A DNA stretch of 64,000 bases from Alphaproteobacteria bacterium (lineage in GTDB: Bacteria; Pseudomonadota; Alphaproteobacteria; Micavibrionales; UBA2020), in assembly GCA_041287865.1 (NCBI GenBank), contig JBGGMV010000066.1:7966-71965 (forward strand), written 5' to 3'. Positions 1 through 64,000 of the stretch are shown piece after piece. Below the pieces are notes generated by a model that saw only the letters and a program-made list of their open reading frames with translations, made no database searches and was not told the origin of the DNA. Position 1 is the first letter of the stretch. The number at the start of each line of letters is the position of its first letter. Made by a program: the position numbers and the translations under genes.

Positions 1-731
1 GGGCGCAGGCCGATGGCCTTGAGACGATCGGCCAGCCACTGGGGCGAGGGGCCGTTCTTCACGCCCTTGATATACCTGCCAATGAATAACGGGCAGGCCT
101 GCGTGTCTTTAATGTCCACGCCAATCGGGCTCTTGAATTTACCCGCAACAGGCGCCGCAGCAGGGGGTTTCAGTTTTCCAAGCACCGCTGCGGCCAAATC
201 ACGCGCAATGCCAAGAATGCCGGCGCAATCACCACGGTTGGGTGTCAGGTTGATTTCGATTACTGCATCGTTCAGGCCGAGGGCCGTAGCGGCATCGCTG
301 CCGGTCGCGAAAGTGTCGGGCAGCTCGATAATGCCTTTATGTTCGTCCGAGAGCAGCAGCTCGCGTTCCGAACACATCATGCCGTTCGATTCCTGCCCGC
401 GGATTTTTGCTTTTTCCAGCGTCTTGTCGATGCCGGGGATATAGCTGCCGGCGGGGGCGAAAACGCCTTTCATGCCCGCCCGCGCATTAGGCGCGCCGCA
501 GACGACTTTCAGTTTTTCCTTGCCGGTATCAACCACAAGGCACTGCAGCCTGTCGGCCTCCGGATGTTTTTCAGCCGTGAGCACATGGCCGACGACAAAA
601 CCGGCCAGCGTCTTGGACGGATCGTCGATGCCTTCGACTTCAAGGCCGATGGCGGTCAGTTTCTGCGAAATCTCGTCCAGCGAGGCGGTGGTGTCGAGAT
701 AATCCTTGAGCCAGGAGAGGGTGAATTTCAT
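1..731 (-). CDS. pheT: Phenylalanine--tRNA ligase beta subunit, N-terminal part (continues past the left window edge)
   Basis: Not in the ORF track because there is no stop inside the window. Reverse-strand translation from the ATG at 731-729 gives MKFTLSWLKDYLDTTASLDEISQKLTAIGLEVEGIDDP, the canonical PheT N-terminus. It starts 11 nt after the pheS stop, with a GGAGAA RBS. Confidence 0.9.
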   Translation of the reverse strand, partial: MKFTLSWLKDYLDTTASLDEISQKLTAIGLEVEGIDDPSKTLAGFVVGHVLTAEKHPEADRLQCLVVDTGKEKLKVVCGAPNARAGMKGVFAPAGSYIPGIDKTLEKAKIRGQESNGMMCSERELLLSDEHKGIIELPDTFATGSDAATALGLNDAVIEINLTPNRGDCAGILGIARDLAAAVLGKLKPPAAAPVAGKFKSPIGVDIKDTQACPLFIGRYIKGVKNGPSPQWLADRLKAIGLR

Positions 732-742
732 GTCTGTTCTCC

Positions 743-1831
743 TTACGCCAGCGCCGGATTGGGCTGGTCCATGGGGCCGAAGCCGTAGTGCCTCAGCCAG
801 CGCAGGTCAGATTCAAAGAAGGTGCGGAGGTCAGGGATGCCGTATTTCAGCATCGCCACACGCTCGATCCCCATGCCGAAGGCAAAGCCTTGGTATTCGT
901 TCGGGTCGATGCCGCAGTTTTTCAGCACGTTCGGATGCACCATGCCGCAGCCCAGAATTTCCAGCCAGTCGGAACCTTCGCCGATTTTCAGCTCGCCCCC
1001 TGCGCGGGAGCAGCCGATATCCATTTCGGCGGAGGGTTCGGTGAAGGGGAAGAAGCTGGGGCGGAAACGCGCCTTCAGCGTATCGACTTCGAAGAAGCGG
1101 CGGCAGAATTCAATCAGGCAACCTTTCAGGTGGCCCATATGCGCCGTCTTGTCGATCAGCAGGCCTTCCATCTGGTGGAACATCGGCGTATGCGTCATGT
1201 CATAGTCGGAACGGAAAGTGCGGCCCGGAATAATAACCTTTATCGGCGGCTTGGTTTCCTGCATCACATGCACCTGCACGGTGGATGTATGCGTGCGCAG
1301 CAGGCGCTTGGCGGCAAGACCTTCCTGCCCCGGTGCGTCGGGGAAATAGAAAGTGTCATGCATCGCGCGCGCAGGGTGGCCCGGCGGGAAGTTAAGCGCG
1401 GTGAAATTGTGGAAGTCGTCCTCGATCTCCGGTCCCTCGGCGACGCTGAAACCCATATCGGCGAAGATTGCGATCATTTCCTCGATCGTTTGCGAAATAG
1501 GGTGGATCGTGCCCTTCTGCTGCACGCGGGGCGAGAGGGTGACGTCGACCTTTTCCTTCGCCAGCCGTTCGTTCAGCGCGGCGCTTTTCAGCGTCAAGGC
1601 GCGCGCCTCGATCTCGGCGGTGATTTCGTCCTTAAGCTTATTAAGCGCTTGTCCCATCTCCTTGCGCTGGTCGGGGGTCATCTGGCCCAGCGTCGCCATC
1701 AGGCCCGTCACCTTGCCTTTTTTGCCAAGGGCGGAGACGCGCACCTCCTCCAGCTTATCGATATCGTTGGCGGCCTTGACCGTTTCAACGATTTCTTTGC
1801 GCAGGGCGTCGATATTGCTCATGTCCGTCAT
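743..1831 (-). CDS. pheS: Phenylalanine--tRNA ligase alpha subunit
   Basis: 362-aa ORF. It carries class II aaRS motifs ([38 protein letters not shown]) and is followed by pheT. Confidence 0.95.
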
Positions 1832-1837
1832 CTTTCT

Positions 1838-2173
1838 TTAAGGTTCCGTACCGGGCGCGATGGTCACCTGCAGCCCGTCAAGTTTCTCGCTCATCAATAT
1901 CTGGCACGACAGCCGCGAATTGTCGTGAATGTCGAAGGCGTCATCCTGCAGCCGCTCGGTTTCTTCGGCCAGCGGCGGCACAAGCTTCGGCAGCCACGCA
2001 GGGTCGACGTAAACATGGCAGGTGGCGCAGGCCAGCGCGCCGCCGCATTCCGCCTTGATGGCGATGGCCGGATCGTCGCGGCCATAGTCGCGGATGATCT
2101 CCATCACGCGCCAGCCTTCCACGCCTTCCAGCTGGCGTTCATTCCCGTCGCGCCCCGTGACCAGTATCTTCAT
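1838..2173 (-). CDS. [2Fe-2S] ferredoxin, adrenodoxin/putidaredoxin type
   Basis: This is the last 111 aa of track ORF 1838-2578, starting at MKILVTGRDG. It has the cysteine pattern CGGALACATCHV...SRLSCQ. The upstream part of the track ORF overlaps the next gene in another frame. Confidence 0.85.
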   Translation of the reverse strand: MKILVTGRDGNERQLEGVEGWRVMEIIRDYGRDDPAIAIKAECGGALACATCHVYVDPAWLPKLVPPLAEETERLQDDAFDIHDNSRLSCQILMSEKLDGLQVTIAPGTEP

Positions 2174-2937
2174 GCCGCTTTCTCCCGGTCGATGCGGCCC
2201 AGCATTTCCTTCATGGCGTAGCAGCCAGAGGCCGCCAGCAGCGATAATTCGATCGGCATCAGCAATGCGGCCAGCGCGACGGTGATGGCCGTGGGCTTTG
2301 TCTTGATCGTGAGGGCTTCGGGCGACGTCAGGGTAAACAACCCGGCCTCGACAAAGAACAGCGGCGAAAGGCAGACGATGGAAAGGCCCAGCAGGCTCAG
2401 CGATATGCGAATGCCGTTGACCTGGAAGATATAGCGCTTGATCGAATAGCCGACCGAGGCGAGAAGGGGCACGACCCCGAAACGCAACGACCAGAAAGAA
2501 GCACCGATCAGCAACAGCAGGAACATGTTGGCTCCGCCGCTTTGCTGCAGCTGCGGGTTCTGCATGAACCATGTGCAATAGCCTTTAAAGCCCGCCCACC
2601 ACGCGGACCAGAGCAGCCAGACGATCACCGTCACCTTCAGCCAGTGATGCCGTTCGCGCATTTCCTCCGGCGTCGATCCCTTGAAAGGCGCGCGCTCGCC
2701 CAGCAGCAGCAGGCGGGACAGCATAAAGAGATACCAGCCGAACAGCGTCAGGTAAGGCAGCGACAGCGCGTAGTACATGAACTCGGTCATGTATTGCTGG
2801 TTGTAGAAAATGGCCATGTTGGTGATCAGCAGCACGCCGGTCGGCAAAATGGCGAGACGCGCCAGATACCGCCATTCGCGGATGACGAAGATGTAACCGT
2901 TCCTGACGGCCGCCATGATGCTGAATTTGGTGCTCAT
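2170..2937 (-). CDS. Multi-pass membrane protein, unknown function
   Basis: Track ORF 2170-2970. There are several hydrophobic helices (LAILPTGVLLITNMAIF, FMYYALSLPYLTLFGWYLFML and others). I prefer the start at MSTKF (2937), though 2970 is possible. Its stop overlaps the ferredoxin start by 4 nt. Confidence 0.6.
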   Translation of the reverse strand: MSTKFSIMAAVRNGYIFVIREWRYLARLAILPTGVLLITNMAIFYNQQYMTEFMYYALSLPYLTLFGWYLFMLSRLLLLGERAPFKGSTPEEMRERHHWLKVTVIVWLLWSAWWAGFKGYCTWFMQNPQLQQSGGANMFLLLLIGASFWSLRFGVVPLLASVGYSIKRYIFQVNGIRISLSLLGLSIVCLSPLFFVEAGLFTLTSPEALTIKTKPTAITVALAALLMPIELSLLAASGCYAMKEMLGRIDREKAA

Positions 2938-2997
2938 ATTGTTTTGCAGCCTTTCGGCTGCCGCCCCCAAAAAAGTTTCCCTATTTTTCCACCGGAA

Positions 2998-4104
<1,107 letters not shown>

Positions 4105-4623
4105 TTAGCAGGGGGGATAGTAGGTGAAAACGCTGGGGTCGTCAGGCAGGCAGCGGTCAAGGAAGCGGCGGAACTTGCCGAACTTGCCGGACTCAACGTG
4201 CGCGGCGGGCAGCTTATCGCGGCAGGCTTCCTGCAGCTGGTGGCGGCCGATATGGCCCAGCACCTTGGTGATTTCCCAGCGGCTGTCGAGGCGTTCGACA
4301 TGGTTGTCGAAGGTCAGCGCGGTGATTTCGTAGAGGTTTTCTTTGACCTGCGTCGCCGTCAGCGCGGTTTCGAATTTCTGGTCGCCCTGTTTCAGCTGCG
4401 CGGTCAGGGTGATGGTTTTGCCGTCTTCCGACTTTTTCAGGTCATAGGCATATTCGCCGGTTTCTTTTTTCACCGCATAGCCGGTATTCAGCGCCAGCGC
4501 GCGGGGCAGGGCGGCTTCTCCATAGTACGGTTGCGGGCAGAGCAGCTCGGTCAGCTCGTGCTCGAAAAACTGGTTGCCGCGACGGCCATGATATGCGAAC
4601 TGGGGCGAAATAAAGGGCGGCAT
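4105..4623 (-). CDS. Hypothetical protein
   Basis: 172-aa ORF filling the gap between FNR and the PSRP gene. It has no recognisable motif. Coding is inferred only from ORF length and position. Confidence 0.5.
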   Translation of the reverse strand: MPPFISPQFAYHGRRGNQFFEHELTELLCPQPYYGEAALPRALALNTGYAVKKETGEYAYDLKKSEDGKTITLTAQLKQGDQKFETALTATQVKENLYEITALTFDNHVERLDSRWEITKVLGHIGRHQLQEACRDKLPAAHVESGKFGKFRRFLDRCLPDDPSVFTYYPPC

Positions 4624-4757
4624 GGGGATACACTTAACGGGTTGTTTTTAATGCCGTTTATCCTATTCCTGCCCCCTCCGCTTGTCAAGAAATATGAAAA
4701 ATCATGCAATATCAAAGAGTTTTATGGCAGCGGGTAAAAATTGCTAGAGTAAGGCCG

Positions 4758-5585
4758 ATGAAAAAATACCACCTGCACCTGATCTCCGATTCCACCGGCG
4801 GCACGCTGAATAGCGTGGTGAAGGCCTGCCTTGCCCAGTTCGAAGGGGTCGAGGCCGAACAGCATTTCTGGCCGCTGATCCGTACGCAAAAACAATTGCT
4901 GACCGCCATCGAAGGTATCCGCAAGCATCCGGGCCTCGCATTTTATACGCTGGTCGACGAAGGCCTCGCCAAGGCGCTGGAAAAACATTGCCAGGGCATG
5001 GGCGTGCCGACGATTTCGATTTTGCATCCCGTGCTGCAGATGATGTCGGGTTATTTCGGCATGACCTCGCTGGCCGAACCCGGGTTGCAGCATAAACTGA
5101 ACGAAGAATATTTCGCGCGCATGGATGCGGTCGACTACGCGCTGCATCATGACGACGGGCAGAAGAACGACCGCGATATCGCCAAGGCCGATGTGATTTT
5201 GGTCGGCGTCTCGCGCACCTCGAAAACGCCCACCTGCATTTACCTTGCCAACCGCGGCGTCAAGGCGGCCAACGTGCCTTATGTGCCGGGCATCCCGTTT
5301 CCTGAAAAAATTATCGAGTTGAAAAAGCCGATGTTCGTGGCGCTGACGGCCGCACCCGAACGCCTGATCGATATCCGCCGGAACCGCCTGCAGCAGCTGG
5401 GCGAATTGCGCTCGACCGACTACCTCGACACCGACCGCGTGCAGGAAGAAGTGCGCGAGGCGCGCCGTTTCTACAACCGCATGGGCTGGCCCGTCATCGA
5501 TGTCACGCGCCGCTCGATCGAGGAGACGGCGGCGGAGATTCTCGGCCTGCTCGAGGCGCATCGCGCGGAGAGGAAGGGCGCATGA
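4758..5585 (+). CDS. Pyruvate,phosphate dikinase / PEP synthase regulatory protein (PSRP, DUF299 kinase/pyrophosphorylase)
   Basis: Begins MKKYHLHLISDSTGGT and has the P-loop-like GVSRTSKTPT. I placed the start at ATG 4758, an internal Met of track ORF 4704-5585, which is preceded by GAGTAAGG. Confidence 0.85.
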   Translation: MKKYHLHLISDSTGGTLNSVVKACLAQFEGVEAEQHFWPLIRTQKQLLTAIEGIRKHPGLAFYTLVDEGLAKALEKHCQGMGVPTISILHPVLQMMSGYFGMTSLAEPGLQHKLNEEYFARMDAVDYALHHDDGQKNDRDIAKADVILVGVSRTSKTPTCIYLANRGVKAANVPYVPGIPFPEKIIELKKPMFVALTAAPERLIDIRRNRLQQLGELRSTDYLDTDRVQEEVREARRFYNRMGWPVIDVTRRSIEETAAEILGLLEAHRAERKGA

Positions 5586-6415
5586 GCGAAGATCATGCCC
5601 TTAAAGCCTGTGTGATGGGCTTCCCCGTCTCGCATTCGCTGTCGCCGAAACTGCATGGCTGGTGGCTGCAGAAATACGGCATCGACGGTGCCTATACATC
5701 CATGGCGGTCGATGTAGCGAACCTGAAGGACGCCTTCACGCTGCTCAAGGAACGCGGCTTTCGCGGCTGCAACCTGACCCTGCCGCTGAAAGAATCCGCG
5801 CTGTCGATGATGGATGAGCACGACGAAAGCTGCCTGATGTCGGGCGCGGTCAATACCGTGGTGATCGATAAAGGCCGGTTGCACGGCTATAACAGCGACG
5901 GTTTCGGTTTTGCCGAAAGCCTGACGGCGCAGGCGCCCGGCTGGAACGGCGAGCGCGTTGTTATTCTCGGCACCGGCGGCGCTGCGCGCGGCATCATCGC
6001 GTCTTTGCGCGGCGCTGGCGCGAAGCATTTCGTGCTCGTCAACCGCACGCCTGAAAAGGCTGACAAGATCGTCAAGGCCTTCAAGCTGGAGAGCGAGGTC
6101 TATGCCTGGGATCAGCGCCATGAAGCGCTGAAGGATGCGACGCTGCTGGTCAATTGCTCCAACCTCGGCATGAAAGACCAGCCGGCGCTCGATCTTTCGC
6201 TCGATACCCTGCCCGCCGAAGCGGTGGTGGCCGATATCGTCTACCGCCCCCTCGAAACCGGCCTGCTGAAAAAGGCCAAGGCGCGCGGCAACAAAACGGT
6301 GGAAGGCCTCGGGATGCTGCTGCATCAGGGGCGTCTCGGGTTTGGTCACTGGTTCGGCCGCGATCCGGAAGTGACGCCGGAGCTTTATAAATATATGGAA
6401 GGACTAGCCGCATGA
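5582..6415 (+). CDS. aroE: Shikimate dehydrogenase
   Basis: 277 aa. It carries GFPVSHSLSPKLHG, NLTLPLKE, NTV and GTGGAARG motifs. It has a 4-nt overlap with the PSRP stop. Confidence 0.9.
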   Translation: MSEDHALKACVMGFPVSHSLSPKLHGWWLQKYGIDGAYTSMAVDVANLKDAFTLLKERGFRGCNLTLPLKESALSMMDEHDESCLMSGAVNTVVIDKGRLHGYNSDGFGFAESLTAQAPGWNGERVVILGTGGAARGIIASLRGAGAKHFVLVNRTPEKADKIVKAFKLESEVYAWDQRHEALKDATLLVNCSNLGMKDQPALDLSLDTLPAEAVVADIVYRPLETGLLKKAKARGNKTVEGLGMLLHQGRLGFGHWFGRDPEVTPELYKYMEGLAA

Positions 6416-7032
6416 TCATCGCCGGATTAACAGGGTCTATCGGCATGGGCAAATCGACGGCATCGAACATGCTGCGCGAGATGGGCGTGCCGATCCACGA
6501 TTCAGACGCCACCGTGCATGAGCTGATGGGCAAGGGCGGCAAGGCTGTCGCGGCCATCGCCGCGCTCTGCCCCGAATGTCATGTCGATGGCGGCATCGAC
6601 CGCAAGATACTGGGCAAATATCTTTTCGCCGACCCCGCCCTGAAACAGGCGGTCGAAGATGTGCTCTTCCCGCTGGTCAAGCAATCGGCTGTTGATTTCA
6701 TCGCGCTGAAGAAAACCGAAGGCCATGCGCTGGCGGTGCTCGACGTGCCGCTGCTGTTCGAGGCCGGCTGGGACAAGATGGTCGATAAGGTCATCTGCGT
6801 CTCCGCCCCGCCCGAGGTGCAGAAGGCCCGCGTCATGGCCCGCCCCGGCATGACGGAGGAACGCTTCAACGCCGTGCTGAAGGCGCAGATGAGCGACGCC
6901 GACAAGCGCGCGAAATCGGACTTCATCATTGATACGGGCGTTGGTATGGATGATACGCGCGCGCAGTTGAAAAAACTGGTGGATACGCTGCGTCCTGCCG
7001 CGCGTCCGAACCCACCCGGAATTAAACCATGA
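6412..7032 (+). CDS. coaE: Dephospho-CoA kinase (copy 1)
   Basis: 206 aa, starting MIIAGLTGSIGMGKST (P-loop), with D-PLLFE. It sits in the conserved aroE-coaE-dnaQ arrangement. Confidence 0.9.
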   Translation: MIIAGLTGSIGMGKSTASNMLREMGVPIHDSDATVHELMGKGGKAVAAIAALCPECHVDGGIDRKILGKYLFADPALKQAVEDVLFPLVKQSAVDFIALKKTEGHALAVLDVPLLFEAGWDKMVDKVICVSAPPEVQKARVMARPGMTEERFNAVLKAQMSDADKRAKSDFIIDTGVGMDDTRAQLKKLVDTLRPAARPNPPGIKP

Positions 7033-7646
7033 TCGTAATCGGTATTACCGGCTCGATCGGCATGGGCAAGACCACGGCGGCCAACATGCTGCGCGAGATG
7101 GGCATCCCCGTGCACGACAGCGACGCCAGCGTGCACAAGCTGCTGGGCCCCGACGGCGCAGGCGTGGAAAGGGTCGCGCAGAAATTCCCCGAGGCGGTGC
7201 GCACCGACGAAGCCGGCCATAGCTATATCGACCGGCAGGCGCTGGGCAGAATAGTGTTTGGTGACCGCAATAAAAAACGCGAACTGGAAGAAATCCTGCA
7301 TCCGATCGTGCGCGCCGAAAGCGACGCCTTTAAAGAAGAAATGCGCCAAAAGGCCCATAAAATCATCGCGCTGGATATTCCCCTGCTGTTCGAGACGGGC
7401 GGCGAGAAACGGGTCGATGTAACCCTTTGCGTCACCGCGTCGAAAGACGAACAAAGGAAGCGCGTCATGGCGCGCCCTGGCATGACGTCCGATAAATTCG
7501 ATCGCATCGTCGCGGGCCAGCTGCCCGACGCCGAAAAACGCAAAAGGGCAGACTATGTGGTGGAAACGGATATCAGTCTCGATGAAACGCGCAAGCAGCT
7601 GCAAAAAATCATCGACCTTGTGCGCACGCAGCGCCGCCGCCGTTGA
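7029..7646 (+). CDS. Dephospho-CoA kinase paralog (copy 2)
   Basis: 205 aa, starting MIVIGITGSIGMGKTT, with LDIPLLFETG. It aligns with copy 1 along its whole length but is clearly diverged. It has a 4-nt overlap with copy 1. Confidence 0.85.
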   Translation: MIVIGITGSIGMGKTTAANMLREMGIPVHDSDASVHKLLGPDGAGVERVAQKFPEAVRTDEAGHSYIDRQALGRIVFGDRNKKRELEEILHPIVRAESDAFKEEMRQKAHKIIALDIPLLFETGGEKRVDVTLCVTASKDEQRKRVMARPGMTSDKFDRIVAGQLPDAEKRKRADYVVETDISLDETRKQLQKIIDLVRTQRRRR

Positions 7647-7647
7647 C

Positions 7648-8379
7648 ATGAAAAAGTTTCTTTTCGCCTTGCTGCTTTTCGCAACGCCCGTCCATGCGGC
7701 CGACAGCGTCGTGGTGGCCGAGCTGTTTACCTCCCAGGGCTGTTCCTCCTGCCCGCCCGCGCAGGCCTTTCTGGGCGAACTGGCGAAACGCGACGACGTG
7801 CTGGCGCTGGAGCTGCATGTCGACTACTGGGATAATCTTAAAACCATGCTGCATGGCACATGGAAAGATCCTTACTCCGACAACGCATGGTCGCAGCGGC
7901 AGCTGGAATACAACCGCCGCATGACGGGCGAGGAAGAGGCGAGGGTCTATACGCCCGAGATGGTAATCGACGGCCGCTTTCAGGAAACCGGCAGCAAGAA
8001 AAGCGCGGTGAACGACATGATCGAACAGGCGCGCAGTTTGCGCCGCGGCGTCTATACCATCACCACCGCGTCGACAGACAAGGGCGTCGATATCAAGGTC
8101 GATGGCGCGGGCAAGGGCATCATGAAACCGCAACAGGTTGTGCTGGTGCGCCTGATCACCGAAGCCGAGACAAAAATAACGGCGGGCGAAAATAACGGCG
8201 ACCTGCTGAAGGGCTATAACGTCGTGAAGGACATGATGGTGGTGGGGACATGGAGCGGCGGCAAGGAAACCTATAATGCCCCCATCCCGCCCTTCAAGGC
8301 AGGGGAGAGCTGCGCCGTGCTGCTGCAAGACCCTGAAAACATGCATATTATATCGGGCGCGAAATGCACATTGAACTGA
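7648..8379 (+). CDS. DUF1223-family secreted protein (thioredoxin-like)
   Basis: Internal start at MKKFLFALLLFATPVHA (signal peptide), followed by VVAELFTSQGCSSCPPA, which is characteristic of DUF1223. Confidence 0.8.
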   Translation: MKKFLFALLLFATPVHAADSVVVAELFTSQGCSSCPPAQAFLGELAKRDDVLALELHVDYWDNLKTMLHGTWKDPYSDNAWSQRQLEYNRRMTGEEEARVYTPEMVIDGRFQETGSKKSAVNDMIEQARSLRRGVYTITTASTDKGVDIKVDGAGKGIMKPQQVVLVRLITEAETKITAGENNGDLLKGYNVVKDMMVVGTWSGGKETYNAPIPPFKAGESCAVLLQDPENMHIISGAKCTLN

Positions 8380-8405
8380 ATCACAACGGCTGGTAATTTT
8401 CGCCC

Positions 8406-9140
8406 ATGCGTGAAATCGTCCTCGATACCGAAACCACGGGCTTCGACCCCGAAGAAGGCCACAAGCTGGTCGAGATCGGCTGCGTCGAGCTTGAAAATCA
8501 TATCCCGACGGGCCGTGTTTTCCAGACCTACCTGAACCCGCAGCGCGACGTGCCGGCTGAAGCCGCGCGCGTCCACGGCCTGACCACCGAATTTTTGAAA
8601 GACAAGCCGCTGTTCACCGAAAAGGTCGGCGACTTCCTCGATTTCATCACCGACGGCACGCTGGTGATCCACAACGCCGAATTCGACATGAAGTTCATCA
8701 ACTTCGAGCTGAAGGAAGCGGGCTTCAAGCCGTTGCAGATGGCGCGCGTCATCGACACCCTGCCCATCGCTCGGCAGAAATACCCCGGCCAGCCAGCCTC
8801 GCTCGATGCGCTCTGCCGCAGATTTAAAATCGACCTGACAGAACGTAAATTCCACGGCGCCTTGCTCGACTGCCAGTTGCTGGCGGAAGTGTATCTGGAG
8901 CTGAAAGGCGGCCGGCAGCATGGCCTCAGCCTGATGAGTGAAGCCGCGATCGCCGGTTCCGTCCAGTTAAACGCCAAAATCAGGCGCCAGAAACGCGCCC
9001 ACCGCCACTTCCCCGCAACGGCGGAGGAAGAAAAAACGCATGGCGGCTTTATCGAGAAGATCAAGAACAGCCTCTGGTCACAGCTGACCGGCGCCGCCCC
9101 GCCTGCCGAAGAAAAGAAGAAAGACGGCACAAAAGGCTGA
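8406..9140 (+). CDS. dnaQ: DNA polymerase III epsilon subunit (3'-5' exonuclease)
   Basis: Begins MREIVLDTETTGFDP (ExoI). It also has VIHNAEFDMKFIN (ExoII) and FHGALLDCQLLAEVY (ExoIII). Confidence 0.92.
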   Translation: MREIVLDTETTGFDPEEGHKLVEIGCVELENHIPTGRVFQTYLNPQRDVPAEAARVHGLTTEFLKDKPLFTEKVGDFLDFITDGTLVIHNAEFDMKFINFELKEAGFKPLQMARVIDTLPIARQKYPGQPASLDALCRRFKIDLTERKFHGALLDCQLLAEVYLELKGGRQHGLSLMSEAAIAGSVQLNAKIRRQKRAHRHFPATAEEEKTHGGFIEKIKNSLWSQLTGAAPPAEEKKKDGTKG

Positions 9141-9175
9141 TTTAAACTAAACAAACAAACCGCGCACTTTATGCG

Positions 9176-9220
9176 CAAACAAAAACGCCGCCCGGTTTTC
9201 CGAGGCGGCGGTTTTGTTTG
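9176..9220. terminator. Bidirectional rho-independent terminator between convergent dnaQ and secB
   Basis: The sequence caaacaaaaacgccgcc / ggcggcggttttgtttg forms a hairpin of about 17 bp with A/T runs on both flanks. Confidence 0.8.
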
Positions 9221-9232
9221 CGTAAGTAAAGC

Positions 9233-9775
9233 TTAGGCTTTCGCGACTTCCTTTTCGCCTTTTTCCTGCTGGCGCTTCACTTCGTTGAGGTAGATCGCCT
9301 CGAAGCTGATGGGCGTCAGGAACAGCGGGGGATAGCCGCCGGCGGAGGTGACGTTCGCCACAATCTCGCGCGCGAAGGGGAAGAGCAGTTTCGGCACTTC
9401 CACCATGATGGCGGGGGCGTGGCGGTCCTGCGGGATGTTCTGCAGCACGACCAGCGCGCCGTATGAAAGATCGATGATGAAGCAGGGCTTGCGCTGGCCA
9501 TTGTCTTTTTCTTCCAGCGGTTTCACGGCTTCGATGCGGAAGTTGACGCTGCACTCGTAAGCGTCTTCGCGGATCGGCTGGTGGCGCAGGAAGATCTGCA
9601 CGTTGGTTTCGGGCGTCGGCCATTTCGAAATCAGGCTTTCCGGCGCGTTCGGGTTTTCGAACGAGAAATCCTTGATGTACTGCGCCACGACCTGGATGCC
9701 GGGGGCGTTATTCGCCTGCGCGCTGGCCGAAGGCATGGTCGCGGGCTTCGCTTCGGGCTTCTTGTCTTTTGCCAT
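9233..9775 (-). CDS. secB: Protein-export chaperone SecB
   Basis: 180 aa. The sequence IQVVAQYIKDFSFENPNAP...VNFRIEA...LLFPFAREIVANVTSAGGYPPL is typical SecB. Confidence 0.9.
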   Translation of the reverse strand: MAKDKKPEAKPATMPSASAQANNAPGIQVVAQYIKDFSFENPNAPESLISKWPTPETNVQIFLRHQPIREDAYECSVNFRIEAVKPLEEKDNGQRKPCFIIDLSYGALVVLQNIPQDRHAPAIMVEVPKLLFPFAREIVANVTSAGGYPPLFLTPISFEAIYLNEVKRQQEKGEKEVAKA

Positions 9776-9870
9776 AATTTGTTAATCCTTTTGGATGGTC
9801 ACTGCGTTTTACCTGCCCAATGCGTAGCATGGGCCTTATATGACCGCAAGATATGCCTGAAACCCGCAGT

Positions 9871-10347
9871 TTAGGGCAGTTTTTCGGTATCGTCGACGCG
9901 GAGGTATTCGCCCTCGATCACGGTCGTCTTCGGGGGTGAACCGGCGCTATCCGTCCGGCGCATATGCGACCAGCTGCGGTAACTGCGGCGCAGCACATGG
10001 TCGGGGCTTTTCTGCGTACGGGTGAACAGCCACTGGCGAAGCGACGGCACCAGCAGCGGCACAGCGATAAAATCGCTGATGAAGCCCGGGAAAATCAGCA
10101 GCAGCGCCGCAATCAGCATGCAGAGGCTGGCAAAGATGCTTTCGCCGCCGAATACTTCCGCATCGTCGGATGCCGCCGCGCGCGACAGCGCCATCGATCC
10201 GCCCATGGTCAGCAGGTAAAAACCGGCAGAAGCCGCAAAGAACAGCCAGAGCAGCGTGGCGAAAAAACCGATGCTGCCGCCGATAAAGATAAAGCCCAGC
10301 AGCTCGGCCAGCGGCAGCAGGGTCAGGGGTGATAAAAAGTTAATCAT
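9871..10347 (-). CDS. fxsA: FxsA-family membrane protein
   Basis: Internal start at MINFLSPLTLLPLAELLGFIFIGGSIGFFATLLW, which is the FxsA N-terminal pattern, followed by FPGFISDFIA. This is the truncated form of track ORF 9871-10428. Confidence 0.75.
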   Translation of the reverse strand: MINFLSPLTLLPLAELLGFIFIGGSIGFFATLLWLFFAASAGFYLLTMGGSMALSRAAASDDAEVFGGESIFASLCMLIAALLLIFPGFISDFIAVPLLVPSLRQWLFTRTQKSPDHVLRRSYRSWSHMRRTDSAGSPPKTTVIEGEYLRVDDTEKLP

Positions 10348-10542
10348 TTCAGCCGCTTGGGAATAGAGGGAATCTTTACGTTTTACGCCTATATTTATAA
10401 TGGGTGTAAAACTGGATGGATACACCAAAATAAGATAGAATCTAATGAAGGACCTGCAAGAGCTGTGCGTTAGCTTTACAGCATCAAAAACAAAGGCCGC
10501 GCTACAAAATTACAAGAGTTTGGCAGAAAGAGGACGGTTAGG

Positions 10543-11229
10543 GTGGATATTCTCATTTTCGCGGTTATCGCGGCATTTCTCGTCTACAGGCTGCATTCCG
10601 TGCTGGGCTCGAAACCCGGCAATCCCGACGAACGCCAGCGCCCGAACCCCTTCTCATCCGATGCGCCCCAGCCGGCCAAGGCTGTCGTGCAACCGCTGAA
10701 ACACCAGCGCCCCGTATTGCCCCCCCAGCCGCTCGACCTCGGCATGGTGGATAGCGAAGCCAACAAGGACGGCCGCATCGAGCAAGGCCTTGCCGATATC
10801 ATCACCGAAGATGCCAGCTTCGAGATCAATAGCTTCATGCAGGGCGCGCGCTATGCCTTCGAAATGGTCGTGACCTCCTATGCGAAGGGCGACCTGCCCG
10901 CGCTGCAACCGCTGCTCAGCGAAAAGCTCTACGGCGATTTCAAGGCCGGTGTGGCCGCGCGCGAACAGGCGGGCCATGTTTCCGATGTTACCATCCACCG
11001 CATCAAATCCGCGCGCCTGACCGACGCCCATATGGGCGGGTTGATGGCCTATATCACGGTATCTTTTGAAGTCGAGGAAACCTCCGTCACCCGCGACCGT
11101 GCCGGCGTGGTTGTCTCCGGCAGCCCCGATGAAATCACCACCATCGAAGACGTCTGGACCTTTACGCGCGACGTACGCTCCTCCGACCCCAACTGGATTC
11201 TTATTGAGACGCGGGCCGTAGAGAAGTAA
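10543..11229 (+). CDS. Tim44-like domain protein
   Basis: GTG start. It has an N-terminal TM helix (MDILIFAVIAAFLVYRL) and a C-terminal region (FMQGARYAFEMVVTSYAKGD...WTFTRD...DPNWIL) that matches the bacterial Tim44-like pattern. Confidence 0.75.
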   Translation: MDILIFAVIAAFLVYRLHSVLGSKPGNPDERQRPNPFSSDAPQPAKAVVQPLKHQRPVLPPQPLDLGMVDSEANKDGRIEQGLADIITEDASFEINSFMQGARYAFEMVVTSYAKGDLPALQPLLSEKLYGDFKAGVAAREQAGHVSDVTIHRIKSARLTDAHMGGLMAYITVSFEVEETSVTRDRAGVVVSGSPDEITTIEDVWTFTRDVRSSDPNWILIETRAVEK

Positions 11230-11262
11230 TCTGTCCCCTGTATTTCCGAAGGGGATTTTTCC

Positions 11263-12477
11263 ATGCGCATCTGTTTCCTGATATTGCCGCTGCTGCTCGC
11301 CGCCTGCGCTATGCCTGCGGAAAGCGTGAAGAAAAAGGAAGAACCGTTTTTCCTGAAACCGACCGCGTTCGCCGCATTGCCCGGCTGGCAGCAGGACAGC
11401 CAGGGCGAAATCCTGCCCGCGCTCGAAAAATCCTGTGCCCGCATTGCGAAGAAGGATGCCGATAAAACCTTCGGCCCCACCGACATCGGCACCTATGCTG
11501 ACTGGCAGGAGACTTGCGCGAAACTGCCGACCGATGCCGCGAATGCCCGCGCCTATTTCGAAGAAAACTTTATCCCTTACGAAATCTGGGGCGACAAGGG
11601 CAGGGACGGGCTGTTCACCGGCTATTACGAACCCACGCTCCACGGCTCGCTGAAGAAAAGCAAAAAATACAATATCCCCCTCTACGCCCGCCCCGCCGAT
11701 TTAATCAGCGTCAACCTTGGCGATTTCAAGGAAGCTCTGAAGGGCGAAAGCATCATGGGCCGCGTGAAGAAGGACAAGCTGGTGCCCTATTACACGCGCG
11801 AGGAGATCGAGGAGGGTGCCTTGAAGAAATCGAAAAAGGTGATTTACGTCGATAACGCCGTCGATGCCTTCTTCCTGCATATCCAGGGCTCGGGGCAGGT
11901 GGTGATGAAAAACGGCAAGGTCCTGCGCGTTGGCTACGCGGCAGCGAATGGCCGCGCCTATTACGCCATCGGGCAGGAATTGATCAAGCGCGGGGAGTTG
12001 CAGAAAGAAAACGTCTCGATGCAGAGCATCCGCAAATGGCTGGAAGAAAACCCGGACAAGGCGGAGGAGGTGATGAACCTTAACCAGTCTTACGTCTTCT
12101 TCAATAAACTTGAAGGCGATGGCCCGCTGGGGGCCGAGGGCGTGGCTTTGACGCCGGGGCGCAGCCTTGCGGTCGACCGCAAGAAACTGCCCTATGGCGC
12201 GCCGGTGTTTATTGACGCCGCGGCGCCCGAAGGTGAAGGACGCATCCAGAAACTGATGGTGGCGCAGGATACCGGCGGGGCTATTCGCGGGGCGGTGCGC
12301 GGCGATTATTTCTGGGGTGCGGGCGAAGATGCGGCGCATAACGCCGGCATCATGAAAAGCGCGGGCCAATCCTACGTTTTGCTGCCCAAAGCGGTGAAAG
12401 TGCCCGAAAAACTCCAGCCCAAGACATGGTGGCAAGCAGAGGGTGACGGGGCCAAGCCGATGCCCTATAATCCCTGA
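11263..12477 (+). CDS. mltA: Murein transglycosylase A (lipoprotein)
   Basis: Lipobox LLLAAC. It has an MltA core (FFLHIQGSGQV, YAIGQELIKRG) and a 3D-domain C-terminus (AQDTGGAIRGAVRGDYFWG). Confidence 0.85.
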   Translation: MRICFLILPLLLAACAMPAESVKKKEEPFFLKPTAFAALPGWQQDSQGEILPALEKSCARIAKKDADKTFGPTDIGTYADWQETCAKLPTDAANARAYFEENFIPYEIWGDKGRDGLFTGYYEPTLHGSLKKSKKYNIPLYARPADLISVNLGDFKEALKGESIMGRVKKDKLVPYYTREEIEEGALKKSKKVIYVDNAVDAFFLHIQGSGQVVMKNGKVLRVGYAAANGRAYYAIGQELIKRGELQKENVSMQSIRKWLEENPDKAEEVMNLNQSYVFFNKLEGDGPLGAEGVALTPGRSLAVDRKKLPYGAPVFIDAAAPEGEGRIQKLMVAQDTGGAIRGAVRGDYFWGAGEDAAHNAGIMKSAGQSYVLLPKAVKVPEKLQPKTWWQAEGDGAKPMPYNP

Positions 12478-12478
12478 T

Positions 12479-13297
12479 ATGTCCGATTTCACCTCCCCCT
12501 TCGGCACCTATGCCCTCAAGAAACGCGAAGCGCAGCTGCTGCGCTGGGCGCAGGGCATGCCCGTCAGCTGGTTCGGCCGCCGCGCCGCGCTGCTGCTGCG
12601 CAAGACGGTGTTGTCGTCGGGCCATGCGACGGTGGATGCGGCGGTCGATGGCCTCAAAATGCGGCTCTACATGAAGGACAATGTGTCGGAACGCAAATTC
12701 CTCTTCATGCCGCAGTTCTTCGACAGCTACGAGCGCAACCTGCTGAAAAAAGAACTGCAGCAAGGCGGCGTCTTCGTCGATATCGGCGCGAATGCGGGTA
12801 TTTATACTTTAGCCGCCGCCGCCTGTGTCGGCGCATCGGGCCATGTGCTCTCGATCGAGCCGAATCCCGTCGTTCTTGACCGCCTGAAATTCAATATGTC
12901 GCTGAACGGCTTCGAGCATTGCGTGCAGGTCGAACAATCTTGCGTCTCGGATGCGGAGGGCGTGGTGGAGCTCACGCTCGACGACACCAACCTCGGCGGC
13001 TCCAGCATCGTCGCCGAACGCTCGGCCCGCAAGATCAGCGTCAGCGCCTATCCGCTGGCCGATATTCTTGCCAAGCATAACCTCTCGCGCATCGACGCGC
13101 TGAAAATCGATATCGAGGGTGCGGAGGATCAGGCCTTGATCCCCTTCTTCGCTTCTGCACCCAAAACGCTGTTCCCCCGCCTCCTGATCCTTGAAAATTC
13201 ATCAAAGCAATGGAAACAGGATTTGCCGGCAGCCCTGCAAACGGCGGGCTATGCGCTGGTCAAAGAAACACGGATGAATTTCGTCTACAGGCTTTAA
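12479..13297 (+). CDS. FkbM-family methyltransferase
   Basis: Carries VFVDIGANAGIYTL (SAM motif) and IDALKIDIEGAEDQAL. I placed the start at ATG 12479, just after the mltA stop. Confidence 0.75.
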   Translation: MSDFTSPFGTYALKKREAQLLRWAQGMPVSWFGRRAALLLRKTVLSSGHATVDAAVDGLKMRLYMKDNVSERKFLFMPQFFDSYERNLLKKELQQGGVFVDIGANAGIYTLAAAACVGASGHVLSIEPNPVVLDRLKFNMSLNGFEHCVQVEQSCVSDAEGVVELTLDDTNLGGSSIVAERSARKISVSAYPLADILAKHNLSRIDALKIDIEGAEDQALIPFFASAPKTLFPRLLILENSSKQWKQDLPAALQTAGYALVKETRMNFVYRL

Positions 13298-14220
13298 GCA
13301 ATACGTTCCGGCATCGGCAGTTCGCCGAGGCGCGCGTCGATATCGTCTTTCGACGGCATGGCGTCCTGCGCGCCCATGCCGGTGCAGGAAATGCCCGCGC
13401 CCACGGCCGCGCGTTGCAGCGCCTTCAGCCAGCTGTCGCCGTTCTGCAGCGCCGCCGCGAAAATGCCGCAGAAAGCATCGCCCGAGCCTGTCGTGTCGAC
13501 AGCGGAGATTTTTATCGCGCCGACGCGGAACACGCCGTCCGCCGATGCCGCTACCGCGCCCTTGCTGCCCATGGTGATGATGCAGGTATGCTTGCCCGCC
13601 GCCGCGATCTGCGGCGCCAGTTTCAGCGGGTCGGTTTCTTTCAACCCGATCCCTTTGGCTAGTTGCAGCGCCTCCGGCTCGTTCACGATCAGGAAATCGA
13701 TATCGGGCAGCGCGCCTTTCGGGATATTGCCGGCGGGCGAGGCGTTGAGAATTGTTTTCGCGCCGCCTTCATGGGCGCGTTTCAAAACGGTGAAAGTTTC
13801 CTGCGGCGATACTTCCAGCTGCGTCAGGATGATGTTCTTGGGGATCATCACTTCGTCGGGCATCTGATCGGAGGTGGCGTCGAGGTTCGCGCCCGGGGCC
13901 ACGATCACGGTATTCTCGCCATCCGCATTGACGGCGATGGTGGCGCAGCCCGTCGGGCGCTCCGAAATGCCGATGCCCGATGTCCAGATGCCCTGCGACT
14001 TCAGCCCGTTGACGCAGCGGCGGCCGAAGGCATCGTCGCCCACCTTGCCGACCATCACCACCTTCGCGCCCGCGCGCATGGCCGCGATGGCCTGGTTGGC
14101 TCCCTTGCCGCCCGAGCTGCTGATGTAGTCATTGGTGCAGAGAATGGTCTCGCCGGGGGCCGGGAATGCCTTCACCGGCATGACCAAATCGACGTTCATA
14201 GAGCCGAAAACGACTATCAT
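13294..14220 (-). CDS. rbsK: Ribokinase / PfkB-family sugar kinase
   Basis: Has MIVVFGSMNVDL, GGKGANQA and the C-terminal DTTGSGDAF motif of the PfkB family. Confidence 0.8.
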   Translation of the reverse strand: MIVVFGSMNVDLVMPVKAFPAPGETILCTNDYISSSGGKGANQAIAAMRAGAKVVMVGKVGDDAFGRRCVNGLKSQGIWTSGIGISERPTGCATIAVNADGENTVIVAPGANLDATSDQMPDEVMIPKNIILTQLEVSPQETFTVLKRAHEGGAKTILNASPAGNIPKGALPDIDFLIVNEPEALQLAKGIGLKETDPLKLAPQIAAAGKHTCIITMGSKGAVAASADGVFRVGAIKISAVDTTGSGDAFCGIFAAALQNGDSWLKALQRAAVGAGISCTGMGAQDAMPSKDDIDARLGELPMPERIA

Positions 14221-14446
14221 GCTATATCTCCCCCGCTAAAATCACTGTATGCCCAGACGTTTACAGGGTCTAGGGCTATCCGTCTGTATTTTATGGCAAA
14301 AGACCTTTTATTGCATAAGAAAGCCAAGCGGTGTACACCATACGGAGCTCCTGATAACCCTTAATCCTGCAAATCCTATGCCACTGACCAAGTTCCCCAA
14401 ATCGGCCGTTCAAAAAAGCCCCTGCGGCAGCGGCAAAAACTCGACC

Positions 14447-15664
14447 ATGGGTTTTTACGAGAGCTTCTTCGAAGGCCGCATCGCGGATCTGCACAAGGAA
14501 GGCCGCTACCGCGTCTTCGCCGATCTGGAACGCCAGGCCGGCAAATTCCCCAAGGCGATTTATCGCGGCGACGACGGGTTGGAGCGCGAAGTCACCATCT
14601 GGTGCTCCAACGATTACCTCGGCATGGGCCAGCATCCCAAAGTCATCGCCGCCATGTGCGAGGCCGCGCAGAAATCGGGCGCAGGCGCGGGCGGCACGCG
14701 CAATATATCGGGCACGACCCATTATCACGTGGTGCTGGAAGACGAGCTGGCCGACCTGCACGGAAAAGAATCTGCGCTGCTGTTCACCTCCGGCTATATC
14801 TCCAACGAAGCGGCTATTGGTACCATTGCCAAGGTGCTGCCCGACTGCGTGATTTTCTCGGACGAGCTGAACCATGCCTCGATGATCGCGGGGATTAAAG
14901 CGTCGGGCTGCGAAAAATTCATCTTCCGCCATAACGATCTCGCGCATCTGGAACAGCTGCTGCAATCGGTCGAACGCTGCCGCCCGAAAATGATTGCGTT
15001 TGAATCCGTCTATTCGATGGACGGCGATATCGCGCCGATTAAAGAGATCTGCGACCTCGCCGAAAAATACGGCGCGCTGACCTACCTTGATGAAGTCCAT
15101 GCCGTCGGCATGTACGGCCCCCGCGGCGCAGGCGTTGCGGAACGCGACGGACAGATGCATCGCATCGACATCATGGAAGGCACACTGGGCAAGGCATTCG
15201 GTGTCATGGGCGGCTATATCGCCTCCACCCGCGCCATTGTCGATGTCGTGCGTTCATACGCTTCCAGCTTTATCTTCACCACCGCCCTGCCGCCCGCATT
15301 GTTGGCCGGCGCTGCCGCCAGCGTGCAGCACCTGAAATCATCGCAGGTGGAACGCGCGCGTCATCAGGAACGGGCATCGACGCTGAAGAAAATGCTGCTG
15401 GATGCGGGCTTACCCGTGCTGGAAAGCGTCAGCCATATCGTCCCCGTCATGGTGGGCGATGCGCGCCTGTGCAAGAAAGCCAGCGACGAGCTGATGCAAA
15501 AACACGGCGTCTATGTGCAGCCGATCAATTACCCCACCGTGCCGCGCGGCACCGAACGCCTGCGCCTGACACCCACGCCCTATCACACCGACGCCGACAT
15601 GCAGCAGCTGGTGGACGCGCTCTGCGAAGTCTGGCAGGGCCTGAGTCTCCGCCGCGCCGCTTAA
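14447..15664 (+). CDS. hemA: 5-aminolevulinate synthase
   Basis: Carries [36 protein letters not shown] and the PLP-lysine region [10 protein letters not shown] chose the start at MGFYESFF; the upstream Mets of track ORF 14249 lie in AT-rich leader sequence. Confidence 0.92.
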
Positions 15665-15668
15665 GGAA

Positions 15669-15983
15669 TTACAGGCAGACTAAGTCTAATCGGGATTCTA
15701 TATCTTCGATTTTGCCGCGATCATCCGCGTGCCAATCCACGCGGTATCTGTGTTTACAGGCGATGGTTTTATTTTCTCTGTAAAGATGCTGTGCGCCATT
15801 CTGTTTTCGAGAGTATTTAAATCCTTTTGCTTCCAGATCATGAATAAGCCGTTGCTCATCCGAACCTGCAGGATAGGCCGTCATACGCTGTGAAAAGCTT
15901 TCTTTGCTTTCGGGCGAGCAACTTGTCACTAGCAAGCACAATGATGCAGTTAATAGAATCTTCTTCAGGTTCGCGAGTTCCAT
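15669..15983 (-). CDS. Small lipoprotein, unknown function
   Basis: Internal start MELANLKKILLTASLCLLVTSC (lipobox). GC content is visibly lower than the surroundings. The start ATG overlaps the upstream gene's TAA by 1 nt. Confidence 0.5.
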   Translation of the reverse strand: MELANLKKILLTASLCLLVTSCSPESKESFSQRMTAYPAGSDEQRLIHDLEAKGFKYSRKQNGAQHLYRENKTIACKHRYRVDWHADDRGKIEDIESRLDLVCL

Positions 15984-16498
15984 TACTCCTCGTCCTCGTT
16001 TTCCTTGTGCTTGATCTTCAGCTGCTCGATCTCGGCGGGCACGGTTTTGTCTTCCATGTCCTTGGTGCCGCCGCAAAGGCCGCCGACGTCGAAAGTGCCG
16101 GAGGGCAGGGGATAGAGCGACCAGTCCTCGACGACGTCTTCCTGCCGCTCGTAGGCGAAGACCAGATACTTGCGACCCTTCTCGAAGGGATGGCCGGTGC
16201 AGGTTTCACGCGTCAGGTTCGTCTGCAGCTCGAATGAACTGCCCGATTTTACCTTGCCCTTATAGACGTCATCCACAGCCAGCTTGACGCTGACCGGCAG
16301 GTCGACGTTGCCGCGCTGCACCTGTATCTTGATGACGTCGATCGAGCTGACAGAACCGGTGAAAATCACCGTCGCGTTTTTCCACCGCGTGTCGAGCTTG
16401 CTGGGCGCGCAGGCGCACCGGGTCACCGGCCGCTCTTCCCGGGCCCCGGCGGGTCCGGTTATCAGCATGAACAGTAGCAGGAACAATACAGCGCGCAT
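15983..16498 (-). CDS. Secreted protein with TIMP/NTR-like cysteine pattern, unknown function
   Basis: Internal start MRAVLFLLLFMLITGPAGA (signal peptide), followed by CACAP...VIFTGSV...YKGK...ETCTG...KYLVFAY...LCGG. Confidence 0.6.
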   Translation of the reverse strand: MRAVLFLLLFMLITGPAGAREERPVTRCACAPSKLDTRWKNATVIFTGSVSSIDVIKIQVQRGNVDLPVSVKLAVDDVYKGKVKSGSSFELQTNLTRETCTGHPFEKGRKYLVFAYERQEDVVEDWSLYPLPSGTFDVGGLCGGTKDMEDKTVPAEIEQLKIKHKENEDEE

Positions 16499-16557
16499 CT
16501 CGATTTCCTTGTTTTTCCGGTCTATTATGCAGCCGGAAGAATCACAATAGAACAGCG

Positions 16558-17499
16558 ATGATTGCATTACATAACAATTTAGAGGGAATGCCCGCAGCAT
16601 CAAGGGGCGCCGTTGTCGCCATCGGCAATTTCGACGGCGTGCACAAGGGCCACCGCGCCCTGATCGGCGAAGCCGCCGCGATTGCGAAGAACCTGAACGC
16701 GCCCCTGGCCGCGCTCACCTTCGAGCCTCACCCCCGCGAATTCTTCCAGCCGCAGGCCGACCCCTTCCGCCTGACCCTGCCCGCACAGAAAACGCGGCTG
16801 CTGGAGGCGCTGGGCGTCAGGCATCTGTTCGCGCTGCCCTTTAACGCGGGCCTTGCATCGCAATCGCCCGATGAATTCATTGATCTCCTGCAAAACAAGC
16901 TGGGCGCAAGGCATATCGTCACCGGCCCCGATTTCGCCTTTGGCAAGGCCCGCGCTGGCGGCGTGAAACAGCTGCAGGAAGCGGCGGATAAAGGCCTCTT
17001 CGGCTTCACCGCGCTCGCCCCCGTGCGCTGCGAGGGGGAGGAGCCCTATTCCTCGACGCGCATCCGCCAGCTGCTGCAACAGGGCAAGTTCGAGGCGGCA
17101 GCAGGCCTGCTCGGCTGGAACTGGGCGATGGAAACGGAAGTCGTCCACGGCGACAAGCGCGGTCGCGAACTGGGCTACCCGACGGCCAACCAGCAGGTGC
17201 AGCGCTATATCCGCATTCCCTATGGCATTTATGCCGTGCGGGTCAAAATCGAGGATGAAGCCCACTGGCGGGAGGGCGCGGCCAATTTCGGCATCCGTCC
17301 GATGTTCAGGGTGGAGCAGCCGATTCTGGAGACTTTCATCTTTGACTTCAGCGGCGATATTTATGGAAAAATGATGCAGGTCCAGCCCGTCGCCCACCTG
17401 CGTCCCGAGCTTGAATTCAAAGGGCTGGAGGCGCTGGTCGAGCAGATGAAACAGGATTGCGCCGAAGCCCTCACTGTGCTGAAATCCACCAGATTATAA
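16558..17499 (+). CDS. ribF: Bifunctional riboflavin kinase / FMN adenylyltransferase
   Basis: Has GNFDGVHKGHRALI (FAD synthetase) and a C-terminal GDKRGRELGYPTAN...ETFIFDF riboflavin kinase region. Confidence 0.92.
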   Translation: MIALHNNLEGMPAASRGAVVAIGNFDGVHKGHRALIGEAAAIAKNLNAPLAALTFEPHPREFFQPQADPFRLTLPAQKTRLLEALGVRHLFALPFNAGLASQSPDEFIDLLQNKLGARHIVTGPDFAFGKARAGGVKQLQEAADKGLFGFTALAPVRCEGEEPYSSTRIRQLLQQGKFEAAAGLLGWNWAMETEVVHGDKRGRELGYPTANQQVQRYIRIPYGIYAVRVKIEDEAHWREGAANFGIRPMFRVEQPILETFIFDFSGDIYGKMMQVQPVAHLRPELEFKGLEALVEQMKQDCAEALTVLKSTRL

Positions 17500-17534
17500 A
17501 AAACCCAACAGAAACCGTGCGCAGCGCGAATTAA

Positions 17535-18137
17535 ATGATCTCCAAAAAACACAGCCCCGGCCGTTTTCTCATCATCGGCTTCTGCATCATCCTCGCGGTC
17601 ATCGTGGCCGACCAGTACAGCAAATGGCTGGTGATGGAAACCATGCTGCGCGTCGGCGGCGACACGCCGTCTTTCGGCCAGTGGTTCGTGACGGGCAAGC
17701 CTATCCCCTCCGGCCTTGAAGGTGCTGCGACCGCCACGGAATACGCGGTCAGGGAAATATCGCCCAACCTCACGCTCCGCATGGTCTGGAACTGCGGCAT
17801 CAGCTTCGGGATGCTCGACAGCTGCGGGCAGGGCATGCAGATCACCCTGATCGGCCTTGCGCTCTGCATTTCGCTGGCGCTGCTGATCTGGATGGCCATC
17901 GCGCGCCATGTCCTGATCGGCTTTGCCGTGCCGCTGATCGTCGGCGGCGCCGTCGCCAACGTGATTGATCGTATAAGATTCAAGGCGGTCGCCGATTTCG
18001 TCGATGTCTATTACGGCCAGCACCACTGGCCCGCGTTCAACCTTGCCGATGCCTGCATCGTGGTGGGCGCAATCCTGCTGGGGATCGACGCGATCTTCAA
18101 CAAGGACGGCGCGGAGCCGCAGAAGAAGAAAAAATGA
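17535..18137 (+). CDS. lspA: Lipoprotein signal peptidase (signal peptidase II)
   Basis: Carries DQYSKW, NCGISFGML, NVIDR and FNLADACIVVGA motifs. Confidence 0.9.
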   Translation: MISKKHSPGRFLIIGFCIILAVIVADQYSKWLVMETMLRVGGDTPSFGQWFVTGKPIPSGLEGAATATEYAVREISPNLTLRMVWNCGISFGMLDSCGQGMQITLIGLALCISLALLIWMAIARHVLIGFAVPLIVGGAVANVIDRIRFKAVADFVDVYYGQHHWPAFNLADACIVVGAILLGIDAIFNKDGAEPQKKKK

Positions 18138-18706
18138 GGAATGTCATGAAGTACAACCGTTTCATGCTCGCCTGCGGGGTCCTGCTGGCGCTATCCGCCT
18201 GCTCGACGATGAAAAGGGAACTGGGCGTCGGCCGCAATTCGCCCGATGAATTCATGGTGGTGAAACGGGCACCCCTGTCGCTGCCGCCCGATTACAGCCT
18301 GCGGCCGCCTTCCGACAGCGATGTCTCGCCCGCTTCCGACGCCTCCAACCAGGCGAAAGCCGCGCTGATGGGTGAAGGCGCGGAAGAAACCGTCGCCGCC
18401 GGCAATTCCGAAAGCGCCTTGCTGCAACAAATGGGCGCGCAAAACGCCAACCCCGAAATCCGCTCCGTCATCAACCAGGAAAACGGCTATATCGCCGTCA
18501 AGAACGAGCGACTGGTGGACAAGCTGATTTTCTGGAAGGACGAGCAGGAAAAAGGCGTCGCCGACGACGACCTCGACAGTTCCGTCGTCAACCCGGGCGC
18601 CGAAGCCGAGCGCCTGAAAAAGAACGAGGAAGAGGGCCGCCCCGTCAACGAGGGCAAAGTCCCCACCATCGAGAAGAAAAAAGGCACCATCGACCGCCTG
18701 TTCTAG
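18134..18706 (+). CDS. DUF3035-type lipoprotein
   Basis: Lipobox LALSAC, then GRNSPDEFMVVKRAPLSLPPDYSLRPP, which is typical of this alphaproteobacterial family. It has a 4-nt overlap with lspA. Confidence 0.7.
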   Translation: MRNVMKYNRFMLACGVLLALSACSTMKRELGVGRNSPDEFMVVKRAPLSLPPDYSLRPPSDSDVSPASDASNQAKAALMGEGAEETVAAGNSESALLQQMGAQNANPEIRSVINQENGYIAVKNERLVDKLIFWKDEQEKGVADDDLDSSVVNPGAEAERLKKNEEEGRPVNEGKVPTIEKKKGTIDRLF

Positions 18707-18715
18707 GAGGATCCC

Positions 18716-19450
18716 ATGCGCATTTTCGCCGCCCTTGCCATCGTCATGCTCGGCCTGATGGCCGCGCCCGCTATCGCCGACCAGGAAAAGGTGGCGATAC
18801 TGCAGCCGACGAAGGAACGCCTGATCGTCTTCTGGGAAGACACGCTTAAATCCGACCCGCAGGTGAAAAAGCTGGAAAAGACCAAGGAAGAGGGCGTCTA
18901 TAATTTCGAGACCACCTTCTTCCCCTACAAGGGCCGCCTTCGGTTGCTCAACGCCGCCATCACGCCTTACGAAGACGGCTATTACGACGGGTTGTCGAGC
19001 GGCATCATCGAGGTCGAACTGCTGGACGCCGACGAAAAGTTTTTCAAGAAATATGCCGCCAGCTATAGCGCATGGACGCGGCAGAATTATTTCTATCATG
19101 ACGAAGTCGGCGGTGTCTGGTTCCCCGCCAATAAAATGGGCGACTGGTCGAAGGAATATTACAAGCGCAATAATCCCGCCGCGGCTACCCCCGCCGCCGG
19201 TTGCGCGAGCACATGGTGGACGCGCAACATGACGACGCTGGTTTATATCGTCTTCCTTGCGGCGCTGGTCGGGTTCGTCGTGCTGCTGGCGAAAAAGCAG
19301 AACAAGAAAATCTGGGACAACCACGCCACGGCGCTGTCGGAACAGCAGCGCGGCCTTGCCATGGTTGAAAAGAGCATGGCGCTGACCGAGCAGAGCCTGA
19401 AACACCAGCAGGAAATGATCCGCCTGCTGACCGAAATTCTTAAAAAATAG
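18716..19450 (+). CDS. Hypothetical exported/membrane-anchored protein
   Basis: Signal peptide MRIFAALAIVMLGLMAAPAIA, with a C-terminal TM helix (TTLVYIVFLAALVGFVVLLA) and coiled tail. I recognise no family. Confidence 0.55.
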   Translation: MRIFAALAIVMLGLMAAPAIADQEKVAILQPTKERLIVFWEDTLKSDPQVKKLEKTKEEGVYNFETTFFPYKGRLRLLNAAITPYEDGYYDGLSSGIIEVELLDADEKFFKKYAASYSAWTRQNYFYHDEVGGVWFPANKMGDWSKEYYKRNNPAAATPAAGCASTWWTRNMTTLVYIVFLAALVGFVVLLAKKQNKKIWDNHATALSEQQRGLAMVEKSMALTEQSLKHQQEMIRLLTEILKK

Positions 19451-20348
19451 CCGAAACCAGCTTGCCCGCATCGGGCGTATCCATTACCAGATCGGGTTTG
19501 ATCTGGTGGCGGAACCATGTCACCTGCCGCTTCGCATAGTGGCGCGTCGCGCGCTGCGCCATTTCGATGGCTTCGTTCAATGTCAGGTTGCCTGCCAGAT
19601 GTGACGACAGTTCGGGGTAGCCCAAGGCCTTCGATAGCGCCCAGCCGGCCTGCGGCCTGAAGTGCCGCACGTCCTCCAGCACGCCCGCCGCCACCATCTG
19701 GCCGAAACGGGTATCGCATTGCTCGTATAATTTTTTACGTTCGGGCAGCAGCGTGACCGACAGGAATTTCAGGTGCGCGGGCGGTTTCGACATCGGCAGG
19801 GCCTGCCATTCGGCAAGGCTCTTGCCGGTCGCCTCCAGCACCTCCCAGGCCCGCACAAGGCGCTGTGTGTTGAAGGGATGCAGCCGCTCCGCCATCACGG
19901 GGTCGCGCTTTTGCAGTTCTGCGTGAAAGGCGGGGTTGCCCAGTTCTTTTTGCAGGGTGTTCGCGCGCTCCCGCACCGCCGGGTCGATATCGGGAATGGG
20001 GCTGATGCCCTCCAGCAGCGTGCGGATATAAAATCCCGTCCCGCCGACAACGATGGGCAGCCGTCCCGCCGCAATCGATTTTTCAATCTCCGCCAGCGCC
20101 ATATCGCGCCATATCGCCGATGAACACAGCTGGTCAGGTTTCAGGCAGCTATATAAAACATGCGGTGCTACGGCAAGTTCTTCGGCCGAGGGCTGCGCAG
20201 TCAACCTGTGCAGCCCGTCGTAAAGCTGCATTGAATCCGCATTGATAACGGTGCCGTTTTTTGCCCTGGCCAGTGAAAGCGCGAGGCCCGACTTGCCGCT
20301 GGCAGTCGGGCCCCCGATAACGACGACGGTTTTGAGGCCGCCTGTCAC
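19440..20348 (-). CDS. miaA: tRNA dimethylallyltransferase
   Basis: Carries VVIGGPTASGKSGLAL, ADSMQLY and VGGTGFY motifs. Confidence 0.92.
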   Translation of the reverse strand: MTGGLKTVVVIGGPTASGKSGLALSLARAKNGTVINADSMQLYDGLHRLTAQPSAEELAVAPHVLYSCLKPDQLCSSAIWRDMALAEIEKSIAAGRLPIVVGGTGFYIRTLLEGISPIPDIDPAVRERANTLQKELGNPAFHAELQKRDPVMAERLHPFNTQRLVRAWEVLEATGKSLAEWQALPMSKPPAHLKFLSVTLLPERKKLYEQCDTRFGQMVAAGVLEDVRHFRPQAGWALSKALGYPELSSHLAGNLTLNEAIEMAQRATRHYAKRQVTWFRHQIKPDLVMDTPDAGKLVSAIF

Positions 20349-21829
20349 TTGTCTTTCAGTTTAAGCGCGACAAAACGCCTGTCGGATTTGCGCGCGATGA
20401 AGAAGAGCACCGAGCCGTGCTTGGCGGCCTTGGCTTCCTCCACCTTCGCCACCACGTCTTCGGGCGAGGTGACTTCGGTCTGGTCAACTTCGGCGATCAG
20501 GTCGCCGGCGGCGATGCCCTTTTCAGACGCCGCGCCGTTACGCTTCACGTCCGTCACCACCGCGCCCTTTTGCTCTTTGCCAATGCCGTAGAGCGTGCGC
20601 AGTTTTTCGGTGATGGGGGACAGCGTCATGCCGAAGGCGGGCAGTTCGGTGCCGGCGGCGGGTTTCTTGTCGTCTTCCTTCGTGGGCTTCTTGCCGCCCT
20701 CGATCATGCCGCTTTCCTCGGCCGTTTCCAGCTGGCCCAGCGTGACGGTGACAAGTTCTTCCTTGCCCTTGCGCCAGACAGTGAGATTAACTTTCTTGCC
20801 GACCTCGGTTTCCGCCACCATGCGGGGCAGTTTCTGCGAGGTGTCGACGTTATGTCCGTCGAAGGTCAGGATCACGTCGCCTGATTTCAGGCCGGCCTCG
20901 TCGGACGGGCCGTTTTCGGTGACGCCCGCGACCATCGCGCCGCGCGCCTTGCCCATCTGCAGGGTTTCGGCGATTTCGGGCGTGACGATCTGGATGCGCA
21001 CACCCAGCCAGCCGCGCTTGGTCTTGCCGTATTTCACCAGCTGCTCGACCACCGATTTCACGAGGTTCGAGGGCACGGCAAAACCGATACCCACCGAGCC
21101 GCCGGAGGGGGAGAAGATGGCGGTGTTGATGCCCACCACCTCGCCCTTCATGTTGAACATCGGGCCGCCCGAGTTGCCGCGGTTGATCGAGGCGTCGGTC
21201 TGGATGAAGTCGTCGTAGGGACCGGCGTTGATATCGCGCTGGCGGGCGGAAACGATACCCGCCGTGACAGTGCCGCCAAGGCCAAAGGGGTTGCCGATGG
21301 CCAAGATCCACGAACCCACCTTCGCCTGATCGCTGTCGCCCCACTGGGTCGCGATCATCGAGGGATCGGGTTTCACTTTAAGAACGGCGATGTCGGTTTT
21401 CTCGTCGGTACCGACCAGCGTCGCGTCCAGCGTTTCGTCGTTGTGAAGAATGATTTTGATTTCATCCGCGTCCTTGATGACGTGGTTGTTGGTCACGACA
21501 TAGCCGTTGGCCGCGTCGATGATAAAGCCCGAGCCGAGCGCGGAGACTTTTTCATCCTCGCCGCCTTCGCCGGGCGGGCGTTTATAGCGGTCATAGAAAT
21601 CCTTGAAGAAATCTTCGAAGGGCGAACCCGGCGGCAGTTCGGGCATCGGCGGCATTTCGCCGCGGCGCGGGTCGGCAATCTTGGTCGTGGTCGATACGTT
21701 CACCACGGTCGGCAGCAGGTTTTCGGCCAGCGTCTCGAAACCTTCCGGTGCTGCGGCCTGTGCGGGGGCAATCTGGAACAGCCATGCCGCCACAGCGGCG
21801 ATCTGCACGGTCTTGACGATTCTCATCAT
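20345..21829 (-). CDS. degP: Periplasmic serine endoprotease DegP/HtrA family, two PDZ domains
   Basis: Signal peptide, a catalytic triad context (TNNHV, DIAVLK, GNSGGPM) and two PDZ-like regions. Confidence 0.92.
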   Translation of the reverse strand: MMRIVKTVQIAAVAAWLFQIAPAQAAAPEGFETLAENLLPTVVNVSTTTKIADPRRGEMPPMPELPPGSPFEDFFKDFYDRYKRPPGEGGEDEKVSALGSGFIIDAANGYVVTNNHVIKDADEIKIILHNDETLDATLVGTDEKTDIAVLKVKPDPSMIATQWGDSDQAKVGSWILAIGNPFGLGGTVTAGIVSARQRDINAGPYDDFIQTDASINRGNSGGPMFNMKGEVVGINTAIFSPSGGSVGIGFAVPSNLVKSVVEQLVKYGKTKRGWLGVRIQIVTPEIAETLQMGKARGAMVAGVTENGPSDEAGLKSGDVILTFDGHNVDTSQKLPRMVAETEVGKKVNLTVWRKGKEELVTVTLGQLETAEESGMIEGGKKPTKEDDKKPAAGTELPAFGMTLSPITEKLRTLYGIGKEQKGAVVTDVKRNGAASEKGIAAGDLIAEVDQTEVTSPEDVVAKVEEAKAAKHGSVLFFIARKSDRRFVALKLKDK

Positions 21830-21974
21830 ATGAAAATCCCTCTTTCACGTTGGAAAGCGCCTCGTTGATCACGGGCGCGGTTGATATTGATCAGGTAGGC
21901 CTGTTTTCGGTTGTGGTCAATAGATTGCACAAAAATTCAACAATTCCAGCAGATTGGGGTATCAGAATCCGCCC

Positions 21975-22181
21975 TCAGAAGCTTCTTATTTGCCAGAGCA
22001 GAAAGGCCGCGACAATCGCGATGCCAGCCGCCGCAGTACGCAGCTTGATAACCGGCATTGCCAGCATGTCGGTAACAAACCTGCGCATCGCATTGGGGAA
22101 AAGCGCATAGGTCAGCCCCTCGATGATGCCCATCAGAAGAAGCGCTTGCGTCACTCCCGCCGCTGTGAACAGGTCTTCCAA
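21975..22181 (-). CDS. DUF2065 small membrane protein
   Basis: 68 aa with two TM segments. It sits immediately downstream of hflC, as is usual for this family. Confidence 0.65.
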   Translation of the reverse strand: MEDLFTAAGVTQALLLMGIIEGLTYALFPNAMRRFVTDMLAMPVIKLRTAAAGIAIVAAFLLWQIRSF

Positions 22182-22184
22182 GGC

Positions 22185-23060
22185 TTACTTCTTGGCGGAT
22201 TGCCCGCTCTTGAAGAAGCGGAAGAAGTCGTTGTCGGGCGAGAGGATCATGGTGGTGTTCTCGTCGCCCAGCGTCGCGCGGTACGCTTCCATCGAGCGGT
22301 AGAAGGCATAGAACTCGGGGTCGCGCTCGAAGGCGTCGGCGTAGATCTTGATCGCCGCCTCGTCGCCCTGGCCGCGCAGGATCTGCGCGTCTTTCTCGGC
22401 GGTGGCCAGCGTCACGGTGCGTTCCTTCTCGGCCTTCGACTTGATGTCCTGCGCGGTCTCTTTACCCTGGCCGCGGAAGTCTGCCGCTTCCTTCTCGCGC
22501 GCGGTGCGCATGCGGGCATAGATGGCCTGGCTGGTCTGCTCGGGCAGCTCGGCGCGGCCGATGCGCACGTCGACGATCTCGACGCCCAGGTTGCCCTTGA
22601 CGCCTTCGTTCACCTTGTCGCGGATCGCGTTCATCAGCGGCGCGCGTTTTTCGGACAGCACGTCGGCCAGCGTCGCGGTGCCCAGTACCTCGCGCGTCAT
22701 CGAGTTCATGATGTTGGCAAGGCGTTCGCGCGCCATGTCCTCGCTGACGAGGTTGTTGTTGAATTTCAGCATGTCGGTAATTTTATACCGGCCGAAGGTG
22801 TCGACCACGATGCGCTTCTGGTCGGCAAGGATGACTTCCTCCGGCAGCGGATCGACCGACAAAACTTTTTGCGAAAAGAAGCGCGCGTTCTGGATGAAGG
22901 GCGTCTTGAAGTAAAGCCCCGGTTCTTCCTTCATGCTCACGGGCTTGCCGAACTGCAGCACCATGGCCTGCTGGCCCTGCGTGACGATAAAGGCCGATTG
23001 CGAGACGATCAGGAAACCCGCCACCAGCAGGAAACCCAGGAATGAAAAACTCTTGCTCAT
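22185..23060 (-). CDS. hflC: Protease modulator HflC
   Basis: 291 aa with an N-terminal TM helix and an SPFH/band-7 domain. It directly follows hflK. Confidence 0.9.
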   Translation of the reverse strand: MSKSFSFLGFLLVAGFLIVSQSAFIVTQGQQAMVLQFGKPVSMKEEPGLYFKTPFIQNARFFSQKVLSVDPLPEEVILADQKRIVVDTFGRYKITDMLKFNNNLVSEDMARERLANIMNSMTREVLGTATLADVLSEKRAPLMNAIRDKVNEGVKGNLGVEIVDVRIGRAELPEQTSQAIYARMRTAREKEAADFRGQGKETAQDIKSKAEKERTVTLATAEKDAQILRGQGDEAAIKIYADAFERDPEFYAFYRSMEAYRATLGDENTTMILSPDNDFFRFFKSGQSAKK

Positions 23061-23071
23061 GGCTTTACCCT

Positions 23072-24259
23072 TTACTGCTGCGGCTGGGGCGGAATGCGCC
23101 CGCCGGTTTTGCCGACGTCAAGCCAGGGCAGCACGTTCTGCCCGCCGCCCTCGCCGACGATGATTTTTTTGCTGTTCTTCAAAATCTCCTGCATCGTCTC
23201 CAGATACAGGCGTTTCTGCGTCACATCCTTGGCGACCGAATAGGCCTTGTAGACCGACAGGAAGCGCTCCGCGTCACCCTGCGCCTTGGAGATGACGGCT
23301 TCTTTATAGGCTTCCGCGTCCTGAATGGTCTTGCGCGCCACGCCTCGCGCGCTGGGCACGATATCGTTGCGGTAGGTTTCGGCTTCGTTCTTCAGGCGCT
23401 CTTTATCCGTGCGGGCGCGCTGCACGTCGTTGAAGGCGTCGATGACCGGCGTCGGCGGATCGGCCGAGAGCAGCTGGACCGAGTTGATGATCACGCCGGA
23501 ATTATAATCGTCCAGCATCTTCTGCATCAGCTCTTTCGACTTGCTTTCGATCTCGGCGCGGCCCTCGGTCAGCGCGCGCTGGATCGGCGTGCGGCCGATG
23601 ATTTCCCGCATCGCGCTTTCGGCCACTTTCTGCACCGTCTCGTCGGGGTTCTGGATCGAGAAGAGGTATTTCACCGCATCCGTGCGGCGCCAGAAGACCG
23701 AGAAATGGATGTTCACGATATTTTCGTCGCCCGTCAGCATGGCGCTCTCCGAAGGATCGCGGTTCGCATTGCCGATATCGACCTTCTGGATTTCTTCCAC
23801 GTTCACTTTCAAAACGTCCTCGATCGGCCAGGGCAGGCGATAGCCAAGGCCGGGATCGGTGATGGTCTTGCGCGCCTTGCCGAAGGTCAGTACGACGGCG
23901 TCTTCCTGCGGCTGCACGGTATAGAACCCCGTGCCCAGCCAGAGCGCGACGAGGATGATGAGGATGATGCCAAAGGCCTTGCCGGGATCGAGGTCCGACG
24001 CCGGGCGCTTGCCGCCGCCGAAGGTGCCGCGGAAACGTTCCTGCGCCTGGCGCAGCATGTCGTCGAGATCGGGTTCGTTGTCACGGCCGCCGCCGCCACC
24101 ACCGCCGCCATTATTCGAGGGACGCTGGCCCCAGGGATTGGGCTTGTCGTTCTTGTCGCCGCCGCCACCGTTGCCGCCGCCGTCATTGCTGCCGCCGCGT
24201 CCGCCCCAGGGGCCCTGGTTCGCCAAAATCGTGCCGTCGCCTGATGATGAAGAAGCCAT
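23072..24259 (-). CDS. hflK: Protease modulator HflK
   Basis: Gly-rich N-terminus (GPWGGRGG...), a TM helix and an SPFH domain (VQPQEDAVVLTFGK...). Confidence 0.9.
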   Translation of the reverse strand: MASSSSGDGTILANQGPWGGRGGSNDGGGNGGGGDKNDKPNPWGQRPSNNGGGGGGGGRDNEPDLDDMLRQAQERFRGTFGGGKRPASDLDPGKAFGIILIILVALWLGTGFYTVQPQEDAVVLTFGKARKTITDPGLGYRLPWPIEDVLKVNVEEIQKVDIGNANRDPSESAMLTGDENIVNIHFSVFWRRTDAVKYLFSIQNPDETVQKVAESAMREIIGRTPIQRALTEGRAEIESKSKELMQKMLDDYNSGVIINSVQLLSADPPTPVIDAFNDVQRARTDKERLKNEAETYRNDIVPSARGVARKTIQDAEAYKEAVISKAQGDAERFLSVYKAYSVAKDVTQKRLYLETMQEILKNSKKIIVGEGGGQNVLPWLDVGKTGGRIPPQPQQ

Positions 24260-24387
24260 TCTTATCCCCTGTTATGACACGCAAAAAAAGCGCTATATAT
24301 ACTCGCGCCAAGAGCAATATACTTGAGCATGGCTTATATTGTGTCTGCAAGGCTTTTAGGCAAGAGCCCAACAAGGGGAAAATGATT

Positions 24388-25500
24388 ATGTCTTCCGTTA
24401 CAAAAGATCAGGTTATGGAACAGTTGAAGACGGTGATCGAGCCCGCTTCCGGAAAAGACATCGTATCGCTCAAGATGGTGAGCGCGGTCGAGATCAAGGA
24501 CGGCGCGGCCTTTGTCACGCTCGAGGTCGACCCCGCCAAGGGCGCGGCGCTGGAACCGCTCCGTCAGGCGGCCGAATCCGCCGCCGCGAAAACCGCCGGC
24601 GTCACCAAGGCCACGGTGGTCATGACCGCTGAACGCAAATCGCCCCCGCCGCTGAACGTGCGGCAGAAACCGCAGCATCCTTCCACCCAGCACCGCATTT
24701 CGCAGCGCCCCGTGGCACCGGGCGTAAAACAAATCGTGGCCGTTGCTTCGGGCAAGGGCGGCGTCGGCAAATCGACTGTGTCCGCCAACCTCGCGCTTGC
24801 ACTTCATGCGCAGGGCAAGCGCGTGGGGCTGCTGGACGGCGATATCTACGGCTCCTCCATCCCTGTGATGCTGGGCCTGCGTGAAAAACCCGAAACCGAT
24901 GATGGGGATATGATCGTGCCGCCGGTCGCGCATGGCATCAAGTTCATGAGCATGGGATTCTTCGTCGAACCCGACGCGCCCGTCATCTGGCGGGGGCCCA
25001 TGGTTCATGCGGCAATACAACAGCTGCTCCGCGACGTCGCCTGGGGTGATCTCGACGTACTGGTGATCGACCTGCCGCCCGGCACGGGCGATGCGCAGCT
25101 TTCTCTCGCGCAATACGTGCCTGTCGCGGGCGCGGTGATCGTTTCCACCCCGCAGGATGTGGCGCTGAACGAGGCGCGCAAGGGGCTCAACATGTTTGCA
25201 AAAACCGGCGTGCCCGTGCTGGGCATGGTGGAAAACATGAGTTACCACAACTGCGCGTCCTGCGGCCACCGCGAGGATATCTTCGGCCATGGCGGGGTGA
25301 AAACCGCCGCGGCCCAGCTGGGCGTGGATTTCCTTGGTGAAATTCCGCTGCTCACCGCCATCCGTATCGCCGCCGACAATGGCAAGCCGATTGTGGTGGC
25401 CGATCCCGCGCATCCCGCCGCTGTTGCGTTCCGTGCTCTGGCGGACACTGTCTCCGCCAAGCTTGCCGTCGCGCCGCCCGCGAAGGTGAAGACGAAATAG
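24388..25500 (+). CDS. apbC: Fe-S cluster carrier ATPase Mrp/ApbC
   Basis: N-terminal DUF59-like region, a deviant Walker A (SGKGGVGKST) and CxxC (HNCASCGH). I placed the start at ATG 24388, 8 nt after AAGGGGA. Confidence 0.9.
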   Translation: MSSVTKDQVMEQLKTVIEPASGKDIVSLKMVSAVEIKDGAAFVTLEVDPAKGAALEPLRQAAESAAAKTAGVTKATVVMTAERKSPPPLNVRQKPQHPSTQHRISQRPVAPGVKQIVAVASGKGGVGKSTVSANLALALHAQGKRVGLLDGDIYGSSIPVMLGLREKPETDDGDMIVPPVAHGIKFMSMGFFVEPDAPVIWRGPMVHAAIQQLLRDVAWGDLDVLVIDLPPGTGDAQLSLAQYVPVAGAVIVSTPQDVALNEARKGLNMFAKTGVPVLGMVENMSYHNCASCGHREDIFGHGGVKTAAAQLGVDFLGEIPLLTAIRIAADNGKPIVVADPAHPAAVAFRALADTVSAKLAVAPPAKVKTK

Positions 25501-25631
25501 GGGCCCCTTCAGCAAGTTCCCGATTTTCTCCTTTATCTCCCGGAGCCGCATCCGGATTTTTTGCGCGGCGATGAAAAACATTCCCATACTTTAATGGTGA
25601 CGCATTTTTTTGAAGCTGTGCGAAGAGTTTT

Positions 25632-25668
25632 TGAAACGCTGTGAAACGGTTTGAAACGCTCTGAAACG
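25632..25668 (+). repeat. Phased direct repeats, block 1: 4 x TGAAACG at exact 10-bp spacing
   Basis: TGAAACG occurs at 25632, 25642, 25652 and 25662. The block ends ...TGAAACGCATAAGCGCG. Confidence 0.9.
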
Positions 25669-25757
25669 CATAAGCGCGAATGCAGAAATTTCCCAGCCGC
25701 ATAGGCCATTTTATATGTGCGTGTTTCAGGCGCCTTAAAGTGGGGTATCCGCTGACA

Positions 25758-25784
25758 TGAAACGCTCTGAAACGCTTTGAAACG
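25758..25784 (+). repeat. Phased direct repeats, block 2: 3 x TGAAACG at exact 10-bp spacing
   Basis: TGAAACG occurs at 25758, 25768 and 25778. The block ends ...TGAAACGGATAAGGCGG, parallel to block 1. An inverted copy (GTTTCA) lies at 25733-25738 and a near copy (CTGAAAAC) at 25803. Confidence 0.9.
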
Positions 25785-25957
25785 GATAAGGCGGAGACTC
25801 GCCTGAAAACAGTCACTTGCCGATCATCCGATAACAGGCAGGGCGTTCACATACCCTGAATTGTTCAATGTTTTCATTTGTATAAATAGTTTTTGGCGAA
25901 TTAAGCCAAGCTTAAACTTTTTTCCCTAATATAGCATCAGCAGCAAAAGGATTTCCC

Positions 25958-26740
25958 ATGGCCGGTGACAGCGACAAAACGAAACTTTTTCAGGCGGTTG
26001 CCTCCTATACGCTGGGCAAGGGAATCAAGCGTGACATGCTCCTTACCGATTACCGCGCAGTCGTGAGCGAGCTTGCGACCGGCAGCCGTGCGCCATTCTT
26101 CATGGGCGATATCGCTGATTACATGAACGAACATCCCGACCCCGATCCGGATTCCGACGCGGACAAACCGCTGCAGGCGCTTCAGGGCCTGCATGTTGAC
26201 AAGTTCCGTGTCAGCATCGTCATGGCTGAAGACGGCGGAAAGCGCGTATTCCTGCCGGTTTGTGAAGACATGCACAACGGGCGGCTGCTGGTGGTGGGAC
26301 CGGGCGGCGGAAACTATGGCGGCGCGCCGGTGGAAAAACTCGTTTATGTCGACGGAAGTTCCTCGACCGCCGTAGAGGCGATTAACAGTTTCATTGACAA
26401 AGGCATCCTCGAGCGCGGGGCTGTTGGCATCAAGCCGGCCAGCGCCCACAAAATCAATCAACACTTGGTACAGGCGATCAGTCTCGTTGCCGATTTATCG
26501 AGCCTCACCGAAGAGATCAACATGGCGCCCAAGGGCCAGTCGCCCGAGATGGTGCCTATGCTGTCAGGCACGACGCTGGGAAAATGTTTCCAGGCGGTCG
26601 CTGCCGGGCAAGCGGATGTGGACACCTGCATCATCGCGCGGCCCCACTTCAATCCCGAAGAGGCGGACGCCCAGGTGATGCAGGGCGTCACGTCAGACAT
26701 CAAGGTCGGCAAGCCTTTCAGTTTCAAGCCGAAGGCATGA
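25958..26740 (+). CDS. Hypothetical protein, paralog pair member P1
   Basis: 260 aa. It is similar to the next ORF (LFQAVASY/RFKAVATY; FRVSIVMAEDGGKRVFLPVCED/FKITIVQAEHNDKPVFLPVVED; LLVVGPG/VLVVAPG). The C-terminus is IKVGKPFSFKPKA. Confidence 0.7.
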   Translation: MAGDSDKTKLFQAVASYTLGKGIKRDMLLTDYRAVVSELATGSRAPFFMGDIADYMNEHPDPDPDSDADKPLQALQGLHVDKFRVSIVMAEDGGKRVFLPVCEDMHNGRLLVVGPGGGNYGGAPVEKLVYVDGSSSTAVEAINSFIDKGILERGAVGIKPASAHKINQHLVQAISLVADLSSLTEEINMAPKGQSPEMVPMLSGTTLGKCFQAVAAGQADVDTCIIARPHFNPEEADAQVMQGVTSDIKVGKPFSFKPKA

Positions 26741-26750
26741 GGAGATAAAC

Positions 26751-27461
26751 ATGGCAAACGAAACAGATATCAAAAGGCGATTCAAGGCGGTCGCGACTTA
26801 CGACACGGCCGAGCGGGTGGAAACCTTGCAGCTTGCGCCCGCGGGCAATGTGATCGCGGCGCTGGATTTTTACCGGCAGGATCTTTTCCTCACCGGCATC
26901 GACAAGGCGATAGGCACCCAGGCCACCGACCTGCCTAAAGGCGCGCTGGATATCCTGACGGGTCGCCATGTCAACGGCTTCAAAATCACCATTGTGCAGG
27001 CGGAGCATAACGACAAGCCGGTTTTCCTGCCCGTCGTCGAAGACTCCCTGCTGCAGGAAGTCCTTGTCGTGGCCCCCGGACCGCGCCCTGACAGTTGCGG
27101 CCCTGCTGTTGTCTATGTCGACAGCACCGACACCGACGCCTCTGCGCAGGTCAACGATTTCCTCATCCGCGGCGCGCGGCTGCGCGGCGAGCGCAGTTTG
27201 CTCGACCCTGAGGGCGCCAGGAATCTCATCGATGACATGATCACTGCTGTTTCAATGGTAGGCGACCTTCCGGAAACGCGGGCGATGGAAAATAACATCA
27301 CGATCGGCGCAGCCTTCGCGGAAGTCGCGCGCGGCAATTCCGGGATGGTCAACTACGTGATGGCCTGCAACCTTATCGACTACAAGGCCGAGGCGACCGA
27401 AGGAACGCAAAAGCCCATCGCCGTGCGCGGGCCGCTGTCCTTCAAGGGCAGGGTGGTATAG
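26751..27461 (+). CDS. Hypothetical protein, paralog pair member P2
   Basis: 236 aa, 10 nt after P1, with a GGAG RBS. The C-terminus is IAVRGPLSFKGRVV. Confidence 0.7.
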   Translation: MANETDIKRRFKAVATYDTAERVETLQLAPAGNVIAALDFYRQDLFLTGIDKAIGTQATDLPKGALDILTGRHVNGFKITIVQAEHNDKPVFLPVVEDSLLQEVLVVAPGPRPDSCGPAVVYVDSTDTDASAQVNDFLIRGARLRGERSLLDPEGARNLIDDMITAVSMVGDLPETRAMENNITIGAAFAEVARGNSGMVNYVMACNLIDYKAEATEGTQKPIAVRGPLSFKGRVV

Positions 27462-28460
27462 TCAGCGTTTTTTGTTGTTCTTTTTCGGGGCGGGTTTTGC
27501 CGTGCCCTCCGCGCGTTGCGCGGGTTTTTCCGTTTCGGGCTTGTCGACCTTCACCACGATATCGGGCTGGTCGTTGATGACCAGTTCGCCGCCCGCCAGC
27601 TGCTTGATCGTCGTGCCGTGGCCGCACATCTCGCTCACCTCGTTGAAGGATTTGATGGCGCGGTTGACGATGCGCTGATCCAGGTCTTCCTTCGCGGCGG
27701 CGACGATGAATTTCGCCAGCGCTTCGTGTTCTTCTTTTTCGGGCCCCGCGTCGCCGTATTCCTTCATCTCGTATTTCGTCATTTCCATGCCGGCGGCGGT
27801 ATTGGCGAGGAAAAGGCGTTTTGTATCCGGCTCCATGCCGCCAAGCTCCAGCAGGCGGACGTCTTCCTCCGGCGCCATCATCATGCGGTGCATTTCGTCG
27901 ACCATGCCGACCGTTTCAGGCTGGAACAGGCCGGTGATATCGTCGAAATTATCGGCGTCCATCAGCAGCGCCGCCGCCGTCATCGCGTCAACGCGCGCAT
28001 CGGGCATGCGGCCGCGATAGGTTTCCTCGATAATCCCGGCGGTAATCACATCGGCCATCGACAGGTTCGATACGTTTTCAAGCGCATCGCGGATTTCGCG
28101 GCGGCGCGGCAGCATGTGCCCTGCGGCGTCGAAGGTGCGTTCCTGCTCGGCGCGCATTTCCTGTTCCAGCTCGAACATGTCGTCGTCGCTCAAGGCTTCG
28201 TCGTCGTCGCCCAGCGGAATGTCGGTGCCGTCATCGTCGTCGGATTCAATGCTGATGCGGCGGCCCGTGCCGTCGATGCCGCGATAGGGCTCGAACTTCA
28301 GGTCGTCGGGGTTGAGTTTCGATTTGTCGGGTTCCGGTTTCGGCGGTTCGGGGTGCAGATCCTTGCCCACGTTCTCGTTATCATCAAACGAGAATTCCTT
28401 GCCCTTGCCGGTGGCGGCCTTGAAGGCTTTCTTCAGCTCTTTTTTGTCAGGCTCGGTCAT
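27462..28460 (-). CDS. Hypothetical acidic protein
   Basis: 332 aa, rich in D and E, with a Lys-rich C-terminus. It is on the same strand as, and downstream of, thyA-folA. Its stop codon abuts the P2 stop codon with zero spacer. Confidence 0.65.
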   Translation of the reverse strand: MTEPDKKELKKAFKAATGKGKEFSFDDNENVGKDLHPEPPKPEPDKSKLNPDDLKFEPYRGIDGTGRRISIESDDDDGTDIPLGDDDEALSDDDMFELEQEMRAEQERTFDAAGHMLPRRREIRDALENVSNLSMADVITAGIIEETYRGRMPDARVDAMTAAALLMDADNFDDITGLFQPETVGMVDEMHRMMMAPEEDVRLLELGGMEPDTKRLFLANTAAGMEMTKYEMKEYGDAGPEKEEHEALAKFIVAAAKEDLDQRIVNRAIKSFNEVSEMCGHGTTIKQLAGGELVINDQPDIVVKVDKPETEKPAQRAEGTAKPAPKKNNKKR

Positions 28461-28547
28461 GACGTCCCTAATAACCGTAATGCTTTCGGATTCGCAAAAG
28501 ATTACAGTATTATGGAAGCTGATGGAAGGGGCTAGGGTGTAATATTA

Positions 28548-29060
28548 TTACTTTTTCCGCTCAAGGACGGTGATCGTGTAGTCGCAGGTTTCCCCCGGCA
28601 GGGCAGGGTGATGCTCGCGTTTGACTTCTTTCCACTCGGCCTTGTCGAAGGTCGGGAAATGGGTATCGCCTTCGGGCGACAGGTGAATTTCGGTCAGGTA
28701 CAGGCGGTCGGCATGGGGCAGGGACAGGCGGTAAATTTCCGACCCGCCGCCGATAAAGATTTCACCGACGCCGTCTTTCTCCGCAATGCCGCGCGCCATC
28801 TCGATGCCGTCCTCCAAAGTGTGGACGACGAAGGCGCCTTCGGCTTTGTAATTGGTATCGCGTGTGACGATGATGTTCGCGCGTTTGGGCAGCGGCTTGC
28901 CCAGCGATTCAAAGCTCTTGCGGCCCATGACGATCGGGTGGCCGATGGTCGTGGTTTTGAAATACTGGAATTCGGATTTAATCTCCCAGGGCATCCAGCT
29001 GTCCTTGCCGATCACGCCGTTTTCGGCGACCGCTGCGATAAGCGAAACTTTCACCGTCAC
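28548..29060 (-). CDS. folA: Dihydrofolate reductase
   Basis: Carries [40 protein letters not shown] and LYLTEIH motifs. Confidence 0.92.
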
Positions 29061-29851
29061 ACCGCAACCTTTCCTTTAATGGCCGCATGGTGCTGGTAAC
29101 CGGTGATTTCAAAGTCTTCGAACTTGAAATCGAACAGGTTTTTGACGGCGGGGTTAAGCTTTACCTGCGGCAGCGGCAGCGGGTCGCGCTGGAGCTGCAG
29201 TTTGCACTGCTCGATATGGTTCACGTAGATATGCAGGTCGCCGAAGCTGTGAATGAATTCACCGGGCTGCAGCCCTGCCACCTGCGCGATCATCAGCGTC
29301 AGCAGCGCATAGGAAGCGATATTGAACGGCACGCCAAGGAAAACATCCGCAGAGCGTTGATAAAGCTGGCAGGACAGCTTTCCATCCTGCACGTAAAACT
29401 GGAACAGGCAGTGGCAGGGGGCCAGCGCCATTTTGGGAATGTCGGAGGGATTCCACGCCGTCACAATCAGGCGGCGGCTGTCGGGATTGGTTTTAATCTC
29501 GTTTAAAATGTTCGAGATTTGATCGATAGCACCGCCATCGGCTGCAGGCCAGCTGCGCCACTGCGCGCCGTAAACGGGGCCGAGATCGCCGCGCTCGTCC
29601 GCCCATTCGTCCCAGATGCGGACGTCGTTCTCCTTGAGATACTTGATATTCGTATCGCCCTTCAGGAACCAGAGCAGTTCATGGATGATCGATTTGGTAT
29701 GGACTTTTTTGGTCGTGACCAGCGGAAAACCCTTCGCCAGATCATAGCGCGACTGGTGGCCGAAGGTTGAAATGGTGTCGACGCCGGTACGGTTCTTTTT
29801 CAGCTTCCCGTTATCAAGGACATGCTGCATCAACTCCAGATACTGTTTCAT
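29057..29851 (-). CDS. thyA: Thymidylate synthase (ThyA type)
   Basis: Starts at [12 protein letters not shown], giving 264 aa. It has DRTGTGT-like NRTGVDT, the catalytic [12 protein letters not shown] region and DLHIYVNH. It has a 4-nt overlap with folA. Confidence 0.95.
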
Positions 29852-29910
29852 GTGCGCTTCCCCCTGCTGAAAACCGATTCTATCACAAGGCAATATAGAG
29901 AAGGCAGCCA

Positions 29911-29947
29911 AAAATAAAAGCGGCGGAAGGGGGTAAATCCTTCCGCC
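29911..29947 (-). terminator. Rho-independent terminator after the 29971-30486 gene
   Basis: A 9-bp perfect stem (ggcggaagg / ccttccgcc) is followed on the minus strand by GCTTTTATTTTT. Confidence 0.6.
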
Positions 29948-29970
29948 ACTTAGATGTTTCTCTTAATCCC

Positions 29971-30486
29971 TTAAGGTCTCGGCTGGCTGCCGGAGGGAGC
30001 CGGTGCCGGAGCGGGCGCCGTCTCGGCCGGCCCGCCGGCAACAGCGCCGGCAAAGGCCTCGGCCGCCGCGCCCTTGGCGGGCAGCTGCGCGCGTTGCGCC
30101 CTGTAAAGGTCCTGCGTTTCAGCCAGTTCGCGTTCTTTCTGGTCCAGCACGCTGTGATAACGGGCGGTCAGCTTGCCGTTGTCGATGTCGGCGTTGATAG
30201 CTTTCTGGGCGCGGTTGCCTTCCTTGACCATGGCGACGATGCTGGTGACCATGCTACCGGCAAAGCCGATCAGCAGGGGGATACCGACGGGGGGCGCCCA
30301 GACTGCGGCGAGAACGGACAGGATTAAAAAGACACCCGCATTCATTCCCGCCTTGCCGGCGATTTTGTCAGCCGTATCCATGACGGCGCGCGATGCCTTA
30401 AACACGGGGTGGGAGTTCGCTTCTTCGGCTTTGCGGTATTCGTCGAAGAAGGCTTCGTTGATGTCTTTTTTGAGTTGGTCGTCCAT
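29971..30486 (-). CDS. Hypothetical membrane protein
   Basis: Starts at MDDQLKKD after an AGAGGGA RBS. It has two central TM helices (GVFLILSVLAAVWAPPVGIPLLIGFAGSMVTSIVAMV) and an Ala/Pro-rich tail. Confidence 0.55.
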   Translation of the reverse strand: MDDQLKKDINEAFFDEYRKAEEANSHPVFKASRAVMDTADKIAGKAGMNAGVFLILSVLAAVWAPPVGIPLLIGFAGSMVTSIVAMVKEGNRAQKAINADIDNGKLTARYHSVLDQKERELAETQDLYRAQRAQLPAKGAAAEAFAGAVAGGPAETAPAPAPAPSGSQPRP

Positions 30487-30689
30487 TTTGAATGTCCCTC
30501 TGTCTTTATTATGAAAATTTGTATCAGTTATATGCGCCTTGTGCTTTGCTGTCAATTTTTAATAAAAAAATCTATAAATTACATATAGATAGAAGAATGA
30601 ATGTCTTCGGGAGGGAATCGCATTTGACATAATATTCCCAAAAATGATACCCTCATGCATTCATTTGCTTAACCCCAAAAGGGCCCTTC

Positions 30690-32105
30690 ATGGCGGAGAG
30701 CGACCAGACATCGACCGAAACCGCGCGTCTTCCGGCCGGCAGCCTTGTCGACAAGACGACGGGGAAGGTCCTCGGTCAAATATTGCTGGATAAACCGGAC
30801 AAAGGCCGCGCAGGTCGTCTCGCGCGCGCCGAGGCGGTCGCGCGTGTGGCGCGCCGCTGGCAGAGAGGGGATTTCCGCGCCTTCCAGCGCGGGCTTTCGC
30901 AGGCGCGCCGCGACAAGGACAAGGCCGCGCTGGAAAAGGCTTTCAACCTTGCCGCCGAAGTGCCGGTTTTCAAGGAAGCGCTCGACTGGGCGAAGGAAAA
31001 CGGCATCGAGTTCTTTGTCGACCGCACCTGCTCGAAATACGTGGGGGCCTATTACACCGGCACGACCGGCGTGATCGGCGTCAACCACCGCGCGCTGCAA
31101 AACCCGCAGCTGATGGCGATCTACCTGACGCATGAAATCCGCCACGCCTGGCAGGACGCGCATGGCATCATGGGCCATAGCATGAAACCCGATTATGCGG
31201 GCGAAGCGATCCGCACCGCGCTGGTCGAGGCCGACGCCATGGCCTTTGAAACCCTTGCCGCGCATCAGGCCGCGCGCGCCGTGCTGCAAAAACGGCAGGC
31301 TGAAAAAGGCCTGCCGCCCGACCTCGCCACCCGCCTGAAGCGCATGGAAAAGATGTGCGCCAATGCGGAAAGAGACCTCTGGCGCGGGTTTGAAACCTGG
31401 TTCCAGACGTCGCGTCCCTTCTTTTACTGCGAGGCGGTGGCGAAACGCGAGGCGACTGTGCTGGGGATAAGGGGCGAGGCGCCGAAAGACCACAAATATG
31501 AATTCAAGGCGATGATGATGCCGGGCGAGAAAACACGGCTGATCGATGTGACCGACGAGGCTGACTTCCAGAAGCTGGGCACGACTTTCTCGGGCGGCAA
31601 TTACCTGAACGAGAAGAAGCGCCGCGAATTCGTCAAGCATACCGTGAACAATCCGTCCCTTGCGCGCACCTTCTGGCGCGCGGGTGCGAAAACGCCGAAG
31701 CTCCTCACCGCGCTGCGTAAAAAAGAACTGCAGATGAAGCAGGACACGCCGCAACTGCATATCGACGCCACCGGCCAGCCGTCCGATATCCAGGCGCTGG
31801 CGAACCTGCTGGAAATAAAACTGAAAGCCCTGACGGAAGTGGAAAAGGTCGAGGCGGATAAACGCTCCAGCCTCATGCTTAATATGACGGTGACTTTCAA
31901 GAAAGGCATCGACCCCGTCACGGCCTTCCGCAACGCCGCCATCGCCCTCGACGGCCAGTGGGCGCATGTCGCGCCCTCGGTCATGAAGCTTTATATCGAG
32001 GGCATGAGCAAGACCATGTGGGGCGCGCGCGGGCGCCTTGAGCGCAACCCTTACCGCCCTCCCAATCGCACCCCCGGCCGCGTTATGCCTGCCGCAACCC
32101 CCTGA
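30690..32105 (+). CDS. Hypothetical protein with HExxH motif (possible zinc metallopeptidase-like)
   Basis: 471 aa with no signal peptide. The sequence LMAIYLTHEIRHAWQDAHG contains HEIRH, and an acidic residue run (EADAMAFE) follows about 40 aa later. Confidence 0.7.
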   Translation: MAESDQTSTETARLPAGSLVDKTTGKVLGQILLDKPDKGRAGRLARAEAVARVARRWQRGDFRAFQRGLSQARRDKDKAALEKAFNLAAEVPVFKEALDWAKENGIEFFVDRTCSKYVGAYYTGTTGVIGVNHRALQNPQLMAIYLTHEIRHAWQDAHGIMGHSMKPDYAGEAIRTALVEADAMAFETLAAHQAARAVLQKRQAEKGLPPDLATRLKRMEKMCANAERDLWRGFETWFQTSRPFFYCEAVAKREATVLGIRGEAPKDHKYEFKAMMMPGEKTRLIDVTDEADFQKLGTTFSGGNYLNEKKRREFVKHTVNNPSLARTFWRAGAKTPKLLTALRKKELQMKQDTPQLHIDATGQPSDIQALANLLEIKLKALTEVEKVEADKRSSLMLNMTVTFKKGIDPVTAFRNAAIALDGQWAHVAPSVMKLYIEGMSKTMWGARGRLERNPYRPPNRTPGRVMPAATP

Positions 32106-32174
32106 TATTGCGCCAAAACTGGCAAAGCCCCTGAAACTACTGGTTTTTTAATCTTTTTCCGCTATATTGAAGAT

Positions 32175-32536
32175 GTCCGGAGCAATCCGGACTATGACGA
32201 TAAACGCGCTATAAAATAGGCGAGACGGACCTGGGGGCGGTACCCAGCGGCTCCACCATTCTTCAAAAGGATTTGCGAAAGTTGTCTTCGCATCCGGTAT
32301 GGGGCCGAAATAGGATCGACGTGCGTAGTAAAGATGGTTGCTTTCGTCCGGCATTGTTCCGCCGTTATCGGGCTACTTTTATAAATGCTAACGACAACAT
32401 GCCCGCAAGGGCTGAACTCCGCCTCGTTGCTTAACAGCGACAACAGCGAAGTTGGCATTCAATTCCTAAGCTAGCAATAGCATAGGTGGGGCGTGGGGGC
32501 AGGCCTAGCAACAGAACTGCCCCCATTTTCTTTTTT
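32175..32536 (+). ncRNA. ssrA: Two-piece (circularly permuted) tmRNA; the 5' boundary is approximate
   Basis: The acceptor piece ends ...CTGGGGGCGGTACCCAGCGGCTCCACCA at 32258. The coding piece starts GGGGCCGAAATAGGATCGACG at 32301. GGGGCCG pairs with CGGCTCC, including the G3:U wobble. The tag ORF at 32387-32434 encodes ANDNMPARAELRLVA*. It ends in a hairpin at 32495-32524 plus a U-tract. Confidence 0.8.
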
Positions 32537-32563
32537 CAGTCCTTCCGAACGAGTTTTCATTTC

Positions 32564-33367
32564 ATGAGCACCCCCCAGAAACCAGCCGTAAAAATGCCGG
32601 TTCTGGTCAGGATTATTTTCTGGAAGGTTCACTCGCGGCAGATGGCCCTGACATGGGTACGGGTTCTCGGGGCCCTTGGCCTCGTCTGCGCTTTTTTCAG
32701 TTTGATGTCGCCCCTCAACGTTTATTTGTGGGTGCCTGCTATCTACTCTTTTGCCGCTGGGGCCCTGTGCTGGTGGTTATTGAAGTGGTTTGACAGGAAC
32801 GGCGTCTGGCCCTCTGCAACGCCGTCCAAAGGCCTGATAGCGGCGGTCTGGTGCATCCCGGCGCTGGCCGCGCTGGTGCTGGCGACTCTTGAGTTCTTTA
32901 TCGGGATCCATCACTTCTCGCACAACGGCATGTATCCCGGCCTGCCGGCAAAGAGCGTGATTTTTACCAATAAACGCGCCTATGCGGCGCCGTCAGACGT
33001 CAAGCGGGGGGATATCGTTTACTTTACCCTCGAAACAGAGGAAGAAACATTCAAGTTTATCTTGCGCGTCATCGGCCTTCCGGGCGAAACGGTGAAGAAT
33101 GCCGGCGAGGCGCTTTCCATCAACGGGCAGCCTGTCAAACGGAAACTGCTCCGCAAGGCTGACGATACAACAATCTTCCGCGAAAGCATTGGCGAGGCCT
33201 CCTATGAGGTGGCCTTCGATAAGACCCCGCCCCGCAAGCCACTCGATGTGACAATTACCGTGCCGGCTGACGCGTTCTTCGTCATGGCTGATAACCGTCT
33301 TAGCGCTTTTGACAGCCGGTGGTTTGGGACAGTTCCGTTCAGTGCAATCATCGGCAAGAAGTTTTGA
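32564..33367 (+). CDS. Signal peptidase I (S26) homolog with N-terminal multi-TM region, apparently lacking the catalytic Ser and Lys
   Basis: It retains S26 boxes (RGDIVYF, LRVIGLPGE, FVMADNRLSAFDSRWFG). The SM-PTL box reads NGMYPGL and the K of the (I)KR-GLPGD box reads L. I placed the start at ATG 32564 because track ORF 32486 overlaps the tmRNA terminator. Confidence 0.75.
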   Translation: MSTPQKPAVKMPVLVRIIFWKVHSRQMALTWVRVLGALGLVCAFFSLMSPLNVYLWVPAIYSFAAGALCWWLLKWFDRNGVWPSATPSKGLIAAVWCIPALAALVLATLEFFIGIHHFSHNGMYPGLPAKSVIFTNKRAYAAPSDVKRGDIVYFTLETEEETFKFILRVIGLPGETVKNAGEALSINGQPVKRKLLRKADDTTIFRESIGEASYEVAFDKTPPRKPLDVTITVPADAFFVMADNRLSAFDSRWFGTVPFSAIIGKKF

Positions 33368-33375
33368 GCGGACGC

Positions 33376-33404
33376 GGCGACGGCAGGGTCGCCCCGGTTT
33401 CTTT
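33376..33404 (+). terminator. Possible rho-independent terminator after the S26-like gene
   Basis: Stem ggcgac / gtcgcc with a 6-nt loop, then a T-rich run (ccggtttcttttcatttttt). Confidence 0.45.
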
Positions 33405-34445
33405 TCATTTTTTGGGCGTCAGCTTCAGCGGCTTTGAAACCTTCGCCGCCGTGTCCAGCGCCATGCGGAAATCGAGGTCGCCGTCCTTGTCGCAGAGCAG
33501 CCATGTCTGCCAGCCGCCGCTGCGGGCGTCTTTCGGCCTGACTTCCAAAGCGCCGTCGCTTTCCTTGCGCGTCACGAAATCGCCGGGGTGAACGACCTGG
33601 TAGATCGAGCCCGCGCCGGTGCCGAAGGTGTCGGCCGCCTGCCAGGCGCGGAAAGGGGTGGAGAGGGTATAGACGATATTTTTATCGCCCTCGGTCTCGA
33701 CGCGGGAAACGACGGTGCCGGAGCGGGGGCAGACCGCCCCTTGCGCGTATTCGGCGGCGGGCGATACATGCGAAAAGCTGATATCGGGCATGCGGCGGGG
33801 GTCGAGCGCATCGGCGGTTGTCATTTTATCGAGCATGCCCCTGCGGTCTTCCCAGACCACCAGCACCTGCCCTTCGGTGGCGACACCCTCGTGGTAGGAA
33901 GGTTTTCCTTCGTCGAAGCCCTGCCGCAGCGTATAGGCCTGCCCCGCCTTCAGCGGCACGACAAGGTAGCGGCTTTCGTCGCGGTAGTAGGAACAGTCGG
34001 AGAAATCGATGTCCATGAGCGGCATCAGGCGGGTCTCCGGCCTGCCCGGATAGTCGAGCGGCACCTGCTTGCTTTTGTCGGCGATCTGGTCGGGCACGAA
34101 GACCTGCCCGTCGGGAAAGGCGAAGGTCCACAGGCGCGGGAGGGCCTTGGTGACTTCCGTGGGCCTGTCGCCGCCGATGCCCGCATCGCGCAGCGCGCCG
34201 AACATCATCATGTCATGCGTCGACATCGTGACGCGGGGAAATTCGGAGAAACCGGGGTCGGTCTTTTTCATGCGCTTGACGAGGCTGGCCTCGAACAGCG
34301 CCAGCTGCTCGGGCGTGATCGCTGCGCCGTCGTGCTCGGCGGGCAGACGCTTCGCCCACCAGGCGGCCAGCGCCTGCAGGGCCGTGTCGGGCCACCAGCC
34401 CGATTTCGGCGCGGCCCTGCTGTTGAAAGCGTCGTTGCTGCTCAT
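33405..34445 (-). CDS. Hypothetical protein, tandem paralog Q1 (last of 4)
   Basis: 346 aa. It shares blocks with Q2-Q4 (ALAAWWAKRLP; IDFSDCSYYRDESRYLVVPLKAGQ; GQVLVV; PGDFVT). The C-terminus is KVSKPLKLTPKK. Confidence 0.75.
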   Translation of the reverse strand: MSSNDAFNSRAAPKSGWWPDTALQALAAWWAKRLPAEHDGAAITPEQLALFEASLVKRMKKTDPGFSEFPRVTMSTHDMMMFGALRDAGIGGDRPTEVTKALPRLWTFAFPDGQVFVPDQIADKSKQVPLDYPGRPETRLMPLMDIDFSDCSYYRDESRYLVVPLKAGQAYTLRQGFDEGKPSYHEGVATEGQVLVVWEDRRGMLDKMTTADALDPRRMPDISFSHVSPAAEYAQGAVCPRSGTVVSRVETEGDKNIVYTLSTPFRAWQAADTFGTGAGSIYQVVHPGDFVTRKESDGALEVRPKDARSGGWQTWLLCDKDGDLDFRMALDTAAKVSKPLKLTPKK

Positions 34446-35518
34446 GCGGGCGTTTTACCGGGAGTTAATTTCAAGGGCTTGCCGGCGGTGATCGGCTTGT
34501 CCAGCGCGTTCATCTCCAGCGTCTCGCCCCCGGGCGTGCAGGGGATGAAGCAGCTGAGGCCCCTTTCCATCGCGGCCTTGGGCAAGACGAAGTGCCGGTG
34601 GCCGCGGTCCATCTCCATCCGCGACACGAAGTCGCCGGGGTTGACGGTCTTGTAGTCGATGCTCCAGCCGGTGAGGAAGGTTTGCTTCGCCTCCAGCAGC
34701 TGCAGCGGGTGGGAAACCATGCGGTAGTGGCCCTTGTTGTCCAGTTTTTCCAGCGTGCCGTCGTAACCCTTGCCTTCCTTGTAGCTCGATTTCAGGCAGA
34801 CGGAGGCGGAGGTGACGTTCGGGTGAGACCGCAGGTCGAGCGCATCCGCCGCGGTCAGGCTGTCGTAGCCTTCCGTGCCTGCGGCATGGATGACCAGCAC
34901 GTCGTCTCCCTTTGCCTCCCGCTCCACGTAGGTCAGGGTGCCGTCTTTGGCGCGGCGCGGCAGCTGCACTTTCTGGCCGGCCTCCAGCTCGACAATCATC
35001 ATGCGGCTTTCCTGCCTGAACCAGAGCGCGCCGGTGAAATCGATATCGCCGTATTTGATAAAGGGCGTCGCGGGCTGCCCGCCATAGGCGAGGGGCTGGC
35101 CCGCGGCGAAAAGCTGCCCGTCGGTGTAAAGGCGCGTTTCCACGATGCTGGACTTCATCTCGTCATAGACATCGGGAATGCCCGCCCTTGCGCAGGCGTT
35201 TTTCAGCGGCGTCGAAGGGGCGCGGGTTGCGCCGGGCGGCTGGTTGTCGGCGTTGGTGACGTAAAGGCAGTTCGCAGGCGATTTGCTGGGCGGCACCTGT
35301 TTCAGCTCGTCCACCAGCGCCTCGGTAAAGGCCGCGCGCTGGGCAGGGGTGACGGTCGCGGTGATGATTTCTATCGACATGATGTCTGTTCCCACTCCCG
35401 TCTGGTATTCCTTGGGCAGTCTGTCCGTCCACCAGTTGGCGATCACGCGATACGTTTCTTCGGGCCACTTGAAGGCGTCGCTGGCGGCGTTGAACGCGGG
35501 GGTTTTTGTATCGGTCAT
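34442..35518 (-). CDS. Hypothetical protein, tandem paralog Q2
   Basis: 358 aa. Shared blocks are VIANWWTDRLP, IDFTGALWFRQESRMMIVELEAGQ and PGDFVS. The C-terminus is ITAGKPLKLTPGKTPA. It has a 4-nt ATGA overlap with Q1. Confidence 0.75.
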   Translation of the reverse strand: MTDTKTPAFNAASDAFKWPEETYRVIANWWTDRLPKEYQTGVGTDIMSIEIITATVTPAQRAAFTEALVDELKQVPPSKSPANCLYVTNADNQPPGATRAPSTPLKNACARAGIPDVYDEMKSSIVETRLYTDGQLFAAGQPLAYGGQPATPFIKYGDIDFTGALWFRQESRMMIVELEAGQKVQLPRRAKDGTLTYVEREAKGDDVLVIHAAGTEGYDSLTAADALDLRSHPNVTSASVCLKSSYKEGKGYDGTLEKLDNKGHYRMVSHPLQLLEAKQTFLTGWSIDYKTVNPGDFVSRMEMDRGHRHFVLPKAAMERGLSCFIPCTPGGETLEMNALDKPITAGKPLKLTPGKTPA

Positions 35519-36609
35519 GGGTTTTTGGCTCCGTTCATCTGTATCTGCAATGGCTTGCGGGTGGTGATGGGCTTGTCCAGCACGGTCGGGTCGATGAGTG
35601 TGCCGTCAGGCGTGCAGGGCTGCATGATGCGCCGGCCGTTTTCCGTCCAGCTTTTCGGGATGGCTTCGAACAAGTCGCCTTCTTTGGTCTGCAATTTCGA
35701 GACGAAATCGCCCGGCTGCAAGACGACATAGCCGTCCCGGCTGCGGGTGGCGAAGGCTTCGGTGACTTCCAGCATCTGCAGCGGGCCGGACAGTTTGCGG
35801 AACTGCCCCTTGTCGCCGACTTTTTCCAGCGTGCTGCCGGCGAGCGTGACGCCGTCGGAGAACGTGGCAGCATCCGCGATAAAGCAGTAGGGGATTTCGG
35901 GGTGGAGGTGCAGCCTGAACGCGTCCTCTGTCGTCAGCTTGTTGAAATCGGGGGTGTCGTTCGAGGGGATGACCAGCACCTTTCCCTCGCCCACACGCTC
36001 GGTTTCATAGACCCGCTTGCTGTCTTTCTCCCGCGCCAGCCTGCAGGTCTGGACCTTCTGCCCCGCATCGAGCGGTGCGACCAGGCAGCGGGTTTCCCGC
36101 CTGAACCAGCGGCAGCCGGTGAAATCGAGATCCTTCAGTTGCGTAAAGGTTGTGGCGGGCTGCGCCGCGTGCTCGATGCGGCCGTCGAGGTTGAAGATCT
36201 GCCCGTCGGCGTACAGCTGTGTCCACATGGTTTCAAGGCTGAAGAACGCGTCGAAGATGCCGGCTTTTTCAAGCGCGGCCTCCAGCGGCGCCGAATCCGC
36301 CCTGCCGCCGGGCGCATCGTGCGCGATGCAGTTGCTGTTGCTGACATAGATGAATTCGTTGCCGTAGCGGCCGGTGCGCAGGGGAACGGTTTTCAGCTCC
36401 TGCACAAAGGCGTCCTTGAAGGCGGCGAGATGCGCGGCGGTGACCTCGACCTTGACGGCTTTCTGGCCGACATCGTCGTCGCGGTCGTCGACAATGGTGA
36501 AGCTGGAGGGCAGCCGCCCTGCCCAGAATTCCGCCAGCGCGCGGGCGCTGGCGTCGCTCCACTGGGGCGGTCCGGCGTCGCTGGCGGCGTTGAAGGCGGC
36601 GGTTTTCAT
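35515..36609 (-). CDS. Hypothetical protein, tandem paralog Q3
   Basis: 364 aa. Shared blocks are ALAEFWAGRLP, LDFTGCRWFRRETRCLVAPLDAGQ and PGDFVS. The C-terminus is ITTRKPLQIQMNGAKNP. It has a 4-nt overlap with Q2. Confidence 0.75.
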   Translation of the reverse strand: MKTAAFNAASDAGPPQWSDASARALAEFWAGRLPSSFTIVDDRDDDVGQKAVKVEVTAAHLAAFKDAFVQELKTVPLRTGRYGNEFIYVSNSNCIAHDAPGGRADSAPLEAALEKAGIFDAFFSLETMWTQLYADGQIFNLDGRIEHAAQPATTFTQLKDLDFTGCRWFRRETRCLVAPLDAGQKVQTCRLAREKDSKRVYETERVGEGKVLVIPSNDTPDFNKLTTEDAFRLHLHPEIPYCFIADAATFSDGVTLAGSTLEKVGDKGQFRKLSGPLQMLEVTEAFATRSRDGYVVLQPGDFVSKLQTKEGDLFEAIPKSWTENGRRIMQPCTPDGTLIDPTVLDKPITTRKPLQIQMNGAKNP

Positions 36610-37715
36610 GCGGGCTGCCCCGGACGGTTGATTTTAAGGGGCTTCAGCGCGGTGATATCCTCGCCGGTCGTGGTGGGGTCGATCAAATTGCCTTTGTCGT
36701 CGGAGGCCAGCCAGCGGCGGGCGCCTTCCTTCAGCCATTCTTTTTTCACGACTTCGTGCCGCGCCTGTCCGTTCTCGACCGTGCAGGTCAGGAAGTCGCC
36801 GGGGGAGACGATCTGGTAACTGCGCCCGTCGCCGACGAAGAAAGGCGCCACCGCCGCCTTGGCGCGGAACGGCTTGCCGAGCGAGCGGTAATGGCCGGCG
36901 TCGCCGACCTTCTCGAACTTCTGGCCGAACTTGCCTTCGGGATTGGTGTAATCCGATTTCGGGTCGGTCATCGCGAAGGTGATATCGGGGTTCTTGCTCT
37001 GGTCGAAAAGATGCCGGCCGACGACGATATCGTCGAAATTCTTCGCGCCGGATTCAAAGATCACCAGCACCTGGCCTTCCTTGTCGACCGTTTCCTCGCG
37101 GTATTCCATCTTGCCCCAGCGCATCATGCCGGTGACGATCTTCTGCCCGACGGGAATATCGACCAGCAGGTAGCGGCTTTCGTCGCGGTACCAGTTGCAG
37201 CCCTTGAAATCGAGCTCGGCCGCGCCGGCCTGCGGGATTTTCGGGCGGTCGGGATGGTCGATGACCTTGCCCTCGGCGAAGGCCTGCCCGTCCTCGAACA
37301 GCGTGGTCGATGTTTTCCACGGCAGGGTGATCATGCCGTCGCCGATTCCCGCCGCCTTGAGCGCATTGGCCAGCGCCTCGCAGGGGTGGTAGTCGGTATT
37401 CAGCTTGATGCATTGCTGCTGCACATAGGTGCCACGTTCGCGCGGCGCCTGTTTCATTTCGCCGATCAGGGCTTCGACGAAGGCGTCATACTGCTCCTGC
37501 GTCACCTGAATTTTCAGCCGGTGTTTTTCCTTCATCGCCGTCACCTGCGCCACTTGGGCGCTGCCGCCGATATTGTCGAGTTCCTGTTTCGGAATGCCCA
37601 GCTGCTTCGCGCCCGGCAGGTGGTCGGCCCACCAGGTGGCGAGCGCACGGTAGCTGCCGTCGCTCCACTTCACGGGCGTGCTTTCCTCGTTGAATTGCTG
37701 GATTATTTCAGCCAT
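36606..37715 (-). CDS. Hypothetical protein, tandem paralog Q4 (first of 4)
   Basis: 369 aa. Shared blocks are ALATWWADHLP, LDFKGCNWYRDESRYLLVDIPVGQ and PGDFLT. The C-terminus is ITALKPLKINRPGQPA. It has a 4-nt overlap with Q3. Confidence 0.75.
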   Translation of the reverse strand: MAEIIQQFNEESTPVKWSDGSYRALATWWADHLPGAKQLGIPKQELDNIGGSAQVAQVTAMKEKHRLKIQVTQEQYDAFVEALIGEMKQAPRERGTYVQQQCIKLNTDYHPCEALANALKAAGIGDGMITLPWKTSTTLFEDGQAFAEGKVIDHPDRPKIPQAGAAELDFKGCNWYRDESRYLLVDIPVGQKIVTGMMRWGKMEYREETVDKEGQVLVIFESGAKNFDDIVVGRHLFDQSKNPDITFAMTDPKSDYTNPEGKFGQKFEKVGDAGHYRSLGKPFRAKAAVAPFFVGDGRSYQIVSPGDFLTCTVENGQARHEVVKKEWLKEGARRWLASDDKGNLIDPTTTGEDITALKPLKINRPGQPA

Positions 37716-37803
37716 TCGTTCCCCTTAAAAACTGCCCTCATTATAGTATCTTATGGTTAATATGGAGTTATCTCCCCGAAGCCCTTGTTTCCAGAGGATT
37801 TTA

Positions 37804-37832
37804 TTGACATAACCGCACCCTGCCGATAGTCT
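37804..37832 (+). promoter_or_regulatory. Sigma70-like promoter candidate for the 37862 gene
   Basis: TTGACA at 37804-37809, a 17-nt spacer, then TAGTCT at 37827-37832. An AAGGAGAG RBS lies just before ATG 37862. Confidence 0.35.
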
Positions 37833-37861
37833 GCCGTCCGTACATATAAAGGAGAGCAAAG

Positions 37862-38182
37862 ATGCCGATGGGCCCCGAGGAATTCGTCAAGGCGAACGAT
37901 TACACGCTGGTCGTCTCGCAGGTCTATGCGACCGAGAAACTGTCGAAGCCGACCCTGACCAAAATCTTCAACTTTGCTGCGCAGGAAGTCTCGACCATCT
38001 ATGAGCGCGGCTATGCCCGGGAAGGCATGGGCGTGGGCTTCGCCATCACCCGCGAGAGCAAGAATTTCAGCGAACTCGATAGCCTCGACGAAGTGGCGCT
38101 GATGCGCGCCAAGCTGGTCGACCTCGGCGGCCACCCGCCCGAGTTGCCGACCCTGTCGAAACCCCGCAAACTGGGCAATTGA
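37862..38182 (+). CDS. Hypothetical small protein, divergent from the Q array
   Basis: 106 aa with a strong RBS. The C-terminus (LPTLSKPRKLGN) resembles the Q/P-family tails. Confidence 0.55.
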   Translation: MPMGPEEFVKANDYTLVVSQVYATEKLSKPTLTKIFNFAAQEVSTIYERGYAREGMGVGFAITRESKNFSELDSLDEVALMRAKLVDLGGHPPELPTLSKPRKLGN

Positions 38183-38279
38183 GACTTATTCATAATCGCC
38201 CGAAAAGCGCGTGACAGTGTTAACGACTCTCTCTAAACTGGCACGGACTAAGTTAAGAAACACCGGAGCAAGTATTAAT

Positions 38280-38777
38280 ATGGCCCCCCGCAACCGAGAA
38301 GACGCCTTCCGCTACGACAAGATGGTCGAGAAGGCTTTGCGCGGCGTGGTCAAGCAGGCGCTGGCCGAGGTTGTTAAAGACGGTCTGGTCGACGACCACC
38401 ATTTCTACATCACCTTCTTCACCGACCGCCCGGGCGTGAAACTGCCGCCCTACCTGAAAGACCGTTATCCCGGTGAAATGACCATCGTGCTGCAGCACCA
38501 GTTCTACGACCTCGAGGTCGATGACGAACGCTTTACGGTGATGCTGTCCTTCAACAACGTGCCGGAACGCCTGACGATTCCGCTGTCGGCGATCACCATT
38601 TTTGCCGACCCCTCCGTCAACTTCGCGCTGCAGTTCCAGCCGCTGTCGGAAGAAGACGAAGACGAAATCCAGTTCGAAGCCGAAGAGCTTGATCTGGACA
38701 AGGACGACAAGGCGAAGAAAAAAGGCGAAGTCATTTCGCTCGACTCTTTCCGCAAAAAAGATAAAGACAAGACCTAA
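38280..38777 (+). CDS. sspB: SspB-family ClpXP adaptor (alpha-proteobacterial type)
   Basis: The sequence HHFYITFFTDRPGVKLPPYLKDRYPGEMTIVLQHQFYDLEVDDERFTVMLSFNNVPERLTIPLSAITIFADPSVNF is the SspB substrate-binding fold pattern. An acidic linker and a basic C-terminal ClpX-binding-like tail follow. I placed the start at ATG 38280. Confidence 0.78.
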   Translation: MAPRNREDAFRYDKMVEKALRGVVKQALAEVVKDGLVDDHHFYITFFTDRPGVKLPPYLKDRYPGEMTIVLQHQFYDLEVDDERFTVMLSFNNVPERLTIPLSAITIFADPSVNFALQFQPLSEEDEDEIQFEAEELDLDKDDKAKKKGEVISLDSFRKKDKDKT

Positions 38778-38791
38778 AAAAGGGCGCTTCA

Positions 38792-39535
38792 ATGCCCGCC
38801 ATCGTCGTCAAAAATCTTTCCAAGCAGTACAAAACCGTTCTCGCGGTCGATGATATTTCATTCACCGTGAAACGCGGCAGCATCACCGCGCTCCTCGGCG
38901 GCAATGGCGCGGGCAAGACCACGACCATCGCAATGTTATTGGGCACGCTGCAGCCGACAGCGGGCAGCATTCATATGCTTGGCATAGATATGCTCAAGAA
39001 CCGCTATCGCGCGCTGGAGAGGATGAATTTTTCTTCGCCCTACGTCGATCTTCCGCGCAAGCTGACCGTGCGCCAGAATCTCCGTGTCTACGGCAAGCTG
39101 TATAACGTGAAAAATCTGGAAGACCGCATTAACCGCATGGCGGAGGAACTGGACCTGCGCGAATTTATCGACCGCCCCGTGGGGAAGTTGTCGGCGGGCC
39201 AGCAGACGCGCGTCGCGCTGTCGAAGGCGCTGATCAATAAACCCGAATTGCTGTTGCTGGACGAACCGACGGCTTCGCTCGACCCCGATACGGCGGACAG
39301 GTTGCGCGGTTACCTCGACGATTTCCGCAAGGAACATGGCACGACTTTCCTGATGGCGTCCCACAACATGAAAGAGGTGGAACGGTTGTGTGATGACGTC
39401 ATCATGATGAAAAAAGGCAAAGTGGTCGACGAAGGCACGCCGAAAGAATTGATTAAACGGTATGGCCGCAAGGATCTGGAAGAAGTCTTCCTTGATATCG
39501 CGCGCAATACGGGCACAAGGGAGAACGCCGCATGA
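38792..39535 (+). CDS. ABC transporter ATP-binding protein
   Basis: Has Walker A (GGNGAGKTT), the signature LSAGQQ and Walker B (LLLLDEPT). Confidence 0.9.
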   Translation: MPAIVVKNLSKQYKTVLAVDDISFTVKRGSITALLGGNGAGKTTTIAMLLGTLQPTAGSIHMLGIDMLKNRYRALERMNFSSPYVDLPRKLTVRQNLRVYGKLYNVKNLEDRINRMAEELDLREFIDRPVGKLSAGQQTRVALSKALINKPELLLLDEPTASLDPDTADRLRGYLDDFRKEHGTTFLMASHNMKEVERLCDDVIMMKKGKVVDEGTPKELIKRYGRKDLEEVFLDIARNTGTRENAA

Positions 39536-40344
39536 CGCCAGCCTTCACCCGCGTACAGGCCGTTCTGCTGCGCCATATATATGTGCTGCGGTCATCGCCG
39601 CCGCGCCTGATTGAAATTATTTACTGGCCGACGATCCAGATGGTGCTCTGGGGTTTTATCTCCAGCTTCTTCGCCAACAAGGGGCCCGCACTGGGTGGCA
39701 GCATGGGCGTGGCGGCCTTTGGCACGCTGCTGGGCGCGGTGCTGCTCTGGGATATGCTGTTCCGCACGCAGCTGGGCGTGACGCTTTCTTATCTTGTGGA
39801 AGTCTGGGCGCGTAACCTCGGGCATCTGTTCGTCAGCCCGCTGCGCCCTTGGGAATGGTGGCTGTCGCTGATGATTTTCAGCATCCTGCGCGCGCTGGTC
39901 GGCATGCTGCCGGCGGCGGCGCTGGCGATTCCCTTTTACGGGTTTTCTATTTTCGACCTCGGCCTGCCGATGCTGTTCTTCTTCTTCAACATCATGTTTA
40001 TGGGCTGGTGGCTGGGCTTCCTCATCATGGCCTTGCTGCTGAAATACGGGCAGGGGGCGGAGACGATGGCATGGGCGCTGACCTTCTTCCTCGCGCCCTT
40101 CTGCGCTGTCTACTACCCCATCGCCTCGCTGCCGCAATGGCTGCAGCCGTTTTCAAACGCGCTGCCCGCCGCGCATGTGTTCGAAGGACTGCGCGCCCTT
40201 GTCCACCAGCACACCTATGAAGCCATTCATATGTGGTGGGCCTTTGGCCTTAACTGCATATATATGTGCGTCTCGCTCTTTGTGCTGACCATCGCCTTCA
40301 ACGGTGCGCGCAAGGCGGGAACCCTTCTGCAGAGCGGGGAATAA
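39532..40344 (+). CDS. ABC-2 type transporter permease
   Basis: 270 aa with about 6 TM helices. It has a 4-nt overlap with the ATPase gene. Confidence 0.8.
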   Translation: MTPAFTRVQAVLLRHIYVLRSSPPRLIEIIYWPTIQMVLWGFISSFFANKGPALGGSMGVAAFGTLLGAVLLWDMLFRTQLGVTLSYLVEVWARNLGHLFVSPLRPWEWWLSLMIFSILRALVGMLPAAALAIPFYGFSIFDLGLPMLFFFFNIMFMGWWLGFLIMALLLKYGQGAETMAWALTFFLAPFCAVYYPIASLPQWLQPFSNALPAAHVFEGLRALVHQHTYEAIHMWWAFGLNCIYMCVSLFVLTIAFNGARKAGTLLQSGE

Positions 40345-40346
40345 GG

Positions 40347-40685
40347 TTGCTTAAGAAAATCAGGGAACAGATTTACGTTTTCTGGACAGGGCCGCTCAGG
40401 GCTCCCGGTTTCTTCGCCTTCGTGCTTTTATTTCCGCTGGCGGCGGCGTTTATCCTCAAGCTGGTGTTCAAAGCCTTCGGCTGGTCGCGTGACATCTCTT
40501 TTGATGCATCGGTGGTGCTGCTGCTTCCGCTTGTCTGCGGCTTGCCGCTGGTGCAGATCTTCCGGCTGCCACCGGCCTTTTTCCTGCCGAAGTGGCTGGT
40601 GACGGGGATTATCAGCATTGTTTATCTGGTGCTAATGTTCTGGCCCGTTGTCCTCATTTTCTCCGGATTTCCGGGCGACTTGTAA
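40347..40685 (+). CDS. Possible small membrane protein
   Basis: Track ORF 40266-40685 overlaps the permease in another frame. A TTG at 40347 after GGGGA would give about 112 aa with 3 hydrophobic helices. Both the start and the coding status are uncertain. Confidence 0.35.
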   Translation: MLKKIREQIYVFWTGPLRAPGFFAFVLLFPLAAAFILKLVFKAFGWSRDISFDASVVLLLPLVCGLPLVQIFRLPPAFFLPKWLVTGIISIVYLVLMFWPVVLIFSGFPGDL

Positions 40686-40858
40686 GGTCACCATCGCCCT
40701 CAATGATTTTCCTTAAGTAATTTCCACAATCTTGAAATAGTGCAGTATTTGCCTTTTGCGTAAAAACTGCTACGAGTCAGTACATTCCAATTCACAGAAG
40801 CTGAAGAGCCGCGCCAAGACGGCTCACGACACGGGATCATTTTAACGAGGAGAGCACA

Positions 40859-41722
40859 ATGCTATTCAAAGATTCAGGCCTGCCCAACAACAAGCTGGTC
40901 GAAGACGCCTTCAACCACAGCCGCACCAATGCGCAGGGCAACCAGAAAGAAGCGCTGAAAAGCTTCAAGCAGCAGATCGAGATGATCCACAGCCAGAACC
41001 TGATGATGCTCGACATGGAAAAAGACCAGGGCGGCATGAAGGACGACGAATACAAGCAGAACAAAATCGCGCTGGAACGCATGCGCGACGACCAGCTGAA
41101 AATGGGCCCGCAGCTGATCGCGCGCGAGCTGGACAATATGTTCGAAAAACGCCGCGTCGGCCCCGCAAAAATCGCGGCCAGCCACGCCGATGCAACCTCG
41201 CCTGAACTGGTCGCCGCGATCATGCTGATCGACTGCGTGCGCTCGCCGGTCGACTTCCAGAACATCAACGCGAAATTCGGCGCGAAGGTCTCGGGCCTGA
41301 TCGCCGAAGTGGTGCACATCGACGCTTACCCGTCGGAGCGCGACACGAACCTGTCGAAAGCCTCCGACGACGCCAAGCGCGCCTATCAGGCGCTGGTGAT
41401 CATGTCGCTCGACCAGATCGTCGACCAGATCAAGCGCTCGGCCAAAGAAAACCCGCTGCAGAAAATCATGTTCCCGCCCGGTCAGGAAGAACAGATCTAC
41501 GGCGACGTGAAAAACCTCTGGGGCACCGACAAGAAACTGGACGCCAAATTCCTCGACGCCTTCAACAAGGCATCGGATGCGGCTTCCTCGCCCTACAAGC
41601 TCGAAGTCGGCACCGACGGCTCGCTCGAACTCGTCAAGGGCACGGTTAAATCCGGCCCCGGCGTCAAGCCGCCGAAAAAAGGCCCCGGCGGCCCCGGCCC
41701 CGGCCCCGGCGACGTGTTCTAA
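40859..41722 (+). CDS. Hypothetical protein
   Basis: 287 aa with an AGGAGAG RBS. It is hydrophilic and probably helical, with a Gly/Pro tail (KKGPGGPGPGPGDVF). I recognise no family. Confidence 0.6.
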   Translation: MLFKDSGLPNNKLVEDAFNHSRTNAQGNQKEALKSFKQQIEMIHSQNLMMLDMEKDQGGMKDDEYKQNKIALERMRDDQLKMGPQLIARELDNMFEKRRVGPAKIAASHADATSPELVAAIMLIDCVRSPVDFQNINAKFGAKVSGLIAEVVHIDAYPSERDTNLSKASDDAKRAYQALVIMSLDQIVDQIKRSAKENPLQKIMFPPGQEEQIYGDVKNLWGTDKKLDAKFLDAFNKASDAASSPYKLEVGTDGSLELVKGTVKSGPGVKPPKKGPGGPGPGPGDVF

Positions 41723-41749
41723 GCACGGATTACAGACTAGGGAATGAAA

Positions 41750-41778
41750 AGCGCGGGATGAAAGTCCCGCGCTTTTTC
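41750..41778 (+). terminator. Rho-independent terminator
   Basis: Stem agcgcggga / tcccgcgct, followed by TTTTT. Confidence 0.75.
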
Positions 41779-42000
41779 TATTCACGCGCTGGCATAGCAT
41801 TTGTTTTTTGTGCAAGAAAAATTTTCACAAACTGAACAAGCGTTCATTCGCTTGAGTTGTCCACAGCTACGCTTTGAAATGACTCAGGAAAATATTTTCC
41901 CTTGCATTGGCGAATCGATTTTGCGATTGTGCGCCTCACACAACCCCCGCGGCATTCATGTCGGGGGAGACTACCGAAGCGAAGCTGGAGATTAGATTTC

Positions 42001-42462
42001 ATGAACAACGGCATCGATGCCGGACGCCGCCAGAAATGGCGCGCGGAGATCGACGAGTCCAAGGTGGATATGGGCCTGATTGCGCCCATGGGCCAGCTTG
42101 CGCTCGATGTTTCCTTGTATACCGCTATCCTCGATAACGACCATCAGGCGATCCGCGCCATGGGCGCGGCGGGTGCCAACCCGAACATGTGGGTCGAAGG
42201 CAAGCTGGGCGAGCCCGAAGGCACGCTGCTCCACTTCGCCGCGCGCCATGCGCAGATGAAAACCGTGATTGCCTTGCTGCAGATCGGCGCCGATCCCTTG
42301 ATCAAAGACGCCGACGGCCGCATCCCGCGCCAGGTCGCCGCCGAAATGCCCACGGGCAACCGTCTCCGTTCCATGCTGCAATTGTGGGAAAAGAAGCGCT
42401 ATTCCCCCGTGCCGCAGCACGAAGAGAACGAGAACCGCGAAGAAGTCGCCCAACGCGCCTAA
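42001..42462 (+). CDS. Ankyrin-repeat protein
   Basis: Starts at MNNGIDAG. The sequence TLLHFAARHAQMKTVIALLQIGADPLIKDADGRIPRQVA is a clear ANK repeat, preceded by a degenerate repeat. Confidence 0.7.
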   Translation: MNNGIDAGRRQKWRAEIDESKVDMGLIAPMGQLALDVSLYTAILDNDHQAIRAMGAAGANPNMWVEGKLGEPEGTLLHFAARHAQMKTVIALLQIGADPLIKDADGRIPRQVAAEMPTGNRLRSMLQLWEKKRYSPVPQHEENENREEVAQRA

Positions 42463-43181
42463 ATTTTCGTTACAGTTTTGAGGAAAGGCACCAGCATTGC
42501 CGCGCGGCAGGGCAGGGGCAGGGCTGTTTTGGCGAAGGGTATCGCCGCGATGTCTTTTGCATGCGCGCCTGCGCCCGTGTTCAGTTTTTCCAGCACGGAT
42601 GCTGCGGCCAGCGCCGCCTTGCCCTCCAGCAGCACCGGCGTTTTCGCAAGGCGTGCTGCGACCAGCGCGCCGGTCATGGCGGCGATGTCCAAAGTTTTGA
42701 TCGCGGCAAGCGGTTCGGTGTTGTTCAGCCGTGCGACCAGTTCGTCGCCCGCTTTTTCGGCGGCGGGGTCGAGCGCGGCAAGGATCAGCAAATCGATCCC
42801 CGGCTGCACCGCCATCATGCCATAGGCCAGCGCATGGGCAATTTCGTTGTCGTCAGGCTGCGCATGGCGGCTGCCCAGTTCGTAGACTTGCAAATCCGCA
42901 TTTGCTTCTTCGGCCAGCGGGTTCAGTGGGTGCTTGCCCTGCTGGATATCCTTTAGAATATTTTCCGCCGCTGCCGTCGCAAAGAGCGCAAGGCGCGGGT
43001 GGCGCAACAATGGCTTCTCGCGCCCCTGCGACGAGGCCAGCCACGACCAGATCACGCCCATCTCGTCCAGCAGCGCGGGTGGCGCGATGATGCTTTGCAG
43101 CACCGGCAGGTCGTTCTTCACCAGCTGGCGGATTTCATCGAAGCTGATCGCGGGCGATGGTTTCTGCACAGGCTGGTTCAT
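42459..43181 (-). CDS. Hypothetical protein, with weak resemblance to the CobT (NaMN:DMB phosphoribosyltransferase) fold
   Basis: 240 aa. The resemblance rests on RHPRLALFA, GIDLLILAAL and LDIAAMTGALVAARLAKTPVLLEG. It is shorter than canonical CobT, so the family call is tentative. Confidence 0.5.
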   Translation of the reverse strand: MNQPVQKPSPAISFDEIRQLVKNDLPVLQSIIAPPALLDEMGVIWSWLASSQGREKPLLRHPRLALFATAAAENILKDIQQGKHPLNPLAEEANADLQVYELGSRHAQPDDNEIAHALAYGMMAVQPGIDLLILAALDPAAEKAGDELVARLNNTEPLAAIKTLDIAAMTGALVAARLAKTPVLLEGKAALAAASVLEKLNTGAGAHAKDIAAIPFAKTALPLPCRAAMLVPFLKTVTKI

Positions 43182-43705
43182 GGCTGGGCTTTCTTGCTAT
43201 CGCAGCGCGGATAGCGCTTGTCGTCGGGGCTGATTTTCGTCCAGGTTTCGGTCTGGCGGAAGATGCCCTTCGAGAAAACCACGCGCAGCCGGTTCTCGTC
43301 CAGCGGCGTGGCGGTCACGTTGACATTCATGCCCATGCCGCGCATTTCCATCCGGCCTTCCCAGTTCTGGGCCGTGGCGGGGGTAAAGTTCATTTTAGGC
43401 GTAAAGCCGCAGAGTGATTTCACATCGGTTTCCGTCACCGGCTCGTCAAAGCTCTTCCGCTCGCCGAAATAGTCGTACAGTTTTTTATCGGCAGGGTTCA
43501 GCCAATATATATAACCGCAGGCGCCGGTCTCGGGGCAGGGGCGCAGGCTCACCACCGCATCGAAGGTTTCGGTCTTCCACAGGGTCTCGCTATTGGACGG
43601 CGGCGGGACCGGCTTGTCGGTGGCGGGCATGGCCTGCGCCGCCGCGATGCAGAAGGCGGAGGAGACGGCGGCGGTGATAGAACGGAGGGAGCGGGGCTTT
43701 TTCAT
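43178..43705 (-). CDS. DUF2147-like secreted protein
   Basis: Internal start MKKPRSLRSITAAVSSAFCIAAAQA (signal peptide). The sequence WKTETFDAVVSLRPCPETGACGYIYWLN is DUF2147-like. It has a 4-nt overlap with the downstream gene. Confidence 0.6.
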   Translation of the reverse strand: MKKPRSLRSITAAVSSAFCIAAAQAMPATDKPVPPPSNSETLWKTETFDAVVSLRPCPETGACGYIYWLNPADKKLYDYFGERKSFDEPVTETDVKSLCGFTPKMNFTPATAQNWEGRMEMRGMGMNVNVTATPLDENRLRVVFSKGIFRQTETWTKISPDDKRYPRCDSKKAQP

Positions 43706-44043
43706 GAGGATTTTTTGTAATCCTCCTCCGAAAGCCGCGCAAGGGCTAATCCGGTCTTCGCATTTCAACGTATTGAGGAGGGATGCGGGCCAAAAGCGCG
43801 AAAAACCGGGAATCGCCATGGAACTTGTTCCGAAACCGATTCTCGGGTGACGGGTGGATATTCCCCCCGGGAGGTCCAATTTATAAACATAATCAGGCCC
43901 GGAAGGCCTGCTGGACCCCCTGCCATAGCCTCTTAGCGGGATAGTTATGGTAAAATGTTGAGATTAGGTAAACAAAACAGGGTAATATTCTGACTTTGTT
44001 AACTAATGTATGGCAGTCTTAATACTGGAGGAATACTGGGAAA

Positions 44044-46002
44044 GTGGTTGGGTTTACCAAAATGGCTGAAGATGCTACCGCAAAAGCAGGCGCTGCCAAG
44101 CCAGCGCAACCGAAACCGTCGGGTGGTCTGTCGATGAACCCGTCGCCTGAGGATCTGCTTGTGCCGCCCTCACCCCCCGCACCCTCGGCGGCTCTGCCTG
44201 TGTCGACGGGCGCCGCGATCACCATTTCCGGCGGCGCCAACGCGCCCGCCATGCCCGGCGCGGCAGGCCCCGGCACAGCCCCCGGCGGCGGCAAACGTAT
44301 CGGCGACCGCCTGCTGGAACGCGGCCTCATCACCGAAGACCAGCTCAAGGTCGCCCTGCACGAAAAGAAAACATCTTCAAAGCTGATCGGCGAGATCCTT
44401 GTCGACCTCGGCTTCATTTCCTCGACCGCGCTGTCCGAATTCCTGTCTGAATCCACGGGCCTGCAGCAGTTCGACCCCAAGAAAACGATGCTCGACCCCG
44501 AAGCGCTCGAGATGATCCCGAAGAAGGAAGCGCAGAAGTACCAGATCCTGCCCGTCTCCGTCGACAAGGCCGCGAACCGCGCCGTCATCGCCATGGTCGA
44601 CCCCTACGACGTGGTGGCGCTCGACAAGCTGAAGCAGCTGCTGCCCAAATCCTGCATGATCGTGCCGCAGATCTGCCCGCCCGCGACGCTGGCGGACGCG
44701 ATCCACAAGGCTTACGGCGTCTCCACCTCGATCGACGCGATTTTGAAGGAGCTTGCGGGCGACGCTTCGGCCGCGAAAAAGAACCTCGATACGCTGTCGG
44801 AGGCTGAATCTTATAGTCACCCGCTCGTGCGCCTTGTCAACGCGCTGATCTTCGAAGCCGTGAAAATGGGCGCGTCCGACTTGCACTTCGAGCCCGAAGA
44901 AAACTTCATCCGCCTGCGCTGGCGCATCGACGGCGACCTGATCACCTCGCACACGCTGCACAAGGAATACTGGAGCGGCATCTGCCAGCGCCTGAAGATC
45001 ATGGCCGAGCTGAACATCGCCGACAAATATTCGCCGCAGGACGGCCGCTTCAACCTGAACATGGGCGCGAGGGAAGCCGACTTCCGCGTCTCCTGCCTGC
45101 CGACCGTGCATGGCGAGAACATCGTGCTGCGCGTGCTCGACAAATCGGCGTCCATCGTGCCGCTGACCAAGCTCGGCTTCTCCGAACACAACCTGCGCAT
45201 CATCAAGAAGGCGCAGTCCCGCCCCGAAGGCATCATCATCGTCACGGGCCCCACCGGCTCAGGGAAAACAACGACGCTCTACTCGATGCTGAACGACGTG
45301 AACACGCCCGACGTGAACATCCAGACGCTGGAAGACCCGGTCGAATATAACCTGGGCATGATCAGGCAGTCGCACGTGAAAGAGGGCGGCGGTTTCACCT
45401 TCGGCGAGGGCGTGAAAGCGCTCCTGCGCCAGGACCCTGACATCATCTTCATCGGCGAGGTCCGCGACCTCGTGACCGGCGAGCAGGCGCTGAAAGCCGC
45501 CATGACCGGCCACCAGGTCTATACCTCGCTCCACACCAACGACTGCTTCGGCGCCGTGCCGCGCCTGGTCGACATGGGCCTGAAGCCCGGCATGATTTCG
45601 GGCGCGATTATCGCAACCTTTGCGCAGCGACTTGTCAGAAAGCTTTGCCAGAAGTGCAAGAAACCTGCGGCGGCCACGCCCGAAGAATGCAAGATGCTGA
45701 GGGACGGCCCCGACGGCAAGGCAATCGACCCTGCCAACCCGCCCACGATCTACCATCCCGGCGGCTGCCCGGATTGCAATAATACCGGCTTCAAGGGCCG
45801 TATCGCCTGCGTCGAGATCCTTTACTTCGACGACGATATGGACGCGCTGGTGGCGCAGGGCGCGCACAAGGCCGAAATGAAGAAAGTGGCGCTCACCAAG
45901 GGCTTCAAGAGCATGCTCGACGACGGCATCGTCAAGATCTACGAAGGCACGACCAGCCTTGATCAGGCCAGCAAGTCCCTGAACTTCGCCGACCGCCTCT
46001 AG
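44044..46002 (+). CDS. pilB: Type IV pilus assembly ATPase, PilB/GspE family, with MshEN/T2SSE_N-type N-domain
   Basis: Carries Walker A (GPTGSGKTTTLYS), Asp/His boxes and a C-terminal tetracysteine (CQKC...CPDC). The N-domain reads RIGDRLLERGLITEDQLKVAL / LIGEILVDLGFISSTAL. It has an Ala/Pro-rich leader of about 75 aa. GTG start, 11 nt after GGAGGA. Confidence 0.9.
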   Translation: MVGFTKMAEDATAKAGAAKPAQPKPSGGLSMNPSPEDLLVPPSPPAPSAALPVSTGAAITISGGANAPAMPGAAGPGTAPGGGKRIGDRLLERGLITEDQLKVALHEKKTSSKLIGEILVDLGFISSTALSEFLSESTGLQQFDPKKTMLDPEALEMIPKKEAQKYQILPVSVDKAANRAVIAMVDPYDVVALDKLKQLLPKSCMIVPQICPPATLADAIHKAYGVSTSIDAILKELAGDASAAKKNLDTLSEAESYSHPLVRLVNALIFEAVKMGASDLHFEPEENFIRLRWRIDGDLITSHTLHKEYWSGICQRLKIMAELNIADKYSPQDGRFNLNMGAREADFRVSCLPTVHGENIVLRVLDKSASIVPLTKLGFSEHNLRIIKKAQSRPEGIIIVTGPTGSGKTTTLYSMLNDVNTPDVNIQTLEDPVEYNLGMIRQSHVKEGGGFTFGEGVKALLRQDPDIIFIGEVRDLVTGEQALKAAMTGHQVYTSLHTNDCFGAVPRLVDMGLKPGMISGAIIATFAQRLVRKLCQKCKKPAAATPEECKMLRDGPDGKAIDPANPPTIYHPGGCPDCNNTGFKGRIACVEILYFDDDMDALVAQGAHKAEMKKVALTKGFKSMLDDGIVKIYEGTTSLDQASKSLNFADRL

Positions 46003-46124
46003 GCCAGCACCCCGCACGCCGTGACTCTGTATATTCCCGCCCTATATCTATTCCGGGGGCGAATATATTTCGTCGTGAGACCCGAATACAAGTGCTTGGT
46101 TTACCTTCATAATTGGTGTAACAC

Positions 46125-46142
46125 TATAAGGTGTGTTTTGGG
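46125..46142 (+). promoter_or_regulatory. Cluster cis-motif copy (TATAAGGTGTGTTTTGGG), upstream of pilC
   Basis: The 12-mer TATAAGGTGTGT is identical to 53882-53893. It lies 36 nt before the pilC ATG. Confidence 0.55.
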
Positions 46143-46177
46143 TCGTATGACACTACAGGGGGCGTTCGTCTTTAATC

Positions 46178-47392
46178 ATGCCTAAGTTCAGTTACAGGGC
46201 TATCAATCCGAAGGGCCGGCCGGTGCGGGGCGTTGTGAACGCCGCCAACGAGACGGATTTGTTCAATCGCTTGCAAGAAACGGGCATGAACCTGCTCGAC
46301 TGCAAGGAGATGAGCGAAAAATCCAACAAGCTGGCGGCCCTGACCGCCAAGAAGGTCAAGGTCCGCGACCTGATCCAGATGTTCGTCCACCTCGAACAGC
46401 TGCAGAAGGCCGGGGTTCCCTTGCTGGATTCAATTACCGACGTGCGCGACACCGCTGAATCGACCCGCCTGCGCGACATCATGAGCGATATTTACGCCGA
46501 AGTGACGGCGGGCTCCTCGTTCTCCAACGCGCTGGCCAAGCACCCCGGCACCTTCCCCGCCATCTTCATCTCGCTCATCAACGCGGGCGAGGAAACGGGT
46601 AACCTCACCAACTCGTTCGTGCAGGTCATCAAGCACCTGAAGTGGACGGACGCGATGGACACCAAGGTGAAAAAGGCGACGCGCTATCCCAAGGTTCTCT
46701 GCGTGGTCGTCGTCGGCGTTATTTACGTGATGCTGGGCCACGTCGTGCCCGAGGTCGTCGGATTCCTGCGCAACATCGGGCAGGAACTGCCGCCGATCAC
46801 GCAGGCGCTGATCTCCACCTCCGACTTCGTGGTGGGCTATTTCGGCTATATCATCGGCGTGATCATCCTCATCATGGTCATCCTGCGCGTCGGGCGCCTG
46901 ATGTCGGAGGATTTCAAGTACCGCACCGACTACATCGCGCTGCGCATGCCGGTGATGGGCAACCTGATCCGCAAAATCTCGCTCTCGCGCTTCTGCCAGA
47001 CCTTCGGCGTCCTCTTCACCTCGGGTCTCGAGATCCTGAAATGCCTCGAGGCCGCGAAGCAGACCTCGGGCAACCTCGTCATCACCGAGGCGCTGGAATC
47101 GGTCAAGACGCAGGTGCAGGAAGGCTCGGGCCTTTCCCATGCGCTCAACTCCTCGGGCGAATTCCCGTCGCTGGTCGTGCGCATGGTCAAGATCGGCGAG
47201 GAATCGGGTAACCTGACGGGCGTTCTGGAACAGGTGTCGGAATTCTACGACAAGGACGTCAACGAAGCCGTCGACGCGATGATCCAGATGATCGAACCCG
47301 CGCTGACCGTCGTGCTCGGCGGCATGCTGCTGTGGATCGCGGCCGCCGTCTTCGGCCCCGTTTACGACAGCTTCGGCAAGATGGGCGGATAA
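46178..47392 (+). CDS. pilC: Type IV pilus platform protein, PilC/GspF family
   Basis: 404 aa with two GspF repeats and 3 TM helices, including the (ESGNL) motif. Confidence 0.9.
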   Translation: MPKFSYRAINPKGRPVRGVVNAANETDLFNRLQETGMNLLDCKEMSEKSNKLAALTAKKVKVRDLIQMFVHLEQLQKAGVPLLDSITDVRDTAESTRLRDIMSDIYAEVTAGSSFSNALAKHPGTFPAIFISLINAGEETGNLTNSFVQVIKHLKWTDAMDTKVKKATRYPKVLCVVVVGVIYVMLGHVVPEVVGFLRNIGQELPPITQALISTSDFVVGYFGYIIGVIILIMVILRVGRLMSEDFKYRTDYIALRMPVMGNLIRKISLSRFCQTFGVLFTSGLEILKCLEAAKQTSGNLVITEALESVKTQVQEGSGLSHALNSSGEFPSLVVRMVKIGEESGNLTGVLEQVSEFYDKDVNEAVDAMIQMIEPALTVVLGGMLLWIAAAVFGPVYDSFGKMGG

Positions 47393-47395
47393 CGC

Positions 47396-49033
47396 ATGGT
47401 TGCGCTGGGCGGCGGCAAAAGGGTTCTTCTGGTCGGCGGCGAGGGCGTTGTGCTTTACGCGCCGCACGGCCGCGGCATGGAGCGCGAAACATCCATCTCG
47501 TGGGAAGTGCCCAACTTCGACCAGCAGCTGGCCGAGGCGCTTTCCGCCAAGAACCAGAGCAAGTCTGTCGTGGTGCTTTTCGACGGCACCGACCAGACCT
47601 ACCGCCGCGAGGAACTGGCCGCGAAACTTTCCATCATCGACCGCCCGAAATTCGTGAAGCGGAAACTCGAACTCGCCTTCCCGAGCTACCCGATCCGCGC
47701 CTCGCTTGAAATCAAGCCGCCCAAGAAAAAAGGCCGGCAGCCCAAGGGCGCCAAGACCGAGCTGCCCTCGTTCCTTTTCGTGGCGCTGCCCGAAACCGAG
47801 CAGCTCGACCGCATCGGCAACGCGATGTACGAGGCGGGCGTGCCCGTCGCGGGCTTCGGCCTGCTGCCGCTTGAATCGATGGGTCTCGTCAACGAGATGT
47901 CCGACAAGGTTTTTGGCGGCCGCGGCAAGAAATCGCGCTGGGCGGTGCTGGTCGGCCAGCATGAAACCGGCGGCCTGCGTCAGGTTGTGATTAAAGACGG
48001 CAACCTGGCGCTGACGCGCCTTACCCCGACGTCGGAAGCCGGCACCAGCGGCACGGGCTGGGTGGAAGAAGTCACGCGCGAATTGAAGGCAACGCTCACC
48101 TATATCTCGCGCTTCGGCTACAGCAACGACGACGGTCTCGACATCGTGGTCGTCTGCGGCGACGTGGAAAAACAGTTTTTCGACACCCGCGCCATCCCGG
48201 TCACCAATTTCCAGTGCGTCAACGTGTCGGAAGCGATGCGCCATATCGGCCTGCGTTCCTTCGGCATGGAGAAAAGCAATTTCGCCGACGCGCTGCACGC
48301 CGCCTGGGCGTCGCGCAAGACCGGGCTCAAGCTCGCGGTCAAGGTTCCCTCCATCCAGCGCATCATGGCGCCGCGCCTTGCCGCGCGCGTCGGCTCGGTG
48401 CTGCTCGCGCTCTCCATCCTCGGCCTGATGGGCTTCACCGCGCAGGGCTTCCAGGAATACCGCTCGCTCGAGGAAGAAATCGCCGGCAAGCAGAACCGCA
48501 AGACGATGCTCGACCGCGAATACGAGCAGGAGGCGAAGATCTTCGACACGCTGGCGGTCAAGCCCGATGTCGTCAAGGCCGCGCTGTCGGTCAAGAAACT
48601 GCTGGAAACCAACAGCGTCGACCTGCGCCCGATCCTGCATTCGCTGAAAAACACGCTGCCATCTGACGTTAGAATCGAGAACCTGAATATCGAGCACAAC
48701 GCCTCCAGCCACCTCAAGGTCGCCGATGCCTCCAGCGGCGCCGGGCTGTTCGGCGTGCCGGAAGAAGTCACCGACCCCGGCAAGGTGCGCATCAACCTTT
48801 CCTATTCGCTGCCGGACAACCTGATCCTCGAGCAGAAAGTGCTGCGCTCGGAAGACCTCCTGAAGAAACTGAAAACGGCCTTCCCGGGCTTCGAGGTCTC
48901 GCTGAAGAAGCAATTCGGCGGCGTGGAACGCACCGGCTCGGCCGTGGACACACTGGGTAGCCCTGCGCCGACTCCCGGCGGCGGCATGCTGGACCTGGCT
49001 GAAATCGAACTCAGGGGAGCGCCCCTCAAATGA
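47396..49033 (+). CDS. Pilus assembly protein, PilM-like cytoplasmic domain fused to a TM helix and PilN-like periplasmic domain
   Basis: 545 aa. The first ~330 aa look cytoplasmic, followed by one TM helix (VGSVLLALSILGLMGFTAQGF), a coiled coil and a periplasmic domain. It is positioned after pilC and before a PilO-like gene. Confidence 0.65.
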   Translation: MVALGGGKRVLLVGGEGVVLYAPHGRGMERETSISWEVPNFDQQLAEALSAKNQSKSVVVLFDGTDQTYRREELAAKLSIIDRPKFVKRKLELAFPSYPIRASLEIKPPKKKGRQPKGAKTELPSFLFVALPETEQLDRIGNAMYEAGVPVAGFGLLPLESMGLVNEMSDKVFGGRGKKSRWAVLVGQHETGGLRQVVIKDGNLALTRLTPTSEAGTSGTGWVEEVTRELKATLTYISRFGYSNDDGLDIVVVCGDVEKQFFDTRAIPVTNFQCVNVSEAMRHIGLRSFGMEKSNFADALHAAWASRKTGLKLAVKVPSIQRIMAPRLAARVGSVLLALSILGLMGFTAQGFQEYRSLEEEIAGKQNRKTMLDREYEQEAKIFDTLAVKPDVVKAALSVKKLLETNSVDLRPILHSLKNTLPSDVRIENLNIEHNASSHLKVADASSGAGLFGVPEEVTDPGKVRINLSYSLPDNLILEQKVLRSEDLLKKLKTAFPGFEVSLKKQFGGVERTGSAVDTLGSPAPTPGGGMLDLAEIELRGAPLK

Positions 49034-49683
49034 AACTGATCGGCCTTAAACGCGCCATCATCCTTGCCGTGCTGTTCGCCATCAACCTGGCGATCGCGGC
49101 GGTCTATTTCCTGCAGGTCATGCCGATGGCCGAGGAATCGGCGCGCAACCTCGACAACATCAACAGCCAGATCTCCGCGACCAGCCAGAAAATATCCTCG
49201 ATCAAGGCGGATCTTGAAACCTTCAAGACCACGCTGCCGCAGTTCCGCGAGCTGGAGGCCAAGGGCTTCACGCTGCCGCAGGACCGTTTCCGCATGAGCC
49301 GCGACCTCGACGCCGTGCGCCTGAAGGCCGAGCTCGGTGGCTTCAAGTTCACCATCAACGACATCCGGAAGGTCGACAACCCCGACATCGACCCGACGAC
49401 GATGCAGCTGATCTACCGCCGCATCAAGGTCGACAACGTCGAATCGCTGCTCGACACCAACTTCTTCACCTTCATCGACGCGATGCAGCGCGACTTCCCG
49501 ACGCATACCCGCTTCCAGTCGATGCAGATGCGGCGCAAGGACCCGCTGAACGGCGCCGCGCTGGCCAAGATCCAGAAAAAGGAACGCGTCGACCTGATCA
49601 CGGCCGAAGCGCAGTTCGACTGGCTGACGATCATTCCGAAGGCAACCGAAGAATCGGGCACCGGCCCGACGGGAGGCCTGTAA
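49030..49683 (+). CDS. PilO-like pilus assembly protein
   Basis: 217 aa with an N-terminal TM helix (AIILAVLFAINLAIAAVYFL), a coiled coil and a C-terminal domain. It has a 4-nt overlap with the upstream gene. Confidence 0.6.
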   Translation: MKLIGLKRAIILAVLFAINLAIAAVYFLQVMPMAEESARNLDNINSQISATSQKISSIKADLETFKTTLPQFRELEAKGFTLPQDRFRMSRDLDAVRLKAELGGFKFTINDIRKVDNPDIDPTTMQLIYRRIKVDNVESLLDTNFFTFIDAMQRDFPTHTRFQSMQMRRKDPLNGAALAKIQKKERVDLITAEAQFDWLTIIPKATEESGTGPTGGL

Positions 49684-49684
49684 G

Positions 49685-50443
49685 ATGAAGGCCGCCGCCC
49701 CGAAGCCGACCGCCACGAAATACGGCTGGATCATCGCCGCCGCCTGCCTTGCCGTGCTGGGCCTGTCGCCCGTGGCGCGCGCGCAGCTGGGCGATGTCGG
49801 CATTGCTTCCGGCGCCGCCGGCATGATGAACAACAACCCGATTGCGCAGGGCGCGCAGCAGACGCAGGCTGCCGCGGCGCTTGCCGCCGGCCAGCCCGCT
49901 GCCGCAGTTGCGCCCGGCACGCCGCCGGCTGCGGCTGCTCCGGCAGGAGCGCCTGCTGCCGCAGCGCCCGCAGGGGCACCCGTCGCCGCAGCAGCGCCGG
50001 CAACAGCCGCTGCCGCGATGTCCGTGCCGGCGCCCGAGGCACCGGCGGTCACCGACCTGAAATCGCCTTTCGTGCAGTCGCTTTTCTTCTCGCCGCAGGA
50101 CATCATTGCGATCAAGAAAGCTTCCGAAACGCGCGGACCGATCGACACCACAGGCGGTGTGCAGACGCAGACGCCCGTGATCCCGATGAACCGCTACATT
50201 GCCGTTTCCGGCATCAGCTATAAATCGCCCGACAACTGGGTGGTCTGGATCAACGGCCGCAAGGTCGTCAAGGGCGGCGAAGGCGTGCTGAAGGAACTGG
50301 TCGAGATCAAGCCGCAGAAAGATTACGTCGACCTGCTCTGGTTCGATATCGGCCTCAACGGCACGATCAAGATCAAGATGCGCCCCAACCAGACCTATTA
50401 TATAGTGCCGGGCCTGCTCCTGCCGGGGGTTGCACACGAATGA
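49685..50443 (+). CDS. PilP-like / unknown periplasmic pilus component with Ala/Pro-rich linker
   Basis: 252 aa with a signal/TM segment (WIIAAACLAVLGLSPVARA), a long A/P-rich region and a small C-terminal beta-rich domain. Confidence 0.55.
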   Translation: MKAAAPKPTATKYGWIIAAACLAVLGLSPVARAQLGDVGIASGAAGMMNNNPIAQGAQQTQAAAALAAGQPAAAVAPGTPPAAAAPAGAPAAAAPAGAPVAAAAPATAAAAMSVPAPEAPAVTDLKSPFVQSLFFSPQDIIAIKKASETRGPIDTTGGVQTQTPVIPMNRYIAVSGISYKSPDNWVVWINGRKVVKGGEGVLKELVEIKPQKDYVDLLWFDIGLNGTIKIKMRPNQTYYIVPGLLLPGVAHE

Positions 50444-51210
50444 CGGCACTCGCCCAGACCATGCCCGATCCCGCCATTCCGGCGGTGAGCATCAAGCAGG
50501 TATCCGCCGGCTACAAGCACGGCATGGTGATCGAGGACATCGATTTCGAGGTCAGGCAGGGCGAAACCTTCGGCCTGATCGGGCTGAACGGCGTCGGCAA
50601 GACGACGCTCATCAAGATCATGCTGGGCCTGATGGAGGCCAAGAAGGGTTCGGTCGAGATTTTCGGCGGCAAGTCGCTGGACGCCGCCACCAAGAAAAAA
50701 ATCGCCTACCTGCCCGAAAAATTCGAGCCGCCGCCGTTCCTGTCGGCGCTCGAATTCGTCAAATTCTCGCTCGACCTCTACAAGCAGCCTTTCTCGGAAG
50801 AAGCGGTGATGAAAGCCGCTGACCGTGTGTCGCTGACGCGCGCCGCGGTCAAGCGCCGCGTGTCGACCTATTCGAAAGGCATGCGCCAGAAGACGGGGCT
50901 GATCGGCACCTGGCTGACCGGCTGCCCGCTGCTGATACTGGACGAGCCGATGAGCGGCCTCGATCCTCTCGCCCGCGTGCTGGTGAAGGACGAGATCGCC
51001 GCCTGCCGCAAGGCCGGCATGACCGTTTTTTTATCGTCGCACATCCTCGCCGACATGGACGAAATTTGCGACCGCATCGCCGTCATCCACGACGGCCGCC
51101 TGCGCTTCACCGGCACGCCTGCCGAGCTGAAGGCGCAGACGAAGCAGGAATACCTCGAGCGGGCATTCCTGAAAACAATCGAAGGTTCAACAAGGGTCTA
51201 TGAATCATGA
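50440..51210 (+). CDS. ABC transporter ATP-binding protein embedded in the pilus operon
   Basis: Has Walker A (GLNGVGKTT), the signature YSKGMRQ and Walker B (LLILDEPMSGLD). It has 4-nt overlaps with both neighbouring genes. Confidence 0.88.
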   Translation: MTALAQTMPDPAIPAVSIKQVSAGYKHGMVIEDIDFEVRQGETFGLIGLNGVGKTTLIKIMLGLMEAKKGSVEIFGGKSLDAATKKKIAYLPEKFEPPPFLSALEFVKFSLDLYKQPFSEEAVMKAADRVSLTRAAVKRRVSTYSKGMRQKTGLIGTWLTGCPLLILDEPMSGLDPLARVLVKDEIAACRKAGMTVFLSSHILADMDEICDRIAVIHDGRLRFTGTPAELKAQTKQEYLERAFLKTIEGSTRVYES

Positions 51211-52955
51211 CAAATAACGATGACAACCTCGATGAAGGTTTCGAAGACCTCGACGCCGCGGCGGACGCCCCCCCCGGTGACGAACCCGTTCCCGGTGAAG
51301 AAGGCGGCGATGCGCTGGCCGCGCCCACGCGCAGGATGACCTCCGGCGGGGGCTCCAGGAAAAACCTCTTTATCCTGCTGGGCCTTGTCGGCGTTCTCGC
51401 CGTTGGCGGCGGCGGCGCTTATATGTTCCTGATGGGAGGCGATGATCTTGCGCCCGCAACGCCTGTCGCGGCCGTGCCGGCCGCCGCGCCTGCAACCGAA
51501 GCGACTTTCGCAGCGCCCACCGACCCCAATGCCACGCCGCTCGTCGATCCGCTGGCGACTGCGCCCGCGCCCGGCAACCTGTCTGACACGCGTCCCGATG
51601 CCATGGCCACGGCACCGGGCGCCATTCCCGGCATGGACGCCGCCCCCGCGACCGATCCCGCCGCTGTCGCGGTTGTTGATCCCGCTGCTCCCGCTGCTCC
51701 CGCAGCTCCCGCAGCGACTGATCCTGCCGCTGCTGTCGCCGTCGTTGATTCTGCTACCGTTGCGGTTGTCGATCCTGCCGCCACGCCGCCGGTTGATACC
51801 GCGACCGCGACGACGACCGTCACGACAACAGTCGAAACCGCCGCGAACCCCGCCGTCGACCCTGCCACTGTGCCGCCGGCTGACGCCGCTGCGCCGCCGG
51901 TAGATACGGCAGCTGCGCCGCCCGCCGATCTCGGCGCGCCGCCGGCAGAAGAAAATATAGCTGTGCCGCTCAACGCGGTGCCGCCGGCTGACGTTGCCGC
52001 CGTGCCCGCCGACCCGGCGACAACCGCGCCGGTCACGCCCGCGCCCGGCGAACAGCAGCCCGACCTGCCCATGCCCGAACAGGCGCAGGTGCCCGCGACG
52101 ACGACCACCACCACGGTCACCACCACCGTCACGCAGCCCACCGGCACGCCTGTCACGCCCGCCACGGGCGGCCCCAGCGCGGCCGAACTGGCCATCACGC
52201 AGAACGCCGCAATCCTCGACCAGCTGGCGCAGCCCGGCACGTCAACGCGGCCCTTCGATCCCGCCGCGCCCACGCCCAGCCAGACCAATGCGATCAAGGA
52301 AGTGGACAAGCTGCTGCAGCAGGAAGCCATCATCCGTCCGCTGCCGCCCTCGTGGCTGCAGGTCAGCAAGAACCGCGACGCGGGCGACATGGACAGCCGC
52401 CTCACCGCCGCGCGCTCCGCGCTGGCGCAGAACCGCAACTCCGCCGCCCTGCAGCTCTTCACCGAGCTGAGCAGCAAATACCCGAAGGATACCCGCATCC
52501 TGATGGGCCGCGCCGTGGCGCTGCAGAAACTGGGACAAAACGAGGAAGCGCTGGGCGCCTACGAAGCCGTGCTGATCGCCAATCCCAAGAACCTGGAAGC
52601 GCTGACCAACATGCTGGGCCTGCTGAAAGGCAAGGATCCGCAGCTGGCCGTCTCCAAGCTGACCGAGCTGCATGAAACCTATCCCTACCAGGCCGATATC
52701 ACGGCGCAGCTGGGCGTCGCCCACGGGCAGGCCGGCGAATACGAACAGGCGCTCCGCTATCTCGACATGGCCGAGGCGATGGACCCCGGCAGCGCGTACA
52801 TCCTCTATAACAAGGCCGTGCTGCACGACAAAATGGGCCATTCCGCGCAGGCGGGCGACCTGTACCGCCAGCTGATCCGCATGGCGGCCGACGGCTCGCT
52901 CGACGAAAACCTGCCGCTCGAGCACATCAAGAGACGCCTGACAGTCCTGCGCTAG
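51207..52955 (+). CDS. TPR-repeat pilus-associated protein with long Ala/Pro/Thr/Val low-complexity region
   Basis: 582 aa. It has an acidic N-terminus, one TM helix (LFILLGLVGVLAVGGGGAYMFLM), a low-complexity stretch of about 270 aa (VVDPAA repeats and TTTVTTTV twice) and C-terminal TPRs (ALQLF.., EEALGAYEAVL.., YEQALRYLDMA..). Confidence 0.8.
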   Translation: MTNNDDNLDEGFEDLDAAADAPPGDEPVPGEEGGDALAAPTRRMTSGGGSRKNLFILLGLVGVLAVGGGGAYMFLMGGDDLAPATPVAAVPAAAPATEATFAAPTDPNATPLVDPLATAPAPGNLSDTRPDAMATAPGAIPGMDAAPATDPAAVAVVDPAAPAAPAAPAATDPAAAVAVVDSATVAVVDPAATPPVDTATATTTVTTTVETAANPAVDPATVPPADAAAPPVDTAAAPPADLGAPPAEENIAVPLNAVPPADVAAVPADPATTAPVTPAPGEQQPDLPMPEQAQVPATTTTTTVTTTVTQPTGTPVTPATGGPSAAELAITQNAAILDQLAQPGTSTRPFDPAAPTPSQTNAIKEVDKLLQQEAIIRPLPPSWLQVSKNRDAGDMDSRLTAARSALAQNRNSAALQLFTELSSKYPKDTRILMGRAVALQKLGQNEEALGAYEAVLIANPKNLEALTNMLGLLKGKDPQLAVSKLTELHETYPYQADITAQLGVAHGQAGEYEQALRYLDMAEAMDPGSAYILYNKAVLHDKMGHSAQAGDLYRQLIRMAADGSLDENLPLEHIKRRLTVLR

Positions 52956-52959
52956 GCCC

Positions 52960-53772
52960 ATGGAGAGCGGGGCCGAAGGACTGCCGGCGATTTTCTCCAT
53001 CATCAGCGTCATCCTGCTGGGCCTCTGCCTTGGCAGTTTCGCCAGCGCGATGTCGTGGCGCCTGCCACGCGGCATTTCATTCGTCACCGAAAGATCCCAA
53101 TGCCCCTCGTGCCGCGCCACGCTCGGCGTCGTTGACCTTGTGCCGGTTTTTTCGTGGCTTTTCCTGGGGGGCAAATGCCGCCGCTGCAAGGCGCCGATCG
53201 GCTGGCGCTATCCGCTGATCGAGCTGTCGACGCTGCTGCTCTGCCTTCTCTTCCTCTGGCGCTTTCATTTTTCGCCGGCGTTGTTTCCGCTGCTGCTGCT
53301 GGCGCCGGTGATCGTCAGCATCATCGACATCGACCTGCACCACAAAATCATTCCCGACGGGCTGAACGCCTCGGTCGCACTTTTCGGCTTCATGGCGCTG
53401 GCGCTGGCCGCCGTCGATTCGGGCAACCCGCCGGCCTATCTCAGCGACAAGGGGCTCATAGCTTTGGCGGGCGCGCTGCTCTATGGGCTGGGTTCGCTTG
53501 CTTTACGATACGGGATGATGCTGGCGCTGAAGAAAGATCCGCTCGGTCTGGGCGATGTTAAGTTCTTTGCGGCGGCGGGCTTCTGGTTCGGCCTCAGCCC
53601 CGATGCGCTGGCCGCTTTTATGCTGATTTCGGGCCTGATGGCGGTCTTTTTGGCGCTTCTGTGGCGCAAGGTGAAAAAGGAACTGGAGTTCCCCTTCGGC
53701 CCCGCGCTGGTGCTGGCGTTCCTGCTTGTCCTGCTGGTACACCCGCCTGAATTCCTGACAGTATATTTTTAA
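52960..53772 (+). CDS. pilD: Prepilin peptidase / N-methyltransferase (A24 family)
   Basis: Has CPSC...CRRC zinc-type cysteines and catalytic Asp contexts (IIDIDLHHKIIPD, GLGDVKF). Confidence 0.9.
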   Translation: MESGAEGLPAIFSIISVILLGLCLGSFASAMSWRLPRGISFVTERSQCPSCRATLGVVDLVPVFSWLFLGGKCRRCKAPIGWRYPLIELSTLLLCLLFLWRFHFSPALFPLLLLAPVIVSIIDIDLHHKIIPDGLNASVALFGFMALALAAVDSGNPPAYLSDKGLIALAGALLYGLGSLALRYGMMLALKKDPLGLGDVKFFAAAGFWFGLSPDALAAFMLISGLMAVFLALLWRKVKKELEFPFGPALVLAFLLVLLVHPPEFLTVYF

Positions 53773-53820
53773 ATATGTAAACGCAGATTTACCGTTTTTT
53801 CAATCAAAATAGGCTATCTT

Positions 53821-53837
53821 TATAAGGTACTGCAGGG
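53821..53837 (+). promoter_or_regulatory. Cluster cis-motif copy (TATAAGGTACTGCAGGG)
   Basis: This is the first of two copies in the pilD-pilT intergenic region, 61 bp upstream of the second. Confidence 0.5.
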
Positions 53838-53881
53838 AGTACAGGCGTTCATTTAAAAACCGTTACGCCCCTGACAGAGAT

Positions 53882-53899
53882 TATAAGGTGTGTGCAGGG
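53882..53899 (+). promoter_or_regulatory. Cluster cis-motif copy (TATAAGGTGTGTGCAGGG), upstream of pilT
   Basis: It lies 44 nt before the pilT GTG. With its flanks, GATTATAAGGTGTGTGCAGGGCTC closely parallels the copy upstream of the secretin gene. Confidence 0.55.
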
Positions 53900-53942
53900 C
53901 TCTGATCAAAGCGCTCTGGGGTAATCGAGGGGGAATAAAGCC

Positions 53943-55175
53943 GTGGAAATCACCGAGCTGTTAAAATTCACGCTGGAGAACAAGGCGTCAGACTTGCACC
54001 TGAGCTCCAACAACCAGCCGATCGTGCGCATCGACGGCGACCTGCAGCGCATCAAGACCGATATGCTGACCAGCGACATCATCCGCACCATGCTCTTCGC
54101 GGTCATGACCGAAGACCAGCGCGCGATTTACGAACGCGAGCTCGAGCACGACTTCGCCATCTCGCTCGGCACCGACGCGCGTTTCCGTGTCAACGCTTTC
54201 ACCAACCGCGGCGGCGCTGCCGCCGTCTTCCGGGTGATTCCGACCAAGATTCCGACGATGGAGCAGCTCGATCTTCCGCCCGTCATGCGCCGCCTGGCCG
54301 AACTTGAAAAGGGCCTCGTGCTCGTCACCGGCCACACCGGCTCGGGTAAATCGACGACGCTGGCGTCCATGATCAACCACATCAACGCGACATACCCCTA
54401 TCACATCCTGACGGTCGAAGACCCGGTGGAATTCTTCCACCCCTCGAAAACCTCGCTCGTCAACCACCGCGAGGTCGGCAACGACACAAGATCATTCGCC
54501 CGCGCGCTCAAATCCGCGCTCCGCGAAGACCCCGACGTCATTCTGGTGGGGGAGATGCGCGACCATGAAACGATCTCTCTCGCGCTGACCGCCGCCGAAA
54601 CGGGCCACTTGGTCTTCGGCACCCTGCACTCGAACACCGCTTCCAAAACAATCGACCGTATCATCGACGTGTTCCCGGCCGCGGAAAAAGAGATGGTGCG
54701 CGCCATGTTGTCCTCCTCGATCCAGGGCGTTATCGCGCAGGCGCTCCTTAGAAAAGAAGGCGGCGGCCGCGTCGCCGCTCACGAGATCATGGTGGGCACG
54801 AACGCCGTGCGAAACCTGATCCGCGAAAACCAGCTGGCCCAGTTATACTCGATGATCCAGACCGGCTCCCGCTACGGGATGCAGACGATGGAAGACTCGG
54901 TGAACGACCTTGTCGTGACGGGCGCGATTTCCGAACAAACCGCGCATGACGCGACCAAGGACGCGACCGAAGACATGGCGGAAGCCAACGAAGGCATCCA
55001 GGGCGGCAACGCGCCCGCGAAGGGCAAGCCCATGGTCAAGGCCCCGCCGCCCAAGGCGGTCGCGCCGCCGAAACCGGTTCCCGGCAAGCCCGCAGCAGCG
55101 CCGCCGAAACCGGCCGAAGCGCCGCCGGCTGAAGGCGAAGAAGGCAAAGCTGAAGGCGGAGGATATTCCTTTTGA
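53943..55175 (+). CDS. pilT: Twitching-motility retraction ATPase PilT with Pro/Ala/Lys-rich C-terminal extension
   Basis: GTG start. It reads MEITELLKFTLENKASDLHL, has Walker A (GHTGSGKSTT) and the AVRNLIRE motif, and carries a tail of about 65 aa (KAPPPKAVAPPKPVPGKPAAAPPKPAEAPP). Confidence 0.9.
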   Translation: MEITELLKFTLENKASDLHLSSNNQPIVRIDGDLQRIKTDMLTSDIIRTMLFAVMTEDQRAIYERELEHDFAISLGTDARFRVNAFTNRGGAAAVFRVIPTKIPTMEQLDLPPVMRRLAELEKGLVLVTGHTGSGKSTTLASMINHINATYPYHILTVEDPVEFFHPSKTSLVNHREVGNDTRSFARALKSALREDPDVILVGEMRDHETISLALTAAETGHLVFGTLHSNTASKTIDRIIDVFPAAEKEMVRAMLSSSIQGVIAQALLRKEGGGRVAAHEIMVGTNAVRNLIRENQLAQLYSMIQTGSRYGMQTMEDSVNDLVVTGAISEQTAHDATKDATEDMAEANEGIQGGNAPAKGKPMVKAPPPKAVAPPKPVPGKPAAAPPKPAEAPPAEGEEGKAEGGGYSF

Positions 55176-56296
55176 GCGGAGTCGCGATCTACGCATACCT
55201 GAACGAGATGATAAAGCAGTCGGCCACCGACCTTTATATTACCTGTGGCGTGCCGCCGACATTGCGCGTCGACAACGAATTGCACCCGCTGGGCGACCAG
55301 CAATTGCAGGAAGACGACGTGCAGGCGATGCTGAACGAGGTCCTGACCTCGCGCCAGCGCCGCGAATTCGACGCCAACATGGAACTGAACCTCGCCTTCG
55401 ACATGGGCAAGGAAGGCCGTTTCCGCGTGAACGTCATGCGCCAGCGCCAGCATACCGGGATGGTCATCCGCCGCATCACCAGCGAAATTCCGTCGTTTGA
55501 AAAACTGCGCCTGCCCAAGATCATGGAAAAACTCGCGCTTGAAAAACGCGGGCTCATCATGCTGACCGGCGTGACCTCGTCGGGTAAATCGACCTCTCTC
55601 GCCGCGATGATCGACTACCGCAACCAGACGGTGGGCGGCCACATCATCACCATCGAAGACCCGATCGAGTATTATCACGAGCATAAAAAAGGCGTGATCA
55701 CCCAGCGCGAGATCGGTATCGACACGACGTCCTATGCGATTGCGCTGAAAAACGCGCTGCGCCAGAAGCCCGACGTTATTCTGGTGGGCGAGGTGAGGGA
55801 TCCCGAGGTGATGGAGCAGACCATCACGGCCGCCGAAACCGGCCACTTGTGCCTTGCGACCATTCACACCAACAACGCGCCGCAGGCGATCGAGCGCATC
55901 ATCAACTTCTTCCCCGAAGACCGGCAGCAGCAGATCCGCATCGCGCTGTCGATGAACCTGAAGGCCATCGTCTCGCAGCGCCTGATCCGCACGATCAAGG
56001 GCGACATGGTTGTGGCGCTGGAAATCCTGCTCAACGAAGCGCTCATCAAGGAGCTGATTCTGAAGGGCGAGACGACAAAGATTAAGGAAATCATGATCTC
56101 GAGCGGACAGGCCTCCGGCATGATCACCTTCGACCAGTCGATCCTCAAATTATACGTTGACGGGCTCATTTCCGAGCAGACCGCCGTCGCCGAAGCCGAC
56201 ATTCAGGCGGATATGAAAATGAAGATCAAGAATATCAACCTGAGCGACAAGTCCCGCGGTTCGTCCAGCGTTGACACCTCCAAACTCTCCCTGTAA
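55172..56296 (+). CDS. pilU: PilT-family ATPase, PilU-like
   Basis: TTG start overlapping the pilT stop. It has Walker A (GVTSSGKSTS) and lacks the AIRNLIRE motif, as PilU proteins do. Confidence 0.85.
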   Translation: MSGVAIYAYLNEMIKQSATDLYITCGVPPTLRVDNELHPLGDQQLQEDDVQAMLNEVLTSRQRREFDANMELNLAFDMGKEGRFRVNVMRQRQHTGMVIRRITSEIPSFEKLRLPKIMEKLALEKRGLIMLTGVTSSGKSTSLAAMIDYRNQTVGGHIITIEDPIEYYHEHKKGVITQREIGIDTTSYAIALKNALRQKPDVILVGEVRDPEVMEQTITAAETGHLCLATIHTNNAPQAIERIINFFPEDRQQQIRIALSMNLKAIVSQRLIRTIKGDMVVALEILLNEALIKELILKGETTKIKEIMISSGQASGMITFDQSILKLYVDGLISEQTAVAEADIQADMKMKIKNINLSDKSRGSSSVDTSKLSL

Positions 56297-56308
56297 CAAT
56301 TGTTTGAT

Positions 56309-56328
56309 TATAAAGGTATAAAGCAGGG
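56309..56328 (+). promoter_or_regulatory. Cluster cis-motif copy (TATAAAGGTATAAAGCAGGG), upstream of the secretin gene
   Basis: GATTATAAAGGTATAAAGCAGGGCTC. The 3' part forms the hairpin cagggc/gccctg (56324-56341). It lies 56 nt before ATG 56384. Confidence 0.5.
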
Positions 56329-56383
56329 CTCGCGCGCCCTGTTTAGACATAACTTTTTTGGGAAAGTCGGGGCCTTCAAGATC

Positions 56384-58219
56384 ATGTTCGCATCAGGTCG
56401 CTTCGGCCGCTTCGGCGGTTTCATTGTCACGGTTCTTGCGGTGGTCTTCCTCACCAGCTGCCAGGCAGCCAAGAACCAGCTGCAGTTCGACCGCAGCGCC
56501 GAGCTGGATCGCCAGGATTACCGCGACGCGCTGGCGCCGAACACGCTGCCGCCGGATTCCGAAGTGCCCACGCCTGAATTCCAGGCCGTTCTCTCCACGC
56601 CCGAAGAACTGCGCCTGCCGTCGCCGCTGGTCAGCGTTCAAGTCAACCAGACCGTCGGCCTGCGCGACCTGATCTGGCAGCTGGCCGAACAGGCCGATAT
56701 CGATGTCGAACTGGATCCGCAAATCCACGGCACGATCAGCTTCACCGCCAAGGAACGCCCGTTCGACGAAGTCATCCAGCGCATCTGCGACATGGCCGGC
56801 CTGCGCTACAAGTTTGACAACGCCGTCCTGCGCGTCGAGCTCGACCGCCCCTATACCCACAACTACAGCGTCGATTTCATCAACGTCGCGCGCCGCGGCA
56901 GCATGGGCATCAACACCAGCATCAGCCTGGCGTCCACCGAAGGCGGCGCCGCAGGCAGCGGCAGCTCGTCCTCGAACGTCAGCAACGAGATCAACGGCGA
57001 CATGTGGAAAGAGCTGAACGACGGCATGGAACAGCTGCTGTCGTCTTCCGACACATATATATCGCTGGCTACGCTGACCGATCCGGTGACGGCGCCTGCC
57101 GTGCCTGCGCCGCCGCCGCCGCCCGCGAACCCCGACCAGCCCCCGCCGCCCCCGCCGCTGCCGGGCGATCCCGCCGTCGCGCCGCTGCCGGCCGCCGTCG
57201 CGCCTGTGCTCAACATCACCACGCCGCCCGGCGAACCGATGGTGCCGAACCCGCCCGCGACCTTCTCGATCAGCCGCCAGTCCGGCATCGTCAGCGTCTT
57301 CGCGAGCGAGCGCCAGCAGCGCCTTGTGCAGCGTTTCATGAACGATTTCCGCCGCCGCGTCGGCACACAGGTGCTGATCGAGGCGAAAGTGCTGCAGGTC
57401 GAGCTTAACGACGAATATGCCGCCGGCATCAACTGGTCGGACGTCGACCTGACCGGCCTGCTGAAAGTGACGCAGGGATACACCTTCCCCGGCATCACGG
57501 GCCTGAACGGCAGCAACTTCGGCCTGACCTTTGACCACGGCAACTTCAGCGCGGCGCTGCAGGCGATGAACCGCTTCGGCAGCATCCGCATCCTGTCCAG
57601 CCCGCGCGTGACGGTGATGAACAACCAGCCCGCCGTCGTCAACGTGACGCAGAGCTTCGTCTACTTCGACTTCGACGTCGAGGCCGGCACGACCGACACC
57701 AACGGCGTGACCACGCCGCCCACCATCGACGGCGAAGTGCGCTCGGTGCCCGAAGGCGTGCTGCTCAACGTCGTGCCGACCGCGAACCCCGACACCGGCG
57801 AAATCGTCCTTGTCGTGCGTCCGACGGTTTCCAAGATCACGAACACGATTCCCGACCCGACGGTCGGCCTGACGCTGGCGCTGAACGGCGGCGTGCCGCC
57901 CGGCGTCGAAGTGCCCACCAACGAAATCCCGCGCGTCGCGTTGCAGGAAATCGATTCTGTCATGCGTCTCCAGTCCGGCCAGATGATGGCCCTGGGCGGG
58001 TTGATGGAAGACGAAAACACCATCCAGCAGGACGGCGTTCCGATTGCGTCGGACATGCCGATCCTGGGCGCGCTCTTCCGCACCCATAAAGACACGCTGC
58101 GCAAGAGCGAGCTGGTCATCTTCCTGAAGGCCTCCATCATCGCCGGCTCGAACGTCGACGAGATGGAGAAGAAGACTTACAAGGTCTTCTCGCTGGACCG
58201 CCGTCCGGCGCGCCTCTAA
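56384..58219 (+). CDS. Secretin (PilQ/GspD family), lipoprotein-type signal
   Basis: Starts at MFASGRFG, with lipobox FLTSC. It has a poly-Pro linker and a C-terminal secretin domain (ILSSPRVTVMNNQPAVVNV, VPIASDMPILGALFR). Confidence 0.88.
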   Translation: MFASGRFGRFGGFIVTVLAVVFLTSCQAAKNQLQFDRSAELDRQDYRDALAPNTLPPDSEVPTPEFQAVLSTPEELRLPSPLVSVQVNQTVGLRDLIWQLAEQADIDVELDPQIHGTISFTAKERPFDEVIQRICDMAGLRYKFDNAVLRVELDRPYTHNYSVDFINVARRGSMGINTSISLASTEGGAAGSGSSSSNVSNEINGDMWKELNDGMEQLLSSSDTYISLATLTDPVTAPAVPAPPPPPANPDQPPPPPPLPGDPAVAPLPAAVAPVLNITTPPGEPMVPNPPATFSISRQSGIVSVFASERQQRLVQRFMNDFRRRVGTQVLIEAKVLQVELNDEYAAGINWSDVDLTGLLKVTQGYTFPGITGLNGSNFGLTFDHGNFSAALQAMNRFGSIRILSSPRVTVMNNQPAVVNVTQSFVYFDFDVEAGTTDTNGVTTPPTIDGEVRSVPEGVLLNVVPTANPDTGEIVLVVRPTVSKITNTIPDPTVGLTLALNGGVPPGVEVPTNEIPRVALQEIDSVMRLQSGQMMALGGLMEDENTIQQDGVPIASDMPILGALFRTHKDTLRKSELVIFLKASIIAGSNVDEMEKKTYKVFSLDRRPARL

Positions 58220-58249
58220 CAGGGGCCGAAGGGCGAGGGGTCTTCCGTC

Positions 58250-59071
58250 ATGATCTCAGGTCCGCTGATCAGGTTCGTGCTGACCGCCGCTTTCCGCGAC
58301 AAGCTGCTGCTGACCCTGCTCGTCATGATCGGGACGGGCACGGGCCTTGCGATGTTCCTGGGCGACGCGGCGATGACCGAAAAGGAAAGCTTCGCGCTGG
58401 TCTTCGGCGCTTCGGGCTTGCGTTTCCTCTCCGTCATCGGCGTGGTACTGTTCTGCTGCTTCTACGTGCGCCGCGCCTTCGAGACCAAGGAAGTCGAATT
58501 CCTGCTCTCCCGCCCGCTGTCCCGCATGTCCTTCCTGTTTAACCATGCCCTGGCCTTCATGCTGCTGGCCGCGCTGGTCACGCTGGCGGTGGTGGCGGCT
58601 GTCTTCTGCCTTGGCAAGCCTGACATGGGCGGCCTTGCTGCCTGGGGCTTCAGCATCGGCATCGAAAACATGATCATGGCGGTCACCGCGCTCTTTTTCT
58701 CGATGGTGCTGTCCTCGGCCGCCGGCTCGGCGCTCGCCACGCTCGGCGTCTATGTGCTGGCGCGACTGATGGGCACGCTGCTGGGCATCGCGGCGGTGAC
58801 GCCGGAAAAAGTGGTTTTCGCCGTGCTCAACAACGTCATGAACCTCGTCTCCGTCGTGGTGCCGCGCCTTGACCTGATGGGCCAGACGTCGTGGCTCGTC
58901 TATGGCGTCGAGGGCTCCGGCGGCATCGACTTCCTCGAGCGCGCGGGCACCTACGCGCACCAGCTGATGGGAACGCTGGGTATCATGGGCTTCATGGCGG
59001 CGCAGGGGGTGGTGTTTATCGGGCTGATGCTCTTCGCCGCCGCCTTCGACTTCTTGCGGCGGCAGTTCTGA
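58250..59071 (+). CDS. Multi-pass membrane protein, possible ABC-2-type permease partner of the 50440 ATPase
   Basis: 273 aa with about 6 TM helices. The permease role is inferred from topology and context only. Confidence 0.6.
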   Translation: MISGPLIRFVLTAAFRDKLLLTLLVMIGTGTGLAMFLGDAAMTEKESFALVFGASGLRFLSVIGVVLFCCFYVRRAFETKEVEFLLSRPLSRMSFLFNHALAFMLLAALVTLAVVAAVFCLGKPDMGGLAAWGFSIGIENMIMAVTALFFSMVLSSAAGSALATLGVYVLARLMGTLLGIAAVTPEKVVFAVLNNVMNLVSVVVPRLDLMGQTSWLVYGVEGSGGIDFLERAGTYAHQLMGTLGIMGFMAAQGVVFIGLMLFAAAFDFLRRQF

Positions 59072-59853
59072 TGGCGCCGGCACAGCTCAAAAAAGCTGTG
59101 AACGCGGGGCTGCTGGCTTTCCTCGGCCTTAACTTCCTTCTCTGGTACGCCAGCTCGGATATCTACGCGCGCTGGGAAGGCGTGCCGCCCCCGCCGTCGG
59201 AGAAAAGCGCGCGGCTGATGACGCTGGGCGACGCGCAGTTTTCCTACCGCTTCGGCGCGATCACGCTGCAGAACCTCGGCGACGGCGGCGGCCGCGTGAC
59301 AAGCTTGCGCGATTACGACTACGGGCGCCTTGGCAAATGGTTCTGGCTGCTCAACAGCCTCGATCCGGCCTCGAACCACGTGCCGATGGTGGCGGCCTAT
59401 TACTTCGGCGGCAGCGGCACGCCCAAGGACATCATCGTGGTCGTCGATTACCTTGCGGCGATCGGCGTCAACCCGGTCGGCAACAAATGGCGCTGGCTGG
59501 CGCATGCGATCTTCCTCGCACGGCACCACCTGAACGACCTCAAGCGCGCGCTCGACCTTGCCTACAGGCTGTCGAAGATGGAGCCCATCGGCGACACGCT
59601 GCCGGAATGGGCGCGGCAGATGCCGGCCTTCGTGCTGTCGGAGCAGGGCGACAAGCAGGCCGCGCGCAAGATCATCGAAAACCTCCTGCTAAGCAGCCGG
59701 CGCTTCCACCCCAACGAAGTCAATTTCATGAAGCACTGGCTGACCGTCGAGCTGGGCGTCGATCCGCAGGAAGTCGACATGATACTCAAGATGCGCGGCC
59801 CGGATCAGCCCTTGCCGGACGGCCCGCGGATCGCACCACCGGCGCCCGAGTGA
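59071..59853 (+). CDS. Hypothetical membrane-anchored protein
   Basis: Starts at MAPAQLKKAVNAGLLAFLGLNFLLWY; the start ATG overlaps the upstream TGA. It has one TM helix and a soluble helical domain. I recognise no family. Confidence 0.55.
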   Translation: MAPAQLKKAVNAGLLAFLGLNFLLWYASSDIYARWEGVPPPPSEKSARLMTLGDAQFSYRFGAITLQNLGDGGGRVTSLRDYDYGRLGKWFWLLNSLDPASNHVPMVAAYYFGGSGTPKDIIVVVDYLAAIGVNPVGNKWRWLAHAIFLARHHLNDLKRALDLAYRLSKMEPIGDTLPEWARQMPAFVLSEQGDKQAARKIIENLLLSSRRFHPNEVNFMKHWLTVELGVDPQEVDMILKMRGPDQPLPDGPRIAPPAPE

Positions 59854-59881
59854 GCGCGTCGCGCCTAAAAGGATACAAGCC

Positions 59882-60979
59882 GTGATCGGACTGGACTATG
59901 CCACCACTTTCAGCCTGATAGAATGGCTGGCCGTCACCGGCCTGGTGCAGTGCGTCTTTATCCTTGTCTATACGGCCTTTCGCGCGCGCAACTGGCGTCA
60001 GGCGGCGATCGCCTTCGCCTATTTCCTCTGCCTTGCGGCGGCCTTCGGCCTGCAGTTCTCGTTGCGTCTCACCTATATCGAGCAGCCGCTGCGCGTTGCC
60101 CTGTGGTTCTTCTGGGCGATGGGCGCGCCGCTGTGCTTTCTGCTGGTGCACCAGGTCGTCAAGCTGACCGAGGTGCCGGAGCGGCGGCACCTGCTGGTTC
60201 TCTTTATCATGCCGCTGGTTTTCGCGGCGGCCTTCGCGCTGCAGCGCACGCGCCATCTGTGCGAAGGCGGCGACTGGCTCTGCCCGCGCTTTATTGACGT
60301 GCTGTCCTGGCTGGGCGGCATGGCGGGGGCGCTTTGCATGCTGGCGCTCTGGGCGCAGAAGGACATGTTCGGCAAGCTCTGGCGGCAGAGGGGCGCCCGC
60401 GAGCGCTACTGGCTGGTCATGACGCTGGTGCTGGCGAACGTCATGGGCGTCATCGTCAGCCTGCTGAACGCAACAGGATATCTTGACCGCACCGACCATG
60501 ACGCGCTGCATGTGATCCTCGGGATCGCCTTCGCCTATCTTGCAACGACAACATTGTTCCGTGTCTATCCGCTGCCCGTGGCGATGAGCGCGGCGTCGCG
60601 CGCGCGGGCGCTTTTGCTCACCGAGGAAGAAAAGCGAATCGCCGAAAAAGTCCAGAAGCTCATGGAGCTGGACAAGCTGTACCACGAGCATACTTTCAGC
60701 CGCGCCGACCTGGCGCGCGAGGTGGGGGCGTCCGAAAATACGCTGTCGCGCGTCATCAACATCGCCTTTGGCCGCAGTTTCCCCCGTTTGCTCAACGAAT
60801 TCAGGGTGGAAGACGCAAAACGGATGCTGGCCGATCCCGCGATCCCGATCCATGTGCTTGCCTCCGAAGTGGGCTTTAACTCGCTGGCGTCGTTCAATCG
60901 TGTCTTTCGCGCGCTCACCGGCGAGACGCCATCCTCCTACAGGGCGGCGCATACCGCTGCGACAGAAAAAAACCCGTAA
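59882..60979 (+). CDS. AraC-family transcriptional regulator with N-terminal polytopic membrane domain
   Basis: GTG start. The first ~240 aa contain 6-7 hydrophobic helices. The C-terminus has the AraC HTH (FSRADLAREVGASENTLSRVIN...VGFNSLASFNRVFRALTGETPSSYR). Confidence 0.85.
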   Translation: MIGLDYATTFSLIEWLAVTGLVQCVFILVYTAFRARNWRQAAIAFAYFLCLAAAFGLQFSLRLTYIEQPLRVALWFFWAMGAPLCFLLVHQVVKLTEVPERRHLLVLFIMPLVFAAAFALQRTRHLCEGGDWLCPRFIDVLSWLGGMAGALCMLALWAQKDMFGKLWRQRGARERYWLVMTLVLANVMGVIVSLLNATGYLDRTDHDALHVILGIAFAYLATTTLFRVYPLPVAMSAASRARALLLTEEEKRIAEKVQKLMELDKLYHEHTFSRADLAREVGASENTLSRVINIAFGRSFPRLLNEFRVEDAKRMLADPAIPIHVLASEVGFNSLASFNRVFRALTGETPSSYRAAHTAATEKNP

Positions 60980-61432
60980 TTGGCATTTCTTTGCGCCGGG
61001 ACGCAGTAAAATAATCATCAAAACGTAAAATTCTGTTTTAATGATTCTCACTTTGTCCCGCAGGACACAGCGTGACGTTTTGGTAACTCTGTTGGCGGTG
61101 TCGAGAGCAGGACGCGCAGGATCATGCAAAAGACGCTGAATCGCTCTTCATCTTGACGATGTAAAGAGTGTACGTGCGTACGGGAAAATCCCACATAAAT
61201 CATCAGTATATGTCAACGCAGACTGCTTATTTTGTCATGGTGAGCAATGAAACGACTGAAATTAAACATTCGTTTAACTTTTTTGTTGAATTATAGGGAT
61301 TAGGCCACCAAACTTGTGCATGACCTTCCTGCCTATTGTCGGCAGACGAGCTTTCAGAACACATCTAATGGGGCAGACTCAAGGGACGGTTTTAATTAAC
61401 GAACTAAATAAGACCAACATAGGGGAAAATTC

Positions 61433-62272
61433 ATGAAAAGAGTTAATGCACAAAAGGGCTTCACGCTCGTCGAATTGGCGATCGTGATGACCATCATCGG
61501 CCTGCTGATCGGCGGGATTCTGAAAGGGCAGGAACTGATGGAAAACGCCCGCGTGACCTCGACCGTCGCGCAGGTGAAATCCTATTCGGCTGCCGTCACC
61601 AGCTTCAAGGACATGTACCAGTCCTATCCCGGTGACATGCCCGGCGCGGGCACCCGCCTTGTCGGCTGCCCCGGCGCGTCCGGTGCTGCTTGCGACCCTG
61701 TTACCGGCGCCGGTAACGCGGGTAACAACATCGTCGGCCTGACCACCTGGAGCACGGCTTGGGGCGCGCCTGGCGTGACCGCAACCACCGGCACCACGGC
61801 TGCCACGGCTGTCGACTCGGAAAAATACCTCTTCTGGGCGCACCTGCTGCTTGCCAACCTGATCGGCGGCGTGACGGATGAAGGCCTGAACAACGCGATC
61901 GCGTTCCAGTTCGGCCGCACCCATCCTGAAGCCAAGATCTCGGGCGGCTTTACGGCAGGCTATGCTACGGGCGTGATTGGCCCGGGCTCGCTGCAGCCTG
62001 CAGGCACCGGCATCTCGGGCACCATCCTCGCGCAGGTGGTTGCACCCGATGCAGCCCTGCCGGTCACGGCAAGCTCGAACCCTCTTGCTCCTCTGCGCGC
62101 CGCGCAGATCGACCGCAAGATGGATGACGGCCGCCCCGGCACCGGATATGTCCAGGCCTTCGGCCTCGGCACGTCCTGCTTCACGACCGCCACGGCCGGC
62201 ACGACGCAGTACACCTACAACGAGACCATCGCTACGAAAGACTGCGGTCTCCTGTTCCGTATTGAAGGCTAA
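61433..62272 (+). CDS. Type IVa pilin, large (279 aa), tandem copy 1
   Basis: The sequence MKRVNAQKG|FTLVELAIVMTIIGLLIGG has a short leader, Gly-1, Phe+1 and Glu+5. A C-terminal Cys pair (SCFTT...KDCG) forms a D-region-like loop. Confidence 0.92.
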   Translation: MKRVNAQKGFTLVELAIVMTIIGLLIGGILKGQELMENARVTSTVAQVKSYSAAVTSFKDMYQSYPGDMPGAGTRLVGCPGASGAACDPVTGAGNAGNNIVGLTTWSTAWGAPGVTATTGTTAATAVDSEKYLFWAHLLLANLIGGVTDEGLNNAIAFQFGRTHPEAKISGGFTAGYATGVIGPGSLQPAGTGISGTILAQVVAPDAALPVTASSNPLAPLRAAQIDRKMDDGRPGTGYVQAFGLGTSCFTTATAGTTQYTYNETIATKDCGLLFRIEG

Positions 62273-62280
62273 TCAAACGA

Positions 62281-62315
62281 AAAAAACCCGGGGGGTTTCC
62301 CCCGGGTTTTTTTTG
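62281..62315 (+). terminator. Rho-independent terminator after pilin copy 1
   Basis: aaaaaacccgggggg ttt cccccgggtttttttt. Confidence 0.85.
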
Positions 62316-62392
62316 ACTCAAGCACTATATGAACTCGTCTCTACCAAGTGAACTTCCTCAAAAATCATGAAAAATCATGGGAGAAAAAATTC

Positions 62393-63232
62393 ATGAAAAG
62401 ACTAAACACACAAAAGGGCTTCACCCTCGTCGAGTTGGCGATCGTGATGACCATCATCGGTCTGCTGATCGGCGGTATTCTGAAGGGGCAGGAACTGATG
62501 GAAAACGCCCGCGTGACCTCGACCGTCGCGCAGGTGAAATCATATTCGGCTGCCGTCACCAGCTTCAAGGACATGTACCAGTCCTATCCCGGTGACATGC
62601 CCGGCGCAGGCACCCGTCTTGTGGGCTGCCCCGGCGCTTCCGGTGCCGCTTGCGACCCTGTTACCGGCGCTGGTAACGCGGGTAACAACATCGTCGGCCT
62701 GACCACCTGGAGCACGGCCTGGGGCGCGCCCGGCGTGACCGCAACCACCGGCACCACGGCCGCCACGGCTGTCGACTCGGAAAAATATCTTTTCTGGGCC
62801 AACCTGCTGCTCGCTAACCTGATCGGCGGTATCACGGATGAAGGCCTGAACAACGCGATCGCGTTCCAGTTCGGCCGCACCCATCCTGAAGCCAAGATCT
62901 CGGGCGGCTTTATCGCGGGCTATGCTACGGGCGTGATCGGCCCGGGCTCGCTGCAGCCTGCAGGCACCGGCATCTCGGGCACCGTTCTCGCGCAAGTGGT
63001 TGCACCTGCAGCCGCCCTGCCGGTCACGGCAAGCTCGAACCCTCTTGCTCCCCTGCGCGCCGCGCAGATCGACCGCAAGATGGATGACGGCCGCCCCGGC
63101 ACCGGCTATGTCCAGGCCTTCGGCCTCGGCACGTCCTGCTTCACGACCGCCACAGCCGGCACGACGCAGTACACCTACAACGAGACCATTGCTACCAAAG
63201 ACTGCGGTCTCCTGTTCCGTATTGAGGGCTAA
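62393..63232 (+). CDS. Type IVa pilin, tandem copy 2
   Basis: Starts at MKRLNTQKGFTLVELAIVM and is 279 aa. It is nearly identical to copy 1. The upstream Met of track ORF 62348 lies in non-homologous leader sequence. Confidence 0.92.
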   Translation: MKRLNTQKGFTLVELAIVMTIIGLLIGGILKGQELMENARVTSTVAQVKSYSAAVTSFKDMYQSYPGDMPGAGTRLVGCPGASGAACDPVTGAGNAGNNIVGLTTWSTAWGAPGVTATTGTTAATAVDSEKYLFWANLLLANLIGGITDEGLNNAIAFQFGRTHPEAKISGGFIAGYATGVIGPGSLQPAGTGISGTVLAQVVAPAAALPVTASSNPLAPLRAAQIDRKMDDGRPGTGYVQAFGLGTSCFTTATAGTTQYTYNETIATKDCGLLFRIEG

Positions 63233-63250
63233 TCACCTTCTTCTCTAGCA

Positions 63251-63281
63251 AAAAGCCCGGGGGCGACCCCGGGTTTTTTTG
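63251..63281 (+). terminator. Rho-independent terminator after pilin copy 2
   Basis: aaaaagcccggggg cga ccccgggttttttt. Confidence 0.85.
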
Positions 63282-63506
63282 TTTGCGTTCCTTGATTTCC
63301 CCTCTGTCGGGGGCACTTTGATAAACAGGCGTTTAAAAATATGAGAGGTTCCGATGGAACTTTTTTACCGGAACAATGTTAGACGGCTAGTACCAAAATC
63401 GTATTGCCCGCGATGGCTAACAAAAAGTTTACGCCGCGTTGACGGCGCAACCACCGCCCCGCTGGCAGGGGACGACATCAAGTAGCGCGTAAGGGGAGTT
63501 CAGAAC

Positions 63507-64000
63507 ATGAATAAAACGAACACACAAAAAGGCTTCACACTCGTCGAATTGGCGATCGTGATGACCATCATCGGCCTGCTGATCGGCGGGATTCTGAAAG
63601 GGCAGGAACTGATGGAAAACGCCCGCGTGACCTCGACCGTCGCGCAGGTTAAATCCTATTCGGCTGCCGTCACCAGTTTCAAGGACATGTACCAGTCTTA
63701 TCCGGGTGACATGCCCGGCGCAGGCACCCGTCTTGTGGGCTGCCCCGGCGCGTCCGGCGCGTCCTGCAACCCTGTTACCGGCGCCGGTAACGCGGGTAAC
63801 AACATCATCGGCCTGACAACCTGGAGCGCGGCCTGGGGCGCGCCCGGCGTGACCGCGACCACCGGCACCACGGCGGCCACGGCTGTCGACTCGGAAAAAT
63901 ACCTCTTCTGGTCGCACCTGCTGCTTGCCAACCTGATCGGCGGCGTGACGGATGAAGGCCTGAACAACGCGATCGCGTTCCAGTTCGGCCGCACGCATCC
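63507..64000 (+). CDS. Type IVa pilin, tandem copy 3 (partial, runs off the right window edge)
   Basis: Not in the ORF track because there is no stop. ATG 63507 gives MNKTNTQKGFTLVELAIVMTIIGLLIGGILKGQELMENARV..., collinear with copies 1 and 2. An AAGGGGAG RBS lies upstream. Confidence 0.9.
   Translation, partial: MNKTNTQKGFTLVELAIVMTIIGLLIGGILKGQELMENARVTSTVAQVKSYSAAVTSFKDMYQSYPGDMPGAGTRLVGCPGASGASCNPVTGAGNAGNNIIGLTTWSAAWGAPGVTATTGTTAATAVDSEKYLFWSHLLLANLIGGVTDEGLNNAIAFQFGRTH

Follow-up and report, generated by a model that had tools for sequence, protein, structure and literature searches.

Type IV pili have been implicated in prey contact by bacterial predators, and no characterised pilus of the epibiotic Micavibrio group was found in the literature. 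In several described systems, between two and four full-length major-pilin genes sit side by side or in a cluster, with no silent cassettes among them; examples are Legionella pneumophila, whose PilA1 and PilA2 share about 72% identity and in which PilA2 alone is surface-displayed (PMC13170364), Streptococcus sanguinis with pilA1-3/pilE1-E2 (PMC11121087) and Stigmatella aurantiaca with its pilA homologues (PMC3776727). The pilE/pilS system of Neisseria, with its promoterless, 5'-truncated cassettes, also holds several pilin-coding sequences with gene conversion between them. Type IVa pilins have a mean mature length of 141 +/- 25 aa (range 42-297, n=1,955), and the PilA of Myxococcus xanthus, at 208 aa, is an example of the 'large' type IVa major pilins (PMC11046646). 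In M. aeruginosavorus ARL-13, the expression index of the prepilin gene GMV_1530 is 34.5 during attack and 196.5 during attachment, with most genes in single digits (PMC3189940 supplement 4).

Here, we describe a pilin array in a Micavibrionales alphaproteobacterium. It lies at the end of a 64-kb window (the whole stretch of DNA analysed, 64,000 nucleotides), in which the only ORFs with a prepilin motif are the following:

61433 to 62272, + strand: pilin copy 1, 279 aa, leader MKRVNAQKG and then FTLVE... (ORF and translation; MEZ0261268.1; identical to P0001)
62393 to 63232, + strand: pilin copy 2, 279 aa, leader MKRLNTQKG (ORF and translation; MEZ0261269.1)
63507 to 64000, + strand: pilin copy 3, first 164 codons, leader MNKTNTQKG; the window end cuts the gene

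The full copy 3 has 279 aa as well (MEZ0261270.1 = P0003). Its 3' part and terminator were read from a second assembly (L080, positions 11115-11954 and just beyond), whose contig was reached through the pilin cluster member P0121. This assembly is 99.92% identical to the window, contains the same three pilin genes and the same spacers, and continues past the window end. The array has exactly three copies: L080 ends it there, and the NCBI contig, on which the three accessions are consecutive (MEZ0261268-70), gives no fourth match. An earlier note on this DNA had reported three tandem, near-identical 279-codon pilin genes separated by 120 and 274 bp; these coordinates and lengths were reproduced, and two assemblies agree on the structure, but its suggestion that the array may run beyond the window was not borne out. 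After the array, L080 carries three large Cys-rich minor-pilin-like genes; major pilin genes followed by minor ones are the usual layout.

The three genes are probably paralogous, separately transcribed copies for the major subunit of a retractile type IV pilus in a Micavibrio-like (Micavibrionales-type) predatory alphaproteobacterium. Like those of Legionella, S. sanguinis and Stigmatella, they are clustered and full length; unlike those, each copy has a strong terminator and an unrelated leader, and there are signs of concerted evolution. The copies are 94-97% identical, and pairs in four sister species 99-100%, compared with about 72% in Legionella. A silent-cassette reading of the pilE/pilS type was rejected, as all three copies are full length with a ribosome-binding site (RBS), ATG and leader peptide, and there are no 5'-truncated cassettes lacking a promoter. 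Conversion here, in contrast to Neisseria, would make the copies alike rather than diverse.

Of 837 nt, 45 are different between copies 1 and 2 (94.6% identity), and about 36.5 of these 45 differences are synonymous. Seven amino-acid changes separate them, rather than the previously estimated eight or so (V4L, A6T, H137N, V147I, T174I, I198V and D206A), and two of the seven fall in the cleaved leader peptide. Copy 3 has 92-94% nucleotide identity to copies 1 and 2 (494 nt within the window) and differs from them at 12-13 mature residues; the residues that discriminate it include 86, 88, 101, 108, 136, 175, 178, 201, 211, 261 and 275. Across the array, 5-15 of the 270 residues of the mature products differ (95-98% identity), and the changes are mostly conservative (V/I, T/I, A/S, F/Y). 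The dN/dS ratios between copies are 0.074 (copy 1 versus copy 2), 0.138 and 0.103 at dS of 0.19-0.30 (Nei-Gojobori), with a binomial P < 4e-12 for so few non-synonymous changes. Further, each copy keeps its start codon, RBS, leader peptide, open frame and terminator. Ratios of 0.07-0.14 at such dS, far from 1, confirm the earlier suggestion of purifying selection, which acts on all three copies. The dS between copies is no clock for the age of the duplication, because gene conversion likely also keeps them alike.

A single pilin gene is present in 73 of 79 related species loci, and multiplicity is therefore not required for the pilus; a few relatives have two genes, and a metagenome scan turned up neither relatives above 65% identity nor arrays of more than two genes. 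Some tandem pairs are diverged (52% identity in L020, 69% in L053). In four other species, the pairs are almost mismatch-free over about 750-800 nt of coding sequence (zero mismatches in three of the four), yet the first 30 coding nt of each pair hold 10 mismatches or more, and the leaders are unrelated. For L001, the terminal 70 nt contain every one of the 12 differences, with a chance probability of about 1e-13. Near-identical coding regions beside unrelated leaders point to gene conversion. In the genome studied here, nucleotide divergence between the copies is 5-8%, which leaves room for occasional conversion at most. Site patterns among the three copies are clustered (p = 0.03). The window and L080 differ at nine positions over 11.6 kb, eight of them in copy 2 and all eight to the base of copy 1, and a stretch of 130-233 nt of the L080 copy 2 is thereby replaced by copy-1 sequence; this patch could be an assembly chimera (5.5x coverage; shared flanks of 47-56 nt). 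On the comparative data, gene conversion, which the earlier note did not anticipate, is likely a second force that keeps the copies alike. Orthologous spacers were also sought for dating, and only the terminator and the ends of the coding sequence align between species; one old duplication and repeated duplications are thus not separable.

The same comparisons bear on whether the copies are functionally distinct pilins, making alternative pili or a deliberate heteropolymer, with surface differences that tune adhesion, prey range or evasion of phages and antibodies. Paralogues with unequal roles are known (Legionella PilA1/PilA2, PMC13170364; S. sanguinis PilA1-3, PMC11121087), and the 12-13 mature residues that set copy 3 apart, the different leaders and the diverged pairs of L020 and L053 are in keeping with this idea. 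We nevertheless consider it unlikely, given the high identity and conservative changes of the mature products, dN/dS values far below 1 that carry no signal of diversifying selection, and the pairs of the four relatives, which encode identical (three) or nearly identical mature proteins. Such proteins cannot give functional diversity, which indicates that the arrangement is about quantity or regulation.

The reading of separately transcribed copies also draws on the non-coding sequence around the genes, in which the following features were located:

61145 to 61318, + strand: conserved non-coding block, candidate promoter/operator, upstream of copy 1 only, alignable across 10 species
61421 to 61426: RBS of copy 1, AGGGGA
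62280 to 62313, + strand: intrinsic terminator after copy 1, 15-bp arms with A-run and T-run, bidirectional shape (terminator scan, inverted repeat I4)
62314 to 62392, + strand: leader of copy 2, about 80 nt after terminator 1, with RBS GGGAGA at 62379-62384
63250 to 63280, + strand: intrinsic terminator after copy 2, related to terminator 1 (terminator scan, repeat D9)
63281 to 63506, + strand: leader of copy 3, about 225 nt after terminator 2, with RBS AAGGGGAG at 63491-63498

Every ATG has a Shine-Dalgarno-like run 6-8 nt on its 5' side. The earlier note's description of a separate leader and terminator for every copy is upheld, with some adjustment of the details. The repeat unit begins 7 nt before the ATG (family D1, from 61426), not about 10, and its homology does not end at the stop codon but continues through the terminators. 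The leaders are unrelated as described, except for the last few pre-ATG bases and the terminator parts: the two spacers are mutually unrelated outside the terminator part, and compared with the region upstream of copy 1 they match only in the last few pre-ATG bases and the first 30 coding bases. The terminators are indeed strong, with folds of -29.5 kcal/mol (z = -6.1) for terminator 1, -23.9 kcal/mol (z = -4.1) for terminator 2 and about -31 kcal/mol for that of copy 3 (sequence from the extending contig). They are related rather than distinct, since homology passes the stop codon through them; terminators 1 and 2 have a common A-run, CCCGGGG(G) stem and T-run, and are 74% identical over 31 nt.

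The block upstream of copy 1 contains an invariant 18-mer, TTTAACTTTTTTGTTGAA, at 61273-61290, which occurs once per locus in nine loci, 143-192 nt 5' of the ATG of the first pilin gene. An RNA element in this block is unsupported (RNAalifold -5.96 kcal/mol, one compensatory pair, no covariation, no Rfam match), and a 28-codon ORF was rejected because the conservation lacks a three-nucleotide period and >20 consecutive nt are nearly invariant. A search of Rfam over 60900-64000 (E <= 1) gave sub-threshold matches on the terminator only. A sigma-70 scan found no + strand site in any of the leaders, and scans of the leaders for sigma-54 (GG-N10-GC) and relaxed sigma-70 sites gave nothing convincing. 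A TGGCA-N5-TTGC-like string at 60981 was discarded as a promoter, its spacing being wrong and its position 450 nt upstream. With no promoter consensus in the leaders, it is the terminators that suggest that copies 2 and 3 are transcribed independently.

These spacers and terminators also weigh on the view that the array has no functional meaning, being either a misassembly or a tandem duplication that is selectively neutral and fairly young. One copy suffices in most relatives, and both assemblies are metagenome-derived, one at 5.5x coverage. However, the dS and dN/dS between copies are incompatible with neutral decay of redundant copies, every copy has kept all its parts from RBS to terminator, and a simple recent tandem duplication would not give spacers that match neither one another nor the sequence 5' of copy 1 (terminators and last pre-ATG bases excepted). 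Copies 5-8% apart in nucleotides with unique spacers do not come from a collapsed or expanded repeat, and the two assemblies agree. The three tandem copies are real, and this view is very improbable.

The array closes a conserved pilus locus whose order recurs in >50 Micavibrio-like species, with an ATPase, PilC, a prepilin peptidase, two PilT, a secretin and an AraC regulator:

44044 to 46002, + strand: assembly ATPase with MshE-type c-di-GMP-binding N-domain
46178 to 47392, + strand: PilC/GspF platform protein
52960 to 53772, + strand: prepilin peptidase, PilD-like (PF06750 and PF01478, peptidase A24)
53943 to 55175 and 55172 to 56296, + strand: two PilT/PilU-family retraction ATPases (TIGR01420, 474 and 419 bits, cut-off 319)
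56300 to 58219, + strand: secretin (PF00263; best match MshL TIGR02519, 204 bits, below the cut-off of 250)
58250 to 59071, + strand: ABC-2-like membrane protein, 273 aa (no or weak Pfam matches; order kept in >50 species)
59071 to 59853, + strand: 260-aa protein (no or weak Pfam matches; order kept in >50 species)
59882 to 60979, + strand: AraC-family regulator (HTH_18 and HTH_AraC at residues 277-355)

The two genes between the secretin and the AraC gene (58250 to 59853) are also called in L080. From its translation, the N-terminal half of the AraC regulator is hydrophobic and apparently a multi-pass membrane region, and its gene is immediately 5' of the pilin array in nearly all relatives. 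Judged from synteny and annotation, GMV_1530 of ARL-13 is probably the positional orthologue of the pilin genes, as the order of secretin, membrane protein, hypothetical protein, AraC and prepilin is common to both, and the same pilin family is present in M. aeruginosavorus-labelled genomes (L053, L054, L065). ARL-13 differs in having one 247-aa copy at the locus and three large prepilin genes elsewhere (GMV_742-744).

The N-domain of the assembly ATPase is recognised by NF053729 (64.5 bits, cut-off 38) and PF05157 MshEN (55.3 bits, cut-off 23.1). The PilB and PilQ models were matched below their cut-offs (TIGR02538, 496 bits versus 676; TIGR02515, 88 bits versus 284), and no PilMNOP was recognised at the locus. 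Three ORFs at 47396-50443 gave no significant family match and no PDB sequence match, including the 545-aa ORF at 47396, for which the PDB sequence search was empty. Compared with an MSHA-type pilus, the locus has the MshE N-domain but neither an MshL secretin above its cut-off nor an MshA-type pilin.

The prepilin N-terminus (MKRVNAQKG, then FTLVELAIVMTIIGLLIGG) combines a 9-aa leader with Gly-1, Phe+1 and Glu+5, after which comes a hydrophobic helix of some 20 residues, and the 9-aa leader and Phe+1 are found in all three copies. Matches to PF07963 (31.2 bits, cut-off 21.2) and TIGR02532 (26.3 bits, cut-off 16.3) identify a class III signal peptide. Together with the placement of the genes, which end a type IV pilus locus that also encodes a prepilin peptidase and two PilT, they support the earlier identification of a type IV prepilin. 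The mature protein has 270 aa and is rich in Gly, Ala and Thr as previously described (40% in sum), with a head of 220 aa. The four Cys noted before as two pairs (79, 87, 249 and 271) are invariant or nearly so in the pilin family; C249 (at least 90% conserved) and C271 (invariant) form a putative C-terminal disulfide (D-region) pair. An AlphaFold model (pLDDT 92.4) has a helix at 12-62 and a small head with four short strands and helices. Its best five Foldseek PDB matches are all type IV pilins and weak (E 0.07-0.4, TM 0.28-0.57, none significant); matches include C. difficile PilA1 and TcpA. Similarly, PDB sequence matches are pilins only, with MshA (9lab) aligned to the N-terminal 38 residues only (E = 0.036). 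The head matched no Pfam family, and a PHROGs search matched the N-terminal helix only.

Pro22 is the conserved helix-melting site of type IVa pilins. Mature positions 18-23 of this pilin are G-G-I-L-K-G, invariant in the family, with Lys at position 22 and no Pro22. Its 270 aa are about twice the usual type IVa size, as the earlier note had it (mean 141 +/- 25; PMC11046646), and lie within the published 42-297 range, in the 'large pilin' tail rather than at the 140-160 aa or so typical of type IVa. Like PilA/PilE, the protein has a short Gly-ended leader, Phe+1, Glu+5, a helix of about 50 residues followed by a globular head, and a C-terminal Cys pair placed like the D-region, and the locus has a PilD-type peptidase and PilT. 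Unlike PilA/PilE, it is at the extreme of the length distribution, carries Lys22 and Gly at 18, 19 and 23, and has a head without Pfam family or significant PDB fold match. The 'IVa' label thus agrees in part: the short leader, Phe+1 and PilT are in keeping with it, but Pro22 is absent, the best-scoring models for the ATPase and secretin are MshE- and MshL-like, below curated cut-offs, and PilMNOP were not recognised. That the genes are GspG-like pseudopilins of type II secretion, as the NCBI product name 'type II secretion system protein' and a weak TIGR01710 match over the N-terminal 65 residues would have it, is hardly credible with 27.7 bits against a cut-off of 88.85, two PilT retraction ATPases in the locus, no GspH-K-type prepilin-motif ORF in the window, no GspC, L or M match among the locus proteins scanned, and a length of 270 aa, twice the size of GspG.

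If the genes are separately transcribed copies for one major subunit, family knowledge suggests that the prepilin would be cut after Gly9 by the locus-encoded prepilin peptidase and polymerised by the MshE-like ATPase and PilC via its 50-residue N-terminal helix; the fibre would leave through the secretin and be pulled back by the two PilT ATPases. Because they differ at so few residues, the mature products should be interchangeable in one fibre. The three transcription units would provide more total pilin and separate regulatory inputs for essentially one protein, with the clade-conserved upstream control block on the first unit only. Purifying selection and occasional conversion, the latter confined to the mature-coding part and the terminator, would keep the copies alike. 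The analysis itself shows how the genes are built, how many copies there are, the selection on them, the context of the locus and the pattern of identity in relatives; we infer the major-pilin status of the genes, their co-assembly, the dosage or regulation rationale and a role in prey attachment.

Multi-copy pilin genes and large pilins are already documented; the array is a variation on a known theme, and current understanding is not overturned. From the locus come a full inventory of parts and a high-confidence model of a pilin of unusual size. The array is a natural test of why cells retain several near-identical major-pilin genes behind different control regions, and the identical coding regions beside unrelated leaders across the clade are a clean, small bacterial case of concerted evolution. 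More tentatively, the Micavibrio-type pilus may be a distinct subclass of type IV filaments, with a new-fold 270-aa pilin without Pro22, an MshE/MshL-like motor and secretin, two PilT, an embedded ABC-transporter module, a membrane-anchored AraC and three very large Cys-rich minor pilins, in which major-pilin arrays are recurrently kept and homogenised by ongoing conversion. If so, the same subunit could use different promoters in the attack and attachment phases.

The array is best read as three major-pilin paralogues, each with its own terminator, that serve a retractile type IV pilus of the Micavibrio type. The open reading frames (ORFs) and their translations agree with the earlier note on three tandem, near-identical genes, all on the same strand:

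61433-62272, + strand: pilin copy 1, ORF of 279 aa (MEZ0261268.1)
62393-63232, + strand: pilin copy 2, ORF of 279 aa (MEZ0261269.1)
63507 to the window end, + strand: pilin copy 3, ORF of 279 aa cut by the window end, with 494 nt present (MEZ0261270.1)

Between copies 1 and 2 there are 45 nucleotide differences in 837 nt and seven residue changes (V4L, A6T, H137N, V147I, T174I, I198V and D206A), two of which fall within the cleaved leader, and copy 3 shares 92-94% nucleotide identity with both over the 494 nt in the window. The Asn at position 137 of copy 2 occupies a site where His is near-invariant across the family. The repeat unit starts 7 nt 5' of the ATG (about 10 nt, and about eight residue changes, had been estimated); homology had been thought to end at the stop codon, but it continues across the terminators. 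The view that the leaders are unrelated holds, as the copy 1-2 (120 bp) and copy 2-3 (274 bp) spacers, outside the terminators, resemble neither one another nor the sequence 5' of copy 1, except in the last few bases before the ATGs. A Shine-Dalgarno-like run precedes every copy. The hairpins 3' of copies 1, 2 and 3 are strong (-29.5, -23.9 and about -31 kcal/mol). The terminators are not 'distinct' as had been proposed, since they share an A-run, a CCCGGGG stem and a T-run and are thus related. That the three copies represent functionally distinct pilins is possible, if weakly supported.

The three pilins are encoded on one 145,694-bp contig of a metagenome-assembled genome (MAG) labelled 'Alphaproteobacteria bacterium', and no fourth family member on this contig appeared among the best 120 hits. 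A second assembly, L080 (ENA ERZ23203616 NODE_109, 90,791 bp), is 99.92% identical to window positions 52393-64000, runs past the window end and has the identical arrangement of three 279-codon genes with the same spacers. Convergent housekeeping genes come after the following genes beyond the array:

L080 12123-16983, just past the window end: three genes for large, Cys-rich products of 450, 429 and 693 aa that start with class III signal peptides (...LQG/FTLIE, ...SGG/FSLIE and ...RAG/YTIIE)

Counting past position 64000 therefore gives three genes and no more, after which come probable minor or tip pilins or adhesins, and the suggestion that the array might continue is not borne out. Homologues of the large trio lie 3' of the pilin in seven related loci (L001-L003, L005, L006, L010 and L016), are inverted in L007 and L009, and are located elsewhere in the genome of M. 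aeruginosavorus ARL-13 (GMV_742-744).

The mature pilin (270 aa) is about twice the usual T4a size, as had been noted; T4a major pilins average 141 +/- 25 aa (n=1,955, range 42-297; PMC11046646). Its leader is 9 aa long with Gly-1, Phe+1 and Glu+5, and Pro22 is not present. In an alignment of 114 homologues, the first 45 residues are almost invariant and the two proposed Cys pairs are conserved (Cys 79, 87 and 271 invariant, Cys 249 in at least 90%). Family matches are limited to the N-terminal methylation motif (PF07963, TIGR02532), and a profile search of PDB sequences returned pilin N-termini only (Neisseria PilE top, E = 2e-4). The AlphaFold2 model from this alignment (pLDDT 92.4, pTM 0.85) combines a helix at residues 12-62 with a head built from four short strands and helices; every top Foldseek match in the PDB is a type IV pilin, C. 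difficile PilA1 and V. cholerae TcpA among them, though none is significant (E 0.07-0.4). The head has no Pfam model. Searches with the head alone (residues 60-279) against 1.84 billion representatives show a genuine family of modest size, with 767 clusters (50% identity) at E <= 1e-3 and 235 at E <= 1e-10. Assignment as a type II secretion pseudopilin was rejected on a GspG score far under the cut-off and unsuitable locus content.

The pilins end a same-strand locus that runs from an MshE-type ATPase through PilC/GspF, three ORFs, an ABC ATPase, a TPR protein, a prepilin peptidase, two PilT-family ATPases, a secretin, an ABC-2-like membrane protein and a 260-aa protein to an AraC regulator. 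The first ATPase has an MshE-type c-di-GMP-binding N-domain, both PilT-family ATPases exceed the curated cut-off, and the top match of the secretin is MshL, under cut-off. The 64-kb window has no prepilin-motif ORFs besides the three pilin genes. Further features are:

32136-32527: two-piece (permuted) alphaproteobacterial tmRNA, tag peptide ANDNMPARAELRLVA
47396-50443, + strand: three ORFs (545, 217 and 252 aa), sited where PilM/N/O-type alignment proteins are expected
50440-51210, + strand: ABC-transporter ATPase embedded in the pilus gene cluster
58250-59071, + strand: ABC-2-like membrane protein between secretin and AraC, its position kept in >50 species
59882-60979, + strand: AraC-family regulator directly upstream of the pilin genes
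61145-61318: conserved non-coding block of 174 nt, lying about 115-288 nt 5' of copy 1, alignable across at least 10 species

The tmRNA bears out that the window comes from an alphaproteobacterium. The three ORFs have no significant Pfam or NCBIfam match, and a PDB sequence search with the 545-aa protein found nothing. The N-terminal half of the AraC-family protein (about 230 aa) is hydrophobic and resembles several transmembrane helices, and the protein may be a membrane-anchored one-component regulator.

The 174-nt block is shared by species whose pilins have only about 55% identity. Within it, the invariant 18-mer TTTAACTTTTTTGTTGAA is present exactly one time in each of nine loci, in every case 5' of the first pilin gene and never 5' of later copies; the block itself is absent before copies 2 and 3. 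It contains inverted repeats (TTGACAA...TTGTCA about 72 nt apart; TTAAC-N6-GTTGA) and has no Rfam match or RNA covariation support. It is probably operator or promoter DNA, on which the adjacent AraC protein plausibly acts. Scans of the leaders of copies 2 and 3 turned up no consensus promoter; because strong terminators precede them, these copies would be transcribed independently.

A scan of GTDB species representatives yielded 79 loci, nearly all labelled Micavibrio or unclassified Alphaproteobacteria, and the PilT-PilT-secretin-membrane-260aa-AraC-pilin order is kept in more than 50. One family gene per locus is the rule (73/79); six loci have two and none has three. Ten contigs end <=400 nt from a pilin gene, so copies are possibly undercounted in short-read assemblies. 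Metagenome contigs added three pairs (one partial) and no triple. In M. aeruginosavorus ARL-13, GMV_1530 adjoins AraC, membrane-protein and secretin genes and is the positional counterpart of the array, with putative orthology drawn from synteny and annotation, not sequence. Its expression index, 34.5 during the attack phase and 196.5 during the attachment phase, greatly exceeds that of typical genes (PMC3189940). Separately, the MAG B3_Bin_Bin_115_1 (CALDHH01) carries at least six dispersed family members on separate contigs (L014, L021, L029, L043, L046 and L049), with the canonical pilus-locus context in L014 only, which indicates family expansion by dispersal rather than in tandem in some lineages.

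Tandem pairs in four related loci (L001, L007, L009 and L010) carry what appears to be a clade-wide signature of concerted evolution. Their copies share 99-100% protein identity within a locus and 54-76% across genomes. Each pair is almost mismatch-free over about 750-800 coding nt (zero in three pairs), whereas the first 30 coding nt hold at least 10 mismatches and the upstream sequences are completely unrelated. In L001, all 12 differences sit at the two ends, in the initial 24 nt and the final 46 nt (chance about 1e-13). Unrelated spacers of 100-230 nt and diverged leader-peptide codons argue against simple recent tandem duplication; gene conversion of the mature-coding part and terminator would explain both patterns. 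Other pairs are not homogenised (L020, 52% identity; L053, 69%).

Copy 2 (62393-63232; L080 10001-10840) accounts for eight of the nine differences between the window and L080 over 11.6 kb, at gene positions 150, 216, 225, 231, 246, 255, 279 and 409, and L080 has the base of copy 1 at all of them. Four of the window's copy-2 alleles occur neither in any other copy nor in the outgroup, which points to copy 1 as donor and copy 2 as recipient in L080. The patch is only suggestive of a conversion tract, of 130-233 nt. It could instead be an assembly chimera, given the 5.5x coverage of L080 and the 47-56 nt stretches shared between copies that flank it. Across the three copies, site patterns show mild clustering (p = 0.03).

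For selection analysis (Nei-Gojobori), the 3' part of copy 3 was taken from L080, whose 494 shared nt are identical to the window and which translates to the full copy 3 protein (P0003). The dN/dS ratios are 0.074 for copies 1 and 2 (dS 0.187), 0.138 for copies 1 and 3 (dS 0.223) and 0.103 for copies 2 and 3 (dS 0.300), with too few non-synonymous changes in all pairs (binomial P < 4e-12). Purifying selection acts on all three copies, as the earlier note had claimed. Neutral duplication or artefact is contradicted by these ratios, by intact gene signals and unique spacers, and by the concordance between two assemblies.

Selection, with gene conversion from time to time, would keep the three major-pilin copies nearly identical, and three copies may provide higher pilin output and separate regulatory inputs. 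Legionella, S. sanguinis and Stigmatella already offer examples of multi-copy major pilins, and M. xanthus PilA is a known large T4a pilin. Particular to the present array are the pilin size with its unclassified head and the three-fold copies with independent terminators and leaders; particular to the clade is the apparent signature of concerted evolution across it.
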